From positions 27,827 to 91,826 of the forward strand of contig JAHBVL010000003.1 in assembly GCA_019637585.1 (NCBI GenBank): a stretch of 64,000 nucleotides of DNA, written 5' to 3'. The notes under the pieces were generated by a model, which ran no database searches, was not told where the DNA came from, and was given only the letters and a program-made list of their open reading frames with translations. This document shows positions 1 through 64,000 of this stretch, one piece after another. Source of the DNA: Thermomicrobiales bacterium. Its GTDB lineage: Bacteria; Chloroflexota; Chloroflexia; Thermomicrobiales; UBA6265. The position numbers and the translations under genes were made by a program. Within the stretch, counting starts at the first letter, position 1; the number at the start of each line of letters is the position of its first letter.

Positions 1-1
1 T

Positions 2-373
2 CCGGTCCACACCTGGCCCGCAGCAAGGCTGGCCGGTCGCCTCGAACGGCTTTCCACATTTCCGGAGCAGACCGGCCGCGAGATTCTGGAGCGGATCGAC
101 AGCATCGCCGGCCGGGTCGAGGACGCATTCTGGCTGACCGGCTCAGCCGATCCCGGCAGCATCATTTCGACGCTTCATCACCTGATGCAGAATGGGAATC
201 TGCGACTCGGGCTCATCAGCGACGGCAGGTCAGTTCACGCCATTTCCCGGTCGGAGGTCATGTCGGTCGCCGTTGATCGCCCTCCCCTGCCGGCTGCGCT
301 GTTGAGTTCGGTCGTCTATGCCACCGCCTGCCGGCTCGACCCGGCAGCGGCGATCGAGTTTGTTATGTCGTGA
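2..373 (+). CDS. 3' end of a CDS of unknown function that continues upstream of the window
   Basis: Frame 2 is open from base 2 to the TGA at 371-373 (the 185..373 ORF track extends it upstream without stops); I recognise no family. Confidence 0.4.
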   Translation, partial: PVHTWPAARLAGRLERLSTFPEQTGREILERIDSIAGRVEDAFWLTGSADPGSIISTLHHLMQNGNLRLGLISDGRSVHAISRSEVMSVAVDRPPLPAALLSSVVYATACRLDPAAAIEFVMS

Positions 374-1568
374 GGAGCGCTGCACGAATCTCCTCCTGAA
401 CGTCAGCATCCGATTCGGCCCGCAACGCCCGGTCGAGCGCGCTCCGGCTCGTCTGACCGTCCAGTCTCCCCAACGCCCACGCCGCATGGCCCCGCACCAG
501 TGGTTCGTCATGCGCGCGCAACGCCTCAACCAGTATTGGAACGACGGCTCGATCGCCGGCGTTCCCCATCGCCACCGCGGCATTGCGGGCCAGTCCACGC
601 CGTTTGGTCCGCAGCACCGCCGTTCCGGCGTAGACAGCGCGAAACTCCTCTTCGCTCATGCGGAGCAACCATTCGAGGCGCGGGAATCGGTTCTCTTCGG
701 ATCTGGGGGAGAAATCGGGATCATCGACGATGGCCGCGGCGCCGGTGTATGGGCAAACCTCCTGGCAGACATCACACCCGAACACCCAATCGCCGAGCAG
801 GGGCCGAATCTCCCGGGGAATCGCGCCCCGTTGCTCGATGGTCTGAAATGACAGGCAGCGTGGCGCATCGACGATGTAGGGCGCCACGATCGCGCCGGTC
901 GGGCAACGATCGAGACAGCGCGAACACGAACCACAGTCGCGGTCCAGTGGCGCCGACTTCTCGATCGCCACGTCGACAAATGCCTCCCCAAGCATCACCC
1001 AGGAGCCATGACCAGGCACGATGACGCAGCTGTGCTTGCCATACCAGCCCAAACCGGATCGGACGGCTGCAGCCCGGTCGACCGTTCGCGCCGTGTCCGA
1101 GAGCAACCGGCTCTCGACCGGTCTACCGACCAACACTTCCAGCAACGAGAGAAAGAGCTGCAGCCGTTTTCGGAAGACTCTGTGGTAATCGATTCCCCAC
1201 GCATACCGCGAGATTCGTCCTCTCGGCACATCGTCCGGTTTTTCGGCCGGCCCGCTGAAATAGGGAATACCCAGCGAGACGATCGAGCGAGCGTTGTCGT
1301 GCAGCGCCCGCGGATCGGCAGCCACCTCGGCCCGGGCATGGTCGAACCAGTCGAGACCGGTCAGATGCCCGGCATCGATATGCCCTTCCAGCATGGCCCG
1401 CAATCCGGGATAGGGATCGGCGGTGGTGACCGCCGCCACAACGAATCCCGCTTCGGCGGCAAGCGTTCGGATATCGTCGAGGCTTACCTCGGGTTCGAAC
1501 GACAGTGGAGCAGGCTGCGACCACGGAGCCGAAGCAAACCGGGTCTTCCCATGCGAATGGGCTGTCAT
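363..1568 (-). CDS. queG: tRNA epoxyqueuosine reductase QueG
   Basis: 401-aa ORF with two 4Fe-4S ferredoxin-like Cys motifs (CGSCSRCLDRCP, CDVCQEVCP) and C-terminal HEAT-like repeats, typical of QueG. Confidence 0.8.
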   Translation of the reverse strand: MTAHSHGKTRFASAPWSQPAPLSFEPEVSLDDIRTLAAEAGFVVAAVTTADPYPGLRAMLEGHIDAGHLTGLDWFDHARAEVAADPRALHDNARSIVSLGIPYFSGPAEKPDDVPRGRISRYAWGIDYHRVFRKRLQLFLSLLEVLVGRPVESRLLSDTARTVDRAAAVRSGLGWYGKHSCVIVPGHGSWVMLGEAFVDVAIEKSAPLDRDCGSCSRCLDRCPTGAIVAPYIVDAPRCLSFQTIEQRGAIPREIRPLLGDWVFGCDVCQEVCPYTGAAAIVDDPDFSPRSEENRFPRLEWLLRMSEEEFRAVYAGTAVLRTKRRGLARNAAVAMGNAGDRAVVPILVEALRAHDEPLVRGHAAWALGRLDGQTSRSALDRALRAESDADVQEEIRAALLTT

Positions 1569-1632
1569 GTGGGTGAAACAAGAATCGGGTCGCCAACCGG
1601 CGACCCGATATCACAGAACGTGGGGAAGAGGA

Positions 1633-1821
1633 TTAGCGTCCGGCCTTCAGTGCCGTCCGCATGCAGCGGGTGCACATCTTCACCGAGCGAGTCTGGCCAT
1701 CGACGACGACACGGCGATTCTGGACATTCGCGCTGAACGTCCGGTTGGTGCGTCGCTTCGAGTGACTCACATTGTGGCCAAAGCTCTTCGTTTTTCCGCA
1801 GATCTCGCATGCTCCGGCCAT
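1633..1821 (-). CDS. rpmB: 50S ribosomal protein L28
   Basis: 62-aa ORF with CEICGK...CTRC zinc-ribbon pattern and basic composition typical of L28; GAGGGAG RBS upstream. Confidence 0.85.
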   Translation of the reverse strand: MAGACEICGKTKSFGHNVSHSKRRTNRTFSANVQNRRVVVDGQTRSVKMCTRCMRTALKAGR

Positions 1822-1998
1822 CGTGCCGCTCCCTCATCGGCGCGGACACCTCCGCGCAAAGCCATGAATTGCAACGTCAACGCACCCGGAAACGGGCGCG
1901 AACACTGGATTTTACCCGCAGGGAGAGGAGGATTCAAGGGAATTGGGAATTAGTAGCTGGTAACTGGCAGCTGGTCATTGAGAAGCGGGAGCCGCCGC

Positions 1999-2076
1999 CT
2001 GCTGCCGACTGCTGACTGCTGACTGCCGACTGCTGACTGCTGACTACCGACTGCCGACTGCCGACTGCCGACTGCT
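1999..2076. repeat. Tandem heptanucleotide array (ctgccga/ctgctga, about 11 units), preceded by a second heptamer run (agctggt, 1954-1980)
   Basis: Direct reading: ctgctgccgactgctgactgctgactgccgactgctgactgctgactaccgactgccgactgccgactgccgactgct. Confidence 0.8.
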
Positions 2077-2085
2077 AAAGTACAC

Positions 2086-4575
2086 TTGTTCGGTTATCAA
2101 CGGCCCCGACCTGTCTCTGAAGTTGTGCCACCACCAACCCGCACCTCCACTCCACCCAATCGAACGCTCACCCAGTCCTTGACCGACGCGCTCACCCTGT
2201 TGCGCGAGGAGTGGCGCGACGACTTCCGCGGCGCATATGCGTCTCGCGCGGTGAGGGCGATCCAGCATGCCCAGTCATTGACTTCCGACCAGGATCTCGC
2301 CTATGCCCTGGCCCGCGTCGAAGCGCAGATCGACACCTACATCGGCACACCGATCGATCAACGACAGCCACGACTGACGCCGATCGGCAACGAGATCAAA
2401 GCGATCCAGAAAAGAGTTACGTCCCGCAAGCCGGTCGCGCGCGCGCCCCAGGTCGCGGAGCCGGCAGTTCGCAAACCACGCCCTGCCGCGCGCCATCTCG
2501 ATCCGGAATCGCCCGTCGAGGTCCTGCCGAGGGTTGGACCTGTGGTTGCCAAAAAACTGGCCAAGCTCGGAATTCGCACCATCAGTGATGTTCTCCGCGA
2601 CGTTCCGCGGCGCCATATCGACTACTCCCAGATCATGAGCATCCGCGACGCCTCGAGTTTCGGCCGGCGCGGCGATGTGACGATCCGCGCCAGGATCGAA
2701 GAGATCACGCCGTACACCGGACCACCCGCTCGCGTGTCCGTGCGGCTCTCGGATCAGACCGGCGCGATGCGCGTCACCTGGTTCAACCGATATCTGGTCA
2801 ACCAACTGAAGATCGGCGACGAGATCGCCGTCAGTGGCACGGTCGAAGCGGCTTATAACGTGCCCAGCATGACCAATCCGGAATGGGAACGGTATGGCGA
2901 GACCCTCCTCTCGACCGGCCGGATGACTCCCGTCTACAACCTGACCCAGGGCGTCGCCCAGAAAACGATGCGGTCACTGAGCCGGGCGGCACTCGACTCG
3001 ACCCGCGCGACTGTCGCCGATCCCCTTCCCGCCGGCATTCGCGAACGCTTCGGCCTGATGCCCCTTGCCGCCGCCTACGAGGAAGCCCACTACCCGCAAT
3101 CAGAGCTGAACCGCCAGCAGGCAATCAAACGACTGGCCTTCGACGAACTCTTTCTCCTCCAGTTGGGCATGGTGCGGGTCAAGCAGAGTCGGGCTACCCG
3201 CAATGCGCCGACCTTCCGCATCGACGGCCACCTGCTGCAGAACTTTCGGCAGTCGCTGCCATTCGAGCTGACGACAGCCCAGAATCGCGCCCTTGAGGAG
3301 GTTCTGGTCGACCTGGCGTCCGGGAACCCGATGATGCGACTCCTGCAGGGAGACGTAGGCAGCGGCAAAACGGTCGTCGCGGCGATCGCGGCGCTGGTCG
3401 CCACAGACAACGGCATGCAGGCGGCGCTGATGTCCCCCACCGAGATCCTGGCCGAGCAACATGCCGCCACGTTCACGCGGCTCTACGAATCGATGCCCAT
3501 CGAAAGCAGACCGCGCGTGGGTTTGCTCACAGGCAGCGTTCCGGCCAAGCGCCGGCGGGAACTTCTCGCCGCGCTGGAAGATGGCGAGCTCGATATCCTG
3601 ATCGGCACGCAGGCGCTCATTCAGAAAGGGGTCGAATTCGGCAGTCTTGGATTGCTGATTGTCGACGAGCAGCACCGGTTTGGCGTCAGGCAACGCGCCC
3701 ATCTGCTTGCGGAACGAGACGGACTGGTTCCGCACGTCCTGGCCATGACCGCCACACCGATCCCCCGCACCCTGAACATGGTCCTCAACGGCGACACCGA
3801 GGTCTCGGTGATCGACCAGCTGCCTTCCGGACGTGTGCCGATCGAAACGCGCCGCTACACGCCCGACGAACGAGCGGCCGCCTACGACCTGGTTCGCACC
3901 GAAGTGGCGGCAGGGAGGCAGGTCTTCGTCATCTGCCCGCTGGTGGAAGAATCAGAAACATCGGACGCCAAAGCCGCGACGGCGGAAGCCGAACGGCTTC
4001 AGACCCAGGTTTTCCCGGAGCTGCGCGTCCAGGTGCTCCACGGCCGGATGCCGGCGAAGGAAAAGGACCGGATCATGACTGCTTTTCGCCATCAGGAGTT
4101 CGACATCCTGGTTTCGACATCGGTGATCGAGGTCGGCATCGACATTCCGAACGCCACGATCATGATGATCGAGGGCGCCAACCACTTCGGGCTGGCCCAG
4201 CTGCATCAGTTCCGGGGTCGGGTCGGCCGGGGCTCCCATCGATCCTACTGCTTGCTGATCGCTGATGATTCCTCCAACGACGCTGAACAGCGTCTGAGGA
4301 TGATGGTCGCGTCGAACGACGGTTTCGCCCTGGCCCAGAAGGACCTCGAGCTGCGCGGTCCGGGTGATTTCGTCGGAACGCGGCAAAGCGGGCTGCCGGA
4401 AATGCCGATCATGGCTGGTTCGTTCGATACTCGTGTTCTCGACGCGGCTCGGCGGGCTGCCGAGATGCTCCTGAAAGCCGATCCGGAGCTGGCGTCCGAG
4501 GAGCTGGCGCTCCTCCGTCAGCGGCTGGCGGCTTTTTGGGCGGACGCGGCGCCAGACATGCCGATGAGTACCTGA
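2086..4575 (+). CDS. recG: ATP-dependent DNA helicase RecG
   Basis: 829-aa ORF; Walker A LLQGDVGSGKTVVAAIAALVA, DEQHRFGV motif, wedge-like domain, C-terminal helicase motifs (QFRGRVGRG). About 140-aa Pro/Arg-rich N-terminal extension; the ORF-track start at 2086 is TTG, so the true start is uncertain. Confidence 0.85.
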   Translation: MFGYQRPRPVSEVVPPPTRTSTPPNRTLTQSLTDALTLLREEWRDDFRGAYASRAVRAIQHAQSLTSDQDLAYALARVEAQIDTYIGTPIDQRQPRLTPIGNEIKAIQKRVTSRKPVARAPQVAEPAVRKPRPAARHLDPESPVEVLPRVGPVVAKKLAKLGIRTISDVLRDVPRRHIDYSQIMSIRDASSFGRRGDVTIRARIEEITPYTGPPARVSVRLSDQTGAMRVTWFNRYLVNQLKIGDEIAVSGTVEAAYNVPSMTNPEWERYGETLLSTGRMTPVYNLTQGVAQKTMRSLSRAALDSTRATVADPLPAGIRERFGLMPLAAAYEEAHYPQSELNRQQAIKRLAFDELFLLQLGMVRVKQSRATRNAPTFRIDGHLLQNFRQSLPFELTTAQNRALEEVLVDLASGNPMMRLLQGDVGSGKTVVAAIAALVATDNGMQAALMSPTEILAEQHAATFTRLYESMPIESRPRVGLLTGSVPAKRRRELLAALEDGELDILIGTQALIQKGVEFGSLGLLIVDEQHRFGVRQRAHLLAERDGLVPHVLAMTATPIPRTLNMVLNGDTEVSVIDQLPSGRVPIETRRYTPDERAAAYDLVRTEVAAGRQVFVICPLVEESETSDAKAATAEAERLQTQVFPELRVQVLHGRMPAKEKDRIMTAFRHQEFDILVSTSVIEVGIDIPNATIMMIEGANHFGLAQLHQFRGRVGRGSHRSYCLLIADDSSNDAEQRLRMMVASNDGFALAQKDLELRGPGDFVGTRQSGLPEMPIMAGSFDTRVLDAARRAAEMLLKADPELASEELALLRQRLAAFWADAAPDMPMST

Positions 4576-4588
4576 GGAAACAGACCAG

Positions 4589-5182
4589 ATGGGACGCGTA
4601 ATCGCCGGATCGGCTCGTGGCAGACGGCTGAAAGGCCCACCCAGCAACCTGACCCGTCCGATGTCGGACAAGGTCAGGGAAGCCCTGTTCGCCGTTTTGA
4701 CATCGATGGGCGCCGAGCCGGTTCGGGTGCTCGATCTCTACGCCGGCACTGGCGCGATCGGGATCGAAGCGCTGTCGCGAGGCGCGGACTTCGCCGATTT
4801 CGTCGACCACCAGAAAGCCGCTTGCGCTGTCATTCGCGACAATCTGGAGATCGCCAAACTCGCCGAGCAGGGCGCCGTCCATTGCCTGTCGATCGATCAG
4901 GTCTTCCGGCGGCTCAAGGGACCATACGACCTGGTGATTCTCGACCCGCCCTATGCAGCGCCAGACATCGAGGCTCAGCTCGGACATCTGGCCGCATCGT
5001 CACTGTTACAATCGGACGCACTGGTCGCATTGGGCCACTGGCCCCGCCTGGAGCTGCCGGAACAGATCGGACGGCTCACCCTCTTGCGCAGGCGTTGTCA
5101 CGGCGACAGCTGCTTTTCGATCTTCGCCGTCGAAGCATCGCCCGGGACGGACGAGACCACCAACGAGGCGCGAGATTCATGA
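4589..5182 (+). CDS. rsmD: 16S rRNA (guanine966-N2)-methyltransferase RsmD
   Basis: 197-aa ORF with LDLYAGTGAIGIEALSRGA SAM-binding motif and DPPY motif characteristic of RsmD. Confidence 0.85.
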   Translation: MGRVIAGSARGRRLKGPPSNLTRPMSDKVREALFAVLTSMGAEPVRVLDLYAGTGAIGIEALSRGADFADFVDHQKAACAVIRDNLEIAKLAEQGAVHCLSIDQVFRRLKGPYDLVILDPPYAAPDIEAQLGHLAASSLLQSDALVALGHWPRLELPEQIGRLTLLRRRCHGDSCFSIFAVEASPGTDETTNEARDS

Positions 5183-5679
5183 CGAACGCGGTCTATCCTG
5201 GCAGTTTCGATCCCATCACACTCGGTCACGTCGATCTCGCCACACGGGCGGCGCGGCTCTTCGAGCATGTGACCGTCGGCATCTATACGCGATCGCAAAA
5301 ACCGGGCGCTCTTTTCGACCCGGAGAGACGGCTGAGCATGGCGCAGGATGCCCTGGCCCACATTCCGAACATCACCGTCGACAGCTTTTCCGGACTCACC
5401 GTCGATTTCGCTCGCGAGCATGGCGCCTCCGTGATCGTGCGGGGTTTGCGCGCTGTTTCCGACTTCGAATATGAGTTCAAGCTCACCCACATGAACCACC
5501 ACCTGGCCCCGGACATTGAAGTCGTCTGTCTGATGACCTCGTCGAAGCACTCTTTCGTCAGCTCCAGCTTCATTCGCGAGGTGGCCTCGCTGGGTGGCGA
5601 CGTGTCCGCGCTCGTACCGGGCAATGTGAATCTGGCGCTTCAGGAGCGTTTTGGCCTGCTTGCACCGGTTGGAGATTGA
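5179..5679 (+). CDS. coaD: Phosphopantetheine adenylyltransferase CoaD
   Basis: MTNAVYPGSFDPITLGHVDL N-terminus (T/HxGH nucleotidyltransferase motif); ATG at 5179 overlaps the rsmD stop (ATGA). The longer 4822..5679 ORF is an upstream in-frame artefact. Confidence 0.9.
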   Translation: MTNAVYPGSFDPITLGHVDLATRAARLFEHVTVGIYTRSQKPGALFDPERRLSMAQDALAHIPNITVDSFSGLTVDFAREHGASVIVRGLRAVSDFEYEFKLTHMNHHLAPDIEVVCLMTSSKHSFVSSSFIREVASLGGDVSALVPGNVNLALQERFGLLAPVGD

Positions 5680-5683
5680 GGGG

Positions 5684-6226
5684 ATGGACGCACCACGCCA
5701 GGCCAGACCAACCGAGGGTTTCGACGTCGAACCACATCCCGAAGAAGGCACGGCGGAGATCCTCTACGTCCTCGATCAGCTCGAGGACATGGTCGGCGTC
5801 AGCAAGCGGGTGCCGTTCAGCAACAAGGTCATGGTCGAGGAGGAGTTCTTTCTCGATCTCGTCGAACAGCTGCGCATCGCCATCCCGAACGAGGTCAGGC
5901 AGGCGCAGCGAGTCGTTCGCGACCGGGAGAGGATCATTGCCGAAGCGCAAATGGAAGCATCGCGCATTGTCGAAGCCGCCCGATCGCGGGCTGAATACCT
6001 GATCTCCGAACACGGCATCCTCAACGAAGCGCGCCAGCGCGCCGAGGATCTGCTCGAACAGGCCGAAGAGCGGAAGAAACGCGAGCTCGGCGAAATCGAC
6101 GTCTATGCCATGGAGCAGTTCAACCACGTCTCCCAGGCAATCCAGGATGGCCTGGACATCGTCGAGCGCGCCCTCCACGACACACTGGCCGAGATCGACC
6201 GCGCCAGGAATAGCGTCGGACGGTGA
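5684..6226 (+). CDS. Hypothetical coiled-coil protein (possibly DivIVA-like); function unknown
   Basis: ORF with GAGGGG RBS before the ATG at 5684; acidic N-terminus then a long Glu/Arg/Ala-rich helical region; no confident family assignment. Confidence 0.5.
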   Translation: MDAPRQARPTEGFDVEPHPEEGTAEILYVLDQLEDMVGVSKRVPFSNKVMVEEEFFLDLVEQLRIAIPNEVRQAQRVVRDRERIIAEAQMEASRIVEAARSRAEYLISEHGILNEARQRAEDLLEQAEERKKRELGEIDVYAMEQFNHVSQAIQDGLDIVERALHDTLAEIDRARNSVGR

Positions 6227-6232
6227 CGGGGC

Positions 6233-6349
6233 GGAGTCCGAGGTCCGGAGTCCGAAGTCCGTTGTCCGTTGTCCGTTGTCCGTTGTCCGTAGAAGCTTGG
6301 TTTCCCGGCGCATGTCGCCTGCTCGGGACTTCGGACTTCGGACTTCGGG
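6233..6349. repeat. Inverted pair of heptamer arrays (ggagtcc/gaagtcc/gttgtcc x8, and ggacttc x3) forming a long hairpin just after the stop of the coiled-coil gene
   Basis: Direct reading; gaagtcc units at 6233-6290 are complementary to ggacttc units at 6326-6346; a degenerate CC-rich heptamer run continues to about 6420. Confidence 0.85.
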
Positions 6350-6530
6350 CCAAATCTCCTCTCCGCCTTCCCGCCCATTCGCCTTTCCGCCTCCGTCCGT
6401 CTTGCCGACTCGCCGTCTCGTCCGTATACTTCCATTTCCTCGTCGGGCTCAGGTCCGGCGTTTTTTCCGTGGGTGACGAGCTGAACACCGGCGCGGCGTA
6501 CGTCGCGGCTGCACCTCCGGTTGGCACGAA

Positions 6531-7064
6531 GTGATGACGGGCATGGAACTCCAGAACGACACAGTGATCAACGTCGCCGCGTTGCTCCGCGAGCCGATGG
6601 GCGCCGCGCGCTCCCTCGACCTGCATCTGGAATCGCTGCCGCTCGACGACGTGCTGGTCGCCAGGGATTTCGAAGGGCAGATCCGGCTCACCCGGCTGTC
6701 CGACGACATTCTGGCGTCCATCAACGGGACGACAGCGGTGGAGCTCGAATGCCAGCGCTGCCTGGAACCCTTCATCCAGCCTGTGCAGGTGAAGTTTTCC
6801 CAGGAGTTTCGGATCGCGTACGATGTGCGCACCGGCGCCGGGCTTGCTGGTGAAACCGAGGAAGAGGACGAAGAGTTCGAAATCTCGGCTAATCACGAAC
6901 TCGACTTCCGGGAGCCGCTTCGGCAGGAAATCCTGATCGAGCTGCCCATGCGCCCCTCATGTGGCGAAAACTGCCCCGGACCGCCTCAGGTGGAACGGGG
7001 AGACGAAGACGAATCTATCGATGAGCGATTCGCCGCACTGTCGGCCCTGCTCGACGACGAATAG
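6531..7064 (+). CDS. yceD: YceD/DUF177 family protein (large ribosomal subunit accumulation protein)
   Basis: CQRCLEPF and C-terminal acidic region with SCGENCPG motif; lies immediately upstream of rpmF, the conserved yceD-rpmF arrangement. Confidence 0.8.
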   Translation: MMTGMELQNDTVINVAALLREPMGAARSLDLHLESLPLDDVLVARDFEGQIRLTRLSDDILASINGTTAVELECQRCLEPFIQPVQVKFSQEFRIAYDVRTGAGLAGETEEEDEEFEISANHELDFREPLRQEILIELPMRPSCGENCPGPPQVERGDEDESIDERFAALSALLDDE

Positions 7065-7114
7065 GAAGATCGCGGGTCGCGTGGGCGCCCCGCCGGCAAA
7101 GGAGTCAATGAACC

Positions 7115-7315
7115 ATGGGTGCACTTCCCAAACAACGAATCAGCCGGCACCGGCAGGGCAATCGACGCCGGCATATCTTTCTGACCGCTCCTGAGCTGGT
7201 CACCTGCCCGACCTGCCGCGAAATGCGCCGGTCGCACCATGTCTGCCCGAACTGCGGCTACTACCGGGGCCGTCAGGTTCTGGTCATCGAAGAGCGCCGG
7301 CGCGTATCCGAGTAG
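7115..7315 (+). CDS. rpmF: 50S ribosomal protein L32
   Basis: 66-aa ORF, GALPKQRISRHRQGNRRRH N-terminus and CPTC...CPNCGYY zinc ribbon typical of L32. Confidence 0.9.
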   Translation: MGALPKQRISRHRQGNRRRHIFLTAPELVTCPTCREMRRSHHVCPNCGYYRGRQVLVIEERRRVSE

Positions 7316-7329
7316 TCCTGCGTTTTCGA

Positions 7330-7368
7330 GCCGCGCCGCCCGAACTGCGGCGCGGCTTTGTTGTGTTT
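7330..7368 (+). terminator. Candidate intrinsic terminator after rpmF
   Basis: GC stem gccgcgccgc / gcggcgcggc with 7-nt loop followed by tttgttgtgttt. Confidence 0.5.
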
Positions 7369-7448
7369 GCTGGCCGAATTCGGGCCGCCACAACACCCTC
7401 TCCCGCCGGACAGGGCATAATTGCCGCTGAAGGTGGGATCTGAGAGAC

Positions 7449-8501
7449 ATGATGCAACACGCTGCGATCACTGGTTGGGGAATGGCCGTTCCGGAGCGCG
7501 TGCTCACGAACGCCGATCTCGAACGCATGGTCGACACCTCAGACGAATGGATCCTCAGCCGCACGGGTATCCGCGAGCGGCGGGTGGTCGGTCCGCGTGA
7601 CACGACGACCTCGCTCTCCGTCGCCGCGGCACGGCAGGCGCTCGAAACGGCCGGACTGACCGCCGACGATCTCGATCTGATCGTGGTCGCCACCTGCACC
7701 CCTGACCAGTTTCTCGTCTCGGAAGCCTGCCTGGTGCAGGGAGAGCTCGGCGGCAACGCCGCGGCGTTCGATCTCGGCGCGGCCTGCGCCGGATTCGTTT
7801 ACGCCCTCTCGACAGCGACGCAGTTCATCCGCTCGGGCGTCTATCAACGCGTCCTGGTGATCGGCGCCGACACCCTGACCCGATTCGTCGACTACTCCGA
7901 CCGCTCCACCTGCATTCTCTTCGGCGACGGAGCGGGCGCGGTCATCCTGGAAGCATCGGACGAGCCGCGCGGCATGCTTTCGACCGTTCTCGGCGCCGAT
8001 GGCGCTGGTTACAAGCACCTCTACATTCCCGGCTGGGGAGCGTTCGTCCCGGAATCGGCGGGGATCTTCCCGGAGTACCGGCCATACCTGCAGATGAATG
8101 GCCGCGAGGTCTTCCGCTTCGCCGTCACAGCCATGGGGGACGCGGCGGTCGAGTCGGTGTCCAAAGCCGGTCTCGAATTCGACGACATCGACATGCTCAT
8201 TCCCCATCAGGCGAATCTGCGGATCATCGACGCGGCGGCTCGCCGCCTGAATCTGCCGATGGAGAAGGTGTGGGTAAATCTCGACCGATACGGAAACACC
8301 TCCGCCGCGTCGATTCCGATCGCGCTGGTGGAAGCACAGCTGGCCGGCAAACTCTCCGAGGGAGCCAATATCGTCTTCGTCGCGTTCGGCGGCGGTCTGG
8401 CCTGGGCGGCCAGCGTTGTCCGGTGGGGCGTGGCAGGCGTCAGTCGCCTGGCCAGAAAAACGGATGACACACGAGTCGTCGCTGCCGCCGCAGCGTCGTA
8501 G
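7449..8501 (+). CDS. fabH: 3-oxoacyl-ACP synthase III (FabH)
   Basis: 350-aa ORF; AITGWGMAVPERVLTNADLERMVDTSDEWILSRTGIRERR N-terminus and C-terminal motifs (NTSAASIP, AFGGGL) typical of KAS III. Confidence 0.9.
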   Translation: MMQHAAITGWGMAVPERVLTNADLERMVDTSDEWILSRTGIRERRVVGPRDTTTSLSVAAARQALETAGLTADDLDLIVVATCTPDQFLVSEACLVQGELGGNAAAFDLGAACAGFVYALSTATQFIRSGVYQRVLVIGADTLTRFVDYSDRSTCILFGDGAGAVILEASDEPRGMLSTVLGADGAGYKHLYIPGWGAFVPESAGIFPEYRPYLQMNGREVFRFAVTAMGDAAVESVSKAGLEFDDIDMLIPHQANLRIIDAAARRLNLPMEKVWVNLDRYGNTSAASIPIALVEAQLAGKLSEGANIVFVAFGGGLAWAASVVRWGVAGVSRLARKTDDTRVVAAAAAS

Positions 8502-8518
8502 GGCAGAAAAAGGAGACC

Positions 8519-9268
8519 TTGGTGACTGAGGGCAGCAGAGTTGCGGTGATCACCGGAGGCACCCGCGGGATCGGTCTGGCGATCGCCAGGCGACTGGCCA
8601 ATGATGGGTTCGACCTGGTGCTTTCCTATCGCGGAGACAAGGAAGTCGCCGAAGCGGCGGGACAGGAACTCTCGTCGACCGGGCGCAAGGTGCACGTCCT
8701 CGCCTCTGATGTGGCCGATGCCGACAGCGCCGGTTCACTCATCGAGCACACCGTGAACGAGTTCGGCAAGATCGACGCCCTTATCAACAATGCCGGCATC
8801 ACTCGTGACACGCTGATCATGCGCATGTCCGAAGAGGACTGGGATACCGTCCTGACCACCAACCTGAAGGGCGCATTTCTCTGCTCGAAAGCGGCGATCC
8901 GGCCGATGCTGCGTCAGCGGTCCGGACGCATCGTCAACATGACCTCAGTCGTCGGTCTGGTCGGTAACGCCGGACAGGCCAACTACGCCGCCGCCAAAGC
9001 GGGACTGGTGGGCCTGACGAAATCGACCGCGAAAGAGGTAGGCTCGCGCGGCATCACGGTCAACGCCATCGCGCCTGGGTTCATCGAAACCCGGCTAACC
9101 GACGTGCTTTCGGATGAAATCAAGGAAACCCTGCTCAAAACCGTGCCGCTCGGCCGCTTTGGCACGCCGGAGGACGTCTCCGGCGCGGTTGCGTTTCTCC
9201 TCTCCCCCGATGCGGCTTACATCACCGGTCACGTGCTGACGATCGATGGCGGCCTCTTCATGGCCTGA
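8519..9268 (+). CDS. fabG: 3-oxoacyl-ACP reductase FabG (SDR family)
   Basis: 249-aa SDR; TGGTRGIGLAIA Rossmann motif, NNAG, YAAAKAG catalytic motif; position next to fabH. Confidence 0.85.
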   Translation: MVTEGSRVAVITGGTRGIGLAIARRLANDGFDLVLSYRGDKEVAEAAGQELSSTGRKVHVLASDVADADSAGSLIEHTVNEFGKIDALINNAGITRDTLIMRMSEEDWDTVLTTNLKGAFLCSKAAIRPMLRQRSGRIVNMTSVVGLVGNAGQANYAAAKAGLVGLTKSTAKEVGSRGITVNAIAPGFIETRLTDVLSDEIKETLLKTVPLGRFGTPEDVSGAVAFLLSPDAAYITGHVLTIDGGLFMA

Positions 9269-9300
9269 ACGCCACCAACGCGCGTCTGAGAAGGGCAACC

Positions 9301-10692
<1,392 letters not shown>

Positions 10693-10756
10693 TGGGATAC
10701 TGGCACGTCGCGGCGAGGACTGGAGTCTCCAGTCAAATGAGCCGCTGCCGCGCCGG

Positions 10757-11284
10757 ATGGCAAGAGAGAATCAGTCCACGGTGAGTGACCAGGATCAGCC
10801 CAAGGAGAACACGAGCGCACCGGACGCGACGGCGAAAAAGCCGAAGCGGCAACGCGTGCCCAAACACGCCAAACGACACGAAGCGCGGGCGCTAGCGTTG
10901 CAGATCCTCTATGAATCCGATCTGACGGAACATGGTTGGGAGGCGATCCTCTCCCGGAGCGAGAGCGACGATCTGCTCACTCCCGAGCTGGCTGACTATG
11001 CTCGCCGGCTTGTCACCGGTGTGATGACCAATCGCATCAGCATCGATGCCACCATTCGCAAAGCGGCGCCGGCTTTTCCGATCAAACAACTCTCAGCGAT
11101 CGACCGCAATCTCCTCCGCCTCGCCATCTATGAGCTGACCTACGAGCCGGACGTGCCGACCAGGGTCGCGATCAACGAAGCCGTCGAGCTGGCCAAGCGA
11201 TATGGCGGCGACAACTCCTCCCGCTTCATCAACGGCGTGACGGGAACCGTCGCGGAACAGGTTCGCCCCACCGGCGGCACGTAG
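10757..11284 (+). CDS. nusB: Transcription antitermination factor NusB (with Lys-rich N-terminal extension)
   Basis: ARALALQILYESD start of the NusB fold and characteristic C-terminal region; about 35-aa basic extension, so the true start may lie downstream. Confidence 0.75.
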   Translation: MARENQSTVSDQDQPKENTSAPDATAKKPKRQRVPKHAKRHEARALALQILYESDLTEHGWEAILSRSESDDLLTPELADYARRLVTGVMTNRISIDATIRKAAPAFPIKQLSAIDRNLLRLAIYELTYEPDVPTRVAINEAVELAKRYGGDNSSRFINGVTGTVAEQVRPTGGT

Positions 11285-11515
11285 CCGCATCTGTCGCAAT
11301 CGGCCAGGAATCGCACGAAACGGGCGATTTCTTTGTGCCCAGCCTTGCTGCTCGTGTATCATGCGACCCGTCAGCGATGGCCGATCTGGGCAACAACTCG
11401 ACGCCCTTCGTGCGGTAGATTTGACCGTCTGGTAGCATGCTGGCATTGAAACACAGGGTTGAACAAACGGGTTTTCGAACCGCCGGCTCCCGCCGGCCGC
11501 ACGGAGGTGATTGGG

Positions 11516-11749
11516 TTGGCTACCGCATTCGAGAAGGTGCAGGGCATTGTTGCCGAGCGCTTGGGCGTCGACGAAGACAAGATCACGATGGAAGCCGAGT
11601 TCATCGGCGACCTGAACGCTGACTCTCTTGATCTCGTCGAAGTGATCATGGCGCTCGAGCAGGAGTTCGGCACCGAGATCAAGGATGAGGACGCCGAGCA
11701 GATTCGCACCGTTGGTGACGCTGTTCGCTTCATCGAAGAGCGTCAATAG
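11516..11749 (+). CDS. acpP: Acyl carrier protein
   Basis: [37 protein letters not shown] with the phosphopantetheine-attachment DSLD motif; likely TTG start at 11516 (GTG at 11507 is an alternative). The 11459 ATG would add a non-ACP N-terminus. Confidence 0.85.
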
Positions 11750-11805
11750 GCGGCGACCGCTCATCGAACCAGACACCGTTTGGTGCGAGTGATGTGACAA
11801 TCCGA

Positions 11806-11836
11806 TCCGGGAGGGATTGCGTATCCCCTCCCGGAT
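11806..11836 (+). terminator. Stem-loop after acpP (ccgggaggga...tcccctcccgg, 7-nt loop), candidate terminator
   Basis: Direct reading; no U-tract, as expected in high-GC genomes. Confidence 0.4.
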
Positions 11837-11900
11837 GGACTCCACGCAGTAAACTTGACTCCAGCGTGATGTCATTCCTCTCGCACTTCAGGATCAAGCA

Positions 11901-12719
11901 ATGGCACGTTCGCTAAGAATCCCGAAATTCCGCATCAGTCTTCCGAATGTCCGTGGCTCCGATGAGGACTACGAGGACATTTTTGAGGAGATGACGCTCG
12001 CCGAGCACCTCGACGAGCTCAGATCGCGGTTGATGAAGATGGTCCTCGGGATCGGCGTTGCCTTCGTCATCGGCCTCCTCCTCGTCAACCCGTTGTTGCG
12101 GCTCATTCGAGACGCGGCAAATGTCGACCTCTTCGACGTCAACGAGGCCACCGAGCCGATCACGTCCTATTTCAAGACGGCGCTGTACATTGCGATCACG
12201 CTCGCCTTACCACTGATCTTCTATCAGCTCTTCGCCTTTGTCGCCCCAGGTTTGACCAGGAAAGAGAAGCGGTACCTGTACGGTTCTCTGCCTTTTGTGG
12301 TCCTCTTTTTCGTCCTCGGGGCATCGTTTGCCTTCTTCATCGCCGTGCCCCGCGCATTCCAGTTCCTGTCGACATTCAACAGCGATCTCTTCGAGTATTC
12401 CCCGACCTTCTCCAGTATCGCGGCGTTCTATCTCCAGGTCTCCATCGGTCTGGGGCTGGCATTTCAGCTGCCGATCATCATGTACTTGTTGGCCCGGCTC
12501 AAGATCGTCAGTCCCCAGCGCATGTCGGGGTCCAGGCGGTACGCCATGGTGCTCGTCCTGATTGCGGCCGCGCTGATTACGCCCACGCCAGATCCGTTCA
12601 ACATGCTCTTCATCGCCGCGCCGATCTATTTTCTCTACGAGCTGGGCATCATTTTCGCCAAGATCGCCGCGCGACGTTCGGTGACGCACAGTCTCCGGCC
12701 TCCGGAACTGGACGCCTGA
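11901..12719 (+). CDS. tatC: Sec-independent protein translocase TatC
   Basis: 272-aa polytopic membrane protein with TLAEHLDELRSRL N-terminal motif and six hydrophobic segments typical of TatC. Confidence 0.9.
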   Translation: MARSLRIPKFRISLPNVRGSDEDYEDIFEEMTLAEHLDELRSRLMKMVLGIGVAFVIGLLLVNPLLRLIRDAANVDLFDVNEATEPITSYFKTALYIAITLALPLIFYQLFAFVAPGLTRKEKRYLYGSLPFVVLFFVLGASFAFFIAVPRAFQFLSTFNSDLFEYSPTFSSIAAFYLQVSIGLGLAFQLPIIMYLLARLKIVSPQRMSGSRRYAMVLVLIAAALITPTPDPFNMLFIAAPIYFLYELGIIFAKIAARRSVTHSLRPPELDA

Positions 12720-12905
12720 GTCTGAACTGACCGTGGGCGCCACAAATCGATCCGTGGCCTCGCCATTTATGGCGTTCTAAGACTTTCGTCGCGACGGCTG
12801 CCTTACATCAAACATCATTCCGAGGGAGTTCTGCGCCAACGCCTCGATACAGAGCCGTCCTCCTGTATCCTTACCGGCCCGGCGCCAGCGCGGCATGAAA
12901 AAGCA

Positions 12906-13015
12906 CTGTCATCCTGAGCGGAGCGAGGGATCTCCTGCCGCAGCAGTCTCCAGGGCGACGACGGTCGTGGCAGGAGAAGACGGAGAGATTCTTCACTTCG
13001 TTCAGAATGACGAGT
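12906..13015. repeat. Palindromic element of the gtcattccgagcgaagc family (arms gtcatcctgagcggagcgagggatctcc / rc gtcattctgaacgaagtgaagaatctctc) between convergent tatC and rqcH; half-copy at 12814-12838
   Basis: Direct reading; the arms match the 128-bp tandem units at 38277-38655. Confidence 0.7.
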
Positions 13016-13047
13016 GCTGGCAGCGGGCTTTCGTACAGGTCCTTTCT

Positions 13048-14910
13048 TCACCGCGGCCGGAACGAGCCCTCCGGACCCACTGGCGCCACGCGCACCGTCC
13101 TCTCGTTCCGATACGTCACCATCCCCGGACCGGCGCCGCTGATCTTGCGGACATCACGGCGGCGGCAGATATCGACCTCCACCCTCGAGTCGTCCCGTGA
13201 CGCGCTGAAGTACGCGGCGAGCGCAGCAGCCCGCTCCAGCGTTTCGTCAGGAACGTCCGCCCCCTGAACAACCGGCCGGACGATCACGTGCGCACCGGGA
13301 ACCCCTCTGGCGTGCAGCCAGAAATCGGATGACGAGGCGATCGAAAAGGTCACCAGGTCGTTCAGCTCGCCCGACCGGCCCACATAGATCGCATTTCCTG
13401 CATCGTCATGATGCGGTTTCGGCGTCGCGAACCGCCTGGCGCGCGGCCCCTTACCCGGTTTGCCCCCTCGCTGCTCCCGCTCCGGCGCGAACGCCTCCCA
13501 CTCCGCTCGTACCGCTTCGATCTCGTCGAATGTCTCCGCCATCGACGCCATGACCACCATCTGCTCGACGTAGTCCAGCTCGCTTCTGGCACGTGCGATC
13601 AGCGACTCCAGCTGATCCTGGCCGCGTCCCGCTTTTCGGTAGAGACTGAAATACTCCTGAGCGATCTCGCTGGCCGGCGTTCCGGCCGGCAGTGGAATCT
13701 GCTCGCCCTCCCACTCCAGCACTTCCTGCCCGGACTGGATGGCCCAAAGGTTGGCGAAAATCGCTTCACCCCAGCGGCGATATCGATCCCCATCCGCCAG
13801 CGCCTGCTGCTCTTCCTCCAGCGTCCGCACCTTGACCAGGGCTCGCGCCCGGGCTGGTTCGATCTTCCGGAGCAACCGTTCACGCCGCGCGCCATGCCGG
13901 GCAGAAACCGGACTCGCCCCTCGCCATGCTTCGATGGCCGCCGAGATCGAATCGACCGCTGTCTGCGTGACGCCCTCTCCCTCCAGATGCCTCAACGGCA
14001 GCGCGCTGTACGCCACGACCTCTCCGTCTGAATCGGTCACCACAGCCGGTTGCCAGGCATTCGCGGCGACAGTGGCGAACACTTGGCGAAGCGACCCCGC
14101 CACGTTGGTAAGGTCTGCATCGCTGCAGTCGGCGGCAGAGGCCTCCGCATCTCCCAACGCCCGGAAGACGATCTCTCGCGCCATCTGCGGGCTCACAGCG
14201 GCCACAGCACGCACCAGCAAACCGGCAAGCGACATATCGGGACGCTTCTGTCCAGATGATTTACCCGGTTGCCCCAGAGCAGACGCTTCCCATGTCCGGA
14301 AAGCGATCAGATCCGCCCCGGTGATCTGCCGTGGATCGAGACGATCGCCGGATGGCGGCAACGCGTACTGCCGCCTGGGCAGAATCGGCCGCACGGCGCT
14401 CATCTGAGGATTCACCCGTTTCAGGGCATCGAGCACCAGCCCATCGTCTCCCACCAACACGACATTGCTGCGACGACCCATGATCTCGACCGAGAGCATG
14501 CTGTTGCGCAGCGTTCCGTCGTGAACGACCTCTTCTTCGTCGTCCTCCGGCGTGGACGAGTCGTCATTTCCATCGATGAGCTTGGCGAAGGACAACTGGA
14601 TGATCCGGTCGAGGGGAGGCTGCGACACGGCAGTCAGCAACGCTCCCCGCAGGTATTTGCGCATCAGCAGGGTGAAAGGGGTCTGGAGCGACGGATCGGG
14701 CCGCACATCGCTATTCGCCAGCCATGCCGCTGGCTCCCGCCCACCCAGGGAGACGATCAGCGTCTGACGGCGATGTTGGGCATAGAACTCGATGGCCATG
14801 GTGTCGCGGCTGACGAGTCCGGTGACCTGAACCCTCCCTCCATCGATTCGGTGGCTCAGGTCGTCGGCGAGCGCGCTGGCGGTCAGGAAATCAAACATGG
14901 AAGACAACAT
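13048..14910 (-). CDS. rqcH: RqcH/NFACT family (fibronectin-binding protein A-like, DUF814) ribosome quality control protein
   Basis: 620-aa ORF; N-terminal NFACT-N (MFDFLTASALADDL...IEFYA), central coiled coil, C-terminal DUF814 region (HARGVPGAHVIV). Confidence 0.75.
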   Translation of the reverse strand: MLSSMFDFLTASALADDLSHRIDGGRVQVTGLVSRDTMAIEFYAQHRRQTLIVSLGGREPAAWLANSDVRPDPSLQTPFTLLMRKYLRGALLTAVSQPPLDRIIQLSFAKLIDGNDDSSTPEDDEEEVVHDGTLRNSMLSVEIMGRRSNVVLVGDDGLVLDALKRVNPQMSAVRPILPRRQYALPPSGDRLDPRQITGADLIAFRTWEASALGQPGKSSGQKRPDMSLAGLLVRAVAAVSPQMAREIVFRALGDAEASAADCSDADLTNVAGSLRQVFATVAANAWQPAVVTDSDGEVVAYSALPLRHLEGEGVTQTAVDSISAAIEAWRGASPVSARHGARRERLLRKIEPARARALVKVRTLEEEQQALADGDRYRRWGEAIFANLWAIQSGQEVLEWEGEQIPLPAGTPASEIAQEYFSLYRKAGRGQDQLESLIARARSELDYVEQMVVMASMAETFDEIEAVRAEWEAFAPEREQRGGKPGKGPRARRFATPKPHHDDAGNAIYVGRSGELNDLVTFSIASSSDFWLHARGVPGAHVIVRPVVQGADVPDETLERAAALAAYFSASRDDSRVEVDICRRRDVRKISGAGPGMVTYRNERTVRVAPVGPEGSFRPR

Positions 14911-15049
14911 CCGGCATAATGTGCGAGACGCAATTGGCGGCTGGTGGGCGGAGACACGGGTGGACGAGCTTTCGATGTTGGTGTCTGAATTGGGAGAGGG
15001 TCATGGTGATGCCATCATCGCCCAGTTGAGAAACCGCCGAAAACCGCGA

Positions 15050-15637
15050 ATGTTTGTCATTTCAGGTCCGTCCGGAGTCGGAAAAGACTCGATCATCAAA
15101 ATACTGCGTGAAGTTTTCCCCGATGTCCACGTGGCGGTGACCGCCACAACCCGCGAGCGCCGGCCCGGCGAAGCGCATGGTGTTGATTACTTCTTCTACG
15201 ACACCCGCTACTTCGAAGAACTCCGCAACGCTGGCGAGTTTCTCGAATCGGCTGAGGTCTACGGGCAATGGTACGGGGTGCCGAAGCACTCGGTTCGCCA
15301 TGCCGTCGAGCGGGGCCAGGATGTCTTCGTCAAAGTAGACGTCCAGGGCGCCGCGACGATTCGCGAACAGGCTCCGGACGCCGTCTTCATCTTCGTCTCC
15401 CCCGCTTCCAGCACCGAGCTGCTGGAACGGCTACGGGCCCGTAAAACCGACGAACCAGAAGCGCTCATGCGGCGTTTCCGCGAAGCCGAACAGGAACTGG
15501 CTCGCGCCACTGAATTCGATTATGTCGTGTTCAACGGTCAGGCGGAGTTCGGTATCCCCGAGCAAGCGGTCGGCGAAATCCAGGCGATCATCGAAGCCGA
15601 ACGGCACCGGATCCACCAACCAACCATCGATCTCTAG
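15050..15637 (+). CDS. gmk: Guanylate kinase
   Basis: P-loop ISGPSGVGKDSI, TTRERRPGE, YFFYD motifs; the longer ORF from 14897 overlaps the rqcH start, so ATG 15050 is preferred (14975 is an alternative). Confidence 0.85.
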   Translation: MFVISGPSGVGKDSIIKILREVFPDVHVAVTATTRERRPGEAHGVDYFFYDTRYFEELRNAGEFLESAEVYGQWYGVPKHSVRHAVERGQDVFVKVDVQGAATIREQAPDAVFIFVSPASSTELLERLRARKTDEPEALMRRFREAEQELARATEFDYVVFNGQAEFGIPEQAVGEIQAIIEAERHRIHQPTIDL

Positions 15638-15646
15638 AGCGAACCC

Positions 15647-15668
15647 GCGCCGCCGTAAACGGCGGCGC
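15647..15668 (+). terminator. Stem-loop gcgccgccg-taaa-cggcggcgc directly after the gmk stop
   Basis: Direct reading. Confidence 0.4.
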
Positions 15669-15901
15669 TCACCCTGCGATGCCCCTGCCGGGGAAAGCTC
15701 GTAGGTCCGAAGGACCTTCGCGCCGTGAGCCCGGTCCGTTCACGGCCGGGCGGGTTTCACCGAACGGCCGTTGCCCCGAGCATGCATCGCGTGCACCTCG
15801 AGAAGGACGATCCAACGAATCTCGAGGCGATAGGCAACGATCTCATCGCCACGGACAAGGCGTCTTAGCCACCGGTTTTCAACCGGTGGACTCGGTCCCG
15901 C

Positions 15902-16426
15902 CTACTCTGCGAGCAGCTCCGCACGTTCCTCCTCTTCGGGAATCTCGAAGAGGGTCGATCGGTCTTCAACGCGATCGACGAAGAGGATGCCGTCCAGGTG
16001 GTCGATTTCGTGCTGCAGCACGCGAGCCAGCATCCCCTCCGCTTTCAAGCGGATATGGCGGTTGTCCAGATCCATCCCCTTCACCGTGATCGAGGTCATA
16101 CGTGGCACATCCCCAACCCAGCCGGGAATACTCAGACATCCTTCCTGCCCCGACTCGCGTCCATGCCCCTTGACGATCTCCGGATTGATCAATGTCAGCG
16201 AAACTTCCGGGTCGTCCTCATGGACATAGCCGACCGGCAGATGCACGACGATGATCCGCCGCATCACACCCACCTGCGGCCCCGCCAGACCGACACCCGG
16301 CGCGTCGAGCATCGTCTCGAACATATCGGCCGCGATCTTGCGCAACCCATCATCGACAGCGCGAACCTTCGTCGCCTTCTGCCGCAACCGCGGGTCGCCT
16401 TCGAGAATGATTTCCATCAGTGGCAT
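15902..16426 (-). CDS. def: Peptide deformylase
   Basis: GVGLAGPQVG, EGCLSIPG, HEIDHLDG motifs; ATG at 16426 (MPLMEIILEGDP) has an AAGGA RBS; the ORF-track start at 16465 lies inside the repeat array. Confidence 0.9.
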   Translation of the reverse strand: MPLMEIILEGDPRLRQKATKVRAVDDGLRKIAADMFETMLDAPGVGLAGPQVGVMRRIIVVHLPVGYVHEDDPEVSLTLINPEIVKGHGRESGQEGCLSIPGWVGDVPRMTSITVKGMDLDNRHIRLKAEGMLARVLQHEIDHLDGILFVDRVEDRSTLFEIPEEEERAELLAE

Positions 16427-16451
16427 GGGGGGAGTCCTTGGGGTGGTGTAT

Positions 16452-16596
16452 GGTGCATAGTTCATAGTTGATAGTGCATAGTTGATAGTTCATAGTTCAT
16501 AGAGGTCGTTGCCGATTCCCAAGCCAGTCCCATCACCTCACGACCAACCATGCACTATCTACTATTCACTATCTACTATCTACTATCCACTACCTC
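16452..16596. repeat. Inverted pair of heptamer arrays (catagtt/gatagtt x7, then actatct x6) forming a long hairpin between the priA stop and the def start
   Basis: Direct reading of strict 7-nt periodicity; the priA stop TGA sits at the edge of the right array. Confidence 0.85.
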
Positions 16597-19074
16597 TCAA
16601 ATCATACTGTTCGGTTCGACATCGACAATCCATCCCGGTCTGGCCGGGAGTTCGTCCAGCAGTTCGTCGAACCCCTCTTCGGATGAGCGGATGACGATCT
16701 GCCACTGAAACTCGTTCCGTATTTTCGCAACGAATGCGGGCGCCGGTCCAAGGATGTCGACCGCCACCCCTCGCTCGTCGGCATGGTGCTCCAGCTCGGC
16801 CGCCATTTCGGCGGATTCCGTTCGGCATGTCTCCTCAGATGAGGAGCGGAAGAGATAGCGGGCCATGCGGCTGAAGGGCGGATAGCGAAACCGCTGCCGG
16901 AACGCGATCTCGTGGATGTAGAAGTCCTCATAGCTGTGGTTCGCGGCTGCTTTGATGGCGTAGTGGTCGGGCGTGTAGGTCTGGACGACCACGGTTCCCT
17001 GCGCCGCCCGGCGCCCCGCCCGTCCCGCCACCTGCGCGATCAATTGAAAGGTCCGTTCGGCCGACCGGTAGTCCGGAAAGTGAAGCTGGCTGTCCGCCTG
17101 GACGACGCCAACCGTCGTCACCCGGGGAAAATCGAGCCCCTTGGCCACCACCTGGGTGCCGACGACGATATCCGCTTCGCCCCGCTCGACGATCTTCAGC
17201 ACCTCCTCGAATCCGCCATGACCGGCGATCGAGTCGCGATCGACCCGCAACACCCGGCTCGCCGGAAAGAGATGGCGCATCTCCTGTTCGATCCGTTGGG
17301 TGCCAGCGCCGAAATAGTCGAGTGGTCCCCCGCAAAACTCACACGCTCTCGGCGCCGCTTTCCGCATGTTGCAGCGGTGACAGACCAGGCGGTCTCTGTC
17401 CCGGTGATAGACCATCGGGATGTCGCACTGCGGGCAGACTACCGACTTGCCGCACGACCGGCAGATGATGATCGTCGACATCCCTCGCCGGTTGAGCAAC
17501 ACCACCGCTTGCTCAGCACGACTCAAGGAACGCTCGATTGCATCGAGCAACTCGCCCGAAAGGAGGGTCGAACCGGTCGTCCGGGCTTCCTGGCGCATGT
17601 CGACGACCGTGACATCGGGCATAGGCGCGCTTTCGCGAACCGCCAGCGTCTCCAGCCCCCCCGGGTCGAATCGCACCCGTTCGGGCAGGTCGACGCGCCG
17701 GATCAATCCCCGCGTTGTCCGCCACGCCGTCTCGACGGCGGGCGTCGCGCTGCCAAGCACGAGCGCGACACCTCGCACCTCGGCGATATGCTCGGCCAGC
17801 CGCCTGGCGTGATACCGGGGAGACACATCCTGTTTGAATGCGGGGTCCTGCTCCTCATCGATCGCAATGGCGCCGAGCCGCTCGATCGGTGCAAACAGCG
17901 CCGAACGGGGTCCAACGACGATCCGCTTCTCTCCCCGCTGGATCGCCTGCCAGATGGCGAATCGCTCCGGCGCTTTCTGGGCGGAGTGGAGCACCGCCAC
18001 GTCATCCGGGAAGCGCTCCTCGAATCGCCGCACGATCTGCGTTGCCAGCGCGATTTCCGGAACCAGCACGATCATGCCCCGCTCGTCCCGCAGACAGCGC
18101 CCCGCCATGCGCAGGTAGATCTCCGTTTTGCCCGATCCCGTTACGCCGTAGAGCAGCATTGGCGTCGAATCGCCACGCGCGATCGCCGATTCGATGGTCT
18201 GCCATGCCTGGGACTGAGCCGGCGAGAGAACGGGAGGGGGCGCAGGATCGGGGAGAACGCGAACCCGATCGACCGGCAGCGCCTCCACTTCGATCAGTCC
18301 TTTTTTCTCCAGCGCGGCGATGACCGACCCGCTGGCGCCCGTCTGCCGTAGCAGATCGGCAACCGGGAAGAGATCGTTGTCTTCGCCGAGCAACCGCTGC
18401 CGCTCCGCCAGGAGCTCGAGAACGGCGCGCTGCTGCTCCGATCGCTGCACAGCTTCCAGGTCGAACTCGATCAACCGGGCAAACCGGGCGGTTCTTGCCT
18501 TCGGCGGTTTGTCCTGAACGCCGAGCGATCGCTCCAGAAAGCCCTCTTCCTCCAGTTCGCGCAGCACACCGGCGTAGTTGCGCCCCATGGCCCGCCGAAT
18601 CTGCGTCGCCGTCAGTTCGCCTCGTTCGCGCAGCAACTCGACGATTTTGCGTTGCACAGGAGTCAGTCCAGGAATGCGGGGGTCGTCCGCGTCGATCAGC
18701 TCGAACGCTTCGAGCGTCCGGTGCTCCACACCTGGGGGGAAGAATGGCGACGCCGCATCGTAGAGGGTGCTGGCTGTTTCACGCGCCATCCACCGGGCGA
18801 TCGCCATCGTCTCACCGGAAAGCGCGAACTCGGGTTTCACGAAGCCGGTGAGCGGCCGCAGCGTCACCCCTTCGGGAGGTTCCCGGTGAATGCTCACCAC
18901 CAACCCAACGCCGGCGTCGCGTCTCAATGGCGCCCAGACCAGATGTCCCACACGCAGACGGTTGGCCAGGTGCTTGGGCACCAACCAGGTGTAGATCGAC
19001 TGTCCATGCGCGGCAGCGGGAATGTCGATCGCCACATCGGCGCAGAGGGGTGGTTTCGCGGGGGCGTTGTTCAT
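16597..19074 (-). CDS. priA: Primosomal protein N' (PriA replication restart helicase)
   Basis: Walker A LLYGVTGSGKTEIYL, zinc finger CRSCGKSVVCPQCDIPMVYH...CHRCN...CEFCGG, C-terminal domain; start taken at MNNAP (19074), the ORF track begins at 19104. Confidence 0.85.
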   Translation of the reverse strand: MNNAPAKPPLCADVAIDIPAAAHGQSIYTWLVPKHLANRLRVGHLVWAPLRRDAGVGLVVSIHREPPEGVTLRPLTGFVKPEFALSGETMAIARWMARETASTLYDAASPFFPPGVEHRTLEAFELIDADDPRIPGLTPVQRKIVELLRERGELTATQIRRAMGRNYAGVLRELEEEGFLERSLGVQDKPPKARTARFARLIEFDLEAVQRSEQQRAVLELLAERQRLLGEDNDLFPVADLLRQTGASGSVIAALEKKGLIEVEALPVDRVRVLPDPAPPPVLSPAQSQAWQTIESAIARGDSTPMLLYGVTGSGKTEIYLRMAGRCLRDERGMIVLVPEIALATQIVRRFEERFPDDVAVLHSAQKAPERFAIWQAIQRGEKRIVVGPRSALFAPIERLGAIAIDEEQDPAFKQDVSPRYHARRLAEHIAEVRGVALVLGSATPAVETAWRTTRGLIRRVDLPERVRFDPGGLETLAVRESAPMPDVTVVDMRQEARTTGSTLLSGELLDAIERSLSRAEQAVVLLNRRGMSTIIICRSCGKSVVCPQCDIPMVYHRDRDRLVCHRCNMRKAAPRACEFCGGPLDYFGAGTQRIEQEMRHLFPASRVLRVDRDSIAGHGGFEEVLKIVERGEADIVVGTQVVAKGLDFPRVTTVGVVQADSQLHFPDYRSAERTFQLIAQVAGRAGRRAAQGTVVVQTYTPDHYAIKAAANHSYEDFYIHEIAFRQRFRYPPFSRMARYLFRSSSEETCRTESAEMAAELEHHADERGVAVDILGPAPAFVAKIRNEFQWQIVIRSSEEGFDELLDELPARPGWIVDVEPNSMI

Positions 19075-19134
19075 AGCCCAATGGTATCCGTAGCCACCGA
19101 TCAAACGTGGAAACCGGCCCTGTGCCGGCCGAAC

Positions 19135-20172
19135 TCATATCACCGTGGCTGCTCGCCCGATGCCGGCGTTCATCAACTCCGTCGCCCGGGCGAAAACCGA
19201 TGGACTGCCGCCCGTGTAGAGGAACACGACATCCTCATCGGCGCCGAACCGGCCCTCGCGGATGTGTCCGATCAACCCCGCCAGCGCTTTCGCGGTATAG
19301 GTCGGCTCCAGGACGATTCCCTCGCTGCGAGCCAGCGCGATCGCTTCAAGTCCCGTATCGGTCGCGATGCCATATCCCTCGCCCACGAACCGGTCCTCGA
19401 TCGAGAAATCCCCGGCCACGAAGTGACGGTCGAACCCAAGCAGTTCCGCCGCGCCGGTGGCGATCGGCGCCGCGTCAGCGGAGAGCGTCGCTTCGTCGTC
19501 CTCGACGGCCACACCCTCGATCCAGCCGTCGCGTCCGGCAATCGCCGCACCCACGACCAACCCGGCCAGCGTTCCCTGCGACCCTGTAGGGCTGTAGATC
19601 CTCACGGGATCGATCTCCAACGCCGCAAACTGTTCGATCATCTCCGCCATCGCCCGGACATAGCCAAGCGCACCAAGAGGTGTGCTGCCACCGACCCTGA
19701 TTGCGTAGGGCTTTTCTCCCGCCGCTTCCAGTTCCCTGGCCAGATCGAGCATGGCCGCATGTCTCGGCACACCCGGCTCGATCAGGACCACTTCGGCTCC
19801 CAGCAGATGATCGAGGAGCAGGTTCCCCTGCATCTCGACTCCACCCCGCGCGTCGAGCACCAGCACGCACCGCAATCCGCACATTGCAGCCGCCGCTGCG
19901 GTCATGCGGGCATGGTTCGACTGCACATTCCCCTCGGTCAGAACCACGGTGTACCCCTCAGCCACCGCCGGCGCCACCAGATACTCGAGCTTTCGGGATT
20001 TGTTGCCCCCGTAGGCCAGCCCGGTCAGGTCGTCCCGCTTGATCCAGATGCGGGGCGACTTCTCCCCCAGCAACGCTTCCAGATTGCGGGCCCGGCGCAA
20101 CGGTGTAGGCAGTGAGCACAGATCGATGCGCGGGATTTCGTTCAGTTTGGCCAGAGCACTGGGGTCGAACAT
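19135..20172 (-). CDS. PLP-dependent 1-aminocyclopropane-1-carboxylate deaminase / D-cysteine desulfhydrase family enzyme
   Basis: Fold-type II PLP motifs incl. LTGLAYGGNKSRKLEYL; start taken at MFDPSALAKL. Confidence 0.7.
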   Translation of the reverse strand: MFDPSALAKLNEIPRIDLCSLPTPLRRARNLEALLGEKSPRIWIKRDDLTGLAYGGNKSRKLEYLVAPAVAEGYTVVLTEGNVQSNHARMTAAAAAMCGLRCVLVLDARGGVEMQGNLLLDHLLGAEVVLIEPGVPRHAAMLDLARELEAAGEKPYAIRVGGSTPLGALGYVRAMAEMIEQFAALEIDPVRIYSPTGSQGTLAGLVVGAAIAGRDGWIEGVAVEDDEATLSADAAPIATGAAELLGFDRHFVAGDFSIEDRFVGEGYGIATDTGLEAIALARSEGIVLEPTYTAKALAGLIGHIREGRFGADEDVVFLYTGGSPSVFARATELMNAGIGRAATVI

Positions 20173-20268
20173 GGTTGCTCCTGAATTCAGTGGACACGGC
20201 CCGATCGGCAACCTGAAGTATGGCCGTATACTGCGGACCAGGTTGTTCGCTCGCTACAGGAGTTCCTC

Positions 20269-21642
20269 ATGTCCAGTGCCGTTGCCGCACCCACTTTGCT
20301 CAACGATTACGAAGCAGCGTTTGCTGGTTCCAAAGCGCGCCTAGAACTCTCGCAGCAGAGTCTGGCCGGTGGTCTGGCGCATGATGGCCGCTACATCAAG
20401 CCCTTTCCGATTCAGATCGACCGCGCCGACGGCGCGCACAAATGGGATGTGGACGGCCACGAACTGATCGACTATGCCATCGGTCATGGATCGCTCATTT
20501 TGGGACACAACAACCCGGCCATCACCGCCGCCATGCACGCGCAGCTGGACAAGGGTACTCACTACAGCGCCGGCCATGAAGGTGAGATTCTCTGGGCCCA
20601 GCAGGTCCAGAAATTGATTCCCAGCGCTGAGCTGGTTCGCTTCACCGGATCAGGAACCGAATCGAACCTGCTGGCGATGCGGTTGGCTCGTGCCTACACC
20701 GGCAAACCGAGCGTGCTCAAGTTCGAAGGGCACTTTCACGGTTGGAGCGACTATCTGATCAAGGGCGAAAAACCGCCGTTCGAAGCGCCGGGCGCTCCCG
20801 GCGTGCCGGACGACGTGATGCGCACCGTTGCCGCGCTGCCGCCAGACGACATGGGCGCGGTCGAAGAACGGCTGGCGCAGGGGGATGTTGCCGTCATTCT
20901 CGTCGAACCAAGCGGTGGGTCCTGGTCGATGATTCCGCTGGCCGAGGGCACGTTGGCGTCGTTGCGCGACCTGGCAACCAAATATGGCGCCGTGCTCCTC
21001 TTTGATGAAGTCATCACCGGATTCCGCTGGGCGCCGGGTGGCGCGCAGGAGCGATTCGGCATCACTCCGGATCTGACCACCATGGCCAAGATCGTGGCGG
21101 GCGGTATGCCGGGTGGAGCCGTAGCCGGCAAAGCCGAGATCATGGAGTACCTCCTCTTCAAGGATGAGCCGGGCTGGAACGCCAAGAAGGTCATTCACCC
21201 CGGCACCTACAACGCCAACCCGCTGGCCGCCATCGCCGGCTATACCTGTCTGACGCAGTGCGAGGACCCAGCGGTCCAGCAGACCTGCGATCGACTTGCG
21301 GCCACGTTGCGGGCAGGGCTGAATACCGTTCTCGAAACACGTGGCATCGATGGCGCCTGCTGGGGCGAGAGTTCGGTGTTCCATCTGATTCTGGGAGAAA
21401 AGGTCAGCAACCGGACCGCCGGCGATCTCCGCGCGCCTGAAGGCGTCGCGCCCGCCACGTTGAAGGCCAGCGGACGGGCTGGTGTCGCCACCCCGATGCA
21501 TCTGGCCATGGCCCTGGAGGGCGTCGACCTCTTCAACGGCGGCGGTCTCCTGAGCACTCGACACACCGACGAGGACATCGCCTTCACCCTCAAAGCGTTC
21601 GACAACGCCCTGACCCGGCTCGTCGATTCAGGCTACCTCTAG
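20269..21642 (+). CDS. Class III aminotransferase (glutamate-1-semialdehyde aminomutase-like)
   Basis: 457-aa ORF with GSGTESNLLAMRLARAYTG, DEVITGFRW, MAKIVAGGMPGGA motifs typical of AT-III. Confidence 0.8.
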   Translation: MSSAVAAPTLLNDYEAAFAGSKARLELSQQSLAGGLAHDGRYIKPFPIQIDRADGAHKWDVDGHELIDYAIGHGSLILGHNNPAITAAMHAQLDKGTHYSAGHEGEILWAQQVQKLIPSAELVRFTGSGTESNLLAMRLARAYTGKPSVLKFEGHFHGWSDYLIKGEKPPFEAPGAPGVPDDVMRTVAALPPDDMGAVEERLAQGDVAVILVEPSGGSWSMIPLAEGTLASLRDLATKYGAVLLFDEVITGFRWAPGGAQERFGITPDLTTMAKIVAGGMPGGAVAGKAEIMEYLLFKDEPGWNAKKVIHPGTYNANPLAAIAGYTCLTQCEDPAVQQTCDRLAATLRAGLNTVLETRGIDGACWGESSVFHLILGEKVSNRTAGDLRAPEGVAPATLKASGRAGVATPMHLAMALEGVDLFNGGGLLSTRHTDEDIAFTLKAFDNALTRLVDSGYL

Positions 21643-21656
21643 GCGAACCCATTGGT

Positions 21657-21864
21657 GTAGCGGCGAGGCCTGCCTCGCTCGTCGGTCCGCGGTGGTCGCG
21701 ATGGGCAATGCAGGCATTGCCGCTACAGCTGGGCACGTAACACCACGGCGACGTGGGTCTTGCCCCGATATACAAGACCACCCCGTCGATGTAGCGCCGA
21801 GGCCTGCATCGCCCGTCGGTCCGCTGCGGTTGCGATCGGCAATGCAGGCATTGCCGCTACAGCT
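21657..21864. repeat. Two 75-bp direct repeats (21657-21731 and 21790-21864), each with terminal 8-bp inverted ends (gtagcggc/gccgctac) and a central perfect palindrome ggcaatgc-ag-gcattgcc; followed by a tttccca/tctacca heptamer run (21889-21925)
   Basis: Direct reading. Confidence 0.8.
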
Positions 21865-21909
21865 CTACTGCCGCGGCCACTCGACCTTCCGTTTCCCATC
21901 TACTGTTTC

Positions 21910-22494
21910 CTATCCACCATCTACCACCGCCCGATAATCCTCCAACGTATCCACATCCAACGGCATCGGACGACCGAACTCCACCGCCTCTATCTCGTCT
22001 GGGTATCGCTGAAAGAGCGCCCGAGCGCCGGTGTCCCCTGTCAATTGGGCAATCTCGGGGAAGAGCGAGGCCTGAAAAAGGACCGGGTTGCCCCTCACTC
22101 CCTGCCAGGTAGCGATGACGATTTTCGATTCGGACCGTGTTGCCGCGTCGATCACCTGATCGATCACCGCCGCATCGACGCCCGGCTGGTCCCCCAACAC
22201 GACGATCGCCGCGTCGCACCATTCGGGCAGCGCCCATACCCCGGCGATCAGAGAGCTGGCCTGCCCACTGGCATACCCTTCATTGACGACGACGGTGAAG
22301 TCACCCGGATCGATGGCGGCATCGACTGCTTCCGCGTCGTGCCCCAGCACGACGACGCCCGTATCGACACGCGAGGCGGCCACATTGTCGATCGCATGTT
22401 GCAGGAGGGGTTTGCCTCGCAGTTCGAGGAGCTGCTTGGTGACGCCGGCTCTGCTGCCGCTGCCCGCCGCCAGAATGATGGCGCCGACGCGCAT
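21910..22494 (-). CDS. mocA: Molybdenum cofactor cytidylyltransferase MocA (NTP-transferase family)
   Basis: 194-aa ORF MRVGAIILAAGSGSRAG...LGDQP motifs of MobA/MocA-like nucleotidyltransferases; sits in an xdhC/coxDE context that implies an MCD cofactor. Confidence 0.7.
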   Translation of the reverse strand: MRVGAIILAAGSGSRAGVTKQLLELRGKPLLQHAIDNVAASRVDTGVVVLGHDAEAVDAAIDPGDFTVVVNEGYASGQASSLIAGVWALPEWCDAAIVVLGDQPGVDAAVIDQVIDAATRSESKIVIATWQGVRGNPVLFQASLFPEIAQLTGDTGARALFQRYPDEIEAVEFGRPMPLDVDTLEDYRAVVDGG

Positions 22495-22509
22495 GCCCCG
22501 CTCCCCTCG

Positions 22510-23274
22510 CTAGACTCGGGCGCGAATGTTGCCGCTCGATTGGGCCAGCAAACCGCCCGGTCTGCCATGCCAGATGGCGATGATCTCAGCCAGGATGCTG
22601 ATGGCCATTTCCTCGGGGGTGCTGGCGCCGATATCGAGTCCGATCGGTCCATGAATGCGAGCGATGCTCTCCTCATCGACACCGGCATCGCGCAGCCGCT
22701 GACGCCGGTCGACATTCGTCTTCCTGCTGCCCACAGCGCCGATGTAGCGAGCCGGCGTGGCCAGCGCCCCGAGCAGCGCCGGTTCGTCGAACTTCGGATC
22801 GTGCGACAGGATCGCGATCGCGGTGTTGCGATCGATCGTCATTCCCTCCAACGCGACATCGGGCCACTCCAGGATGAGCTGATCCGCATCCGGAAAGCGT
22901 TCGGCAGTGGCCAGCTTCGGTCTGACATCGATCACCACCACCCGGAAACCGAGCATCTTGGCCATCGCGGCCAGCGGCTGGGCGACATGAACCGCTCCGA
23001 AGATCAGCAGCGACGGTGGGGGTGGAAAGCTCTCGAAGAAGACCTCGAACTCGCCAATGGACTCGGTCGTCGACCGGCTCTCCGCGAGGTGCTCCCGCAT
23101 CCGGTCGATGATTTGCTCGTCGAATGCCGCGTCACCGATGCTTCCGGAGACCTGACCATCGATCAGAACGATTCGGGCGCCGACTGCGTCTCCGCGCACG
23201 ACGGTTGCCGTCGCCGCCGGTTGATAGGATTCGATCGCCGATTTGAGTCGTTCGTAAACCGAAGTTTCGGTCAC
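22510..23274 (-). CDS. xdhC: XdhC/CoxI family accessory protein, C-terminal Rossmann-like half
   Basis: LLIFGAVHVAQPLAAMAKMLGFRVVVIDVRP motif of the XdhC C-domain; GTG start at 23274 overlaps the stop of the upstream half (GTGA). Confidence 0.65.
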   Translation of the reverse strand: MTETSVYERLKSAIESYQPAATATVVRGDAVGARIVLIDGQVSGSIGDAAFDEQIIDRMREHLAESRSTTESIGEFEVFFESFPPPPSLLIFGAVHVAQPLAAMAKMLGFRVVVIDVRPKLATAERFPDADQLILEWPDVALEGMTIDRNTAIAILSHDPKFDEPALLGALATPARYIGAVGSRKTNVDRRQRLRDAGVDEESIARIHGPIGLDIGASTPEEMAISILAEIIAIWHGRPGGLLAQSSGNIRARV

Positions 23275-23591
23275 TGCCCACCATCCAGCGGTTCGACATA
23301 GACTTCGATCGTCCCGCCGCAAGCCAGTCCCACATCCCAGGCCATTTCGTCCGAGATGCCGTAGCGGATCAGTTTCGGTTTGCCTGTGGCCAGCACATCC
23401 TGCGCTTCTTCGAAAACCGCCGTTTCCACGCAGCCACCACTCACCGACCCGGCCAGGTTTCCTCCGTCGGAAACCGCCATGGTCGCTCCAACCGGTCGCG
23501 GCGCGGAGCCCTCGACCTTCACCACGGTGGCCAACGCCACTCGTTCGCCTGACTGCCGCCAGGCGTCAATGTCGTGCAGCAGTTCTTTCAC
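23271..23591 (-). CDS. XdhC/CoxI family accessory protein, N-terminal domain (separate ORF)
   Basis: 106-aa ORF with ATVVKVEGSAPRPVGATMAV...GSVSGGCVE motif of the XdhC_CoxI N-domain. Confidence 0.65.
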   Translation of the reverse strand: MKELLHDIDAWRQSGERVALATVVKVEGSAPRPVGATMAVSDGGNLAGSVSGGCVETAVFEEAQDVLATGKPKLIRYGISDEMAWDVGLACGGTIEVYVEPLDGGQ

Positions 23592-24990
23592 GACTACCGC
23601 TCCTTTCGATGCGCTTGCCGTCCATCATCGGTCCAACATCGACCAACAGGTGACCGCGATCGTTGACAAACGGCTTCATCTGAAGTGAATCACTGGAAAC
23701 CGGCCGGATCGAGCGATTGGCGCGCACCGGCGGTGAGTCGTCCATATCGCCAAGCAATCTGGCCAGGGCTTCCAGGCTCTTGAGATTGTGGATGGGCAGA
23801 AATGCGTCGACAAAGGGAAGCGCAGCCCGAATCCCCTGGGTCAGCGGCTGGTAGCCCGGCGCGCCGAGCAGCGGATTGAGCCAGATCAACCGGCGGCACG
23901 ACCGCTGCAACCGGGCCATCTCTGTGGCCAGCAGTTGAGGGTCGCCGCGATCCCATCCATCCGAGATCATGACCACTGTGGCGCCGGACCGCAACACGCG
24001 GCGGCTCCATTCATAGTTGAACGCCTTGATCGACTCGCCGATACGGGTGCCGCCCGACCAGTCGTGCACCGATTTGACGACCTGTTCGATCGCCGAATCG
24101 ACATTCTTCTTGCGCAGTTCGCGCGTGATCCGGGTCAGCCGGGTACTGAACACAAAGACCTCGACGCTGTCGAGACCCTGCTCCAGGGCGTGGACGAACT
24201 GCAGCAGCAATCGCGAATAGCGGTCCATCGACCCGGAAATATCGCAGATAAGGACGAGCGGCCGCATCTTTTCCTTGCGCCGCCGTCTTCGCAGCTCCAG
24301 CGGCACGCCGCCATGCTTCAGACTGTGCCGCAGGGTACGGCGGTAGTCGATGAAATCACCATGCGGCGCTTTCTCCAGACGTCGCGTCTCTCGCGTGCCG
24401 AGGCGCCAAGACATCCCGGAGATGATCCGCCGGGCTTCGGCGATCTCGTCGGGCGAGAACTGGGCAAAATCCTTCTTGCGCAGCACTTCCCGGGCGCTGA
24501 AGACGATTACATCCTCGGGCAGCGCGTCCAGATCCTCGGTTTTGCTCTGATCGTCGATCGCCGAGTCCTCGACGGCCATCACGGCTCGTTCTTTGTCGGT
24601 TTCGCCCTTGCCCGCCTGCGGTTTCTTCTTCTCGACCTCGGCGCCCTTCTTGGGATCGCTGGGAGCAGGAGGCATGTCGAACTGATGCTGGTCGAGCGCG
24701 TCCTGTTCAAGCGTCTCCGGCCGGAGCAAACGCCGCCAGAACCGGGCGAACACGACGTCGAATACCGGAATCTGCTCGGGAGAGGTCACCAGGGTCGACT
24801 TGGCCGCGCTATAGAAATCGTCCCGGCGATTGCAGTCGATCACCGACACCGCATCGACCAGATTGATCACCTGCCCGGAACCGATGTTCAGCCCCGAATC
24901 GCGCAGGTCGCGGGCCAGCGTCAGCAGATTCGCGGCAAGCTGCGATTCGAGTGGTATTCCTTCGAAGAGCCGGTAACTAGTCGACGGCAC
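23566..24990 (-). CDS. coxE: VWA domain protein CoxE-like
   Basis: LVLICDISGSMDRYS MIDAS motif and C-terminal conserved region; GTG start at 24990 overlaps the coxD stop; the longer ORF to 25089 is an artefact. Confidence 0.7.
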   Translation of the reverse strand: MPSTSYRLFEGIPLESQLAANLLTLARDLRDSGLNIGSGQVINLVDAVSVIDCNRRDDFYSAAKSTLVTSPEQIPVFDVVFARFWRRLLRPETLEQDALDQHQFDMPPAPSDPKKGAEVEKKKPQAGKGETDKERAVMAVEDSAIDDQSKTEDLDALPEDVIVFSAREVLRKKDFAQFSPDEIAEARRIISGMSWRLGTRETRRLEKAPHGDFIDYRRTLRHSLKHGGVPLELRRRRRKEKMRPLVLICDISGSMDRYSRLLLQFVHALEQGLDSVEVFVFSTRLTRITRELRKKNVDSAIEQVVKSVHDWSGGTRIGESIKAFNYEWSRRVLRSGATVVMISDGWDRGDPQLLATEMARLQRSCRRLIWLNPLLGAPGYQPLTQGIRAALPFVDAFLPIHNLKSLEALARLLGDMDDSPPVRANRSIRPVSSDSLQMKPFVNDRGHLLVDVGPMMDGKRIERSGSRERTAARH

Positions 24991-25918
24991 GCTCTGCTCG
25001 ATCCACCAGCACGCTGGCCACCTCACCGCGAACCCGGTCGACATCCTCCTGGTACTTGAGGATGACCCCGAGGGTATCGTCCACCGCATCCTTGTTCAGC
25101 GACTTGGTGCCCAGCGCCAGAAGCGCGTGCGCCCAGTCGAGTGTTTCGGCCATCCCTGGCGATTTGAACAGGTCGACCTCCCGCAATCCCTGGGTGAAGG
25201 TGCAGATCTGCGCCGCCATCCGCTCCGGCGCGTCCGGCACCTTGGCCGTGAGGATCCGGAACTCCTTTTCGAAGGTCGGGAAATCGATCCAGAAATAGAG
25301 ACATCGACGCTTCAGCGCATCGTGAATCTCGCGGGTCCGGTTTGAGGTCAGAATCACGATCGGCACATGCTCCGCCCGGATCGTGCCCAGTTCCGGCACC
25401 GTCACCTGGAAGTCGGACAGCAACTCCAGCAGAAATGCTTCCAGTTCCTGATCTGCCCGATCGACCTCGTCGATCAGCAGCACCGGAGAGCGATCGTGCG
25501 ACGCATCGATCGCCTGCAGGAGGGGTCGCTTGAGCAGGAACTCCTCACCGAAGAGATCGCGCCGTGCCTGTTCGCGGCCGATCTCGCCGGTTGCTTCGAT
25601 CGTCTGCAGATAGAGCATCTGGCGGGGATAGTCCCATTCGTAGATCGCGGAGTTGGCGTCCAGACCCTCATAGCACTGCAGACGAATCAGCGGTGTCTCC
25701 AGAATGTCGGCCAGAACCTTGGCGATCTCCGTTTTGCCAACGCCGGCTTCCCCTTCGAGCAGAAGGGGTTTGCGCAGCTGCAATGTGAGAAAGAGTGTCG
25801 TCGCCAGACTACGATCGGTGATGTATCGCTCGTCCGCGAGTCGGGCAGCAAGCTGATCGACCGAGTCGAACGTGACGCCGGTGTGCTGATGCGGCAATGC
25901 CGCCGGTGAAACTGTCAA
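24977..25918 (-). CDS. coxD: MoxR-family AAA+ ATPase CoxD-like
   Basis: LLLEGEAGVGKTEIAKVLADIL Walker A, LLIDEVDRA Walker B, sensor motifs typical of MoxR/CoxD. Confidence 0.8.
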   Translation of the reverse strand: MTVSPAALPHQHTGVTFDSVDQLAARLADERYITDRSLATTLFLTLQLRKPLLLEGEAGVGKTEIAKVLADILETPLIRLQCYEGLDANSAIYEWDYPRQMLYLQTIEATGEIGREQARRDLFGEEFLLKRPLLQAIDASHDRSPVLLIDEVDRADQELEAFLLELLSDFQVTVPELGTIRAEHVPIVILTSNRTREIHDALKRRCLYFWIDFPTFEKEFRILTAKVPDAPERMAAQICTFTQGLREVDLFKSPGMAETLDWAHALLALGTKSLNKDAVDDTLGVILKYQEDVDRVRGEVASVLVDRAERAVD

Positions 25919-25984
25919 GCCGGAATCATCCTTTGCCAGAGAGGGTGCCAGCCTGCCGATGGGCAGACGCCAATATGTGAATTA

Positions 25985-26152
25985 TCAATGGGCAATGGGG
26001 AATAGGCAAAGGGCTATGGGCAAGAGGCAAAAGGCAAAAGGCAAGAGGGAAGTGGGAGATGGGAAATAGCACACGCTCCCCTCTCCCGCGGTCGGGAGAG
26101 GGGCAGGGGGTGAGGGAAGATCGGTCGGGAGAGGGGCAGGGGGTGAGGGAAT
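25985..26152. repeat. Composite repeat (inverted copy): heptamer array gggcaat/aaaaggc (25985-26070), GC hairpin cccctctcccg-cggt-cgggagagggg, then two direct copies of tcgggagaggggcagggggtgaggga
   Basis: Direct reading; it is the reverse complement of the 48565-48727 element with few mismatches. Confidence 0.85.
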
Positions 26153-26174
26153 TTCCCAGCGACCGCCCCGGCGA

Positions 26175-27005
26175 TTACTTCAGCCCGCTCAACGCTACTC
26201 CCTCGACGAGCTGCTTCTGGAAAATCAGAAACGCCAGCATCAAGGGGAACATGGCCATGTTGGCGGCAGCGAGCATAACGGCGGTGTTGGTGAAGTACTG
26301 TCCCTGGAAGAGCGCGAGGCCCACGGGCAGCACGCGCATGTCGGTCGAGCTGGTGACGGTCAATGCCCAGAGAAACTCATTCCACGACGCCAGGAGAGCC
26401 AGAAACCCGAACGCAGCCAGCGCCGGTTTGGCCAGGGGCAGAAAGATGTCCTTGTAGACCTGAATGGGATTCGCTCCTTCCAGAATCGCCGCTTCGTGAA
26501 AATCCCGGGGAATACCCAGCATGAATTGCCGCAACATGAAAACGCCGAACGAGCTGAAGATCAGGGGCACGATCAATCCCTGATAGGTGTTGAGCCAGTT
26601 GAATTCCCGCATCAGGACGAACCGCGGCACGATCAACACCTGATCGGGCACCATCAAACCCGCCAGCAGAATGAAGAACAAGATGTCTCGGCCGGGGAAC
26701 CTGAGCTGGGCAAAGGCGAACGCGGCCATCGATGCCAGCGCCACCTGACCCACGGTGCGCCCGAAGGTCACAATGATCGAGTTCAGATAGAACCTCAGGA
26801 ACGGCACGGTGTCGAAGACGTCCCGGTAGTTCTGCCACCGAATCTCGCTGGGAATGAGACTCGGCTTGACCTGGAAGAGATCGCTCACCGGTTTCAGCGA
26901 TGTCGAGATCGACCAGAGAAAGGGCAGGATGAAAATGACGCCGATCGTCAACAGAACGGCATGCAATGCCAGTCGCGACAGGAGATGCCCCACGCCCCGG
27001 TTCAT
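26175..27005 (-). CDS. Carbohydrate ABC transporter permease (MalG-like)
   Basis: Six TM segments and EAA-like loop; ATG at 27005 overlaps the upstream permease stop (ATGA). Confidence 0.8.
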   Translation of the reverse strand: MNRGVGHLLSRLALHAVLLTIGVIFILPFLWSISTSLKPVSDLFQVKPSLIPSEIRWQNYRDVFDTVPFLRFYLNSIIVTFGRTVGQVALASMAAFAFAQLRFPGRDILFFILLAGLMVPDQVLIVPRFVLMREFNWLNTYQGLIVPLIFSSFGVFMLRQFMLGIPRDFHEAAILEGANPIQVYKDIFLPLAKPALAAFGFLALLASWNEFLWALTVTSSTDMRVLPVGLALFQGQYFTNTAVMLAAANMAMFPLMLAFLIFQKQLVEGVALSGLK

Positions 27006-27925
27006 ACGTAGTTCACCCACCGGCGCTGGAGCCGGAACTGAATGAAGGTGAAGACCAGGATCATCAGCAGCAAGACCCAGGCGACCGAGATCGCATAGCC
27101 CATCCGGAAATTCCGGAATCCTTCTTCGTAGATGTAATAGACGACCGTCGGCAGTTGATTCGTCTGGTCGATTCTGGTCATCACGTAGACCAGGTCGAAC
27201 ACCTGCAGTGAGTAAATGATGCCGATGACCGACAGAAAGAAGATCGTCGGTGTGAGGAGAGGCAGCGTGACATCCCGAAAACGCTGCCAGGCGCCGGCGC
27301 CGTCGAGCGATGCCGCTTCGTAGTACTCCCGGGGGATGGTTTGCAGTCCGGCCAGGTAGATGACCATGTCATACCCCACCCCGCTCCACAGCAACACGAT
27401 GACCACCGCCGCGATCGCCGTTCTGGGATTCGACAGCCATTCAGGCTCAGGGAGACCGAATCGCCGCAGAAAACTGTTGATCGGTCCGAAAGCGGGGTCG
27501 TAGAGCCATTTCCAGATCGTGCCGATCGCCACTGGCATCGTCAGCACGGGAAGAAAAAAGAGCATCCGGTAGAACGAGCGGAAGCGGATGTTCGAGTTGA
27601 GCGCCATCGCCAGCCCCATGGCGCAGATCAGGCGCAGCACGATATGGGGAATGGTGATGGCCAGGGTATTGACCAGCGCCTCCCGGAACTCGCCATCCCG
27701 CCAGACATCGCGGTAGTTGTCCAGTCCGTTGAACACTGGGCTGGTGAGCATGTCCCACTTGTTGAAACTGAGGTAGAACGACGCCCCAAGCGCGATGAGA
27801 AAGAAGACCGCAAACCCGAGCATCACCGGCGCGATCAGGAGATATCCCCACGCCGCTTCCTGCCGGCTCCGACGCCCACCCAGCACACCCCCGGAAGCGC
27901 CCGCAGAAACAGTCTCAGCCATCAC
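27002..27925 (-). CDS. Carbohydrate ABC transporter permease (MalF-like)
   Basis: 307-aa polytopic permease with EAASLDGAGAWQRFRDVTLP EAA motif. Confidence 0.8.
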   Translation of the reverse strand: MMAETVSAGASGGVLGGRRSRQEAAWGYLLIAPVMLGFAVFFLIALGASFYLSFNKWDMLTSPVFNGLDNYRDVWRDGEFREALVNTLAITIPHIVLRLICAMGLAMALNSNIRFRSFYRMLFFLPVLTMPVAIGTIWKWLYDPAFGPINSFLRRFGLPEPEWLSNPRTAIAAVVIVLLWSGVGYDMVIYLAGLQTIPREYYEAASLDGAGAWQRFRDVTLPLLTPTIFFLSVIGIIYSLQVFDLVYVMTRIDQTNQLPTVVYYIYEEGFRNFRMGYAISVAWVLLLMILVFTFIQFRLQRRWVNYV

Positions 27926-28078
27926 CCATTCTCAACACCGCCCACATCCACTCGACCCAGCCCCACCTCGCGTCAAGGTGGCCCGGCCCCCTCTATTCAC
28001 AATGCACTATGCACTTCAAAACGCAACAGGCGCCACGAGAACGTGACGCCTGCGCCGCACATTGCTTCTGCTCGAAGA

Positions 28079-29371
28079 CTACAAAACTTCGTTGGCCGCG
28101 GCGGCGGCTTGTGCTCCGATTTCCTCCGCCGGGATGTTGCCGGCGAAACCCTCGATAACGACTTCCTGAATCTTGATCTGCCACTCGAACCCAACCACTG
28201 GATCCGGCACCTTGTGCGCATACTCGAGGGCATCGATGAAGACCTGAAGATTCATGTCAGGGTTCGCATCGAGCCAGGGCTGCTGCAGTCCGGCATGGGC
28301 CGGCACTGTGGCGCCCGACTCGCCGAGAATCGTCTCGGCTTCCTCACCGGCCAGCCACTTGACCAGTTCGAGCGCGGCGCCCGGATTGGCTCCGCCCGAC
28401 CAGATCACGTTGGCCAGACCATGCGTCACAGTGGCTCGCTCCTTGCCCTGCGGCAGGGGCGCGACGTCGATGTTCGCATCCGCTTGCCCATACGTGCCGG
28501 CGCGGAACGAACCGCCTGGAAGCATGGCCACATTCCCGGCCGGGAAGAGGGTATCCGCAACCGGATTCGACTGCTGGATGGCGATCGTCGGTGTCAGCTC
28601 ATCGGCGAAGAACCCGGTCAGGTAGACAAACGCTTCCGACGCCTCGGGAGAATCGACCACCGACGTTGACAAATCCTCGCTGAGCAGCTGTCCACCATTC
28701 TGGTAGATGAAGTTGTAGTAATTCTCCTGCCAGCTGGTCTGCAGTCCGGCGCCCCAGATACCGGCGTCGGCATCGGTCAGCTGTTCGGACACAGTCCGGA
28801 ACGTCTCCCAGGTCCAGGTGTCGTCGGGATACGCCACTCCCGCCGCGTCGAAGATGTCCTTGTTGTAGAAAAGCGCGATCGTGTCGAAGTCTCGGGGAAT
28901 CCCGTACTGGACACCTTCCCACCCGTACATCTCGACCAGTGGCACTGCGAAGTTGGCCAGATCGACGCCGCCATCTCCGACCACCGCATCGATCGGCAGC
29001 AGTGCTCCAGCCGACGCGTAGACCGGCAGTGACGCCGAATTGATCCAGAAGACGTCGAACGATTCGCCGCCCGACAGGCTGGTCTGCAGCTTCGTCCAGT
29101 AGTCGCCCCAGGGCACGATCTGCGGTTCGACCGTGATCGCCGGGAAGTGCACCTTGAACGCTTCGAGCTGCGCGGTGATGGCCGCTTCCTGGGCCATGTC
29201 CCAGAAGCCATAGGTGATCGTGACTTCCTCGCCGTTGTAGGGTTCGACGGCAGAGGCGTCCTGGGCACTGCCGATCTTCGGCAGCATTCCGGTCAAAGCC
29301 AGGGCTGACGCGCCACCCGCAGCGCCAAGCAACGATCGACGATTCACACGCGTAGAGAACTTGGGTACCAT
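28079..29371 (-). CDS. ABC transporter extracellular solute-binding protein (sugar family) with Tat-like signal
   Basis: N-terminal RRSLLGAAGGASALA signal then family-1 SBP-like sequence; GAGGAG RBS. Confidence 0.8.
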   Translation of the reverse strand: MVPKFSTRVNRRSLLGAAGGASALALTGMLPKIGSAQDASAVEPYNGEEVTITYGFWDMAQEAAITAQLEAFKVHFPAITVEPQIVPWGDYWTKLQTSLSGGESFDVFWINSASLPVYASAGALLPIDAVVGDGGVDLANFAVPLVEMYGWEGVQYGIPRDFDTIALFYNKDIFDAAGVAYPDDTWTWETFRTVSEQLTDADAGIWGAGLQTSWQENYYNFIYQNGGQLLSEDLSTSVVDSPEASEAFVYLTGFFADELTPTIAIQQSNPVADTLFPAGNVAMLPGGSFRAGTYGQADANIDVAPLPQGKERATVTHGLANVIWSGGANPGAALELVKWLAGEEAETILGESGATVPAHAGLQQPWLDANPDMNLQVFIDALEYAHKVPDPVVGFEWQIKIQEVVIEGFAGNIPAEEIGAQAAAAANEVL

Positions 29372-29424
29372 GCTAGGCTCCTCGATTCATCTCCCCGGCA
29401 AACGAAACCGCCGGGCAATGCGAG

Positions 29425-29448
29425 AGTATCACGATTCCTGACCTTCTT
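29425..29448 (-). terminator. Stem-loop attcctgac-cttctt-gtcaggaat just downstream of the ALDH stop
   Basis: Direct reading. Confidence 0.35.
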
Positions 29449-29456
29449 GTCAGGAA

Positions 29457-30962
29457 TCACACAGGTCGCTCTGGCCAGCGGCCGTACCAGTCGAACGGCT
29501 GCGAGCTCAGGTTCACCACGACATTCTTGGTTTGCAGATAGAGGTCGAGTCCATGCCGGCTGAGCTCGCGGCCAATACCACTCTGCTTGTAGCCGCCGAA
29601 CGGCGCTTCCGGTGGATTGACCGTCGGATAGTTGATGCTGACATTGCCCGCCTGGAGACGCCGGGCCAGCGTGTGGGCCCGCTTGATGTCGTTGGTCCAG
29701 ACTGTCGCGGCCAGCCCGTAGATGGTCGAGTTGGCCATTGTCACCAGCTCATCTTCACGCGAGAACGGAATCACTGCCAGGACCGGACCGAACACTTCCT
29801 GCTGTGCCAGCGTCATCCCGGCATCGACCTGCCCGAACACGGTCGGTTCGACGAAATTTCCCGCCGCCAGATTGCCCAGGTCGACCTTTCGGCCGCCAGT
29901 CAACAGCTCGGCGCCTTCGTCACTCGCCACACCGCAGTAGTGCAACACCCGGTCGCGCTGCTGGGGTGAGATAACCGGCCCCATCTGCGTTTCATGCTCG
30001 AGTGGATCGCCCACCCGAATACCTTTCGCGCGAGCGACGAACGTTTCCAGGAACTGATCGTAGATCTCCCGATGTAGAAAGAGTCGCGTCCGGGCGGTGC
30101 ATCGCTGACCGGCATTGGTGAAAATGGCGAACAGCGAACCATTGATGGCTTCGTCGATGCCGGCATCGGGAAAAACAATGTTTGGACTCTTGCCACCCAG
30201 CTCGAGCGACACCTTCTTGATCGTCTGAGCGGCTTTGGCCATGATCTGCCGGCCGGTTTCTGTTTCGCCGGTGAAAGCGATCTTGTCGACGCCCGGATGT
30301 CCGACCAGCGCGTCGCCGATCACCCCACCCGGCCCGGTGATGACATTCACCACGCCGTCAGGAATGCCCGCTTCACGACAAAGTTGCCCCAGCAGGATGG
30401 CGGTCAGCGGCGTCACACTGGCCGGTTTGAGGATCACCGTGTTGCCGGCAGCCAGCGCCGGTGCGACCTTCCACGCCGCCATCAGCAGCGGAAAGTTCCA
30501 CGGAATGATCTGCCCGCAGACACCGTAGGGCTCACGCAGGGTGTAGTCGAGGAGCGGTCCATTCATCGGAATCTGCTCGCCCCAGAGCTGGGTCGCCAGA
30601 TTGCCGTAGTACTCGAAGCAATTAGCCGATGCGATGACGTCTGCCCGCGACTCGACGATGATCTTGCCGCAGTTCAGCGTTTCCAGCCGGGCGATCTCCT
30701 CGACTCGCCCCCGCAACAGATCGGCCACCCGATTCAACGCCCGCGACCGCTCGAGCGGCGTGAATCGAGACCACGGGCCACTGTCGAACGCTTGTCTGGC
30801 GGCACTGACCGCCCGCTCCACGTCTTCGGCGCTTCCTTTTGGCACCGCGCCAATCACATCGTTGGTCGTCGGACTGACGGTTTCGAACGCATCACCGTTC
30901 GCGGCCTGAACGTCTTCGCCGCCGATGATCATGTCCCAGGTGGCAATCGCAGTTGCGGTCAT
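29457..30962 (-). CDS. NAD(P)-dependent aldehyde dehydrogenase
   Basis: ALDH motifs (FTGETETGRQI, ELGGKSP, catalytic Cys in GQRCTA); start at MTATAIATW (ATG 30962) with AAAGGAAG RBS; the 31130 extension runs over the tRNA. Confidence 0.85.
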   Translation of the reverse strand: MTATAIATWDMIIGGEDVQAANGDAFETVSPTTNDVIGAVPKGSAEDVERAVSAARQAFDSGPWSRFTPLERSRALNRVADLLRGRVEEIARLETLNCGKIIVESRADVIASANCFEYYGNLATQLWGEQIPMNGPLLDYTLREPYGVCGQIIPWNFPLLMAAWKVAPALAAGNTVILKPASVTPLTAILLGQLCREAGIPDGVVNVITGPGGVIGDALVGHPGVDKIAFTGETETGRQIMAKAAQTIKKVSLELGGKSPNIVFPDAGIDEAINGSLFAIFTNAGQRCTARTRLFLHREIYDQFLETFVARAKGIRVGDPLEHETQMGPVISPQQRDRVLHYCGVASDEGAELLTGGRKVDLGNLAAGNFVEPTVFGQVDAGMTLAQQEVFGPVLAVIPFSREDELVTMANSTIYGLAATVWTNDIKRAHTLARRLQAGNVSINYPTVNPPEAPFGGYKQSGIGRELSRHGLDLYLQTKNVVVNLSSQPFDWYGRWPERPV

Positions 30963-31098
30963 GATGCTTCCTTTTGCTCGCTCAGAAGTCGCTCGTCGTG
31001 AGGATACCAGTCTCGTGAGCAGGGATACCGGCCACTGCCCGCTGTCGACCAATCGTCTACACTTTTCACGCTGCGGCTCCAACAGCCGCATCTCCCCT

Positions 31099-31181
31099 GC
31101 CGGGGTGGCGAAATGGCAGACGCATCGCACTCAAAATGCGACGGGGCAACCCGTGAGGGTTCGAATCCCTCTCCCGGCACC
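31099..31181 (+). tRNA. tRNA-Leu (anticodon CAA), type II with long variable arm
   Basis: Hand-folded: acceptor GCCGGGG/UCCCGGC, D-arm, anticodon stem tcgca/tgcga with loop cuCAAaa, long variable arm, T-arm gaggg-ttcgaat-ccctc, discriminator A; CCA not fully encoded. Confidence 0.85.
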
Positions 31182-31321
31182 TGCAATCGGCACGTTTCCC
31201 TCTCCCTGCGGGAACTCTCAGCTTCAGCTTTACGTTCTCTGTAAGACAGGACCGCTATGCCAGCGGCAATGTCCCCATGTACCATGGGAACATGTGCAAT
31301 GAAGAGGAGGAGTGATTCCCT

Positions 31322-32680
31322 ATGACGTTGATTCTCACGATCGTCGCTATCGCGGTGGTCGCGCTGGTGCTTGCTGCATTCATTTTTTCGATTGCATTTC
31401 GCCGCGTCGTGCCGACAAACATGGTCCATATCGTGCAATCGCGCAAAGCGACCACCTCCTATGGCACTGGCATGACCAACGGCAACGTTTACTATGCCTG
31501 GCCGTCATTCATTCCGGTCTTCGGTGTGACCGTCATCGAACTTCCGGTCTCCAACTTCGATCTCTCCCTGCACGATTACGACGCCTACGACATCGACCGG
31601 GTCCCCTTCCGGGTCGACGTCGTCGCCTTTTTCCGCATTTCGGATACGAACGTCGCCGCTCAGCGCGTTTCGACGATCCAGGAGCTGAATGGCCAGCTTC
31701 TCCAGATCGTGCAAGGCGCTGTCCGTAAGGTGCTGGCGTCGGCCAAGATCGACAACATCATGCTGGAGCGCGCCACCTTCGGTCAGCAGTTCACGGCGGA
31801 GGTCCAGGAACAGCTCGAGCAATGGGGTGTCTATCCCGTCAAGTCGATGGAGCTGATGGACATCCGCGACGGTCAGGGCAGCCAGTCGATCTCCAACATC
31901 ATGGCCAAGAAGATCTCCCACATCGAGATGGAGAGCCGGACCGAAGTCGCGATCAACAACCGCTCCGCCGAAACCGCGGAGATCGAAGCAGGACAGGCCG
32001 TCGAAATTCGTCGCCAGGAAGCCGCGCAGGCAGTCGGCGAACGAACCGCTCTGAAGGATCAGGCAGTCGGCATCGCCAACGAGCAATCCCGGCAGGAAGT
32101 CCTCACCCAGTCCAAAGTCACGGCCGAACGGGAAATGGCCGTGTCGCAGGTCGAACAGGTCCGCAAAGCGGAGATCGCGCGCGAGCAGGCGCTGGTCTCC
32201 GCTGACCAGCAGCGGCAGACTACGATCATCATTGCTGAAGGGGAACTGGAAGCCACCCGCCGCACCGCTCAGGGAATCGAGGTCGAGGGCGCCGCGAAAG
32301 CCGAAGCAGAGAAAGCGATGCAGCTGGCCCCGGTCGAAGCGCAGATTCGCCTCGCCGAACAGATCGGCCAGAACCCGGCGTTCCAGCAGTATCTGGCCAC
32401 GATCCAGAGTCTCGAGTCGTACATCGTCGTTGGCAGCAAACAGGCCGAAGCACTGCAAAAGGCCGATGTGAAGGTCATCGCCAACTCAGGAAACCCGGCT
32501 GGCGGGGTGTCCGACGTGATGGATCTCTTCTCCAGCAACGGCGGCACCAATCTGGCCGCGATGGTGGAAGCGATGGCCCAGACGCCAATGGGTCAAGCGG
32601 TCTTCGAACGTCTCGGCATCCAGATGACCCCAACCACCGCCGCGCCGCCCAGCGCGCCGGCGGAGGAGAGTCCGGAATAG
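31322..32680 (+). CDS. SPFH/flotillin-like (band 7) membrane protein
   Basis: N-terminal TM helix, SPFH domain, long Ala/Glu/Gln coiled-coil and C-terminal tail; GAGGAGGAG RBS. Confidence 0.8.
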   Translation: MTLILTIVAIAVVALVLAAFIFSIAFRRVVPTNMVHIVQSRKATTSYGTGMTNGNVYYAWPSFIPVFGVTVIELPVSNFDLSLHDYDAYDIDRVPFRVDVVAFFRISDTNVAAQRVSTIQELNGQLLQIVQGAVRKVLASAKIDNIMLERATFGQQFTAEVQEQLEQWGVYPVKSMELMDIRDGQGSQSISNIMAKKISHIEMESRTEVAINNRSAETAEIEAGQAVEIRRQEAAQAVGERTALKDQAVGIANEQSRQEVLTQSKVTAEREMAVSQVEQVRKAEIAREQALVSADQQRQTTIIIAEGELEATRRTAQGIEVEGAAKAEAEKAMQLAPVEAQIRLAEQIGQNPAFQQYLATIQSLESYIVVGSKQAEALQKADVKVIANSGNPAGGVSDVMDLFSSNGGTNLAAMVEAMAQTPMGQAVFERLGIQMTPTTAAPPSAPAEESPE

Positions 32681-32856
32681 CTCAGGCCTCAGACGCCGGA
32701 CGCTGCTGATGCGAGGGGCTGGCACAGGGACCAGCCCGTACGGGCACCCCACTGTGGGTGCCCTTCTCATCCCCAGCGATGGCAGTCGGAGGCTTGACCG
32801 GATTGCTCATCGGGCGACAGATATGACCTTTGACAGCGATCTTATCGCCATGTAGC

Positions 32857-33010
32857 TGCAGACCCCCGTGTCTGCGATTGTATGGGAGACGCTGCCATCG
32901 CTCGCCACGATCCTCATTCGCAACAACCGCGACCCGGCATTGGCAAGCGAAGAGAAGTCGCCGCCAACGTATTCATTGTTTCCCTGAGAAAGCAGACACG
33001 GGCGTCTGCG
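32857..33010. repeat. Element bounded by 18-bp hairpin-forming inverted ends (gcagacccccgtgtctgc ... gcagacacgggcgtctgc) with a roughly 115-bp unique centre
   Basis: Direct reading; a second element with identical ends is at 62945-63089. Confidence 0.8.
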
Positions 33011-33063
33011 CCTACAGACCAACACTGAGGGGGTGCTGCCTTATTGAATAGTCCGGGCTGGGC

Positions 33064-33798
33064 TCAATCCAGTCCGAACCGGTGCGCCAGAACCGCGAAT
33101 GTCTCCCGCACGACGTACCGGAATTCGGTCCCGGAGCCCTGCACAATCGGGCTGTCGTCTGCGTCGTTGGTCTGAACGGTGAGTCCGTTCTCTTCGGCCA
33201 GCACCTGCGCCCGGTAGAGATGAAAACCATCGCTCACGAGCAGCACGTCATCGATGCCTCGGTCCTTGAGCATCACCGAGACCCGCTGCACGCTCTCTTC
33301 CGTGTTGGAGCTGATGTGCTCCATCAGAATCGATTCCGGAGGAATACCCCGATCGATCAGGTAGTTCTGCCCCGATTCACCTTCGGTGTAGACATCGCCG
33401 GGGAGACGTCCACCGGTCACCACGATCAAATCGGACACGCCAGCCTGATAGAGCTCGTACGCGGTGTCGAGCCGCGCCTGAAACACCCGCGACGGGACGC
33501 CGTTGAACTGGGCGGCGCCCAACACCACAATCGCCCCGGCCGGTCCCATATCGTCCGATCGCGCGGCCAGATAGATGCGGAACATCGTGCCAAAAAACGC
33601 CAGAACGGCGACCAGCAGCAACCCGACCGTGATGCGAGAGATCCACCAGGACAAGCCGCGCCGTTTCCGCTTCGGCCCTGCCGAGTGCGCGTCGATGTCT
33701 TCCTGAGTGAGGGGGCGATTCGCCGGAGATTGCACGTGATACCTCTGCAGCCGGAGCGACAAACGGCCGCGTCCTCGTTCACGCGCACCAGCCGACAA
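33064..33798 (-). CDS. YdcF/ElyC (DUF218) family membrane-anchored protein
   Basis: TM anchor then DUF218-like core (LIVVTGG...GESGQNYLIDRG...NTEESV). Confidence 0.65.
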   Translation of the reverse strand: MSAGARERGRGRLSLRLQRYHVQSPANRPLTQEDIDAHSAGPKRKRRGLSWWISRITVGLLLVAVLAFFGTMFRIYLAARSDDMGPAGAIVVLGAAQFNGVPSRVFQARLDTAYELYQAGVSDLIVVTGGRLPGDVYTEGESGQNYLIDRGIPPESILMEHISSNTEESVQRVSVMLKDRGIDDVLLVSDGFHLYRAQVLAEENGLTVQTNDADDSPIVQGSGTEFRYVVRETFAVLAHRFGLD

Positions 33799-33803
33799 GC
33801 ATA

Positions 33804-34958
33804 TCAGCGAGAGGGCTCGTCGCTTGCCTCGCGATCGGATGGTTCACCGGCTTCCGCAGCGGGCATCCGGCCAAGCTTGCCATTCTTCACCAGGACACCC
33901 AGCACATCCATGACCACTCTCGCGCCGAGCATCGAGGTGGTGTCCGCCACGTCGTAGGGCGGCGCCACTTCGACGACCTCCATCCCCGCCAGTCCTTCCC
34001 GGGTCACAAGCTCCAGGAGCCGGAGTGCCTCTCGTGGCAACAACCCGCCCGGTTCCGGTGTTCCCGTACCTGGCGCGAACGCCGGATCGAGGACGTCGAT
34101 GTCGAACGACAGAAAGACCGCTTTGGCATCCTTCCAGGCCAGTTCCAGCGCGATCTCGGCGATCCTGTCCAACCCCCATCGATCGATATCGCCGACGGTG
34201 ATCGAGGTCGCTCCCCGCTCCCGCACATTTTTGACGCCCTGGCGATTCATATTCCAGCCACCGATACCGATCTGCACCAGGTTCGATGGCGGCGCGTTGG
34301 GGATGTTGGTCGCATGAAAGAACGGGGTGCCGTGCATCCGCTCGTCCAGCGTCATCTCACCCATGTCGGGGTGTCTGTCGAAGTGAATGATCCCGATGTT
34401 GCCATCGACGTAGGGAGCCAGACCCCGGATGTCGGGATAGCCGATCGAGTGATCCCCACCGAAGATGACCGGGAAGACCTCCCGTTCGTGCAGAAAAGCG
34501 ACAGCTTTGTCGATCTGATCGAAGCTCTTCTCGATATTGGCCGGAATGATCGAGATGTCACCCGCATCGACCATGCGCAGCGACTCGTAGAGATCGACGC
34601 CCAACTCGAAGCTGTATCCCAGCGAGAGGGAGGTCACCGCCCGGATACCGCTCGGACCGAACCGCGTGCCCGATCGGTAGGTCGTGCCGGCGTCGAGCGG
34701 TGCACCGACAAAGACCACGTCCTGCCCGTCCAGAGCGCGCATATCCTGTTGAACCGGCACCCCGAGAAACGTCTGTGAGCTGGAGAACTTGCCGGCAACG
34801 CCGTTGCGGTTGAAGAGCGGGATGGTGCGGTCGGTGATCGACCAGGCCGACTCCAGCCCCCACTCCAGCGCCTGGCGGCGCCGTTCCTCCCGCTCCTTGG
34901 TCGGAACACGCGCTTCGGCATGTCCCATGCGAACGCCGCTCAGCGAGTCCCGGTTCAT
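33804..34958 (-). CDS. Agmatinase/ureohydrolase family enzyme
   Basis: Arginase-fold metal-binding motifs (GGDHSIGYP, IHFDRHPD, SFDIDVLDPAFAPGTGTPEPGG); about 60-aa N-terminal extension, start uncertain. Confidence 0.8.
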   Translation of the reverse strand: MNRDSLSGVRMGHAEARVPTKEREERRRQALEWGLESAWSITDRTIPLFNRNGVAGKFSSSQTFLGVPVQQDMRALDGQDVVFVGAPLDAGTTYRSGTRFGPSGIRAVTSLSLGYSFELGVDLYESLRMVDAGDISIIPANIEKSFDQIDKAVAFLHEREVFPVIFGGDHSIGYPDIRGLAPYVDGNIGIIHFDRHPDMGEMTLDERMHGTPFFHATNIPNAPPSNLVQIGIGGWNMNRQGVKNVRERGATSITVGDIDRWGLDRIAEIALELAWKDAKAVFLSFDIDVLDPAFAPGTGTPEPGGLLPREALRLLELVTREGLAGMEVVEVAPPYDVADTTSMLGARVVMDVLGVLVKNGKLGRMPAAEAGEPSDREASDEPSR

Positions 34959-34964
34959 GGTTCC

Positions 34965-36920
34965 CTATCCTTTCGCGACGGACCGAGCCGCGACCACTTC
35001 ATCCACGGCCTTGGGATTCTCCAGGGCAGTGGTGTCGCCGGCTGGCAACCCCAGATAGGCCGCCCGGATCACCCGTCGCATCACTTTGGCATTCCGCGTT
35101 TTCGGCAGGTCGTTCACCAGGTGAACCTGCTTGGGACGGAGCGCCGAACCGAGCTCCTTGCCGATGCTCCGCCGGATTTCTTCATTCAGCGAATCGGTCC
35201 GTTCGACGCCCTGCCGCAGCACAGCGAACACCACGATGTTTTCGCCCTTGACCTCGTCCGGCACACCGATCGCCGCCGCTTCCTGCACCGCCGGGTGCAC
35301 AACGGCCGCCGATTCCACCTCGGCGGGCCCGACCCGCTTGCCGGCCACTTTCAACGTGTCGTCCGAACGGCCACGGATGTACCAGCAACCATCTTCGTCG
35401 ACTTCGGCCCAGTCGCCATGCACCCAGATGCCCGGAAAACGCGACCAGTAGGTCTCCTCGTACCGCTCCCGATCGTTCCAAAACCCTTGCGTGATCCCCA
35501 CCCAGGGCTGGCGGATCACCAGCTCGCCCACCGACCCACGGACCGGGTTGCCGTTTTCATCGAGCACATCCGCATCCATACCGGGAACAGGTCCGCTGAA
35601 ACCACACGGTTTGAGCGACGATGTCGGCAGCGCGGTGACAATGCCGCCACTCGTTTCCGTTCCACCCGAATAGTTGATCAGCGGACATCGTCCACCGCCA
35701 ACGACATCGACGAACCACTGCCAGGGACCCGGATTCCACGGTTCGCCCGACGAACCGAGTACCCGGACCCGCTCCAGATTGCTCTCGTTCACCCACTGAT
35801 CGCCCTGGGTCATGAGCACCCGCACCGCGGTCGGCGCGACACCGAGCAGCGTGGCGCCGCTCCATTCGGCGATCTGCCACAACCGGCCGGGATTCGGGTA
35901 GTCCGGCGTACCATCGAACAGGACGATCGACGCCCCAAGCAGCAACCCTCCGCAAACCAGCCATGGCCCCATCATCCAGCCGAGATCGGTGACCCAGAAG
36001 ACGGTATCGTCGGGCCCCACGTCGAAACAGAGCGCCATGTCGTGCGCCGCTTTGACGGGAAACCCGGACTGGACGTGAAGCGCCCCTTTGGGCCGCCCTG
36101 TCGTACCAGAGGTGTAGATGATCATATACGGGTCGTTGGCCGCGGTGTCGACTGGTTCCGCGATCGCTTCCGACGACGCCAGCAGGTCGTGCAGCCAGTG
36201 ATCCCGGCCCTCGTTCCACGCAACCGCGTTGCTGGCCCGCTGGACCACGAGACAGTGCTCGACGGTGGGGGACCGCTCGATCGCGGCGTCGGCCACCGAC
36301 TTGAGATCGATCAGACCACCTCGCCGGTAAAACCCATCGTGCGTCACGAGCACTTTCGCCCCGGCGTCCTGCAACCGCGACGCCACCGCTTCCGGACCAA
36401 ATCCGGAAAACATCGGCACGAAAATAGCGCCGAGCGCGCCAAGCGCCAGCACTACCGCCACCGTTTCCGGGGTCATCGACATCAGGATGCCGACCCGGTC
36501 CCCATGTCCGACGCCGAGCGTTCTGAGCGCTCCGGCAACGCGATAGGTCTCCTGCTGAAGCTCGCTGAAGGTTACTTCCCGGCGCGTGCCGTCATCCGAC
36601 TCGGCATAGACAGCCACCCGGTCGCCATGCCCAGCCTCGATCCAGCGATCGAGCGCGGCCCGCACGTAGTTGAAATGCCCGCCAACGAACCACTCCGGCC
36701 AGGCGGGTCCCGCCGAGAGATCGACCGGCTGGCGGTATGGCGTTGTGAATTCCAGACCGAGAAACTGGACCACCGCGTCCCAGTAGCGCCCGATATCCTC
36801 GACCGCCCACGCTTGCAGCGCCTCCACCGAATCGAGTCCCTGCGATCTGGCGAATGCCAGCACCCGGCTTTGATCGACCGCTGCCGGATCGGGTGACCAT
36901 GTGAACCTGCTCGTTGTCAT
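34965..36920 (-). CDS. Acetoacetyl-CoA synthetase-like AMP-forming acyl-CoA ligase
   Basis: YTSGTTGRPKG AMP-binding motif, 650-aa size and N-terminal region typical of AACS; start chosen at MTTSRFTWSPD. Confidence 0.7.
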   Translation of the reverse strand: MTTSRFTWSPDPAAVDQSRVLAFARSQGLDSVEALQAWAVEDIGRYWDAVVQFLGLEFTTPYRQPVDLSAGPAWPEWFVGGHFNYVRAALDRWIEAGHGDRVAVYAESDDGTRREVTFSELQQETYRVAGALRTLGVGHGDRVGILMSMTPETVAVVLALGALGAIFVPMFSGFGPEAVASRLQDAGAKVLVTHDGFYRRGGLIDLKSVADAAIERSPTVEHCLVVQRASNAVAWNEGRDHWLHDLLASSEAIAEPVDTAANDPYMIIYTSGTTGRPKGALHVQSGFPVKAAHDMALCFDVGPDDTVFWVTDLGWMMGPWLVCGGLLLGASIVLFDGTPDYPNPGRLWQIAEWSGATLLGVAPTAVRVLMTQGDQWVNESNLERVRVLGSSGEPWNPGPWQWFVDVVGGGRCPLINYSGGTETSGGIVTALPTSSLKPCGFSGPVPGMDADVLDENGNPVRGSVGELVIRQPWVGITQGFWNDRERYEETYWSRFPGIWVHGDWAEVDEDGCWYIRGRSDDTLKVAGKRVGPAEVESAAVVHPAVQEAAAIGVPDEVKGENIVVFAVLRQGVERTDSLNEEIRRSIGKELGSALRPKQVHLVNDLPKTRNAKVMRRVIRAAYLGLPAGDTTALENPKAVDEVVAARSVAKG

Positions 36921-36985
36921 ACTGCTAAAACGCTCCACCAGGTCGTGCTGGTCCGGTATGCTGATATCCACGATCTACCGGCGCA

Positions 36986-37903
36986 ATGGTGACGCCGGTC
37001 CGGAAAGGGGTCAAGCCCTCGGAAGGTGCGCTCGCGATGTCCAAGTGGCGGTTCTGGTCGAAAGAAGGGCAAATCGAAGAACGAGAACCGAACCGGGAAC
37101 CGTCGCCGGCGGTGGCCACGAAGGCGCGCGGTTTCACACCGCCACCCCCTCGCACGGCAACCGGTCTGGCTGCCGAGTTCGATATGAGCGATCCCGACAT
37201 CGCCCGCAGGGTCACCCGGTTGCAGCGCCTCGAACACCAGGTGGAGGAAGCCGAGCTGGCCGCGCAACGCGACAACCCATGGAACGAGCGAGCCGCGCTC
37301 ATCGATCAGGCGATCAAGGAACTCGACGCCCAACTGCGCGTTCCAGTGGAACGAATCGACCGGAATCCTCCTCCCCTTCCCGACTTTCCGCTGACCATCG
37401 TCGAGCTGGTGCCCGAGTCGCCGTCGCGCGTCGTGATTGCCGCCAACGAGCACCGGTTTCCATTTGCCGAGGAGATCGACTGGGCCGAGCGGGGCACGAC
37501 CGTCGTGAAAGGCGATCTCCTCCTGGAAAGCGATGAGCTTGCCGCGCTTGCCCGTGAGCTGAAACTTGATCTCGACGTCACCGAACAACTCCAGGACGCC
37601 CTCTTCGCGCTGGCCACAGAGGTTCGCGACGCCGCGCTCGACGGCCGGGCACTCCCCGGTATCGTGAGCTTCGACCAGCTCCTCGCGACCTGCCCGGTAT
37701 GCGGCGATATCCAGCTCTGGAATGGCGTCTGCCTCAGCTGTGTCGATCGCAAAGCTCGGCTGGCTCGTTTCGAAACCGAACGTCAGCGGCTCTTCACCGA
37801 GCGGGACGCGATCCTCACCGAACGGGCGAACAAGGTCGAGCAACTGCCAGTGCTGCGAAAACGGTATGCGGAAGCGGTCGCCTCCCTGCGGGAACGAGCC
37901 TGA
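36986..37903 (+). CDS. Hypothetical protein with C-terminal CxxC...CxxC zinc ribbon
   Basis: ORF with CPVCGDIQLWNGVCLSCVD near the C-terminus and a coiled-coil-like Arg/Glu-rich tail; alternative start 37037 (MSKWRF). Confidence 0.5.
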   Translation: MVTPVRKGVKPSEGALAMSKWRFWSKEGQIEEREPNREPSPAVATKARGFTPPPPRTATGLAAEFDMSDPDIARRVTRLQRLEHQVEEAELAAQRDNPWNERAALIDQAIKELDAQLRVPVERIDRNPPPLPDFPLTIVELVPESPSRVVIAANEHRFPFAEEIDWAERGTTVVKGDLLLESDELAALARELKLDLDVTEQLQDALFALATEVRDAALDGRALPGIVSFDQLLATCPVCGDIQLWNGVCLSCVDRKARLARFETERQRLFTERDAILTERANKVEQLPVLRKRYAEAVASLRERA

Positions 37904-38281
37904 TCAGGCGGGTTTCAGCTCGTCGGGCAGCAGGGCGATACCGGCATCAGTCATCCGCCCCTCGGCGAGCAGATATCGCACGCGCTCCCGGTTGATGGCC
38001 GACCAGTTGCTTCCCGGTTTCCGAGGCACAAACCTGATCGCATAACGCCGTTCGTCGATCCCCTTGGTCTTGACATCGATCCAGCCGTGGCAGATCGCCA
38101 GATCGAGCAGCTCGTCGAAGGTCACCGTCTGCTGTTTGGAGCTCTTCTTGAAAATCTCCACCCAGATCTCGGACGCGGCCGTTCCGTGCTCGATCAGCCA
38201 GGCTTCGAACTCGGCGGCGCTGGCAATTGGTGTGGTTTGCAGTGGTTCCATCACGATCACCTCCCGCCCGTTCACCGTCAT
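37904..38281 (-). CDS. YdeI/OmpD-associated (DUF1801-like) family protein
   Basis: C-terminal core AICHGWIDVKTKGIDERRYAIRFVPRKPGSNWSAINRERV; the N-terminus of the ORF track (to 38401) is repeat-encoded, so the start is placed at 38281 (alt 38251). Confidence 0.5.
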   Translation of the reverse strand: MTVNGREVIVMEPLQTTPIASAAEFEAWLIEHGTAASEIWVEIFKKSSKQQTVTFDELLDLAICHGWIDVKTKGIDERRYAIRFVPRKPGSNWSAINRERVRYLLAEGRMTDAGIALLPDELKPA

Positions 38282-38655
38282 TCCGAGCGAAGCCGAGGAA
38301 TCTCTCGTTCGCTGCCCGTATCGTCGCGTTTGATGAGCCTCGCTGAACGGAACGAGAGATCTCTCCGCTTCGGTCGAGATGACCCGTTCGCTCGACTCCA
38401 CACTGTCATTCCGAGCGAAGCCGAGGAATCTCTCGCTCGCTACCCGTATCGTCGCGTTTGATGAGCCTCGCTGAACGGAACGAGAGATCTCTCCGCTTCG
38501 GTCGAGATGACCCGTTCGCCCGACTCCACACTGTCATTCCGAGCGAAGCCGAGGAATCTCTCGTTCACCACTCGTATCGTCGCATTTGAAGAGCCTCGCT
38601 GAACGGAACGAGAGATCTCTCCGCTTCGGTCGAGATGACAGGTGCGGTCGAGATG
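38277..38655. repeat. Three head-to-tail copies of a 128-bp palindromic unit (gtcattccgagcgaagccgaggaatctctcgttc ... gaacgagagatctctccgcttcggtcgagatgac)
   Basis: Direct reading; unit starts at 38277, 38405 and 38533; copies are more than 90% identical. Confidence 0.9.
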
Positions 38656-38659
38656 ACAC

Positions 38660-39520
38660 CTACGGCGACAGCGTGATGCCCGCAACTTCCATCGCGTTCT
38701 TGAACAGACGCAGAAACTCGAGCCCATCCGCGGGTTGGTAGGCAACAGTCCGCTCGCCAACCCGGGTGAACTCTGTCAACTTGGCCACCTGATCGGCCCG
38801 TGACTGGTGGTCGTAATCGAGCTCGATCGTGGCGCCCTCCGGCAAAGCAAAGACCCGGGCATCGCCGATCCGCTCGACCGCCAGGCGGGCGCCATCCCTG
38901 ATTCGCTGGCGGGCTACCTCTGGATGGAGGTGAATGGCCGCGGTCGTCGACAGACCCTCTTTGACCACCACGCCAACCACCTGCTCGCCGAGCAGCGCTT
39001 TGGTTTGCGCGACCGCTTTTTCGTCGCCGGAGATCATCACCACCGGCACACCAAAGTGCCCCGCCACAATCGCATTGATGCCGAATTCGCCGATCGAATC
39101 GCCATTCAGCCGAATGTCGTTGAGCGTTCTGGTCCAGGTGTGGGCCAGAGGCGCCAGGGGTGTGCCCGCCCGGGCGTGATACCCCGTGTACATGAACGCG
39201 CCCACACCTGGCAGATCGACGCCCTGTGCCATCGACAATGGCTTCTCGCCACCAGTCACGAACCGGCATCGTGGATCGAGTTCCTCGGGAATCAGGTTGC
39301 GTGCGCCGTCGTGCGAATCGCAAACGATGACTTCTTCGGCGCCCGCATCCATGGCGCCAGCGACTGCCGCATTCACCTCAGCGGTCATCCAGCCGCGCGC
39401 CCGGTTGTATTCGCTCTGATTGATCGGTTCCCCCTTGCCCGGATACTCGGGAGGCGTCACATGCATCCATGAAACGACTCCGCACGTGCCTTCCATATCG
39501 GCTGAGATAACGACCTTCAC
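38660..39520 (-). CDS. dppA: D-aminopeptidase DppA (peptidase M55)
   Basis: MKVVISADMEGTCGVV N-terminus and overall M55 signature. Confidence 0.8.
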   Translation of the reverse strand: MKVVISADMEGTCGVVSWMHVTPPEYPGKGEPINQSEYNRARGWMTAEVNAAVAGAMDAGAEEVIVCDSHDGARNLIPEELDPRCRFVTGGEKPLSMAQGVDLPGVGAFMYTGYHARAGTPLAPLAHTWTRTLNDIRLNGDSIGEFGINAIVAGHFGVPVVMISGDEKAVAQTKALLGEQVVGVVVKEGLSTTAAIHLHPEVARQRIRDGARLAVERIGDARVFALPEGATIELDYDHQSRADQVAKLTEFTRVGERTVAYQPADGLEFLRLFKNAMEVAGITLSP

Positions 39521-39548
39521 TCTTGTCTCCTTCGATTTCAGAGCTTCC

Positions 39549-41129
39549 CTACATCACCGGTTTCACATCGCTGAACCGGGCAATGACTTCCTGGGCGGCA
39601 TTGTGACCGGGAGCGCCCATCACGCACCCACCCGGCCAGGCGCCCGATCCGCAGAGGAAAAGCCCCCCGATTGGACCCTCGTAGGACGACGATCCCGGTA
39701 CCGGGCGCAGGTCGAATGCCTGTTCCGGAACGAGCTCGCCATGAAAGATGTGCCCGCCGGTCAGTCCGAACCGAGCTTCCAGATCGGGGGGCGCCAGAAC
39801 CTGCATGCCGATGACAGCGGACGGAACGTTCGGCGCGTACTTGCCGAACTCGGCGACGACAGCATCGGCGATCGCCTGCCGCCGCGACTCCCAGGTGCCC
39901 TCAGCGAGCGCATACGGGAAGTACTGGGCAAAGATCGAGATCGTGTGTTTGCCCGGCGGCGCCACCGACGGATCGACCGCCGATTGCATGTGGATGCTCA
40001 TGAACGGATGATCCGATGGCCGCCCCTGCCGGGCATCTTCGTAGGCTCGCTGCATGTATTCGAGCGACGGGGCGACGAAGAGACCACCGGTGCTCCCCTG
40101 GAGTTGCCGTTCCGAATCGTCGCCCAGCGCGGTGAACTTCGGCAGTTCCTCAACAGCCATATTGATCTTCATCACCGGACTATCGATCTTGATCTGTTCG
40201 ATTGCCCTGCGGTAGTCCTCAGGCAGATCACCGGCGTCGACGAGCCGCAGATAAGTCCGCTTCGGATCGGCATTCGAGAGCACGATACCCGACGTGAACT
40301 CCTCGCCACTGGCCAGCGCCACACCCTGAACCCGCCCGTCTCGAACGACGATCCGTTCGACTTCGGCTTCGGTGCGAATCTCGACACCCCGTTTGCGGGC
40401 GATCTTCGCCAGCGTCTGCGTGATCGAGCCCATGGCGCCCCGCACGTAGGTCCAGCGGCCGCGATGACCAGTCGCCATCCCCATCGAGTGAAAGAGCTTC
40501 ACGTAGCCCGTTCCCGCATCACGAGGTCCCCGGAATGTGCCGATCAAACCCAGAGCGGCGACGGTCGCCCGCATCTGCTCGCTCTCGAAGTAGTACTCCG
40601 CGATGTCGGCCGCCGACCCGAGGAAGAACTTCTGAAAGAGCCCCGCTTCATAGGGCGTTCGGAATTCGGCCGCAACCTCCGCCCAGGAAGGCGGTCGCCG
40701 CAGGATGTACTTGTCCATCACCTGACATGCCCGCTCGAGGTCGGCGTCGTAGTGGTCGTAAGCGTCCGCATCCCGGGGCGATATCCGCCGGATATCTTGA
40801 AGCCACTTCTGATGGTCGTTCCAGTAGGTCAGGGAAGAACCATCGGGGAACGGCGCGAAGAATCGGGGGTTGCGCTCGACATACTCGATCCCCTCCTCCC
40901 GGAGTCGCAGGTCGTTCAGGATCGATTCAGGCATGAGGGAGAGGACGTACGAGCCTGTGGAGAAGGTGAAACCGGGTATGTATTCCTCGGAGAACGCCGC
41001 TCCGCCCACCTCGTGATATCGCTCGAGCACGAGGGTCCGTATCCCGGCGTCAGCAAGGTAGCAGGCGGCGACAAGACCATTGTGACCACCGCCGACAATG
41101 ATGGCGTCGTACTGCTGGGATGCTCCCAT
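39549..41129 (-). CDS. FAD-dependent oxidoreductase, phytoene desaturase (CrtI)-like family
   Basis: YDAIIVGGGHNGLVAACYLADAG dinucleotide-binding motif; start at MGASQQ (41129) with AGGAGGG RBS. Confidence 0.75.
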   Translation of the reverse strand: MGASQQYDAIIVGGGHNGLVAACYLADAGIRTLVLERYHEVGGAAFSEEYIPGFTFSTGSYVLSLMPESILNDLRLREEGIEYVERNPRFFAPFPDGSSLTYWNDHQKWLQDIRRISPRDADAYDHYDADLERACQVMDKYILRRPPSWAEVAAEFRTPYEAGLFQKFFLGSAADIAEYYFESEQMRATVAALGLIGTFRGPRDAGTGYVKLFHSMGMATGHRGRWTYVRGAMGSITQTLAKIARKRGVEIRTEAEVERIVVRDGRVQGVALASGEEFTSGIVLSNADPKRTYLRLVDAGDLPEDYRRAIEQIKIDSPVMKINMAVEELPKFTALGDDSERQLQGSTGGLFVAPSLEYMQRAYEDARQGRPSDHPFMSIHMQSAVDPSVAPPGKHTISIFAQYFPYALAEGTWESRRQAIADAVVAEFGKYAPNVPSAVIGMQVLAPPDLEARFGLTGGHIFHGELVPEQAFDLRPVPGSSSYEGPIGGLFLCGSGAWPGGCVMGAPGHNAAQEVIARFSDVKPVM

Positions 41130-41286
41130 CGGTTGCCCTCCTGAACCAAATGCTGACCGGGTGATCATAGCACCGCGCTTTCCCTGATTCGCCCAGATGA
41201 GGACGGACACGCCCGGTGGGTATAATCGAGAGTCGGATCAGCCGCCAAGCGGGCGCGAATGCGCTTCACTGGAGCGAGTCGCAGGA

Positions 41287-42294
41287 ATGAATCAACCGTC
41301 ACGCAAGCGGGTCTTTTCGGGCATTCAGCCGTCCGGAGTCAGTCATATCGGCAACTATCTGGGCGCCATCCGCAACTGGGTTCTTCAGCAGGAGCAGTAC
41401 GACAATATCTTCTGCATCGTCAATCTCCATGCCCTGACCTTGCCGACGACCGCTGAAACATTGCATGCCAACACGATTACGATGGCCAACACCATCCTGG
41501 CGGCTGGCATCGATCCTGAACGGTCGATTCTCTTCGTGCAGGGGGATGTTCCCGAGCATGCCGAGCTCAGCTGGCTGCTCAGCTCGGTGACGATGTACGG
41601 CGAACTGAGGCGCATGACCCAGTTCAAGGACAAATCGGGGTCGGACGAGGAGTCGGTTTCCGCCGCCCTCTTCTCCTATCCGGTGCTCCAGGTGGCCGAC
41701 ATCATTCTCTATGACACCGATCTGGTGCCGGTTGGCGAGGACCAGAAGCAACACATCGAGCTGGCTCGCGATGTCGCCCAGCGCTTCAATTCCCGCTACG
41801 GGGAGACATTTGTCGTCCCGGCGCCGGACATCAAGAAGGATGGCGCGCGGGTGATGTCGCTCGACGATCCGACGAAGAAGATGAGCAAGAGCGATCGCAA
41901 TCCCGCCAGCTTCATCGCGCTGACCGATACCCCCGCCGAGATCACCAAAAAGATCAAGCGGGCGGTCACCGACTCGGGTTCAGACGTGATCGCGGCTCCG
42001 GACAAACCCGCGCTGACCAATCTCCTGGGCATCTACTCCCTCTTCGCCGGAATTTCCGTGGCCGAGATCGAGGAGCGGTATACCGGCAAGGGATACGGCG
42101 CGTTCAAAACCGACCTTGCCGAGGTGGTCGTCGAGGCGTTGACACCCTTCCAGCAGCGATTCGCCGAGCTTCAGGCCGACCCCGCCATCGCCAGAAATGT
42201 CCTCGCCGACGGAGCAGCGCGAGCAGGAGCGCAGGCCGCCGCCAAAATGCAGATCGTTCAGGAACGGATGGGGCTCTCCCAGCACCGGACCTAG
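41287..42294 (+). CDS. trpS: Tryptophan--tRNA ligase
   Basis: Class I HIGH-type motif (SGIQPSGVSHIGNYLG) and KMSKS (KMSKSD); start at MNQPS. Confidence 0.9.
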   Translation: MNQPSRKRVFSGIQPSGVSHIGNYLGAIRNWVLQQEQYDNIFCIVNLHALTLPTTAETLHANTITMANTILAAGIDPERSILFVQGDVPEHAELSWLLSSVTMYGELRRMTQFKDKSGSDEESVSAALFSYPVLQVADIILYDTDLVPVGEDQKQHIELARDVAQRFNSRYGETFVVPAPDIKKDGARVMSLDDPTKKMSKSDRNPASFIALTDTPAEITKKIKRAVTDSGSDVIAAPDKPALTNLLGIYSLFAGISVAEIEERYTGKGYGAFKTDLAEVVVEALTPFQQRFAELQADPAIARNVLADGAARAGAQAAAKMQIVQERMGLSQHRT

Positions 42295-42297
42295 CCG

Positions 42298-43572
42298 GTG
42301 GACCGGGGCGCGGGACTCATCCGGAGCTACAGAGCCGCCTGGCATGCCGCCGGCCGGGGCCAATGGCTGCTCATCGTCGGTTTCATCTTCGCCTCTCGCG
42401 TTCTCACGTTCAACGTTGCGTTCCCCCTCTATGCCAAAGCGCGCGGATTCGACTCGTCGCAAACCGGGCTGATGCTGGCGGCGGTGGCAATCTCTCTTTT
42501 CATCTTCGGCGCGCCACTCACCATCCTGAACACCAGAGGGCATGGCCGCAAGCTCTTCATCGCTGGTCCGTTGACGGCAGCGCTGGGCATCACGGTCATC
42601 CTCCTGACCCCGGGCAGTCTCCTCCCGTTGATGCTCGCCGGCTGCCTGCTGGCGGGGATGGACAGCAACGTCTTCTGGACGATGGGCGACCCCCTCCTGG
42701 CCGGATCGACCGCCCGCGAGCATCGCGCCCAGGTATTCGCGCTCAAGTTCGCCCTCCTGACCTGCGGGTTCGCGCTTGGCGGATTGATTGGCGGCTGGGT
42801 GCCGGAGTTCCTCTCCCTGGCGGGCGTGTCCGACACCGGCATGTATGCGGGAGCGCTGGTGGTCGTTCTGGGACTCCACCTTGCCCAATCCTGGTGCTAC
42901 TGGAGGATGCCCATCGAGCATCCGGAACAGGCCGCCGCCACACTCCGCACCGAGAGCGATATACCCCGGTTCACCGGCTTGGCTTTCTGGGGAGTGATGC
43001 TCCTGATGCTGGTGCCCGAAATGGGGATGTCGTCCGGCTATGCCGCCACCAGACCCTATCTCTCCCTCTTTTTCGATGAACGCTTCGGACTCTCTCCCGG
43101 CGCCACCGGTACGGCATTGAGCATCATGCAGCTGATGGGTGGGGTAGGAGCGTTGCTGATTCCGTCGATTGCCCGGGCTCATGGCTCGCTCCGGACGATG
43201 GGTGGTCTGCGGATGCTCGGCGGCGCCATGATCGCCGGTGCGATCGGCGCGCCGGTCGTTCCCGTGGCCATTCTCTGCCTCTTCGTCCACTACTCCGTGG
43301 TCGACGGCACCGGAGCCACCTTCGTCAACGAAGTCATGGAGCGCCTGCCGGCCGTGCAGCGCACCACCTTTGCCGCGGTCTCCGCCGGCTCCTGGAGCCT
43401 CTTTTCGGCCTTGTCGACTTCCGCCAGCGGGTATCTCCAGGATGTCAGCGGATTCGGAGCCGCCTTTGGCCTGGGCGCCGGCGCCTATTTCGTCTCCGCG
43501 GCGTGGCTCTTCTTCGTCTATCCCCGCCTCCCCCTCCTGAAGGCACATCCCTCACCAGGCGCCACGCACTGA
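42298..43572 (+). CDS. MFS transporter
   Basis: 12 predicted TM helices; GTG start immediately after the trpS stop. Confidence 0.7.
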   Translation: MDRGAGLIRSYRAAWHAAGRGQWLLIVGFIFASRVLTFNVAFPLYAKARGFDSSQTGLMLAAVAISLFIFGAPLTILNTRGHGRKLFIAGPLTAALGITVILLTPGSLLPLMLAGCLLAGMDSNVFWTMGDPLLAGSTAREHRAQVFALKFALLTCGFALGGLIGGWVPEFLSLAGVSDTGMYAGALVVVLGLHLAQSWCYWRMPIEHPEQAAATLRTESDIPRFTGLAFWGVMLLMLVPEMGMSSGYAATRPYLSLFFDERFGLSPGATGTALSIMQLMGGVGALLIPSIARAHGSLRTMGGLRMLGGAMIAGAIGAPVVPVAILCLFVHYSVVDGTGATFVNEVMERLPAVQRTTFAAVSAGSWSLFSALSTSASGYLQDVSGFGAAFGLGAGAYFVSAAWLFFVYPRLPLLKAHPSPGATH

Positions 43573-43648
43573 CCGGAGAAAACCCTGTGCTACCATCCCG
43601 GCAGGCAGTCGGTACGCCCTCACCAGCAAGAAAGCACCAGCATCAATC

Positions 43649-44650
43649 ATGGATAACGACCCATTTCTCGACGATTCGTTCGATCTCGACATCATGGGTT
43701 TCGATGAACTCACCCCATGGGAACGCGTCAATCTGGCGGTGAGCGGCGAGGAAGTCGATCGCCTACCAGTCTGCTTCTGGCATCACTTCAAACCGGAAGG
43801 ATCGGGGCGCAAGCTGGCCGAAGCCACCTATGCCTTCTTCATCCATGAATTCGATCTCGACATCGCCAAGATCATGCCGGACATCCCCTATCCCTTCCCG
43901 CACAACTCGATCAGTTCGATCGATGACTGGCGTCTGATCGAGCCGATCGACGAATCCTCTCGCTACTTCCAGCAGCGGATCGAAGCGGTTCGCCTGCTGC
44001 GCGAGATGGCCGGTCCATCGATTCCCATCGTGATGACCTATTTCAGCCCGCTGGCGGAGCTCATGTATTTCGCCGGAAACAAACGGCTGGTCGCCGAGCA
44101 CGCTCAACAGCACCCGGCCATCATCCATCAGGCATTGCACACGGTGGCCATGAATCTGAAGCGGCAGATCGACATGGTCATCGATGCGGGAGCGGACGGC
44201 ATCTTCTTTGCTGCCCAGGGTTGCACGCGGTCGCTCATGACAGAAGATGTCTACCGCGAAATCGGCCGCCCCTACGATCTCATCGCGCTGGAGGGAGCCG
44301 CCGACGCCTGGCTAAACATCCTCCACGTCCATGGCGACAAAGATCTCATGTTCGATGCGGTGCTCGACTATCCGGTCAGCGTGCTGAGCTGGTCGGACCG
44401 GCTGGCCGGACCCAGTCTTCGCGAGGCCCGAACCAAAACCAGCAAGTGCCTGATGGGCGGCTGGCACGAGTTCGGCCCGCTCTCCAACGGTCCGGAAGCG
44501 GCGATCCTGAAAGAAGCGGAAGATGCCGTCGCCCAGACCAATGGCCGCAAGTTCATCCTGGCCAACGGTTGTTCGGTGCCGGATGACACCGACCACGAGT
44601 GGCTGCACATGGCCCGCGATCTCGTCGAAACGATTCAGTTTCCGTCGTAG
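43649..44650 (+). CDS. Uroporphyrinogen decarboxylase (URO-D)-like family protein (MtaA/CmuA-like fold)
   Basis: 333-aa ORF with overall URO-D-like TIM-barrel signature (DIPYPF..., ADGIFFAAQG, ANGCSVP). Confidence 0.6.
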   Translation: MDNDPFLDDSFDLDIMGFDELTPWERVNLAVSGEEVDRLPVCFWHHFKPEGSGRKLAEATYAFFIHEFDLDIAKIMPDIPYPFPHNSISSIDDWRLIEPIDESSRYFQQRIEAVRLLREMAGPSIPIVMTYFSPLAELMYFAGNKRLVAEHAQQHPAIIHQALHTVAMNLKRQIDMVIDAGADGIFFAAQGCTRSLMTEDVYREIGRPYDLIALEGAADAWLNILHVHGDKDLMFDAVLDYPVSVLSWSDRLAGPSLREARTKTSKCLMGGWHEFGPLSNGPEAAILKEAEDAVAQTNGRKFILANGCSVPDDTDHEWLHMARDLVETIQFPS

Positions 44651-45870
44651 AGCCGGGTGGGAATTCCCCTCGCCAGCACCAGGCAGAGGAGACTGACCAC
44701 CATCACAAAGGTGAGGGTCGTGCGGGTGGAGATGCCGTCGGCGATCAACCCGCCGATGATCGGTGTGATCGCCAGACCGATGTAACCACCCGCCAGCGTG
44801 ACGCCTGCCGCCGAAGCCGGATCGTCCGGCATCGAGATTCCTGCCACGCTCAGCGCGGTCGGACCGATGCCGGCCAACCCGAACCCGGCCAGCGCGCATC
44901 CGGCCATGGCCAGAACGATCCACGTTTCGGTCACGATCATCGCGCCACCCACGATCGAGATCGCTCCCTGCACCATGATCGCCCGCTGCACACCCAACGC
45001 CGCGATCATCTTGCCGTTCAGCAACCGCCCAAAGAGCATGGCGATGGCAAATGCCACGATGCAGGCGGCCGCGAACGAGCTATCGACATCGCGCTCGTCC
45101 CTCAGATAGAGCGCGGTCCAATCGGCAACCAGCGCTTCACCGGCAAACGAAAGCGCCGTCAACACGCCGCAGAGACGAATCAGGGGCGAAGCCAGCGCTC
45201 CCCGGTAGTCGATCGCCTCGGGCGACGCGTTCGCCTTGTCTGTCCGATCCCACGATCGCATCGGCAGAACCAGGAACGCGGCCAGGGCCAGCAAAACCGC
45301 AACCAGACCAGCATAGAGCGACCGGTAGGTCAACCCCACGGCGAGACCGAGAGCCACGGCTCCCGCTCCCGCGATCGAACCAGCGCTGAACATGGCGTGG
45401 AGTGGACCCATCAGATGCCGGCCGGTAACTCGCTCGGCGTCCATCGTCAGGGTGTTGGCCGTCAGATCGACCAGGGCGATACCCAGACCACGAACGATCA
45501 TGATCGACGCCAGCACCACGAGACCGCCGGTGATCCCCGCAACCGCGGCAGAGCTGATAGCGAGGAGAACCAGCGAAAGGGTCAGCACCGTGAATTTGCC
45601 GCCAGCAGCGGTGATCCGGGCGCCGAACACGAGGATGGGCAACGACAACGCCAGACCGGCGCCGATCATGAAACCGAACTGCGATTTGGAGACATCGAAC
45701 GCGTCGAGCACATCGGGCCAGAGCGGTCCGCCCATGCCAAAAAAGAGCCCGATCGCGGCAAGCCCGCCGCCGATCGCGGTCAGCATGCCGTCCGGCAGCT
45801 GCCCCTTCGCGACTGGTTCGATGGCCGTACTCGATCGTTCTGACGCGGGACTCGACGCCTCAGCGGTCAT
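44635..45870 (-). CDS. MFS transporter
   Basis: Polytopic membrane protein; start at MTAEASS (45870) with GGGAGGA RBS; the longer ORF to 46044 is an artefact. Confidence 0.7.
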   Translation of the reverse strand: MTAEASSPASERSSTAIEPVAKGQLPDGMLTAIGGGLAAIGLFFGMGGPLWPDVLDAFDVSKSQFGFMIGAGLALSLPILVFGARITAAGGKFTVLTLSLVLLAISSAAVAGITGGLVVLASIMIVRGLGIALVDLTANTLTMDAERVTGRHLMGPLHAMFSAGSIAGAGAVALGLAVGLTYRSLYAGLVAVLLALAAFLVLPMRSWDRTDKANASPEAIDYRGALASPLIRLCGVLTALSFAGEALVADWTALYLRDERDVDSSFAAACIVAFAIAMLFGRLLNGKMIAALGVQRAIMVQGAISIVGGAMIVTETWIVLAMAGCALAGFGLAGIGPTALSVAGISMPDDPASAAGVTLAGGYIGLAITPIIGGLIADGISTRTTLTFVMVVSLLCLVLARGIPTRLYDGN

Positions 45871-46056
45871 GATCCTCCCACCCGGCGCGTACACCAACGC
45901 GTGATGCATTGACGCCGCCCCAAACACATGAACCCGCCATTGCGGGAATCCGCCCGGCACGGCATGAAAACGGCGCGTAGCCTCGCCATTCCTGGCGCCT
46001 TCGCCCACGCCCGATGGTCGGCGCAAGCCGTTCCACCATTGCACATAACCGGGAAA

Positions 46057-47103
46057 CTACTCGGCCGCGCTTTCGCCTTCGCGAGCCGCCATGATGTTCG
46101 TGGAATGTCCAGGATCGAGTCTGGCGCCGGGATTCACGACCGTCGCCGCATGATTGACCGCGGTCACCGCTTCAGCGGCGCCGGTCGCGATCAGCTTGAA
46201 CTTCGCCGGATAGGCCGCGATATCACCCGCCACGAAGACACCGGGGATATTCGATTCCATGGTGATCTTATCGACGACGATCTGGTTGCGCTGCAGCTCG
46301 AAACCCCAGGTCTTCAGCGGACCAAGATCGGCAACGAATCCGATCGCCACGATCAGCTCGTCGGCTTCGATCCGGTTGACCTCACCGTCGGCATTCTTGA
46401 AATGCACCGCCGCCAACCGCCCGTGATCGCCTGCCTCGACCTGAGCCACTTCGCAGCCAGGGTAGTGGCAGGTCACGGTCGACTCCTCGAGCTCCCGCAC
46501 GGTCGCCTCATGCGCGCGGAACCGCGAGCGGTGAATGATGGTCACTTCCGACGCCACGGGCTCGAGCGTCACCGCCCAGTCGACGGCTGAGTCGCCCCCG
46601 CCGACGATGACGACTTTCTTATCTCGGAAATCCTCCACTCGCTTGGCGAAGTAGTGGACACCCTTTCCTTCCAGCTCATCGACTCCCGGCGCCGGAATGC
46701 GCTTCGGTTCGAAGGCTCCCACGCCACCGCAGATGATCACGGTTTTGCTGTACCGCGGACCATTCGATGTCTCGAGCTGAAATGTGCCGTCTTCCAGCTT
46801 CACCAGGCCGGTGACTTCCTCTTTCAGCCGGACCGTCGGATTCTGCCGCATCGCCTGCTGGTACATCTGCTCGACCAGGTCTTTCGCCAGAACCTTGGGG
46901 AAACCGGCGACGTCGTAGATGTACTTTTCGGGATAGATCGCGGTCAGCGCTCCGCCCGGCTCTTCGAGCGAGTCGATGATCTGGGTGCTCATCTGACGCA
47001 TGCCAGCGTAGAACGCGGCAAAGAGACCGGTGGGGCCGGCGCCGATGATCGTAACGTCATACAGGTCGCGATCGTCGCCGCTCCCGTTGGCCGAAATCGT
47101 CAT
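46057..47103 (-). CDS. Ferredoxin--NADP reductase / thioredoxin-reductase-like FAD/NAD(P) oxidoreductase
   Basis: DVTIIGAGPTGLFAAFYAG and GGGDSAVDWA dinucleotide motifs, YumC-type FNR architecture. Confidence 0.75.
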   Translation of the reverse strand: MTISANGSGDDRDLYDVTIIGAGPTGLFAAFYAGMRQMSTQIIDSLEEPGGALTAIYPEKYIYDVAGFPKVLAKDLVEQMYQQAMRQNPTVRLKEEVTGLVKLEDGTFQLETSNGPRYSKTVIICGGVGAFEPKRIPAPGVDELEGKGVHYFAKRVEDFRDKKVVIVGGGDSAVDWAVTLEPVASEVTIIHRSRFRAHEATVRELEESTVTCHYPGCEVAQVEAGDHGRLAAVHFKNADGEVNRIEADELIVAIGFVADLGPLKTWGFELQRNQIVVDKITMESNIPGVFVAGDIAAYPAKFKLIATGAAEAVTAVNHAATVVNPGARLDPGHSTNIMAAREGESAAE

Positions 47104-47333
47104 GCTTGTCTCGCCTGTGGATGATGAAGTGAACACAAATGATGAACGGTTTGCCGCGAAATCCGCAGCGCGCCGTTCGCTTGTGATTCTATCATCCGGC
47201 CTTTCCCCTTATGACGAGCCTCTTCAGCCGCTTTTGGGCGCTGAACACAAGATGCAGCATCCTGTGCTGAATCCCCGTACAATCAGGAATAGTGTGATTT
47301 GCCTCCCGACTCCAGAAGGAGACCGACGTATCC

Positions 47334-48554
47334 ATGGCAGCGACCGTTTCACCATCCCGCGACTATTCCAGCCTGCTCTCCCTGCGTGGCAATAACCAGG
47401 GAGTCTCCCGGACAGGCGACCCCCGGGCGTCAGCGAACCTCATTTCGTTGATCTACGGCTATCCCGACGCGGGATCGATGCCGACGACTGCCGTCGCGGA
47501 AGCAACGACGCGGGTCATGGAAACGCAGGGAGAATGGGCGCTGCAGTATGGCCGCACGCTCGGCGTGCTCCCCATGGTCGATGCCCTGATCGAGAAACTC
47601 GCCCGGGACAATGACATTACCGCCACGCGCGACGAAGTCATGATCACGGCCGGCGGATCGCAAGCGCTCGCGTTGCTGCTCGATCTGCTCGTCGACCGGG
47701 GTGACACGATCATCCTCGAAGAACCGACCTGGATGGGCTTCATCTGGATGCTCAAGAATGTCGGCGGCAAAGCGGTTTCCGTGCCCCTCGACGAGCAGGG
47801 TATGAAGCTCGACATCCTGGAGAGCAAACTCAAATCGCTCAAAGCGGAAGGCATCACGCCGAAGTTCATCTATGTGATTCCGAATTTCCAGAACCCCAGC
47901 GGCGTTTCGATGCCGCTCGACCGGCGTCAGCGGCTCATCGAGCTGGCCAACGAATACGGAACTCTGATCGTGGAGGACGACGCCTACCACGACCTTCGCT
48001 ACTCGGGCGAAACCCTGCCGACCATCTACTCGCTCGATACCACCGGTTCGACCTTCTATACCGCCACCCTGTCCAAAATCATGGGAGCGGGCATGCGCAT
48101 CGGCTGGTTGGTCGGACCGGCTGACCTGATGGCCAAACTGTCTGTGCTCAAAGTCGATGGCTCGACCAACGTGTTCGGCTCGTTCGTCGCGGCGGAATGG
48201 ATGCGCGACAACCTGGCCGGGCATATCGAGGAGTTGAAGCAGGTCTACGCGAGCCGTCGCGACGCGATGCTCGACGCGCTGGAAGCAAACATGCCCGAGG
48301 GCGTGTCATGGACCAAACCGGACGGCGGCTTTTTCGTCTGGGTGACCGTTCCCGAACACCTCGACCTCACGGCGCTGCAGCCTTTCGCCAAAGAACGAGG
48401 CGTGGAATACCTGGCAGGCTCGACCTGCTACGTCGAAGGTGGCAAGAACACCCTCCGCCTCTCCTTCTCCTTCGCCACTGAGGATCAGATTCGCGAAGGC
48501 GTCCGCACCCTCGCCGACATCATCGCCGGAGAGCTGAAAGAGTCATCCCTCTAA
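47334..48554 (+). CDS. PLP-dependent aminotransferase, class I/II
   Basis: FIYVIPNFQNPSGVSMP and LSKIMGAGMRIGW (PLP lysine region) motifs. Confidence 0.8.
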   Translation: MAATVSPSRDYSSLLSLRGNNQGVSRTGDPRASANLISLIYGYPDAGSMPTTAVAEATTRVMETQGEWALQYGRTLGVLPMVDALIEKLARDNDITATRDEVMITAGGSQALALLLDLLVDRGDTIILEEPTWMGFIWMLKNVGGKAVSVPLDEQGMKLDILESKLKSLKAEGITPKFIYVIPNFQNPSGVSMPLDRRQRLIELANEYGTLIVEDDAYHDLRYSGETLPTIYSLDTTGSTFYTATLSKIMGAGMRIGWLVGPADLMAKLSVLKVDGSTNVFGSFVAAEWMRDNLAGHIEELKQVYASRRDAMLDALEANMPEGVSWTKPDGGFFVWVTVPEHLDLTALQPFAKERGVEYLAGSTCYVEGGKNTLRLSFSFATEDQIREGVRTLADIIAGELKESSL

Positions 48555-48564
48555 CTCAGGAGTC

Positions 48565-48727
48565 TCCCTCACCCCCAACCCCTCTCCCGACCGGAGATAT
48601 CCCTCACCCCCAACCCCTCTCCCGACCGCGGGAGAGGGGAGTACGTGCTATTTCCCATTTCCATTTGCTCACCGCCCATTTCCCATTTCCCATTTCCTAT
48701 TTCCCTTTACCCCTTGCCCTTTGCCTG
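48565..48727. repeat. Composite repeat (forward copy): two direct copies of tccctcacccccaacccctctcccgacc, GC hairpin cccctctcccg-accg-cgggagagggg, then heptamer array tttccca/ttgccct (48648-48727)
   Basis: Direct reading; inverted copy at 25985-26152 and a shorter copy at 61394-61475. Confidence 0.85.
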
Positions 48728-50175
48728 GTATGGAATGATTTGTCAACCCAGCGGGCGCCTGTCCTTCTTTCAGTCGTCGTCGTTCTCCTTTCGTTCATGA
48801 TCGTGCTCGTGTGGCGCAGTGTGGTGAAACCGGCGGACGACCCACCAGGTCCAGCGACGATGGATCACCCTGGTATACGCGGATTGGCTACCGCATGATC
48901 ATGATCCGTCTGGGGCTGCCTCGCTCTTTGGGCGCGGATTGGGTACCGCAAGGCAAAGGCCGAGGGTTCCCCGACATCGGCTGCGGCTCCTCCGCCGGCA
49001 TCACCACACCACGCTGTTCGGTGTCAGGCACTCCTCCCAAGCTGTCCAATCGCCCAGATGAAACCAGCCAGCGCCCGGGCCACGGCAATGATCGCCACCT
49101 GCCGCGGTTTACCCCGATTGACCAGTTTCCAGTAGATCGTGTGCAAGCGGACCCTCGCCTTGTGGGCGATCTCTTCCGCCGGGGTTGTCGGCTTCGGTCG
49201 GTTGCTCCCTTTATAGGGTCGTGTGTAGTGCCAGGCCGCCTCCACCAGCAGGAAGCGCAGGTGGGCATTGCCCGTCCGGGTGATCGATCCCCGGCTCTGC
49301 CGACCTCCGCTGGAGTGCTCCCGGGGCACCGTTCCGTTGTAGGCCATGTAGGCCGGCGCCGAGTCAAAGCGGGTCAGATCACCCGACTCGGCCACAATCC
49401 CGGCTGCCGTCACCACGCCCACCCCATGCAGGGCTTGCAGATTGACCATGGTCTCGGCCATGCTGCTCTCCAGGCTGGCGGTCGTCAGGGCCGCCGTCAA
49501 CCGCTTCACCCGGTCTTCCGCACTCCGCACCGCCTGCCGATCATCCTCCAGCACGAACTGGGCGGTGGCGTCCGGAACGGTCACCTCCTCCAGCCACCGC
49601 CACCACCGTTGCGTCCATCGCGATCCTGCCGGTTCCGTCACCCCCTGCTGGGTCAGCAACTTCAACAGCCGTTGCCGCTGCCGGTGTTGATCGCGCACCG
49701 CCTGCTCGCGGGCTCGCGACAGCGCCCGAAATCCCTCCAGCTCCCGACTCGGCAGCGGCACCGCCGTCAGCAACCCCGTGCTTAGCAGGTGCGCCAACTG
49801 CCGCGCGTCCCGCCGGTCGTTCTTGATCCGGTCTCCCGGTCGTCGCGGGATCAGCGCCGGCGCCACCACCACGCAGGCAATCTCCATCTTCGCTAGCTGT
49901 CGGGCGATCCCATAGCCGCACGGTCCCGCTTCGTAGCAGACCCTCAGCTCCTCTCGCGCTCCCCAGCTGGGCACCCGTTTGGCCAGCTGGTCCGGTCGAT
50001 TCGGAAAGGTCCCCAGTTCTCGAATCTCCCCATCCGCCGTGATCGCCGCCGCTGTGATCGTCTCCTTATGCGCATCCAGTCCAATCCATGTGCTACCGTG
50101 TGCCATGACCGATCTCCTGTCGCGTGTAGCTCGGCGCGCCCTGTGCGCGCAACCTACGATAGTTCGCGTCCACGG
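48725..50175 (-). mobile_element. IS110-family insertion sequence (boundaries approximate)
   Basis: Contains the IS110 transposase gene; imperfect inverted ends atggaatga (48727-48735, 50163-50171); both sides abut heptamer-repeat sequence (ttgccct... left, ttttgcc... right). Confidence 0.6.
49024..50106 (-). CDS. IS110 family transposase (DEDD-type)
   Basis: 360-aa ORF MAHGSTWIGLDAHKETI...N-terminal DEDD domain and C-terminal Transposase_20-like region characteristic of IS110. Confidence 0.85.
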   Translation of the reverse strand: MAHGSTWIGLDAHKETITAAAITADGEIRELGTFPNRPDQLAKRVPSWGAREELRVCYEAGPCGYGIARQLAKMEIACVVVAPALIPRRPGDRIKNDRRDARQLAHLLSTGLLTAVPLPSRELEGFRALSRAREQAVRDQHRQRQRLLKLLTQQGVTEPAGSRWTQRWWRWLEEVTVPDATAQFVLEDDRQAVRSAEDRVKRLTAALTTASLESSMAETMVNLQALHGVGVVTAAGIVAESGDLTRFDSAPAYMAYNGTVPREHSSGGRQSRGSITRTGNAHLRFLLVEAAWHYTRPYKGSNRPKPTTPAEEIAHKARVRLHTIYWKLVNRGKPRQVAIIAVARALAGFIWAIGQLGRSA

Positions 50176-50185
50176 GGTCGGTCAT

Positions 50186-50232
50186 TCCATTGTCTCTTTT
50201 GCCTTTTGCCTTTTACCCTCCGCCCCGTACGT
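50186..50232. repeat. Short heptamer array ttttgcc x2-3 (rc of the ggcaaaa family) at the right flank of the IS110 element
   Basis: Direct reading: tctcttttgccttttgccttttaccctccgcc. Confidence 0.7.
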
Positions 50233-50278
50233 ATACTTCCCCCAGTGACATTCCCGCTCTGTCGCCGGATACTGCCCC

Positions 50279-52354
50279 ATGCCCCGCTGGTTGCCCGAGC
50301 AAAGCCAGATCACTGCTCCAGACATCGCCTCGCGCATCGCCGGGACGCTGAATGCGCTTCGCGACCAGATCCTCCTGAGGACGGCCGGCCGGGAGAGTGC
50401 CGACCGTCGCTGGGCAACGCGGTGGATGAGCCTCTTCTGGTCGATCGCCATCGGCATCATCGCCACGCTGCTGCCGCTGAGTATCCTGGCCGTCCTCCGG
50501 CCGGCCGCCGACGCGCCAGTCGGCGCCATCCTGGCCATTGTGCTGGTGGCGCTGGTCGCGTATGTCGCCGACTGGAAGGGTGGATCGGCCAGCATTGCCG
50601 CGGCAGCCATTGTCATCTCCCGCTGGGCCGTCAAGGACGGAGCCGAACCCGAGATCGCCATGCGCTATCTCATCACCTCCCTGCTGGTCGCCGGCATCGC
50701 CATCGTCGCCCTCATCGAACGACTCAAAACCGAGGGATCGATCGACCGCCAGGAAGCGCTTGCCGCGCGGTCCGCGGCCACGGCCTTGGCAGCCGTCGAA
50801 ACGGTAGCCGCAACCCACCAGAAACTCAGCCCCGACGCCCGCACCCAGCTTCATCACGCCATTGTGCGCTCAGTCGTCGGCGTCAACCGGGCGCATGCGG
50901 GCGCTCTCGTGCTGGCCGATCCGGAATCGGGAGATCTCGAACCCGCCGCCCTGTATGGCTTCGGCGCCAACGCGGAAGAGGCCCTGCGGGCAGACGCCGC
51001 GACCGATGACGGATTCGTCGCCCGGATACGTCAGGAACGGCGCACCCTTCAGCTGAGCGGTATTCAGCGCACGTCCGGCGATCGCTACGCGGGAGTGCGC
51101 CGCACCCGCGTGAAGTCGATGCTCGGCTCGCCGGTGATCTCGCAGGACGACATGGTCCTCGGCGTCATTCTGGTCGGGTTGCTCGTCGATCATCATTTCA
51201 CCCCCCGTGAAGTCCGCAAACTCGATGCGCTGGCGTCGCAGGTCGCCTCGATTCTGGAAACGATGAGCGTCATGGACCGGCGGGAGTTCCAGCTGCAACA
51301 GGCCCAGGACGAGCAACGCCGGTTGGAGCAGGTCATCGCCACCGTACCGGAAGCGTTGATCGTTTCGGCCCCTCCGTCCGGGGAGATCATCGCCATGAAC
51401 GAAGCTGCTCAGGAGCTCTTCCGCGGCGTCGACTCCGGATCGATCCTGCTCAGCGTCAAACCGGTCGACACCGACGACAGCATCCTCTCCCCCACCGAGC
51501 GGGCGCTGACCTTCGGTGAGAGCGCAAATGATGTGGAGTGCCTGATCGAGCGGTCCGAAACCGACAAAATCCCGGTCCTGGCGAGCGCCGCGCCTATTCG
51601 CGATGACGAAGGAACAGTGGTCGCTGTCGTCTCGGCGTTCCGAGATATCAGCGCGCTCAAGGAAGCGGCGAGATTGAAGGACGAATTCGTCTCCGTCGTC
51701 TCGCACGAGCTCCGCTCGCCTCTGACCCCCATCCGGGGTTTCGTACAGCTCGTCGCACGTGACCTCTCCCGTGAGGGTGGGCACGATACGCAGGTGCACC
51801 GGCTCGAATCGGTTTCGGGACACGTCGACCGGCTCACCCGCCTCGTCGACGATCTCCTCGATGTCTCACGGCTCCGGTCCGGGACGCTGGAAATCCGCCC
51901 GGTTCCGACTGACCTCGTCGACCTGACGAAAAAAGTGGTCGAGGCCTGGGCAGGTGGCACGTCTCCCGTGGCCATCACACTGGAATCCGATGAAACGTCG
52001 CTGGAGGGCCATTGGGATCCCGACCGGATTCACCAGGTGCTCGACAATCTGGTGATCAACGCCGTCAAGTACAGCCCACCGGGCGCCGCGGTGGTCATGT
52101 CACTCTCGCGCGAGGAAAACGCAGCGGTGATCGGCGTGAAGGACCAGGGACCAGGTATCGACGACGTCCAGAAAGCCGAAATCTTCGGCGCTTTCTATCG
52201 AACCCCCGATGCTCGCGAGGGTCAGGTTCAGGGTCTGGGTCTGGGACTCTTCATCTGCCAGGCGCTCGTCGCCGAACACGGCGGCTCGATCGATCTGGTA
52301 TCAGCTCCGGGAGAAGGTTCGACGTTTATCGTCAGGTTGCCGACTAGTGCATAG
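50279..52354 (+). CDS. Sensor histidine kinase (TM, GAF, PAS, HisKA, HATPase_c)
   Basis: N-terminal TM helices, GAF-like and PAS-like regions, H-box SHELRSPL, then N/G1/G2 boxes (NAVKYS, DQGPGI, GLGLGL). Confidence 0.8.
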   Translation: MPRWLPEQSQITAPDIASRIAGTLNALRDQILLRTAGRESADRRWATRWMSLFWSIAIGIIATLLPLSILAVLRPAADAPVGAILAIVLVALVAYVADWKGGSASIAAAAIVISRWAVKDGAEPEIAMRYLITSLLVAGIAIVALIERLKTEGSIDRQEALAARSAATALAAVETVAATHQKLSPDARTQLHHAIVRSVVGVNRAHAGALVLADPESGDLEPAALYGFGANAEEALRADAATDDGFVARIRQERRTLQLSGIQRTSGDRYAGVRRTRVKSMLGSPVISQDDMVLGVILVGLLVDHHFTPREVRKLDALASQVASILETMSVMDRREFQLQQAQDEQRRLEQVIATVPEALIVSAPPSGEIIAMNEAAQELFRGVDSGSILLSVKPVDTDDSILSPTERALTFGESANDVECLIERSETDKIPVLASAAPIRDDEGTVVAVVSAFRDISALKEAARLKDEFVSVVSHELRSPLTPIRGFVQLVARDLSREGGHDTQVHRLESVSGHVDRLTRLVDDLLDVSRLRSGTLEIRPVPTDLVDLTKKVVEAWAGGTSPVAITLESDETSLEGHWDPDRIHQVLDNLVINAVKYSPPGAAVVMSLSREENAAVIGVKDQGPGIDDVQKAEIFGAFYRTPDAREGQVQGLGLGLFICQALVAEHGGSIDLVSAPGEGSTFIVRLPTSA

Positions 52355-52478
52355 TTGATAGTGCATAGTTGATAGTGCATAGTTCATAGCAGATAGTTGA
52401 TAGTGCGTGGTAGCTGCTCGACGGACGCAATCTATCGACCATCAACTATCGACTATCGACTATGAACTATGAACTACC
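52347..52478. repeat. Inverted pair of heptamer arrays (catagtt/gatagtg x8, and rc units aactatc/gactatc/gaactat x6) between convergent genes; the stop codons of both flanking genes lie inside the arrays
   Basis: Direct reading; same heptamer family as 16452-16596. Confidence 0.85.
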
Positions 52479-54498
52479 GATACCTCACCCGACTCGGCAT
52501 CGGGCGCCGCACGGGGATCATCCGGGTCTTGCGCCTCGACAATCCCTGCGAGATCAGCAGTCCGGCTGAGATGAGCGCAATCAGCGCCAGGAGACCGACG
52601 AGGAAGGGGTTGTACGAGCGGGTCGATCCAACCACCATCGGCGCGGGAACTCCCACCACATAGCGTGAAAGCTCGGTGACCTCGGTCGTGACGCTCCCCT
52701 GATCGGCATCGACGACTGGCATCAGCTTGGCCATCGCTCCATCGATGCGATAGATCCTGGCCGAGGGGTCGGAGCTTGCGGAGTCGAGGGCGATTGTGAG
52801 TTGCGCGGGAGCCGTCAGCGGCTCGGCGGCGGTTCCGTCCGCTGCACTGAACGCCACATCGAACGCGGTTCCCGGTACGAGCGTCACCCCATTGATCGCG
52901 GGAAGATCGTGATCGGCGATCGGTTTCAGCATCACGGTCGTCTGGTCGACCAGCGCACCCTGCGGCACGATGATCCGGGCCCCAGCGGGATTCTCCAGAA
53001 CACCACCAGGACTGCCCATCGAGAGGGCCACGATACCGTCGGCGCCAGTCGCTGGTCCGAGATCGGCTTCGGCGGCCGCGTTGGCCTTGGCGGCCGAATC
53101 CTGAGCGCTCGCCGCCGACGCGACGGTCACATCGCCGCTCTCCGCGACGGCCGACTGAATGCCATACCCATAGTCAGGAGCATTCGCCTCCGGTCCGCCG
53201 CTGGCGTCGCCAGAGAAACCGGACGGATTGGCAATCGCCCGCAACACGACCGATGGATCGACGCCAACGACGCCGGTGCCGTCTCCCATCAACCCACTGT
53301 CGATCTCTTCGGCGGCAGCCTCGTCGACATTGCCATCGACGTCTTCGGTGACGGCATCGACCGCGCATTCGTCGAGGAAGGTGTCGCTCATATCGAAAAC
53401 AGAGAGGTAGTAGGTACCCGGTTCATCCGGAGCCAGCCACCCGAGGACCGCCGATGAGTTCCGGGAGAGCGTGCCTCCCAGGTTGGCATCTCCCTCGGCA
53501 GTCGTATCGAACCCCGTGTTTGGCGATTCCGCCGGGAAGAGCCCGCCGGAGGCCACAACCACCATCGAGCCGCTGCCGGAAAGCACGATCTGCCCACGAT
53601 GCCCGATGGTGACCGCAGGCGGGCACTCCAGGGTCGCTTCGACACTCTCCCCTTCGGAAAGGAACCCCTCCAGGTAGGTGCTGGAACTGCCCAGCTCAGC
53701 GCCGGATTCGGGGTCGTACGCCACAAAGTAGATCTTCGCGTCCGATTCGTACTGCGGGGCAACCCAGTCGGTTGTGCCCCCCGCTTCAAGGATGACGGTG
53801 TTCTCGCCCGTTGCCGTGAAGTACCCATCCTGCGCCGTCAGCAGCACGTTTCCTTCGCCAGTGACGCCGATCGCGGCAGTCTGGCCGGACTGGACGGTGG
53901 CCGGAGCGCCGATCGTCACCGAGCGGCCCGAGGGCACATCGACCGGGCCGCCGTTTCCTTCGTTGCTGCCGGATGCCGGCGGCGTGACCAACACCAGACT
54001 ATTGGCCAGCGACAGCGAATCCGAACCGGTCATATTCTGGCTGTCGACCGTGTAGACCACGTTGCCGATCTTCCAGTAGACGAGATCGTAAGCCGGGGTC
54101 TGATCGCGCCACGCCGGGTAACCCATCACGGTGGCGTTCTGCTGCAGTTGGTTGTTTCGGTCGTAGATCGAGTAAGCCGGAATCGTGCCGCCCGCTTCAC
54201 CCGCCACCCGTAAATAGGTGACCGGGGCGCCGGGAATCAGCCAGTAGAAGCTGTAGAAACCGCTGTACGCCTGAATCTCCGGCTCACCACCGAACGGGGA
54301 AGGAATCCAGGAGGGCGCATAGACATTGATGCCTACGGCGAGTCTCGACGCCGACCCCGAGCTCAGCCAGTCGGGATTCTGCGCGGACTGAAATGCGCCG
54401 GATTGCGGCTGATTTGGCGCCGCCAGAAGCGTTCCGGGAGTTCCCAGCAGAATCAGCGCCGCGCAAAGGAGTACGAGCCAGCGGTGACGGAAGTTCAT
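52474..54498 (-). CDS. Large secreted/cell-surface protein of unknown function (signal peptide plus C-terminal TM anchor)
   Basis: 674-aa ORF; N-terminal signal MNFRHRWLVLLCAALILLGTPGTLLAAP; Gly/Ser/Thr/Ala/Val-rich beta-like body; C-terminal hydrophobic helix followed by RRKTR. Confidence 0.55.
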   Translation of the reverse strand: MNFRHRWLVLLCAALILLGTPGTLLAAPNQPQSGAFQSAQNPDWLSSGSASRLAVGINVYAPSWIPSPFGGEPEIQAYSGFYSFYWLIPGAPVTYLRVAGEAGGTIPAYSIYDRNNQLQQNATVMGYPAWRDQTPAYDLVYWKIGNVVYTVDSQNMTGSDSLSLANSLVLVTPPASGSNEGNGGPVDVPSGRSVTIGAPATVQSGQTAAIGVTGEGNVLLTAQDGYFTATGENTVILEAGGTTDWVAPQYESDAKIYFVAYDPESGAELGSSSTYLEGFLSEGESVEATLECPPAVTIGHRGQIVLSGSGSMVVVASGGLFPAESPNTGFDTTAEGDANLGGTLSRNSSAVLGWLAPDEPGTYYLSVFDMSDTFLDECAVDAVTEDVDGNVDEAAAEEIDSGLMGDGTGVVGVDPSVVLRAIANPSGFSGDASGGPEANAPDYGYGIQSAVAESGDVTVASAASAQDSAAKANAAAEADLGPATGADGIVALSMGSPGGVLENPAGARIIVPQGALVDQTTVMLKPIADHDLPAINGVTLVPGTAFDVAFSAADGTAAEPLTAPAQLTIALDSASSDPSARIYRIDGAMAKLMPVVDADQGSVTTEVTELSRYVVGVPAPMVVGSTRSYNPFLVGLLALIALISAGLLISQGLSRRKTRMIPVRRPMPSRVRYR

Positions 54499-54830
54499 GC
54501 CTGTTCCGGATCGACTTCAACAGTCTTCACATTCTCCGCAGGTGACTGCCTCGGTAGAATGGCGCTGCTGAGTACGGGTAATGCAAACGAACACGCTCTT
54601 GTTGCGGAAGTCAGCCACCAGACTCCACACGCCTAGAGAGTACCATCTTCGGTCGGAGGGAGCGACCTTCGCGTGGTTCCAAATTCGCGATCAGCCTCCA
54701 CAAATATGCAGCAATAAGCCAGCGGCGGCGTTTCGCTGGACGCCAGCACTTTCGCGCTCTAAAGTTCTGACGCTACCACGAGGCAAGCAGGTTCTTCGGA
54801 GCGCGGAGAACCGCAGTTTTTGACAGGACG

Positions 54831-56549
54831 ATGAGAATGGCGAACACCATCACTCGAAGTTTCGTGACAGCTGCGCTGTCTGGTCAATTGAACCGGCGAC
54901 AGATCCTCGAACGGGGACTGGCGCTGGGTGTTTCGACACCCCTCATCGCCGCCTTGATGAAGCGCACGCCTGCCTCTGCGGCGCCGGCGCCACAGTCACA
55001 ACGCTGGCGATCGGGACTGCAGTTCGAGGACAACGGCACCCTCAATGTCATCATTTCGTCCGGCACCAACGACATCGACCCTCATTCCACCTACTCGACA
55101 ATGGGCAGCGCCATCGCTCTCGGGTCCTACGAGATGCTCGTTCGGTACCAAGGCGACTCGACAGAGGTTGTCAAACCCTTCCTCGCCGAATCATTCGAGG
55201 CCAACGAAGACAACACCCTCTTCACTTTCACACTTCCCGAAAACGTCCTGTTCCATGACGGCACCGTGTGCGACGCGCAAGCCGTCAAGGACTCGATGAT
55301 CCGCTTCCGCCGTCTGGAGATGGGTCCCTACATTGTGCTGCAGCGATTCGTGGACGATCCAGAGAGCCAGATCGAGGTCGTCGATGCGCGAACCGTCACC
55401 TTCAGCATGACCCGGCCGCAACCGCTCTTTCTCGCCGCGATGGCGTCCTCCTACGGGCCATTTGTGGTCTCGCCGGCGGCATGGGCGGAAAACGCCACCG
55501 AGGACGACCCCTGGGCGCACGAGTTCATCAGCTTCAATGCGGTTGGCACCGGTCCCTACCGGCTCGTCGAGAACATCACCACCGAGCTGGTCCGGTTCGA
55601 GAAGTTCGACGAATACCATCGCGGTTGGGAGGGCCCCCACTTCTCCGAAGTGGTGATGCGGGTCGTCAACGAGAACTCGACGCGCCGGCAGTTGTTGGAA
55701 GAGGGAACCAGCGATGCCATCACCAGTCTGCTCACGGGCGAAGATGTGCAGGCGCTGAGCGAGAATCCAAACCTGACCACCATGATCTATCCCACAACCC
55801 GCGTCAACTGGGCGATTCTCAACGCGGTGCGCCTGGGTGTGGACGCTCGGCGGGGTCTCTCCTACGCCTTCCCCTACGACGAAGTCATCGAGGGCTCCTA
55901 CAGCGGCATGCTGGAGCGCTCTGGTCCGATCCCGTCGACTGTTCGGGGCGCCGATCCCGACGTCTTCCTCTACCCGACCGATCTCGACCGGGCCGCCGAG
56001 CTCCTGACTGCCGGCGGATTCCCGGCAGGTTCCTCGTTCGACATGCTCGTGGTCTCCGAAACGGTCGAAGACACCATCACGGCACAGCTGTTCCAGGCGT
56101 CCCTGGCCCAGATCGGCATCGACCTTTCGATCACCGAGATCGACCTGGCGACCTATGAGGAAATCATCTTCGGCGATGCGCCCGCCGAAGAAAAAGAAAC
56201 GATCCTCGGTTCGTGGGAGTGGTGGCCGGACTACAACGATGCCCACAATCAGCTTGCGCCCAACTTCCTCGAGTCCGCCATCGGCGGCGGCGGAAGCAAT
56301 GGCGGCGCATGGGTCAACGAGCGCTTCGAAGAGATCATGGCCGAAGCGGAAGTCTTCGAGAATGAGGATCAGCTTCTGGAGTTGATGAAGGAAGCGCAGC
56401 AGATCCTGACCGAGCTCGATCCTCCGGCCATCTACTATGGCGAAACCCTGATGTACACGATCCTCCAGAACGATATTCAGGGATTTGTGCCGAATCCCCT
56501 CTACCTGGAGTCCTATTTCTTCTACGATATGTACCGGGTCTCGGAGTAA
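54831..56549 (+). CDS. ABC transporter substrate-binding protein, family 5 (peptide/nickel) with Tat signal
   Basis: RRQILERGLALGVSTPLIAALM twin-arginine signal; SBP_bac_5-like body. Confidence 0.85.
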   Translation: MRMANTITRSFVTAALSGQLNRRQILERGLALGVSTPLIAALMKRTPASAAPAPQSQRWRSGLQFEDNGTLNVIISSGTNDIDPHSTYSTMGSAIALGSYEMLVRYQGDSTEVVKPFLAESFEANEDNTLFTFTLPENVLFHDGTVCDAQAVKDSMIRFRRLEMGPYIVLQRFVDDPESQIEVVDARTVTFSMTRPQPLFLAAMASSYGPFVVSPAAWAENATEDDPWAHEFISFNAVGTGPYRLVENITTELVRFEKFDEYHRGWEGPHFSEVVMRVVNENSTRRQLLEEGTSDAITSLLTGEDVQALSENPNLTTMIYPTTRVNWAILNAVRLGVDARRGLSYAFPYDEVIEGSYSGMLERSGPIPSTVRGADPDVFLYPTDLDRAAELLTAGGFPAGSSFDMLVVSETVEDTITAQLFQASLAQIGIDLSITEIDLATYEEIIFGDAPAEEKETILGSWEWWPDYNDAHNQLAPNFLESAIGGGGSNGGAWVNERFEEIMAEAEVFENEDQLLELMKEAQQILTELDPPAIYYGETLMYTILQNDIQGFVPNPLYLESYFFYDMYRVSE

Positions 56550-56582
56550 TCACGACGGGAAGATGCGACAGGGAAGCGCCGC

Positions 56583-57590
56583 ATGATCGCCAGACTCATC
56601 GTCCGCCGCCTCATGTTCACCGTCGTGGTGCTCCTGGGGCTCTCCCTGATGACATTCACCCTTTCCCACCTTGTTCCGGCCAATCCGGCCCGGTTGATCG
56701 CCGGGCCGCGCGCCAGCGCTTCGACGGTCGAGAAAATCGAAATCGAGTACGGTCTCGACCAGCCTCTACCACGACAGTATGTCAACTATATGAAGGGGGT
56801 CGTTCAACTCGATTTCGGCCGCTCCTTTTCATCCCGGAAACCGGTGAGCGAGGATCTGGCCCGGTACCTGCCGGCCACCATCGAGCTCGGACTCTACGCT
56901 TTTCTCCTGTCGACCCTCGCCGGTGTGCCGCTGGGCGTCGCATCGGCTGTGCGCCGCGATTCGTTCATCGATCACGTCAGCCGGATCATCTCGATTTCCG
57001 GTTTGGCCTTGCCGGTCTTCTGGCTGGCGCTCATGGCTCAGTTTCTCTTCTTTGGAAAGCTCGGCTGGTTGCCGGATGGGCGACGCCTGCCTGATTCGGT
57101 AAAGGCTCCTCCGGGCATCACCGGCCTCTACACCATTGACGCGCTGCTGGCCGGTCAATGGAGCACATTCGTCACCGCGGTCGAGCACCTGATCCTTCCC
57201 GTCGTGGTGCTGGCGTTCGGTTCGCTGGCAGTCACCACCCGGATGGTCCGGGCCGGCATGCTGGAGGTGCTCGATCAGGACTACATCCGCACGGCGCGAG
57301 CCAAAGGACTGGCCCGCCCGGCGGTGATCCGCAAACACGCGTTGAAAAACGCGCTCTTGCCCGCCGTGACGTCGATCGGGCTGCAGATCGGGCTCCTCCT
57401 CTCCGGAGCGTTCCTCGTCGAGATCGTCTTCTCCTGGCCCGGAATCGGGCGATACGCGGTCAATGCCATTCTGCAGATCGATTACAACGCCATCATGGCC
57501 ACCACGCTGGTCATCGCCGTCATTTTCGTCTTCCTCAATCTCCTGACCGATATCATCTACCTCTTCCTCGACCCACGGATCTCCTTCTGA
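56583..57590 (+). CDS. Peptide/nickel ABC transporter permease (DppB-like)
   Basis: 335-aa permease, typical N-terminal TM and EAA-like region IRTARAKGLARPAVIRKHALKNA. Confidence 0.85.
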   Translation: MIARLIVRRLMFTVVVLLGLSLMTFTLSHLVPANPARLIAGPRASASTVEKIEIEYGLDQPLPRQYVNYMKGVVQLDFGRSFSSRKPVSEDLARYLPATIELGLYAFLLSTLAGVPLGVASAVRRDSFIDHVSRIISISGLALPVFWLALMAQFLFFGKLGWLPDGRRLPDSVKAPPGITGLYTIDALLAGQWSTFVTAVEHLILPVVVLAFGSLAVTTRMVRAGMLEVLDQDYIRTARAKGLARPAVIRKHALKNALLPAVTSIGLQIGLLLSGAFLVEIVFSWPGIGRYAVNAILQIDYNAIMATTLVIAVIFVFLNLLTDIIYLFLDPRISF

Positions 57591-58504
57591 TGACGGCTGC
57601 CGATTTGACCAATATCGAGGCTATGGCGCCCACCCTGACGAAGTCGCGAACTCGTCAGGGTCAGCTCCGGCGCAATCTGAAGCGATTTCTCGTTGACAAC
57701 AAGCTCAATCTGATCGGGGCCATCATCGTCGCGGTCTTCCTCTTTCTGGCGCTATTCGGCGAATGGCTGACGCCCCATGATCCATACGCCGTGGACATCG
57801 TCAACGCCAAACTTCTGCCTCCGTCGACAGATCACCTGATGGGGACTGACGAGCTGGGGCGTGATGTCTTCAGCCGGATCATCATGGGTACCCGCATCTC
57901 GTTGCAGGTGGCGGTCGTTGTTCTCAGCTTCGCCGTCATTTTCGGCACCATCGTCGGACTGATCGCCGGGTATGCGGGGGGATTGGTCGATGAAATTCTG
58001 ATGCGCCTGACCGACATGTTCCTGGCGTTTCCAGCGCTCGTACTGGCAATCGCCATCTCCGCTTCGCTGGGCCGCAACCTGCGCAACACGATGATCGCGC
58101 TGGCCACCGTCTTCTGGCCCTGGTATGCCAGGCTGGTGCGAGCCCAGGTGCTCTCACTCAAGGAACGCGAGTTCGTCGAAGCGGCTCGCAGTCTCGGCAT
58201 GAGTCGAAACCGGCTGATTCTGAAGCACATCCTGCCGAATGTCGTCGCGGTGATCATCATCCAGATCACCATCGATGTCGGCTACGCGGTTCTGGCGACC
58301 AGCTCCCTCAGCTTCCTTGGGCTGGGCGCCCAACCACCATCCCCCGAATGGGGCACCATGCTCGCCTCGGCGCGCAACTACTTCCGGGACGCCTGGTGGT
58401 ACATGACCTTCCCCGGCATCGCGCTGACGTTGACCGTCTTTGCCTTCAATGTCCTTGGCGACGGATTGCAGGACGCGCTCAATCCCCGCTCAGGGTCTCG
58501 TTAG
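57590..58504 (+). CDS. Peptide/nickel ABC transporter permease (DppC-like)
   Basis: Start ATG overlaps the dppB-like stop (TGATG); MTAADLTN...GTDELGRDVFSRII motif typical of DppC; the 57158..58504 track ORF is an out-of-frame extension. Confidence 0.8.
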   Translation: MTAADLTNIEAMAPTLTKSRTRQGQLRRNLKRFLVDNKLNLIGAIIVAVFLFLALFGEWLTPHDPYAVDIVNAKLLPPSTDHLMGTDELGRDVFSRIIMGTRISLQVAVVVLSFAVIFGTIVGLIAGYAGGLVDEILMRLTDMFLAFPALVLAIAISASLGRNLRNTMIALATVFWPWYARLVRAQVLSLKEREFVEAARSLGMSRNRLILKHILPNVVAVIIIQITIDVGYAVLATSSLSFLGLGAQPPSPEWGTMLASARNYFRDAWWYMTFPGIALTLTVFAFNVLGDGLQDALNPRSGSR

Positions 58505-58515
58505 AGCAGCGCTGC

Positions 58516-60258
58516 CTAGGCAACAGCTGGTTGGGCCGCCGCCGGAACCCAGAACGAGAACGTCGACCCCTGGCCGGGCACGCTCGACGCCCAGATCTCC
58601 CCACGGTGCGCCTTGATGATGTGCTTGGAGATCGCCAGCCCGAGCCCCGATCCGTCTGACCGTCGCGATCTGTCCCCTTTGTAGAACCGTTCGAAAATCC
58701 TGGACAGCTCTTCCTCGGGAATCCCGGTGCCAGTGTCGCGGACGTCGACCCGCAACCCGTCCCGCTCCGCCCAGGCGGCAACCACGATCGATCCGCCAAC
58801 CGGGGTGAACTTGACGGCGTTGTGCAGCAGATTGATCAATACCTGCTCGATGCGGGACTGGTCGACGACGACAACCGGAAGGGGTTCCCGGAGTTCGAGC
58901 GTGACCGACAGACCCGCGCGCTCGATCTGCGATCGCAGCCGTTCCACCCCGGCATTGATCGCCTCGCCCGCGTGCACGGGTTTCTTTGTCAGCACCACCC
59001 GCCCCGACTGGAGCCGGGCCAGATCGAGCAGCTCGTCCACCAGCGCCGTCAGCCGATCGACCTCGCGGACGATCTTGCCCAGGAAATCCGTCGCCACCTC
59101 CCGATCGTCGAGCGCTCCCGATTCCAGCGTGTCAGCCAGCGCCCGAATCGATGCCAATGGCGTGCGCAGCTCGTGCGAAACATTTGCCACGAACTCGCGC
59201 CGCACCGATTCCAGCTTGCGCAGCTCGGTCACATCACGCAGCACGACGACGCTGTACGCCTGACTCGCCTGGAGCGGAATCACGGTTGCTTCGATCGACC
59301 GGCCCGATCGCACGTAGTCGATGGGAATCGTCGACGGTTCCAGCTCCGCCCGGACCTCGCGCATCTGGTCGAGCAGGTCGTGATCCCGGATGACGACCGC
59401 AACAGGCATCCCGATCCCGGCTCTTCCCTGATTCCCCAGCAGTTCCCGGGCGTAGGCGTTCTCGGCAATGACGACTTCATCCTCGTCGACGACGATCACC
59501 CCCTCCCGCAGATTCTCGAAGATCAGCTCGAGACGCCGCACCGTGTCTTCCCGGTCGACGGTGAGCTCCGTGACCTGCGCGCCGAGCGCGTTGATCGTCG
59601 CCACCAGATCGCGAATACCACGAGAGCCGCGCTGCATTTCGACGCTCTGGCGCTGCCCTGTCGCCACCGCCAGCGCCTGATCTCTCAACGCGACAAAGGG
59701 CTTCGAAATGCGACTGGCGACCCACCATCCAGCCAATCCATAGATGGGTACGAGAATGAGCATTCCCGCGAGCGCCGTTTTCCACAGCGACCGCGCATTG
59801 CCGCGCAGCGAGTCCGCATCCGTCGCCGCCAGCAGGGTCAAACCCTCATCTCCGGGTATCGTCTCAGTGCTGAACGCCAGTCCATTCTTTTCGACCAGCG
59901 TCCGCCGCAGCTGATCTGAGGAGATCACCGGCGGGAAACCAGCCGGAACCGGGTCATCAGACGGAACCGCTGTGGCAACAACTTCGCCGTTCGGGTCGTA
60001 GACGGCCCAGGAATCACCGAAGAGCTCTGCCAGCGAGGTCAGGGCTGTCTGAAGCTCGGTGGCCGTATCGTCGGCGGCGAGCAGCGTTGCCGCCTGACTG
60101 GTTTGCCGGACGAACGCGTGCTTTCGCTCATGGACGGCGTCATCCCGGCCAGCATCGACCAGCAACCAGGCAAAGGGCAGACTGAGCAGGAGGCACAACA
60201 GGGCGAAGGCCAGCGTCACCTGACCGCGAATCGTGTCTGGCAGCAGTGATCTGATCAT
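58516..60258 (-). CDS. Sensor histidine kinase (TM-HAMP-PAS-HisKA-HATPase_c)
   Basis: H-box SHELRTPL, N box NLLHNAVKFT, G boxes DTGTGI / GLGLAI. Confidence 0.85.
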   Translation of the reverse strand: MIRSLLPDTIRGQVTLAFALLCLLLSLPFAWLLVDAGRDDAVHERKHAFVRQTSQAATLLAADDTATELQTALTSLAELFGDSWAVYDPNGEVVATAVPSDDPVPAGFPPVISSDQLRRTLVEKNGLAFSTETIPGDEGLTLLAATDADSLRGNARSLWKTALAGMLILVPIYGLAGWWVASRISKPFVALRDQALAVATGQRQSVEMQRGSRGIRDLVATINALGAQVTELTVDREDTVRRLELIFENLREGVIVVDEDEVVIAENAYARELLGNQGRAGIGMPVAVVIRDHDLLDQMREVRAELEPSTIPIDYVRSGRSIEATVIPLQASQAYSVVVLRDVTELRKLESVRREFVANVSHELRTPLASIRALADTLESGALDDREVATDFLGKIVREVDRLTALVDELLDLARLQSGRVVLTKKPVHAGEAINAGVERLRSQIERAGLSVTLELREPLPVVVVDQSRIEQVLINLLHNAVKFTPVGGSIVVAAWAERDGLRVDVRDTGTGIPEEELSRIFERFYKGDRSRRSDGSGLGLAISKHIIKAHRGEIWASSVPGQGSTFSFWVPAAAQPAVA

Positions 60259-60280
60259 CTCTCGACCTGCGTGTGCCGGT

Positions 60281-61111
60281 TCAACTCGCGTTCAGACGAT
60301 AGCCATGTCCGCGGACAGTCTCGATGAGGAGCGGCTCGGCTGGAGATCGTTCGAGTTTCTGGCGCAATCCTCGCACGTGGACGTCGACCGTCCGGGTGTC
60401 GACCACGACCGAGTGCTGCCAGACATCCCGCAAGAGCTGTTCTCGCGACACCGCCACATTCGGACGCCGGGCCAGATAATCGAGCAGCTCGAACTCGCGA
60501 TTCTTCAGTTTTGTCTTCTTCCTATCGACGAGCACCGTGCGTGCCGCCTGGTCGATCACGACGCGACCATCATCGAAGGTGAGGACGCGCAGGTCATCGC
60601 TGACTGCTGGCGCCGGTGCGGCCGCTTGTCGGTCGGCTGGCTTCTCCTGCGTCGTGGGAAGACGCCGAAGCTGCGCCCGCACACGCGCCACCAGTTCGCG
60701 CATGACGAATGGTTTGGTCAGGTAGTCGTCGCCGCCGATCTCCAGACCCAAAATCCGGTCGACATCCTCTCCCTTGGCCGAGAGAAAGAGGATTGGCACG
60801 CTGGAATGATGCCGAATCGTGCGGCAGACCTGGATGCCGTCCAGCCCGGGGAGCATCACATCCAGCACAAGCAGATCGGGTTGCTCGGCCCGCTGCATCT
60901 CCACGGCTTCCAATCCGTCGTAGGCGGCAATCACCCGCCATCCCTCCCGGCGGAGGGAGTAGCTGATGGCGTCGACCAGCGCTGGTTCGTCGTCGACGAC
61001 CAGGATCAGCGGCTCGGAGGTGGATTCAGCGGTCTTGGTGGTTTGCGGCATCGGCTCTGGATCGTCCCGTCGACTCAGCTGGCCCATCGAGTGTCGCACA
61101 TCACCAATCAT
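60281..61111 (-). CDS. OmpR-family response regulator (receiver plus winged-helix)
   Basis: LILVVDDEPALVDAI receiver with phospho-acceptor LLVLDVMLPGLDG and C-terminal trans_reg_C (RPNVAVSREQLL...VDVHVRGLRQKLE); start uncertain (61111, 61087 or 61051). Confidence 0.8.
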   Translation of the reverse strand: MIGDVRHSMGQLSRRDDPEPMPQTTKTAESTSEPLILVVDDEPALVDAISYSLRREGWRVIAAYDGLEAVEMQRAEQPDLLVLDVMLPGLDGIQVCRTIRHHSSVPILFLSAKGEDVDRILGLEIGGDDYLTKPFVMRELVARVRAQLRRLPTTQEKPADRQAAAPAPAVSDDLRVLTFDDGRVVIDQAARTVLVDRKKTKLKNREFELLDYLARRPNVAVSREQLLRDVWQHSVVVDTRTVDVHVRGLRQKLERSPAEPLLIETVRGHGYRLNAS

Positions 61112-61131
61112 AGTTGAGCCGACCGCACTCT

Positions 61132-61475
61132 TCGTCATTCCGGCGCCTTTTCTTCGCCATTTCTCCCCCACCCCTTTCGTCATTCCGACCGAAGCGTGTG
61201 TGTACCGGATACATAGGTAACACTTGTGCGGAGAGATGGGTGACACAGCATTTGCCATGCTTGGGATCCGACGAGGGTACCGAGGAGGAATCTCTCGTTC
61301 GGGCCTGGCCACGCCGCAAATCGCCAACCCGGCCTACCCCAACGAGAGGTCCCTCGACCCGGCTCGGGATGATGGTGTGATTGGGGGTGGAGAATCCCTC
61401 ACCCCGGCCCCGCTCCCGACCGCGGGAGAGGGGAGACCGTTTCCATTTCCTATCCCCTATTTCCCATCACCCCAC
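61132..61475. repeat. Repeat-dense divergent intergenic region: degenerate gtcattccga... copies (61132-61208, 61280-61303), the shorter composite C-box/GC-hairpin element (61394-61434) and a tttccat heptamer run (61438-61475)
   Basis: Direct reading; motifs shared with 38277-38655 and 48565-48727. Confidence 0.7.
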
Positions 61476-61553
61476 TGTGGTATAGTCTCCCCTTGCGGGC
61501 ACTCGTGCCCGGTTTTTCATGTGCGTGTTAGCCCAGGTTAGAAGAGTCCAAGT

Positions 61554-61913
61554 ATGAGCGCCAAAAAGCAGGATGCGACTGCCGACGATTCAGCTGGCTC
61601 GCGGTACGCCATTGTGGCAACCGGCGGCAAGCAGTATCGCGTCGGTGTCGGAGATGTCATTACCGTCGAGAAACTCGATGTCGAGGCAGGATCGTCCGTC
61701 ACGCTGGACAACGTTCTGTTGATTGGTGGAGACGGCTCGACAACCGTTGGCGCTCCGCTGGTCGATGGCGCATCGGTTTCCGCTGATGTGGTCGAGAACT
61801 TCCGGGGCGAGAAGATCGTCGTCTTCAAGTACAAGCCAAAGAAGCGATACCGCCGCCGCACTGGTCACCGCCAGGAGCTGACCCGGCTGGCAATCACGGG
61901 CATCAACGCCTGA
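61554..61913 (+). CDS. rplU: 50S ribosomal protein L21 (with about 16-aa N-terminal extension)
   Basis: [24 protein letters not shown] core typical of L21. Confidence 0.85.
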
Positions 61914-61947
61914 TCATCCGGAACTCCGGCAGGAAGGAAACGCGACC

Positions 61948-62271
61948 ATGGCTCATAAAAAAGGCGTCGGCAGCTCCCGAAATGGCCGCGATTCCGCGTC
62001 CCAGCGGCTGGGCGTGAAGCGGTACGACGGGGAATTCGTCCGGTCTGGCACCATCGTGGTCCGGCAGCGTGGCACCCAGTTCTGGGTCGGCAACAACGTC
62101 GGCATCGGCAAAGACCACACCATCTACGCCAAGATCGACGGCGTTGTCTGCTTCGAGCAGATCAGCCGGCAGAAGAAGCGGATTTCGGTCTATCCCGAGG
62201 ATGTCTATCCCGTGGGTGGGCGTTCGAAAGCGACCGGTTCTCCGGCGCTTGCGGCATCAGCTGCGGACTAG
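61948..62271 (+). CDS. rpmA: 50S ribosomal protein L27
   Basis: [17 protein letters not shown]-terminus and conserved core. Confidence 0.9.
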
Positions 62272-62371
62272 TCCACAACGGACACAAGAAGAACCATCAT
62301 CATGACCGCTGCGGAACAATCGCAGCATTCGGCCAGTCAATAGCTGGCCCTCTCAGGAGTAACAAAAGCCA

Positions 62372-62818
62372 ATGAAGGCTGGAATCCATCCAAACTACAT
62401 CGAATCAACGGTCGTCTGCGCGTGCGGCAGCACGTTTGTCACTCGCTCGACCAAACCCAACCTGCGCACCGACCTGTGCAGCGTCTGCCACCCTTTCTAT
62501 ACCGGTGAGCAGCGCATCGTCGACACCGCGGGTCAGGTCGAGCGGTTCATGAAGAAGATCGAAGCCGCCGGCGGTGAATCGCGGTCCTCGAAGCGCCAGC
62601 AGCGACTGGCCAAGCGCAGTGCCGAGATGGAAGCCGAGCGCGCACGGCAGGCCGAACTCGCTGCTCGCGCCGCCGCCGAGGAAGAAGCGGCTCGCGCCGC
62701 TGCCCGGGCTGCCGCAGCCGAGGAAGAAGCCGCTGCGGGTGCTGACGCCGCCGCCTCCGAAGAAGCCGTTGCAGAGGTTGCGGCCGAAGCAAACGAGCAG
62801 GCCTCCGAAGCCGAGTAA
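62372..62818 (+). CDS. rpmE: 50S ribosomal protein L31 (zinc-ribbon type) with about 80-aa Ala/Glu-rich C-terminal extension
   Basis: MKAGIHPNY...CACGS...[10 protein letters not shown]...RFMKK core; AGGAGT RBS; tail [24 protein letters not shown]... Confidence 0.85.
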
Positions 62819-62849
62819 CCGGCAAAAAGTACGCAGTTCGTCAAGCAAA

Positions 62850-62880
62850 CGCCCCGGGGCGCCTGTTCGGCCCGGGGCGA
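62850..62880 (+). terminator. GC-rich stem-loop after rpmE (gccccgggg ... cccggggc)
   Basis: Direct reading. Confidence 0.35.
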
Positions 62881-62944
62881 TGCATTTGCCATCGGATGGT
62901 GACGGCGCCACAGGGCTGAGTCACCCTTCATCTTCCTAGTAGTT

Positions 62945-63089
62945 GCAGACCCCCGTGTCTGCCGACTCTCGCGAACACGGCGTCATCCATAGGCTGCGCA
63001 CGGATCGAATCAGTGATCTGGATCTGCTGCCAGCTTCGCTGCAATGAACCCGCGCCGTTTCCCATGGATGGGCAGACACGGGGCTCTGC
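62945..63089. repeat. Second element bounded by the same 18-bp hairpin inverted ends (gcagacccccgtgtctgc ... gcagacacggggctctgc) with a different roughly 110-bp centre
   Basis: Direct reading; ends identical or near-identical to 32857-33010. Confidence 0.8.
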
Positions 63090-63147
63090 GACTACAGAGC
63101 GATCACGGTGTGGGTGCTGGATAGCCAGCGATTCGTCTGATGCGGGT

Positions 63148-63999
63148 CTACTCGCCCACCCGTTCCAGCACCGACCGGGCCATCGCGACACTCGCCGCAT
63201 CGAGCATCTGCCCGTCGAGTTCGACAGCGCCCCGTCCCGCCGCGGCCGCCCGCTCGGTCGCGTTGAGTACGGCCCTGGCCCGCTCGATCTCGCTCGCGGT
63301 TGGCGTGAACGCCAGGTTGACCCCGGCGATCTGGCCGGGGTGGATGCACCATTTGCCATCGTAGCCCAGCGATCTGGACATGAATGCCGACCGCTCCAGT
63401 CCAGCCGGGTCCCTGAAATCGGCGTAGGGTCCATCGATCGCCCAAAGCCCGTTCGCTCTAGCGGCGATGAGGATCCGGCTCAACGGATAGTGCCAGCGAT
63501 GTCCGCCGTACCCTATATCCCAGCGATCCAGAACGCCAATCCCCTCCGCGGGAATGCCAGCCGAGCTGGCGAAATCCCCCGGCCCGAAAATCAGCGACTC
63601 AAGACGCGTACTGGCAGCGGCGATCGATTCACAGTGGGCCAATCCCTTAGCTGACTCGATCTGAGCACCAAGGCGCACAGGGCGCCGGCGTCCGACCGCC
63701 AATTCCACCTGATCGAGCAATCGCGCCGTCGCGATCACATCGCTGGCTTCGTGCACTTTCGGCAGGATGATCGCATCGAGTGCGTCCCCGGTTTGCTCGA
63801 CCAGCTCGATCAAATCCCGGTAGCTCCACGGCGTGTCGAGCGCGTTGATGCGCACGACACGCCGTTTGCTCCCCCACGCCTCGTCCTGCAGCGCCGCGGC
63901 GACGGTCGCTCGCGCTTCCGCCTTCCGCTCCGGCGTCACCGAGTCCTCGAGATCGAGAAAGATCTCGTCGGCACTCGACGCCATCCCCTTGGCGATCAT
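63148..63999 (-). CDS. HpcH/HpaI aldolase / citrate lyase beta-subunit (CitE)-like lyase; the N-terminus probably continues beyond the window end
   Basis: DEIFLDLEDSV metal-binding motif, CitE-like body; the motif sits near the ORF start, so the true start is likely outside the window. Confidence 0.65.
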   Translation of the reverse strand: MIAKGMASSADEIFLDLEDSVTPERKAEARATVAAALQDEAWGSKRRVVRINALDTPWSYRDLIELVEQTGDALDAIILPKVHEASDVIATARLLDQVELAVGRRRPVRLGAQIESAKGLAHCESIAAASTRLESLIFGPGDFASSAGIPAEGIGVLDRWDIGYGGHRWHYPLSRILIAARANGLWAIDGPYADFRDPAGLERSAFMSRSLGYDGKWCIHPGQIAGVNLAFTPTASEIERARAVLNATERAAAAGRGAVELDGQMLDAASVAMARSVLERVGE

Positions 64000-64000
64000 A

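What the first reader, a model, noticed from the sequence alone, without database searches (positions are those of the whole stretch)
6233..6349. Intergenic hairpins built from tandem heptanucleotide repeats (gaagtcc family)
Eight tandem units (ggagtcc/gaagtcc/gttgtcc) are followed after 33 nt by three units of the exact complement (ggacttc). This predicts a 21-bp or longer repeat-built stem directly after the stop of the coiled-coil gene and upstream of the yceD-rpmF-fab operon. The same architecture recurs with unrelated heptamer families at 16452-16596, 52347-52478, 1954-2076, 25985-26070 and 48648-48727. That points to a genome-wide class of periodic 7-nt repeat hairpins, conceptually like cyanobacterial STRR heptamer repeats but here in a high-GC non-cyanobacterial genome. 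Their function (terminators, processing sites, recombination or copy-choice hotspots) is unknown.
Basis: seen in the sequence. Interest (0 to 1): 0.7.

Follow-up and report, generated by a model that had tools for sequence, protein, structure and literature searches.

The report
Paired 7-base repeat arrays forming hairpins
The flagged site is a real pair of inverted 7-base microsatellite arrays that can fold into a 20-bp hairpin just after a gene, but it belongs to a known, fast-evolving class of bacterial intergenic heptamer repeats, here in a Thermomicrobiales (Chloroflexota) genome, with no sign of a conserved function.

Summary
Eight heptamers (6233-6288) and three GGACTTC units (6326-6346) predict a 20-bp stem, 6 nt after the coiled-coil gene's stop and upstream of the yceD-rpmF promoter.

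Period 7 is specific: 9 runs in 64 kb, against 0-1 for other periods and 0.03 in simulations. Inverted-pair hairpins are clear at three of the six listed sites and weak at 1953-2076. Sites 25986 and 48650 are single arrays beside an unrelated REP-like hairpin.

The genome is Thermomicrobiales. At the same intergenic site, relatives carry no array (91%, 85%, 77% protein identity) or a hairpin pair built from a different heptamer (L002, L004, L050). Three related genomes share one orthologous array with different unit variants.

(GGACTTC)x3 occurs in at least 120 metagenome contigs of 31-70% GC. No T-run follows the hairpins. Some pairs lie in a divergent promoter region or inside an operon.

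This is a new member of the known bacterial heptamer-repeat class (STRR, Xanthomonas GGGAATC inverted pairs, Chloroflexus (GATAGRA)n). It most likely arises by slippage plus inverted duplication, with incidental RNA-hairpin effects.

Side finding: an IS110-family element sits in GGCAAAR heptamer sequence in all five copies examined (both flanks seen in four).

The parts
6233..6288 (+). Left heptamer array, 8 units: GGAGTCC GAGGTCC GGAGTCC GAAGTCC (GTTGTCC)x4. It begins 6 nt after the stop codon (6224-6226) of the coiled-coil gene (5651-6226).
6289..6325 (+). Unique 37-nt spacer between the arrays. With the unpaired GTTGTCC units it forms the large internal loop of the hairpin. It has no exact match in the metagenome collection.
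6326..6349 (+). Right array, (GGACTTC)x3 followed by GGG. It is the complement of GAAGTCC.
   Evidence: I16, I20
6242..6261 (+). 5' arm of the predicted 20-bp stem (GGTCCGGAGTCCGAAGTCCG).
6332..6351 (+). 3' arm of the predicted 20-bp stem (CGGACTTCGGACTTCGGGCC). It is followed by AAATCTCC, so there is no T-run.
6402..6466 (+). Downstream boundary of the element, not part of it. It holds the conserved yceD-rpmF promoter TTGCCG-17-TATACT (6402-6430) and a conserved leader hairpin with T6 (6441-6466). Relatives that lack the arrays keep both features.
1953..1975 (+). Site A, short left array (GTAGCTG GTAACTG GCAGCTG). It lies between the divergent genes rpmB (1633-1821, minus strand) and recG.
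2002..2076 (+). Site A, right array (CTGCCGA/CTGCTGA) x10.6, with a 21-nt higher-order period. Only its 3' end pairs weakly with 1953-1975.
16456..16502 (+). Site C, left array (CATAGTT/GATAGTG). It lies between the priA stop (16597) and the def start (probably 16426), both on the minus strand.
16553..16592 (+). Site C, right array (CACTATC/TACTATC). It is the complement of the left array and ends 4 nt from the priA stop codon.
52345..52406 (+). Site D, left array (TAGTGCATAGTTGA)x4.4. It contains the TAG stop codon (52352-52354) of the histidine-kinase gene.
52432..52480 (+). Site D, right array (CTATCGA/CTATCAA/CTATGAA). It mirrors the left array and overlaps the stop codon of the convergent minus-strand ORF 52474-54498.
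   Evidence: I8
25986..26067 (+). Site E, a single G-rich array (GGGCAAT/GGCAAAG/GGCAAAA/GGGAAAT) with no inverted partner. It adjoins the REP-like hairpins at 26076-26151.
48650..48727 (+). Site F, a single array of the same family on the other strand (ATTTCCC/CCCTTTG). It follows the REP-like hairpins at 48565-48646 and is interrupted at about 48728 by an IS110-family element.
50185..50225 (+). The continuation of the site F family (TTTTGCC x3) on the far side of the IS110-family element.
   Evidence: (I7, I17)

Best explanation
The feature is a palindromic pair of heptanucleotide microsatellite arrays. It is one instance of the widespread bacterial class of intergenic 7-nt tandem repeats (STRR-like long simple sequence repeats), here in a Thermomicrobiales genome that is unusually rich in them.

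Shown:
- The arrays are period-7 specific and strictly outside genes.
- They belong to a few unit families that recur within the genome and in related genomes.
- They often occur as inverted pairs.
- They are gained, lost and remodelled between relatives, while the neighbouring promoter and genes stay conserved.

Inferred:
- Arrays grow and turn over by replication slippage or unequal exchange in 7-nt register. The evidence is blocks of variant units and 14- and 21-nt higher-order periods.
- Pairs arise by inverted duplication (template switching), because variant units occur in mirrored order at site D.
- The two arms then diverge independently. At the flagged site, four GTTGTCC units have no partner.
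- Arrays fill whatever intergenic space selection leaves free. That space is mostly the stretch from the stop codon to the next promoter or start codon.

When transcribed, the site at 6233-6349 would form a 20-bp stem in the 3' region of the coaD/coiled-coil transcript. Any effect is probably incidental and REP-like: a barrier to 3' exonucleases, an RNase III substrate, or a partial transcription block without a U-tract. It is unlikely to be a selected, conserved function.
For: - Period specificity: 9 period-7 runs in the window against 0-1 for other periods and 0.03 simulated. In 1.15 Mb of related loci, 33 period-7 runs against 0-11 for other periods.
- Location: no array lies inside a Pfam-supported gene, though site D's arrays overlap the stop codons of the two flanking ORFs.
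- Higher-order periods and blocks of variant units occur within arrays.
- Mirrored order of variant units and long stems occur at site D. Arms have diverged at sites B and C.
- Turnover at the flagged intergenic site: the relatives at 91%, 85% and 77% protein identity (L081, L001, L003) have no array but keep the promoter and leader hairpin. L002 has a GGCAATA pair, L004 a GCAGGCG pair and L050 a GTGAGAA pair. L033 has (GTTGCCA)x8.
- The orthologous array in L054, L055 and L056 has the same family but different variant units.
- The rpmB-recG spacer carries different arrays in the window, L002, L009 and L013.
- Inverted partners are found for about 20 of 49 arrays. Complement scores are 15-25, against a null maximum of 12.
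- The unit is not special. (GGACTTC)x3 occurs in at least 120 metagenome contigs of 31-70% GC, which often carry other heptamer families. Same-composition control heptamers are comparably frequent in viral contigs: 10 hits against 2-9.
- The published Xanthomonas arrays show the same anatomy, and no function was found for them (PMC4692102). Chloroflexus aurantiacus has (GATAGRA)n satellites (PMC6749651).
Against: - Slippage alone does not explain why a few unit families recur at separate loci in one genome with unrelated loops. Examples are sites C and D in the window and the two TAGCCGG pairs in L018.
- Slippage alone also does not explain why the period is 7.
- The sense-strand RNA folds about 10 kcal/mol better than the antisense at sites B, C and L004, because the mismatches are G.U on the sense strand. 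This hints at RNA-level selection, but n = 3.
- Hairpin pairs recur at this same spacer in four lineages.
- No transcript data, strain-level data or whole-genome sequence for this organism was available.
Confidence: 0.62

Rival explanations
1. The hairpins are selected RNA elements: terminators without a U-tract, insulators or mRNA 3'-end stabilisers. They would sit between the coaD/coiled-coil unit and the yceD-rpmF-fab unit, and similarly after priA and between convergent genes. Heptamer repeats would simply be this clade's way of building long stems.
For: - The stems are very stable (z -3.8 to -7.3).
- Outer arms abut stop codons within about 10 nt at sites B, C and D and in L002, L004, L018 and L033.
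- Hairpin pairs with different units sit at the same spacer in the window, L002, L004 and L050. Their arms stay mutually complementary.
- The sense strand folds better at sites B, C and L004.
Against: - No T-run follows any of the hairpins. The only terminator-like site in 6000-6700 is the conserved leader hairpin at 6441-6466.
- The closest relatives manage without any hairpin at this spacer.
- Site A lies between divergent genes.
- The L018 pairs lie between recG, rsmD and coaD, with the next start codon 5-20 nt after the right arm. Termination there would cut off downstream genes.
- The arms are decaying or unequal: 8 units against 3, and 3 against 10.
- The rate at this spacer (about 5 of 70 loci) is not clearly above my rough per-spacer average of about 3%, estimated.
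Confidence: 0.22
2. The arrays are made or spread by a dedicated mechanism rather than passive slippage. Candidates are a sequence-programmed enzyme, a templated addition process or a mobile element. That mechanism would seed genome-specific heptamer families, often as palindromic pairs, at many loci.
For: - The same family occurs at separate loci with unrelated loops.
- Families are shared between genomes at non-orthologous sites. GGCAAAR occurs in the window, L002, L009 and on the flanks of L339-L342. GAAGTCG-like units occur in L054 and L055.
- Array density differs sharply between close relatives. The window has 9 arrays in 64 kb. The 91%-identity relative has none in its 14 kb, nor in five shorter contigs that carry the same protein.
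- The literature reports hundreds of same-unit arrays per genome with no evident mechanism (PMC4679880, PMC4692102).
Against: - No conserved termini, target-site duplications or conserved internal sequence were seen, so these are not MITE-like.
- No candidate gene was identified.
- The unit is no more frequent than same-composition controls.
- Variant-unit blocks look like ordinary satellite evolution.
Confidence: 0.12
3. The repeats are a chance low-complexity run or an assembly artefact.
For: Short-read assemblies often break at such arrays. L033 ends inside one, and the IS contigs end at them.
Against: - Simulations expect 0.03 period-7 runs against 9 observed.
- Comparable arrays occur in many independent assemblies, including long-read MAGs and orthologous positions.
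Confidence: 0.01

Closest known systems
Xanthomonas GGGAATC and Nostoc GGGGA(C/T)T intergenic heptamer repeats (Rehm et al. 2015, PMC4692102)
   Same: - Both are tandem 7-nt units, mostly intergenic.
- Both lie much closer to the end of the upstream ORF than to the next gene.
- Many occur as convergent inverted pairs able to form stem-loops.
- Length and sequence vary between related species at the same intergenic sites.
- No function is known.
- The window's GGCAAAG/GGGAAAT family is similarly G-rich.
   Different: - The flagged GAAGTCC family has no G-runs, so it has no G-quadruplex potential.
- Several distinct unit families coexist within 64 kb, rather than one dominant family.
- The host phylum is different (Chloroflexota, Thermomicrobiales).
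Cyanobacterial STRR heptamers (CCCCAGT, TTGGTCA, CAACAGT; Calothrix/Nostoc). The unit sequences are from my own knowledge; the repeats are cited in PMC4692102.
   Same: - Both are tandem heptanucleotide arrays of several families.
- Both are dispersed in non-coding DNA.
   Different: - The unit sequences differ.
- The host is not a cyanobacterium.
- Inverted pairing is prominent here.
Chloroflexus aurantiacus (GATAGRA)n heptamer-derived satellites, 14-nt family Fam_1_14_23 (Subirana and Messeguer 2019, PMC6749651)
   Same: - The host belongs to the same phylum.
- Both are heptamer-derived arrays with a 14-nt higher-order period, scattered through the genome.
- The window's GATAGTG/CATAGTT family at sites C and D shares the GATAG core and the 14-nt period.
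   Different: - The host belongs to a different class.
- The paper does not describe inverted-pair hairpins.
- Sequence relatedness was not tested beyond the shared core.
Beggiatoaceae, cyanobacterial and Bacteroidetes TAACTGA direct repeats (MacGregor 2015, PMC4679880)
   Same: - Both are intergenic heptamer direct repeats.
- In both, one unit is present across distant phyla with no evident transfer mechanism. (GGACTTC)n is likewise found across contigs of 31-70% GC.
   Different: - TAACTGA sets are mostly short (2-6 copies), lie just upstream of start codons and are almost never inverted.
- The arrays here are mostly after stop codons and often paired.
Enterobacterial REP/BIME extragenic palindromes (from my own knowledge). 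This is a functional analogue only.
   Same: - Both are stable extragenic hairpins just after stop codons, including inside operons.
- Both are variably present between strains.
- Both are targets of IS110/IS1111-family insertion sequences.
   Different: - REPs are single conserved palindromes of about 35 nt, mobilised by RAYT transposases.
- They are not built from tandem heptamers.
- No RAYT gene or conserved palindrome sequence is associated with the heptamer pairs here.

Membership tests
Bacterial intergenic heptanucleotide SSR arrays (long SSRs, STRR-like in the broad sense) | Head-to-tail tandem units of exactly 7 nt, at least 3 copies | tested here: met
   TRF and direct reading give 8 units and 3 units at 6233-6349, and up to 10.6 units at 2002-2076.
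Bacterial intergenic heptanucleotide SSR arrays (long SSRs, STRR-like in the broad sense) | Period 7 over-represented relative to neighbouring periods and to chance | tested here: met
   The window has 9 period-7 runs against 0-1 for other periods, and 0.03 in simulations. Related loci have 33 against 0-11.
Bacterial intergenic heptanucleotide SSR arrays (long SSRs, STRR-like in the broad sense) | Strong bias to non-coding DNA | tested here: met
   All window arrays lie between Pfam-supported or GC3-supported ORFs. Two overlap only stop codons.
Bacterial intergenic heptanucleotide SSR arrays (long SSRs, STRR-like in the broad sense) | Length and sequence polymorphism between related genomes at the same locus | tested here: met
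   Presence/absence and unit change are seen at the coiled-coil/yceD spacer. Variant-unit turnover is seen in the orthologous array of L054, L055 and L056.
STRR in the strict sense (cyanobacterial) | Units CCCCAGT, TTGGTCA or CAACAGT in heterocystous cyanobacteria | tested here: not met
   The units are GAAGTCC, CTGCCGA, CATAGTT and GGCAAAG. Homologues place the genome in Thermomicrobiales.
Xanthomonas-type inverted heptamer pairs | Two arrays of the same unit in convergent (inverted) orientation close together | tested here: met
   This holds at sites B, C and D in the window and in L002, L004, L018 (twice) and L050.
Xanthomonas-type inverted heptamer pairs | G-tract units (GGGANTN) able to form G-quadruplexes | tested here: not met
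   GAAGTCC, GGAGTCC and GTTGTCC have no GGG runs. Only the GGGCAAT/GGGAAAT family at 25986 and 48650 has them.
Intrinsic (Rho-independent) terminator | Compact GC-rich stem-loop followed at once by a U-tract | tested here: not met
   The right arm is followed by GGGCCAAATCTCC. The scan of 6000-6700 finds only the separate leader hairpin at 6441-6466. Sites C and D also have no T-run in either direction.
Intrinsic (Rho-independent) terminator | Position at the 3' end of a transcription unit | tested here: inconclusive
   This holds for site B and site D (convergent genes). It fails for site A (divergent genes). Site C (priA-def) and the L018 pairs lie inside apparent operons. No transcript data were available.
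MITE or other non-autonomous transposon | Conserved internal sequence, defined terminal inverted repeats and target-site duplications among copies | tested here: not met
   Same-family pairs (C against D, and L018 3105-3231 against 3769-3877) share only the heptamer units. Their loops are unrelated, and no target-site duplication is seen.
REP/BIME (RAYT-associated) | A conserved palindrome of about 20-40 nt in many copies, with an associated RAYT transposase | tested here: not met
   The heptamer stems differ in sequence from site to site. I saw no RAYT-like gene, but only 18 of the window's ORFs were scanned against Pfam. A separate REP-like family does exist, at 26076-26151, 48565-48646 and 61402-61440.
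Known structured RNA families (Rfam 15) | A match to a curated covariance model | tested here: not met
   Only tRNA-Leu passes at gathering threshold in the window. Nothing meaningful appears at E<=1 in 6150-6600.

The most novel reading that the evidence does not exclude
Heptamer arrays may not be passive slippage products. A still-unknown, sequence-programmed mechanism could seed genome-specific 7-nt families, often as palindromic pairs, at many intergenic sites across distant phyla. The arrays would in turn act as genomic landing pads for RNA-guided IS110-family elements. All five copies of one such IS examined here sit in GGCAAAR heptamer sequence (both flanks seen in four).
Probability: 0.12. 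Interest if true: 0.75.

Novelty: new member of a known kind. Interest (0 to 1): 0.3.

Why it matters
- It extends the little-studied class of bacterial heptamer repeats to Thermomicrobiales.
- It gives clean comparative evidence at orthologous sites. Arrays come and go and change unit sequence, while the two arms of a pair stay complementary to each other.
- That pattern is a useful constraint on the open questions of why the period is 7, why unit families are genome-specific and why pairs are inverted.
- In practice, these arrays break short-read assemblies.
- They also appear to be preferred insertion sites for at least one IS110-family element.

Tried and rejected
- **Exact-protein look-ups.** Searches for YceD and L32 found no record, so the source genome is not in the collections.
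- **Loop search.** The unique 22-mer from the loop of the flagged hairpin gave 0 hits in metagenomes, so same-species copy-number polymorphism could not be assessed.
- **REP pattern search.** My first pattern had the wrong loop length and returned nothing. The repeat finder then located the family.
- **Period controls in viral contigs.** The hexamer-derived 21-mer gave 105 hits and is confounded by in-frame coding repeats. The octamer-derived 21-mer gave 1. I do not lean on these.
- **GC3-based gene caller.** My own caller mis-assigns some starts and antisense ORFs, for example coaD and the AAA gene. I used it only for distances to stop codons and a rough spacer count.
- **Shared AGTC/AGTT core.** I considered a common core across families. 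The families found in 239 metagenome arrays are too diverse, so I dropped the idea.
- **Special status of GAAGTCC.** Rejected, because same-composition control heptamers are comparably frequent.
- **Other classes rejected.** These were canonical terminator, MITE, REP, CRISPR, G-quadruplex (for the flagged family) and known Rfam RNA. Reasons are in the membership table.
- **Strand asymmetry of folding.** The result is suggestive but rests on three informative cases.

Full report
**Observation**

Direct reading and Tandem Repeats Finder confirm the flagged sequence.
- The left array is GGAGTCC GAGGTCC GGAGTCC GAAGTCC (GTTGTCC)x4 at 6233-6288.
- A unique 37-nt spacer follows.
- The right array is (GGACTTC)x3 at 6326-6346.

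The left array starts 6 nt after the TGA stop codon (6224-6226) of a 191-aa coiled-coil ORF. That ORF has no Pfam match, and some sources name its homologues as ATP synthase b-like.

As RNA, the region folds into an uninterrupted 20-bp stem, 6242-6261 with 6332-6351. It has 18 Watson-Crick pairs and 2 G.U pairs. The free energy is -62.2 kcal/mol, z -3.8, and none of 200 shuffles folds as well. The four GTTGTCC units are left unpaired.

Period 7 is specific and well above chance.
- With a fixed 21-nt criterion, the window has 9 period-7 runs, against 0-1 for each of periods 4-6 and 8-12.
- First-order Markov simulations give a mean of 0.03.

**The other listed sites**

All of them contain heptamer arrays, but the architecture varies.
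- 16456-16592 (z -7.3) and 52345-52480 (z -7.2) are strong array-versus-array hairpins.
- 1953-2076 pairs only weakly (z -1.6). Three left units pair with the 3' end of a 10.6-unit right array.
- 25986-26067 and 48650-48727 are single arrays with no partner. Each lies next to a different, REP-like hairpin, CCCCTCTCCCG..CGGGAGAGGGG. That hairpin family also occurs at 61402-61440. The two sites are inverted copies of one composite element.

The families are not all unrelated.
- Sites C (16456) and D (52345) share CATAGTT/GATAGTG with a 14-nt period.
- Sites 25986, 48650 and 50196 share GGCAAAR/GGGAAAT.

**Gene context**

| Site | Coordinates | Flanking genes |
|---|---|---|
| B (flagged) | 6233-6349 | After the recG-rsmD-coaD-coiled-coil genes; 53 nt upstream of the yceD-rpmF-fabH promoter TTGCCG-17-TATACT (6402-6430) |
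| C | 16456-16592 | Between the priA stop and the def start, both on the minus strand |
| D | 52345-52480 | Fills the spacer between a histidine kinase and a convergent ORF; overlaps both stop codons |
| A | 1953-2076 | Between divergent rpmB and recG |

No T-run follows any of the hairpins.

**Organism and relatives**

Homologues of the coiled-coil protein place the window in Thermomicrobiales, phylum Chloroflexota. The genome itself is not in the searchable collections.

Eighty related genome loci cover 1.15 Mb. Period 7 again dominates there, with 33 runs against 0-11 for other periods. With six further contigs fetched for the closest relative (86 related loci in all), about 20 of 49 arrays have a complementary partner within 400 nt. 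Their ungapped complement scores are 15-25, against a null maximum of 12.

**The orthologous spacer**

This is the most informative comparison. The -35 box, the -10 box and a leader hairpin with a T-run are conserved in all genomes compared. The arrays appear as insertions between the stop codon and the -35 box.

| Locus | Protein identity to window | Content of the spacer |
|---|---|---|
| L081 | 91% | No array |
| L001 | 85% | No array |
| L003 | 77% | No array |
| L002 | 88% | (GGCAATA)n pair; the array begins at the stop codon |
| L004 | 67% | (GCAGGCG)n pair |
| L050 | 52% | GTGAGAA/TTCTCAC pair |
| L033 | 52% | (GTTGCCA)x8; the contig ends in the array |

Other loci show the same behaviour.
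- The rpmB-recG spacer carries different arrays in the window, L002, L009 and L013.
- L054, L055 and L056 share one orthologous array upstream of rsmD. The family is the same, but the variant units differ (AGCCAAC, AGCCGAT, AGCTGAT, AGCCAAT). This is direct evidence for satellite-like turnover.
- In L018, (TAGCCGG)n hairpin pairs occupy both the recG-rsmD and the rsmD-coaD spacers. The upstream stop codon lies inside the left arm, and the next start codon lies 5-20 nt after the right arm.

**Breadth**

Their GC content ranges from 31 to 70%. Many carry several other heptamer families on the same contig. Of 239 arrays on these contigs, 48 have an inverted partner.

In viral contigs the unit gives 10 hits. 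Four same-composition control heptamers give 2-9 hits. The unit is therefore not special.

**Literature**

- Over-representation of heptamers among bacterial simple sequence repeats was noted in 2007, as cited in PMC4692102.
- Xanthomonas has about 185 GGGAATC arrays per genome, 89-93% of them intergenic. They lie on average 28 nt from the upstream ORF and 160 nt from the downstream one. There are 70-75 inverted convergent pairs. Arrays vary between species, and no function was found.
- Chloroflexus aurantiacus has 22 satellites derived from (GATAGRA)n, with a 14-nt family scattered through the genome (PMC6749651).
- TAACTGA repeats occur across distant phyla with no evident transfer mechanism (PMC4679880).
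- I found no description of such repeats for Thermomicrobiales.

**Interpretation**

The feature is a new member of a known class. The data best fit this sequence of events:
1. Arrays grow and turn over by slippage in 7-nt register. The evidence is variant-unit blocks and 14- and 21-nt super-periods.
2. Pairs originate by inverted duplication. The evidence is the mirrored order of variant units at site D.
3. The two arms then drift independently. Examples are the 8-against-3 unit counts at site B and the regular mismatches at site C.
4. Arrays fill the spacer that selection leaves free, which is mainly the stretch just after stop codons.

A selected terminator or stabiliser role is possible, and some evidence points that way.
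- The stems are stable and abut stop codons.
- The sense strand folds about 10 kcal/mol better than the antisense in three of three informative cases.

Other evidence weakens it.
- There are no U-tracts.
- Close relatives lack the hairpin at the same spacer.
- One site lies between divergent genes, and some pairs lie inside operons.
- A conserved canonical hairpin with a T-run lies 90 nt downstream.

A dedicated generating mechanism cannot be excluded. The same families recur at separate loci with unrelated loops. Array density also differs sharply between close relatives: 9 arrays in 64 kb here, and none in 14 kb of the 91%-identity relative.

**Side finding**

ORF 49024-50106 (minus strand) encodes an IS110-family transposase. 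The element spans about 48728-50194 and interrupts the GGCAAAR array. I examined five copies: the window's and four from other samples, with 78-94% protein identity.
- All share the same ends.
- All sit in GGCAAAR or GGCAATG heptamer sequence on every flank that the contigs cover (both flanks in four copies, one flank in L341).
- A variable segment in the 3' non-coding region (CCTTTGCC, CGTTTGCC or CAATTGCC) is complementary to the right flank. This makes it a candidate bridge-RNA guide.

At least one heptamer family therefore appears to serve as an IS target.

**Verdict**

- Novelty is low to moderate (a new member of a known kind), and I score interest at 0.3.

Noticed in passing
window 48728-50194 (transposase ORF 49024-50106, minus strand); also L339-L342: An IS110-family element has DEDD_Tnp_IS110 and Transposase_20 domains and ends GACAATGGAATGACC...AAATCATTCCATAC. 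It is inserted inside the GGCAAAR heptamer array. All five copies examined (78-94% protein identity, from different samples) sit in GGCAAAR or GGCAATG units on every flank that the contigs cover (both flanks in four, one in L341). A variable segment about 70 nt downstream of the transposase stop (CCTTTGCC, CGTTTGCC or CAATTGCC) is complementary to the right flank, so it may be a bridge-RNA target guide. Most contigs that carry homologues are about 1.3-1.9 kb, which means assemblies break at the flanking arrays.
   Followed up: partly
window 6402-6466; L001, L002, L003, L006, L015, L017, L018, L021, L034, L035, L046, L048, L050, L064, L081: A conserved promoter TTGMCG-17/18-TATACT is followed about 10 nt later by a conserved hairpin CG(Y)CGGG..CCCGGCG and a T-run, in the 5' leader of yceD-rpmF. 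It looks like an attenuator or leader element. The stem sequence is conserved with little covariation. There is no Rfam match.
   Followed up: partly
window 26076-26151, 48565-48646, 61402-61440: A dispersed REP-like family: the hairpin CCCCTCTCCCG-(acc/cgg)-CGGGAGAGGGG with flanking CCCTCACCCCC, in 1-3 tandem copies per site. It is joined to heptamer arrays at two of the three sites.
   Followed up: partly
window 38273-38639: A 128-nt unit repeated 2.9 times in tandem (88-97% identical to the first copy). Each unit contains GTCATTCCGAGCGAAGCCGAGGAATCTC and GAGATCTCTCCGCTTCGGTCGAGATGAC hairpin-like motifs. It lies between two minus-strand ORFs.
   Followed up: no
window 6355-6425: A pyrimidine-rich (C/T) tract with a loose 8-nt period (CCTTTCCG, CCGTCTCG). 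It lies between the heptamer hairpin and the yceD promoter and overlaps the promoter's -35 box. It is absent from relatives that lack the arrays.
   Followed up: no
window 21641-21730 and 21775-21864; 32682-32797; 32844-32891, 62939-62963 and 63056-63103: Other repeats: a 90-nt direct repeat (86% identity), a 116-nt palindromic region after the ORF that ends at 32680, and a dispersed motif GCAGACCCCCGTGTCTGC found in both orientations.
   Followed up: no
L018 3105-3231 and 3769-3877: Two (TAGCCGG)n hairpin pairs with unrelated loops sit in consecutive short spacers of the recG-rsmD-coaD gene row. The upstream stop codon TAG lies inside each left arm. The next start codon lies 5-20 nt after each right arm, with no obvious ribosome-binding site at rsmD.
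   Followed up: partly
window 52340-52354: The last codons and the stop of the histidine-kinase gene (..P T S A *) are encoded by the first units of the heptamer array. This suggests that the array has overwritten the gene's original 3' end.
   Followed up: no

Follow-up and report, generated by a model that had tools for sequence, protein, structure and literature searches.

REPs are palindromes of 20 to 40 bp that carry an unpaired GTAG and are divided into sub-families by complementary changes in their stems (Di Nocera et al. 2013; PMC3733652). They favour convergent and unidirectional intergenic gaps, with several families per genome, and a normal organisation for them is the inverted dimer, which folds into one large stem-loop and is designated HH when the GTAG lies on the outside (PMC3733652). 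A family of this kind, GTAG-23, is present in Thermomicrobium roseum, and roles at mRNA 3' ends or as RNA elements have been proposed for REPs (PMC3733652). The enzyme associated with them, TnpA-REP/RAYT, binds single-stranded REP DNA, needs the GTAG, and cuts at a neighbouring CT or CA; binding and cleavage have been demonstrated only for the systems of E. coli, S. maltophilia, and Marinomonas (Corneloup et al. 2021; PMC8266576). In the group-3 systems, the loop bases are critical and changes in the stem are tolerated, and the Marinomonas REP is a perfect palindrome of 5 bp situated 2 bases from its GTAG (PMC8266576).

A sequence-only reading of the 64-kb stretch of DNA analysed here (the window) had singled out two elements with identical, inverted 18-bp ends and unrelated interiors and had suggested that they might be cassette or recombination-site boundaries around variable cargo or hairpins bracketing small RNAs. 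The window belongs to a Thermomicrobiales (Chloroflexota) MAG, of the same broad lineage (Thermomicrobia) as T. roseum: the flotillin encoded in it is 100% identical to MBX3070221.1 (locus tag KF883_07010), from a 555-kb contig of a Thermomicrobiales MAG, and the CoA-ester lyase is 100% identical to a protein of that contig. Most probably, each element consists of two GTAG-tagged REPs of a RAYT-associated family, arranged head to head as a dimer, with unrelated filler between the two units. The 18-mer GCAGACCCCCGTGTCTGC lies on the plus strand at 32858-32875 (the start had been placed at 32857) and at 62945-62962, and its inverted copies lie at 32992-33009 and 63072-63089; all four copies that had been read are thus present, the inverted ones with one mismatch each. 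These are the only matches in the window with up to three mismatches, compared to an expectation of 0.12, and four or more were obtained in 0 of 100 shuffles. The inverted arms extend beyond the 18-mer to 25 nt, being 88% complementary in element 1 (TGTAGCTGCAGACCCCCGTGTCTGC / GCAGACACGGGCGTCTGCGCCTACA; 32851-32875 / 32992-33016) and 92% complementary in element 2 (62939-62963 / 63071-63095). They include the GTAG head, and therefore each arm consists of GTAG, linker, stem, and loop. In all four arms, the REP unit measures 24 nt: GTAG is followed by a 2-nt linker and then by a 6-bp palindromic stem, perfect or nearly so, that encloses a 6-nt loop (CCCCGT or GCCCGT), in agreement with the 6-bp stem and 6-nt loop originally discerned in each 18-mer.

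In element 1 (32852-33015), the left unit (32852..32875, plus strand) reads GTAG-CT-GCAGAC-CCCCGT-GTCTGC and the right unit (32992..33015, minus strand) GTAG-GC-GCAGAC-GCCCGT-GTCTGC, with a spacer of 116 nt (32876..32991) between them. In element 2 (62939-63095), the corresponding units are GTAG-TT-GCAGAC-CCCCGT-GTCTGC (62939..62962, plus strand) and GTAG-TC-GCAGAG-CCCCGT-GTCTGC (63072..63095, minus strand), separated by 109 nt (62963..63071). The GTAG heads, at 32852, 33015 (minus), 62939, and 63095 (minus), are each 2 nt from the stem, and both doublets are inverted and head to head, with the tags outside. CT immediately precedes the GTAG on its 5' side in both right-hand units, and the left arm of element 1 is preceded, at a distance of 1 nt, by CA. 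A GGGA(A/G)AC box recurs 7 to 8 nt inward of the hairpin in three of the four arms (inward GGGAGAC at 32884-32890; GTTTCCC, the reverse complement of GGGAAAC, at 32978-32984 and 63057-63063), so that the conserved end module measures about 39 nt. The whole doublets fold at -73.8 and -85.0 kcal/mol (z = -5.9 and -6.9), and these strong folds come from the arms, the interiors by themselves having no significant structure (z = -0.2 and -1.1). Thus, we found at these sites the features by which REPs are recognized: short palindromic stem-loop units with an unpaired GTAG at one end, lodged in extragenic convergent gaps, inverted dimers that fold into a larger hairpin, and sub-families with compensating stem changes (see below).

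Both gaps are convergent, as had been proposed, that of element 1 lying between a flotillin gene (+) and a DUF218 gene (-) and that of element 2 between the genes for ribosomal protein L31 (+) and a CoA-ester lyase (-). The end of the right-hand unit is 48 nt away from the stop codon of DUF218 in element 1 and 52 nt away from that of the CoA-ester lyase in element 2. All three REP-bearing gaps of the window are convergent, a configuration seen at about 11 of its roughly 50 gene junctions. The third gap, flanked by an aminotransferase gene and a MobA-like gene, holds a second REP family in the form of a compact head-to-head doublet (21657..21726; GTAGCG-GCGAGG-CCTG-CCTCGC, a 25-nt spacer, and GGCAATG-CAGG-CATTGCC-GCTAC) and its tandem second copy, 134 nt from the first (21791..21860). 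By these doublets, the genome of this uncultured Thermomicrobiales bacterium is seen to have two or more families of GTAG REPs. Generic GTAG-plus-hairpin sites number 21 in the window, which is not clearly above the shuffles (13.9 on average, 21 at most); the case for REPs rests on the specific families and not on a general excess of GTAG hairpins. The genes of the window (about 50 ORFs, Pfam) are housekeeping ones, among them recG, fabH, fabG, accC, nusB, tatC, def, priA, trpS, and those for L21, L27, and L31, and the sole mobile gene is an IS110-family transposase unrelated to the doublets. No RAYT gene was recovered from the 64-kb window in tblastn searches (E up to 1).

Several further observations were made in and around these regions. 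The IS110-family element (about 48723-50200) encodes its transposase (DEDD_Tnp_IS110 and Transposase_20 domains) on the minus strand at 49024-50108, and its short inverted ends, ATGGAATGA as read by eye, differ from those of the doublets. A palindrome tagged at both ends (GTAGctcgGCGCGCcctgtGCGCGCaaCCTAC; 50126-50157) lies in the stretch that separates the start of the transposase from the end of the IS. Its loop resembles the CCCTGT loop of the REP family, and no Rfam match was found in this region. Short repeats of the CC(n)TTTCC / CCTTTTGCC type occur on both sides of the IS110 element (48650-48722 and 50196-50220), and similar tracts follow REP arrays in the metagenome contigs L143, L148, and L149 (e.g., ccctttccgtcttgccaccgttccgctttgccacc). 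In the 148-aa product of the L31 gene (62372-62818, +), the Pfam L31 domain covers residues 1 to 62 only; a 140-aa gene occupies the syntenic position in the related contig L151 (11097-11519).

The family to which the unit belongs is widespread in Chloroflexota and other phyla. A cross-phylum scan with one genome per species recovered at least 116 loci with the hairpin, nearly all of them in a longer conserved form with a GG linker, GTAGGGGCAGACCCCCGTGTCTGCCC; the matches listed came from many phyla, among them Chloroflexota, Bacteroidota (Prevotella), Gammaproteobacteria, Armatimonadota, Hydrogenedentota, Acidobacteriota, and Desulfobacterota. The window's own variant, with a linker other than GG, was found in 29 metagenome contigs. 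The GCAGAC unit thus amounts to four copies in the 64-kb window, with the variant in the 29 contigs and the GG-linker form at the at least 116 genome loci. It may be added that the identical 26-mer GTAGGGGCAGACCCCCGTGTCTGCCC is seen in genomes of many phyla (L001-L116), low-GC Prevotella included. REPs are usually lineage-specific. The exact sequences of this 26-mer, the 18-mer GCAGACCCCCGTGTCTGC, and the 16-mers occur in no searchable paper.

Of 96 units among the matches listed, 51 are paired with an inverted unit such that the GTAG tags lie outside, mostly at a distance of 0 to 50 nt, and the stems of the two generally differ (44 heterodimers versus 7 homodimers). Covariation was evaluated in units picked only by the GTAG head and the C[CT]C[CT]GT loop, with exclusion of the stem that had been used for fishing. 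Their stems are perfectly paired in 57 of 71 cases, with 14 stem sequences represented, where shuffling of partners leads one to expect 5.0, which points to selection on the hairpin structure. A conserved head and loop combined with covarying stems is the behaviour of GTAG-tagged REPs. In most of the 29 metagenome contigs, the unit and a second REP type together make up a compact pair (...GTCTGC-tctggccGGGAA-GGCAACGCATGCGTTGCnGCTAC), and these pairs are often tandemly repeated (e.g., four times in L138); overall, the metagenome units are mostly single or paired at 9 to 12 nt. The second REP type resembles the window doublets at 21657-21726 and 21791-21860, and the GGGAA box of the pairs matches the tails of the window arms. 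As a separate observation, the right-hand unit of the doublets at 21657-21860 resembles the GCAACGCATGCGTTGC partner that stands beside the GCAGAC unit in metagenome contigs. The sequence-only reading had foreseen that the 18-mer might prove to be a standalone, REP-like hairpin with only incidental pairing; it is indeed REP-like, being found elsewhere singly, in compact pairs, and in tandem arrays, but its pairing is not incidental, because REPs are normally found, among other arrangements, as inverted dimers (PMC3733652).

A connection to RAYTs emerged from contigs other than the window. The E. coli RayT query, whose sequence agrees with PDB entry 4ER8, gave one weak tblastn match, in L093, and closer RAYT queries taken from L093 and L132 were used for further searches. 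The L093 ORF (2599-3183) codes for a Y1_Tnp protein (Pfam; E = 7e-6), has GTAGGGGCGG(C/T)TCGCGA(G/A)CCGCCCCTAC palindromes on both sides (GTAGGGGC...GCCCCTAC), and shares its 8-kb locus with two CCCCGT-loop units; a literature search on GTAGGGGC returned irrelevant primer matches only. With this ORF as the query, homologues were recovered in L082, L057, and L036, where the fished hairpin lies inside or against the gene. The Y1/HUH genes at or around units in these four contigs have as their best NCBIfam match NF047646, 'REP-associated tyrosine transposase' (E = 6e-14 and 1.5e-15), with scores of 52 to 57 bits, below the curated cut-off of 80. In the metagenome contigs L132 and L134, an exact copy of catGTAGCTGCAGACCCCCGTGTCTGC, which reproduces the left arm of element 1 together with its flank, precedes by 44 nt a 225-aa RAYT-like ORF, whose best NCBIfam match is likewise NF047646 (E = 6e-14, below the curated cut-off) and which contains two inverted copies of the unit. 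Both copies show signs of decay: that of L132 has Tyr in place of the first His of the HUH motif, and that of L134 is interrupted by an in-frame stop. Thus, a RAYT gene flanked by the same REP, as in a REPtron, occurs within the family, with scores below the cut-off and with the L132 and L134 copies looking decayed; this links REP and RAYT at the family level, and by analogy, a RAYT may also have mobilised the REPs of the source genome.

In RAYT-like genes of different phyla, REP units are found within the coding sequence, in a variable insert just after the HUH motif. The genes with embedded units are located at 5711-6367 (-) in L082, 2300-2892 (-) in L057, about 8-319 in L036, 2599-3183 in L093, and 99-776 in L132. 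The units of the last, at 408-431 and 480-503, translate as ...SRHGGLRLR...SRHGGLGLH..., and that of L082 as ...HGIIILVGADPRVCPDADPRVCPGQ.... A likely transposase gene would thus carry its own substrate hairpins in frame.

Comparison with relatives at the locus of element 1 (86 to 94% protein identity) was limited to scoring presence or absence, as the spacers are too diverged for boundaries to be placed at base level. Two relatives with the same gene order and 88% flotillin identity (L120 and L121) have a 114-bp gap without the doublet. In L118 (86% flotillin identity), the same site reads GTACGC-ATCGAC-CTCCGT-GTCGAT, then 112 nt, then GCAAAC-ACGGAG-GTTTGC-AGCTAC. Architecture and spacing are therefore kept at this site, while a loop letter has changed, the stems (ATCGAC/GTCGAT and GCAAAC/GTTTGC) have compensated, and the interior is unrelated. 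Element 2 is absent from L151 and L152 (70 to 73% identity), where the gap holds only a plain terminator hairpin, and no GTAG hairpin was detected across the 20.9 kb of L151. The presence-absence pattern and the divergence in L118 indicate that the doublets were added in particular lineages and undergo turnover, as REPs would be expected to do. The comparison of related loci proposed earlier thus brought out presence and absence, but no swapping of content has to be invoked, as ordinary divergence explains L118 as well. In the closest relative (L117; 94% flotillin identity), whose contig ends about 295 bp after the gene, a copy of the hairpin-bearing segment CGCTGCTGATGCGA(A/G)GGGCTGGCA...GGGACCA lies downstream of the flotillin terminator and not upstream (L117 11480-11520 compared with window 32700-32727), which suggests local rearrangement of the gap between L117 and the window.

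The DNA between the arms, 109 to 116 nt, is spacer and not cargo. As had been claimed, the two interiors are unrelated: local alignment in either orientation gave no similarity above that of shuffles (P = 0.40 and 0.26). The genome and metagenome sequences compared contain no further copy of either interior, and neither has a convincing ORF, promoter consensus, or terminator consensus. Hence, elements 1 and 2 do not share a spacer in the way that copies of one REPIN doublet do. Only one feature is slightly out of the ordinary, namely that identical units recur at a spacing of about 110 nt. This spacing is kept at three sites (116, 109, and, at the L118 site orthologous to element 1, 112 nt), and the 29 metagenome loci with the variant include no homodimers whose spacers are about 110 nt long, which indicates that the arrangement is not usual for the family. 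As only two cases are independent, the spacing may be a coincidence. The simplest route to such long-spacer homodimers would be two separate insertions of one REP-plus-tail module into one gap. We consider it very unlikely that the doublet is instead a composite unit, in which two identical REP-plus-tail modules about 110 nt apart bracket host DNA and can be moved by RAYT, or that a protein-binding architecture sets the spacing. The similar spacing at two loci and its retention in L118 despite turnover of stem and interior are consistent with such a reading; if it were true, a RAYT moving both modules together would be the HUH-transposase counterpart of a composite transposon.

The interpretation of the elements as REP doublets has to be weighed against three others. 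One is that they are MITEs, that is, non-autonomous derivatives of a DDE-type IS with 25-nt terminal inverted repeats and an interior that has diverged or been replaced. Inverted ends of 25 nt with 88 to 92% complementarity, a length of about 165 bp, an intergenic location, and absence from some relatives agree with this. However, there is no target-site duplication at either element (flanks ...atcgccat / agaccaac... and ...ttcctagta / agagcgat...), and the ends are nearly identical while the interiors are unrelated, as had been remarked in setting the elements apart from classic MITEs. Moreover, each end is a complete GTAG hairpin that elsewhere occurs alone, compactly paired with the other REP type, or in tandem arrays, with stem covariation pointing to selection on the hairpin structure. 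The sole gene found bounded by the unit codes for a RAYT-like Y1 transposase and not a DDE enzyme, no DDE element with these ends is present in the sequences compared, and the ends of the window's IS110 element differ; a MITE is therefore highly improbable. Exchangeable cassettes between integron attC-like or similar recombination sites could likewise have structured, conserved ends around variable sequence of similar length, and the orthologous site of L118 does show the same frame with different content. Yet, the 64 kb, made up of housekeeping genes, have no integrase or other site-specific recombinase besides the unrelated IS110 (Pfam annotation of about 50 ORFs), the interiors of 109 to 116 nt lack a convincing ORF and do not recur in the sequences compared, no cassette array is seen, and the ends carry GTAG and not attC-type core sites. 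As the unit is elsewhere mostly single or paired at 9 to 12 nt, and the L118 difference is equally well explained by ordinary non-coding divergence at 86% protein identity, we regard variable cargo between cassette boundaries as extremely unlikely. The earlier idea of a recombination site survives in another form: the ends are most likely the sites that a RAYT HUH transposase recognises and cleaves, as predicted from the characterised systems.

The third alternative, that the doublets are primarily RNA elements, which would stabilise the 3' ends of the convergent mRNAs, terminate these mRNAs, or bracket a small RNA, with mobility irrelevant, appears unlikely. In its favour, with an inverted pair inside a convergent gap, transcripts arriving from either side would run into the same GUAG-hairpin, the right-hand units follow the minus-strand stop codons at the distances given above, and such roles have been proposed in the REP literature (PMC3733652). 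Against it, no terminator-like hairpin with a U tract was found at the elements (0 sites), a promoter was likewise not detected, and neither element contains an Rfam match at gathering or permissive thresholds (E up to 1); no evidence emerged for the bracketing of small RNAs. The plus-strand genes already have GC-rich hairpins of their own upstream of the doublets (32721-32765 and 62852-62880), relatives manage without doublets, and the conserved GTAG head and loop together with the adjacency to RAYTs argue for an origin at the DNA level. An RNA role is best seen as a possible secondary function and not as an alternative origin. Other candidates were tried and rejected. The doublets do not appear to be deleted REPtron remnants, since their interiors are unlike the L132 RAYT region or any other locus; a CRISPR-like reading of the hairpin and GGGAAAC tail fails on units that are inverted and not direct and on the absence of an array; and the TA of a putative IS630-like target duplication belongs to the GTAG/CTAC tags themselves.

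If the doublets are REPs, as we favour, a RAYT acting in trans would bind the hairpin in single-stranded DNA, by analogy with E. coli, Stenotrophomonas, and Marinomonas, read the GTAG and the loop bases, and cut at a nearby CT or CA, and such cleavage could seed or copy units into gaps downstream of genes. On this model, the head and loop would be conserved because the enzyme reads them, and the stems would be free to change as long as they remain paired. Since both incoming transcripts would encounter the same GUAG-hairpin, a putative secondary role as a 3'-end RNA hairpin is plausible, and the placement of units 48 and 52 nt after the minus-strand stop codons points to the 3' ends of those mRNAs. 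The main value of the analysis is correct annotation, as REP doublets and not as cassettes, MITEs, or small-RNA genes. To our knowledge, REPs have been studied almost only in Proteobacteria. A hairpin with a conserved head and loop across phyla, with copies inside a likely transposase coding sequence, may bear on how REPs and RAYTs spread and persist.

Among known systems, MITEs resemble the window doublets in being small, non-coding, and intergenic, with inverted ends and a patchy occurrence among relatives; the doublets differ in having neither a target-site duplication nor a conserved interior and in having autonomous, GTAG-tagged hairpins as ends, associated with Y1/HUH and not DDE enzymes. 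The REPINs of Pseudomonas fluorescens, reported by Bertels and Rainey in 2011, reportedly consist of two inverted REPs in one long hairpin and are thought to be moved by RAYT. A REPIN is copied whole, and its copies therefore share a spacer. The window doublets share with REPINs and with the BIMEs of E. coli the two inverted REPs in one long hairpin and, in related contigs (e.g., L138), the tandem alternating arrays, but they have only their REP-plus-tail modules in common and are not copies of each other as doublets. The group-3 REPtrons (Marinomonas REP-Mb and Stenotrophomonas REP-Sm) are closer, with a short perfect palindrome, two bases, and GTAG, with critical loops and tolerant stems, and with a CT or CA beside the REP comparable to the CT directly before the GTAG in both right-hand units of the window (PMC8266576). 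They differ in their proteobacterial hosts and in their stems and loops, and the window family is known from sequence alone, its nearest RAYT-like genes being partly decayed. Against the HH dimers of the GTAG REP super-family, the window spacers, at 109 to 116 nt, are slightly longer than the typical 20 to 100 bp (PMC3733652), the 6-nt CCCCGT loop exceeds the 2- to 3-nt loops of many families, and the spacers vary where those of HH dimers tend to be conserved (PMC3733652). The GTAG-23 family of T. roseum belongs to this super-family (PMC3733652). In all other respects compared, the doublets agree with this super-family: an unpaired GTAG, a 6-bp stem, inverted dimers with the GTAG outside, spacers that are alike in length but may differ in sequence, sub-families with compensating stems, multiple families per genome, and location in convergent gaps (PMC3733652).

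Follow-up and report, generated by a model that had tools for sequence, protein, structure and literature searches.

The window analyzed here, a stretch of 64,000 nucleotides from a metagenome-assembled genome (MAG) of a Thermomicrobiales bacterium (Chloroflexota; GCA_019637585.1, JAHBVL010000003.1:27827-91826), carries a short array of repeats in the gap between two minus-strand genes, and the question that this locus raises is what kind of element these repeats represent, whether they act at the level of DNA or RNA, and how the array came about. The array occupies nearly all of the gap between a dppA-like gene and a gene for a protein of 115 amino acids (aa), and consists of the following parts (coordinates are those of the window):

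38273-38400, unstranded: array unit 1 (128 nt), comprising left arm, 55-nt interior, right arm and 21-nt linker (Tandem Repeats Finder, repeat search)
38401-38528, unstranded: array unit 2, 97% identical to unit 1
38529-38639, unstranded: array unit 3, 94% identical to unit 1 across 107 nt
38277-38302, plus strand: left-arm hairpin GTCAT-TCC-GA-GC-GAA-G(C)C-GA-GGA-ATC (covariance model R1, 32.1 bits, E 7e-5 for each copy)
38358-38383, minus strand: right-arm hairpin GTCAT-CTC-GA-CC-GAA-G(C)G-GA-GAG-ATC (model R1, 27.3 bits, E 7e-4 for each copy)
38384-38404, unstranded: 21-nt non-palindromic linker between back-to-back arms, CCGTTCGCTCGACTCCACACT (from the sequence)
38646-38657, minus strand: truncated copy of the outer end of the right arm, GTCATCTCGACC on the minus strand (from the sequence)
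38660-39520, minus strand: dppA-like gene for an M55 D-aminopeptidase, with the stop codon abutting the array (Pfam PF04951, Peptidase_M55, E 6e-89)
37904-38251, minus strand: gene for the 115-aa protein (DUF8412-type) downstream of the array (from the ORF list; orthologs carry PF28474)

The repeat array and its neighborhood

The array spans positions 38273-38639, with a period of 128 nt, 2.9 copies, 95% matches, no indels and a score of 671 (Tandem Repeats Finder), in full agreement with the original prediction, made from the sequence alone, of a tandem triplication of a 128-bp unit. In a repeat search, the in-register copies start at 38273, 38401 and 38529 and show 100%, 97% and 88% identity to the first one, respectively; the mismatches between units 3 and 1 are confined to the interior spacer. 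The 30-mer that had been proposed as a search probe occurs exactly three times in the window, compared to zero occurrences in 100 shuffled sequences. The inverted arms of the unit are 34–36 nt long, which is compatible with the roughly 34 bp predicted, and 82–83% complementary, but they are separated by 39 nt rather than by the predicted 50-nt spacer. The second copy of the linker, at 38512-38532, differs in one base from that at 38384-38404, and the truncated arm copy at 38646-38657 follows the last full arm at a distance of 6 nt and the dppA stop codon at a distance of 2 nt. The three copies of the unit, an inverted hairpin pair, are arranged head to tail in a clean and recent triplication, and the array represents a real, recent, non-coding insertion.

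Identical copies of the left arm are located at 38405-38430 and 38533-38558, and those of the right arm at 38486-38511 and 38614-38639. The left and right arms differ at six positions, all of them compensatory inside the respective hairpin (TCC/GGA versus CTC/GAG, and G...C versus C...G). Because these differences are compensated within each arm, the unit is not a single imperfect palindrome, as originally described, but a convergent pair of two separate 26-nt hairpins, with GTCAT outermost. When run over the 64 kb, model R1 detects exactly eight arms above noise: the six in the array and two others, at 12908-12932 (plus strand) and 12987-13011 (minus strand). All eight intact arms begin with GTCAT, and all window arms end with ...AT-C, that is, with a C directly after the palindrome; the arms of the array have the 26-nt form, with a bulged pyrimidine between G and N' (see the consensus below). 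The nearest-neighbor energies show that single arms are not unusually stable compared to shuffled sequences (z from -0.3 to +1.2), so that the case for the arm hairpin rests on covariation. As single-stranded DNA (ssDNA), unit 1 folds into a long hairpin (-27.8 kcal/mol, z -2.4), better than the shuffled sequences, and the RNA folding suggested along with the original prediction yields, for each unit, a hairpin of about -50 kcal/mol on either strand.

Two other copies of the doublet are present in the window:

12908-13011, unstranded: single convergent doublet of the same hairpin family, in the canonical 25-nt form (model R1, 36.3 and 41.2 bits)
61178-61375, unstranded: decayed doublet belonging to the subfamily of the array, with no intact hairpin recognized by R1

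The first of these confirms the predicted relative at 12906-13015, with the two R1 arms given above, but assigns it to a subfamily other than that of the array, without the bulged base; it sits between the convergent 3' ends of TatC-like and NFACT-like genes. The degenerate relative predicted at 61132-61303 is real as well (17-nt exact match at 61285-61301, E 4e-4), but its extent had to be redrawn, to 61178-61375: about 88 nt interrupt the left arm, mutations in the right arm have hit critical positions, namely the G of GTCAT and the ATC, and a truncated end copy is found nearby, at 61133-61142. A further proposed relative, at 12814-12838, is only a 10-nt match at the chance level (E 5.7) and was discarded.

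DppA has a 100% identical counterpart in a Thermomicrobiales MAG, and the identification of dppA as one of the neighbors holds; the other neighbor, previously taken for a DUF1801 gene, encodes the 115-aa protein, which produced no significant match in the copy of Pfam searched but has orthologs with a precomputed match to PF28474 (DUF8412). The ribosome-binding site of this gene, GGGAGGT at 38259-38265, begins 8 nt after the left edge of the array (38273), and the 165-aa ORF that enters the array is an annotation artefact in which the 115-aa gene is falsely extended. The loci with 91, 89, 83 and 81% identical DppA retain the gene order amine oxidase, dppA, the 115-aa DUF8412 gene, a 305-aa gene and acetyl-CoA synthetase, and in none of them is there an arm downstream of dppA. 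The gap between dppA and the next gene amounts to 15 nt in one of the relatives (L328) and to 119 nt of unrelated sequence in two others (L326 and L327), compared to 408 nt in the window. Judging from these comparisons, the insertion and triplication at the dppA site are lineage-specific, given that the orthologous site is empty in relatives, and recent, given the 97% identity between units 1 and 2. A clean insertion with defined ends or a target-site duplication was not found, and no target-site duplication is definable because the intergenic sequence of the relatives is too diverged to fix the empty site base by base.

Tandem-GA hairpins, Ssn-related motifs and GIY-YIG genes

Covariation was assessed with 95 distinct 25-mers that had been gathered without demanding pairing. 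Standard base pairs occupy 93.5% of the cells, compared to 75.6% in shuffles (none of the 500 shuffles reached 93.5%) and 19–53% when the partners were slid; double-sided changes number 144 against 43 expected, and all five free pairs covary, supporting a 7-bp interrupted helix. The consensus of the family is (T)GTC-AT-NNN-GA-[NC-GNA-GN' or longer stem-loop]-GA-N'N'N'-AT-C(T), where the GTC 5' of the stem and the C 3' of the stem are invariant, with the reservation that, across the loci, the 3' C was fixed by the search pattern, so that its conservation there is not independent evidence. When the pattern GTCATNNNGANCGNAGNGANNNATC was searched for in viral contigs, all four N pairs were complementary in 135 of the 156 matches listed, compared to about 2% by chance. 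A T precedes the motif (position -1) in 116 of 137 instances, so that the doublet ends are T-GTCAT...ATGAC-A. Convergent doublets of 56–184 nt dominate among the close pairs of arms (62 of 89). Doublets without a gene, located in short intergenic gaps, are the commonest form, and gene-dense loci carry doublets in one such gap after another.

The exact 26-mer of the left arm is found in at least about 16 phyla among the matches listed in the genome collection, with the phyla assigned by record titles: Chloroflexota, Bacteroidota, Rhodothermota, Verrucomicrobiota, Planctomycetota, Acidobacteriota, Bacillota, Actinomycetota, Cyanobacteriota, Pseudomonadota, Bdellovibrionota, Nitrospirota, Armatimonadota, Omnitrophota, Binatota and Patescibacteria. 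The presence of the identical 26-mer in such a range of phyla indicates that the hairpin family is not limited to one lineage. A BLAST search of plasmids with one array unit or with the 12.9 kb doublet yielded no matches; among GenBank phages, the consensus doublet produced chance matches in BLAST, with the exception of one unannotated fecal scaffold that carries a true doublet. A text search of the literature for the motif, in both strands and as RNA, returned unrelated primer matches only.

The array is not a new kind of element: its hairpins belong to the class of Ssn-related motifs (SRM) described in 2025, as a tandem-GA structural variant that goes undetected by the published search string. 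The SRMs are a generalization of the Neisseria repeats NTS (CGTCATTCCCGCGMAVGCGGGAATCYRG) and NTSvar (CGTCATACTCGGGNNNNNCCCGAGTATC), and are characterized by an oriented (H)GTCWY directly before the palindrome and a 20–50-nt inverted repeat (Chenal et al., Nat Commun 2025, PMC11893778). The SRMs border genes that encode single-domain GIY-YIG proteins of about 94 aa (cd10448), and the NTS-ssnA-NTS layout has been likened by the authors to an insertion sequence and to REP/BIME (PMC11893778). SsnA binds the hairpin in ssDNA only, and only in the GTCAT strand, and cuts a few nucleotides upstream; double-stranded DNA and RNA are excluded as substrates, RNA not being bound. Mutagenesis has shown that the three nucleotides 5' of the palindrome are required for cleavage and the C after the palindrome for binding, with loop changes and extensions tolerated; binding and cutting were demonstrated for the homologs from Neisseria, N. 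elongata, N. wadsworthii and Wolbachia, and only these four proteobacterial homologs were assayed (PMC11893778). The window arms have the identical frame, GTCAT followed by a hairpin and ATC, and their GTC and 3' C are the very positions that are critical for cleavage and binding in the SsnA work. The subfamily also shares with the SRMs the directional motif, numerous intergenic copies and presence in many phyla, and its copies flank a gene for a single-domain GIY-YIG protein (~95 aa) in the same manner as in NTS-ssnA-NTS. There are differences, too: whereas the stem of NTS is a continuous TCCCGCG/CGCGGGA palindrome, the stem of the window hairpin is interrupted and consists of a 5-bp outer stem, a tandem GA/GA internal loop, a 2-bp inner stem and a GNA triloop (plus the bulged pyrimidine); furthermore, the array resides in a Thermomicrobiales MAG whereas the assayed Ssn homologs are all proteobacterial. 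The published SRM string, HGTCWYN(0-2)YYVSBRHN(0-5)WNVSBRGN(0-2)RNCYNB, is an operational search tool derived from 29 genomes rather than a functional definition; it does match the NTS and NTSvar controls, and it matches none of the 399 tandem-GA instances, none of the window arms and none of the flanks of the 80 loci considered next.

Unbiased clustering of the ORFs located near the motif in phylogenetically scattered loci delineates a family of ~100-aa GIY-YIG proteins (PF01541, E 1e-12 to 1e-17), which are 93–119 aa long and single-domain, with the PF01541 match covering positions 2–76 of the 78-position profile. In one locus (L237), a plus-strand arm is followed, after 68 nt, by the gene and, after another 25 nt, by a minus-strand arm; the respective distances in a second locus (L147) are 36 and 55 nt; in a Saccharibacteria locus (L178), the entire arm-gene-arm unit is 338 bp long, and three more loci (L216, L235 and L131) show similar layouts. 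Because these first loci had been chosen for carrying the motif, a second set of 80 metagenome loci was picked by homology to Ssn-like proteins alone. In 47 of these 80 loci, a tandem-GA arm (strict definition) is located within 200 nt of the gene, and in 28, on both sides of it, against a chance expectation of about 1e-4 per locus. The density of arms per kb drops about 20-fold with distance, from 3.19 within 200 nt to 0.54 at 200–500 nt and 0.16 beyond 500 nt. Among the two-sided loci, the convergent layout is the commonest (15 of 28), and the units are 348–549 bp long. The subfamily brackets ~95–120-aa single-domain GIY-YIG genes as arm-gene-arm units of ~340–550 bp.

The protein clade is very large, with 7,999 of the 8,000 scored candidate proteins at E<=1e-10, and those of its members that have names stem from the taxa in which the 26-mer is found, including Hymenobacter, Abditibacterium, Nitrospirae, Verrucomicrobia, Acidobacteria, Patescibacteria and cyanobacteria. 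The nearest solved structures are those of the UPF0213 proteins 1zg2 and 1ywl (E 8e-11 and 2e-9), and no NCBIfam model matches the Ssn-like proteins. The Ssn-like GIY-YIG proteins associated with the motif may belong to cd10448 itself or to a neighboring GIY-YIG clade. The 64-kb window contains no ssn-like ORF (hmmsearch --max, best E 1.3). We consider it quite likely that the array consists of three tandem copies of a non-autonomous SRM-class hairpin doublet of the tandem-GA variant, that the region is nickable by a cognate Ssn-like nuclease, and that the array grew by slippage or recombination; we infer the mechanism at the dppA-DUF8412 locus from that of the Ssn homologs elsewhere.

Possible RNA-level roles and other classes of elements

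The primary role of the array could lie instead at the RNA level, as a stabilizer, attenuator or processing site in the dppA-DUF8412 transcript, with the array being selected for this effect. The REPs and BIMEs of E. coli are known for such transcript-level effects; the dppA and DUF8412 genes are co-directional and, in the relatives, only 15–119 nt apart, and hence probably co-transcribed; and each unit, read from either strand, gives the RNA hairpin described above. However, the hairpins show no strand bias relative to genes, with single arms splitting 30 versus 26 between the two orientations to the flanking genes in viral loci and 10 versus 14 in genome loci. Pyrimidines prevail in the 5' flank on the motif strand and purines 3' of the doublet, a composition opposite to that of an intrinsic terminator; there is no U-tract, and the array contains no terminator-like or promoter-like site. 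There is no match to an Rfam family either: a scan of the whole window with gathering thresholds recovers one tRNA only, and an E-value scan of the array returns only microRNA noise. Furthermore, SsnA does not bind RNA (PMC11893778), and the site is empty in the relatives, so that the operon does not need the element. An RNA-level primary role thus appears unlikely, whereas the strand neutrality, the composition of the flanks and the missing terminator and promoter sites fit a role at the DNA level; an RNA-level side effect of the array is nonetheless likely.

Besides the SRM-class doublet, another DNA-level identity that has to be weighed is that of a classical REP/REPIN, that is, of hairpins that are recognized and moved by a Y1 HUH transposase and clustered as BIME. 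The combination of a 5' tag with a hairpin, the inverted doublets, the intergenic placement and the mosaic arrays are all REP-like, and the logic is common to REP/BIME/REPIN systems with RAYT (TnpA_REP): an ssDNA hairpin with a tag, amplification in units of inverted doublets, a single gene for a trans-acting nuclease flanked by its own repeats, and mosaic clusters. The similarity extends to the hairpins flanking class 3 TnpA_Y1, which have the same stem-GA-stem-loop-GA-stem design, for example, CCGC-GA-CC-GTAA-GG-GA-GCGG. The latter hairpins, with a CnGA foot and about 600 copies in Solibacter usitatus (Quentin et al. 2018, PMC6006769), are built like the window hairpin from an outer stem, tandem GA, a 2-bp stem and a G-N-(N)-A loop but differ from it in the sequence, the 5' tag and the associated protein; a common preference for a fold that is compact and stable in ssDNA may account for the likeness. 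The REP and RAYT systems employ an HUH-Y1 enzyme, as opposed to a GIY-YIG protein, and a GTAG or CGTC tag, as opposed to GTCAT; the hairpins analyzed here lack a GT[AG]G or CGTC tag at their foot, and the curated table of REPs does not contain the motif (Quentin et al. 2018, PMC6006769). In about 1.9 Mb of motif-bearing loci, there is a single HUH-Y1 ORF, which is 4 kb away from the motif and comes with its own GTGG REP doublets; the motif tightly brackets GIY-YIG genes instead. A REP/REPIN identity is therefore highly unlikely and can be regarded as largely refuted. Of the original description of the units as MITE-like and REP/BIME-like, the dispersed, REP/BIME-like behavior is borne out, but a classical MITE or a RAYT-type REP, for lack of the GTAG/CGTC tag and of an adjoining Y1 transposase, is not.

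The classical MITE would be a derivative of an insertion sequence with a DDE transposase and terminal repeats TGTCAT...ATGACA. The ends of the doublet do recall TG...CA termini, and the size and intergenic location agree with this reading, but single arms are common and look functional by themselves, and the internal hairpin shows compensatory changes that are not predicted by double-strand recognition of terminal repeats. Moreover, the protein encoded between the arms is a GIY-YIG nuclease rather than a DDE transposase and, subject to the divergence of the relatives' intergenic sequence noted above, no target-site duplication is seen. All this makes a conventional MITE extremely unlikely. Finally, that the units encode a real repeated peptide is a virtually negligible option: although ORFs of 41–43 aa recur with the units, they do so on both strands and in several frames, with nothing in Pfam or NCBIfam matching at E<=1, the sequence varies by base-pair covariation and the element is missing from the orthologous loci, in accord with the original assessment of the array as non-coding and of its false ORFs as an annotation trap.

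Amplification of the doublets

If the array is composed of SRM-class doublets, as we favor, a doublet would have reached this lineage as a derivative of an arm-ssn-arm unit and, together with the 21-nt linker, would have been amplified to three copies by replication slippage or unequal recombination between arm copies. Whenever the region becomes single-stranded, during replication, DNA uptake or transfer, each arm would fold, and a cognate Ssn-like nuclease encoded elsewhere in the genome would nick the linkers and the outer flanks; by analogy with SsnA (PMC11893778), the predicted ssDNA cut sites of adjoining arms fall in the linker. Because the arms face both ways, either strand would be cuttable. 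As a side effect, the dppA-DUF8412 intergenic transcript would contain three long hairpins, and gene callers produce false ORFs.

Slippage or unequal recombination is the most likely route of growth. Because the non-palindromic 21-nt linker was copied along with the doublet, duplication of a segment is favored over three separate insertions; the array looks like a duplication, and of the two origins originally proposed, serial insertion is disfavored. A comparable event is apparent in two near-identical contigs (L053 and L017), which differ by 161 nt containing two extra arms. This indel, the only one found, is bounded by a 23-nt direct repeat that consists of an arm end and its flank, a hallmark of slippage or unequal recombination between copies of the arm. 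The mosaic arrays around an ssn-like gene in another locus (L280, see below) point the same way. Across the loci, truncated outer-end copies located 20–29 nt outside full arms are enriched 8-fold (39 observed against about 5 expected). It is conceivable, although we would put this forward only tentatively, that the tandem-GA arm-ssn-arm unit (~340–550 bp) is a tiny mobile element, active and autonomous, that is driven by a GIY-YIG ssDNA nuclease and perhaps represents the most widespread SRM class of all (~16 phyla, CPR bacteria among them, as well as phage contigs), that the gene-less doublets, those in the window included, are its MITE-like derivatives, and that the truncated end copies, such as that at 38646-38657, are footprints of cuts 5' of GTCAT followed by faulty repair or re-copying, which would seed arrays.

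The tandem-GA family bears on genome annotation, being common in many phyla and MAGs and giving rise to short false ORFs and false N-terminal extensions, such as that from 115 to 165 aa here; a covariance model such as R1 would flag these. As the string misses the tandem-GA class, the published SRM counts are probably underestimates, and the same holds for the list of genomes reported to lack SRMs. This class presents a distinct substrate architecture for a nuclease family that is being developed as site-specific ssDNA tools. At the dppA locus, the array puts six oriented potential ssDNA nick sites between two genes, and the filled versus empty orthologous sites, along with the three-copy array, show that the gain and amplification of such elements is ongoing in Chloroflexota.

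Elsewhere, doublets are rarely arranged in tandem: one locus (L119) has a 72-nt period with 2.1 copies, and another (L280) has periods of 128 nt with 1.9 copies and 89 nt with 6.3 copies, in mosaic arrays to either side of an ssn-like gene. Neisseria intergenic mosaic elements (NIMEs) are arrays of 50–150-bp RS units bounded by dRS3/NTS inverted repeats. Like the array in the window, NIMEs consist of short intergenic units delimited by inverted copies of one hairpin-forming repeat (dRS3 and NTS as described in PMC11893778), and mosaics of this kind are seen in L280; in contrast, NIMEs are mosaics of different RS units, whereas the array analyzed here is a single unit repeated, in a different phylum and with a different hairpin subfamily.

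Arm organization in phage contigs and mosaic arrays

In three viral contigs (L035, L045 and L083), nearly every intergenic gap holds a single copy of the GTCAT...ATC hairpin (arm), and within each contig all arms share one orientation. This arrangement suggests that the arms are linked with the direction in which the DNA is replicated or packaged, and not with particular genes. Two other viral contigs, L053 (3100-3260) and L017 (8300-8325), are near-identical and are distinguished by a 161-nt segment that holds two additional arms, both in the same orientation; a 23-nt direct repeat comprising an arm end and its flank marks the borders of this segment. Among the loci examined, the clearest NIME-/BIME-like cluster outside Neisseria is the mosaic of arm arrays at locus L280 (1060-2337), with 1.9 copies of a 128-nt unit on one side of a gene for a small GIY-YIG protein (ssn-like; 1340-1621) and 6.3 copies of an 89-nt unit on the other.

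Shortened copies outside full arms

At many loci, for example, L045, L068, L153, L157 and L164, a shortened copy of the hairpin's outer end (GTCATNNNGA...) lies 20-29 nt outside a full arm (39 observed, compared with about 5 expected). A pyrimidine-rich spacer follows these copies, which at times stack in twos or threes; nuclease cleavage immediately 5' of GTCAT may have left them as footprints. The window contains two:
38646-38657, shortened outer-end copy
61133-61142, shortened outer-end copy

A REPtron and an apparently truncated ssn-like ORF

Contig L048, classified as viral, contains a textbook REPtron (1040-1860), in which a RAYT-like gene (NHVH...YIERNP) is flanked on either side by inverted doublets of GTGG-tagged REPs; a GTCAT-hairpin doublet lies 4 kb away. 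At L160 (7707-7967), an ssn-like ORF is apparently cut short by a GTCAT-type repeat of another kind. The translation downstream includes ...SRFRGNDM, typical of the GTCATTCCCGC...GCGGGAATC class, which resembles NTS, the Neisseria repeat cut by SsnA; this suggests that distinct hairpin subfamilies may coexist and insert into one another's units.

Other repeats and the 115-aa gene of the window

A second dispersed family in the window, a G/C-tract hairpin reading CCCTCACCCC..CCCCTCTCCC-GACCGC-GGGAGAGGGG to which arrays of heptamers are attached (ATTTCCC, or its CAATGGG-like complement), occupies three loci, one copy immediately adjoining the decayed pair of GTCAT hairpins located at 61.3 kb. 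Further intergenic heptamer arrays are reminiscent of the cyanobacterial STRR heptamers; several form inverted pairs with about 50 nt between the partners, such as (CATAGTT)n with (CACTATC)n and (GTCCGTT)n with (GGACTTC)n.

Additional features of the window
25986-26151, G/C-tract hairpin and heptamer array
48579-48705, G/C-tract hairpin and heptamer array
61395-61470, G/C-tract hairpin and heptamer array
2002-2076, heptamer array
6232-6348, heptamer array
16456-16592, heptamer array
52345-52480, heptamer array
37904-38251, 115-aa gene, downstream of the tandem doublet array

The DUF1801 label originally given to the 115-aa gene is unsupported: the search against the Pfam copy used yielded no significant match (the best was Ish1, E 0.17), and its orthologues carry a precomputed match to PF28474 (DUF8412).
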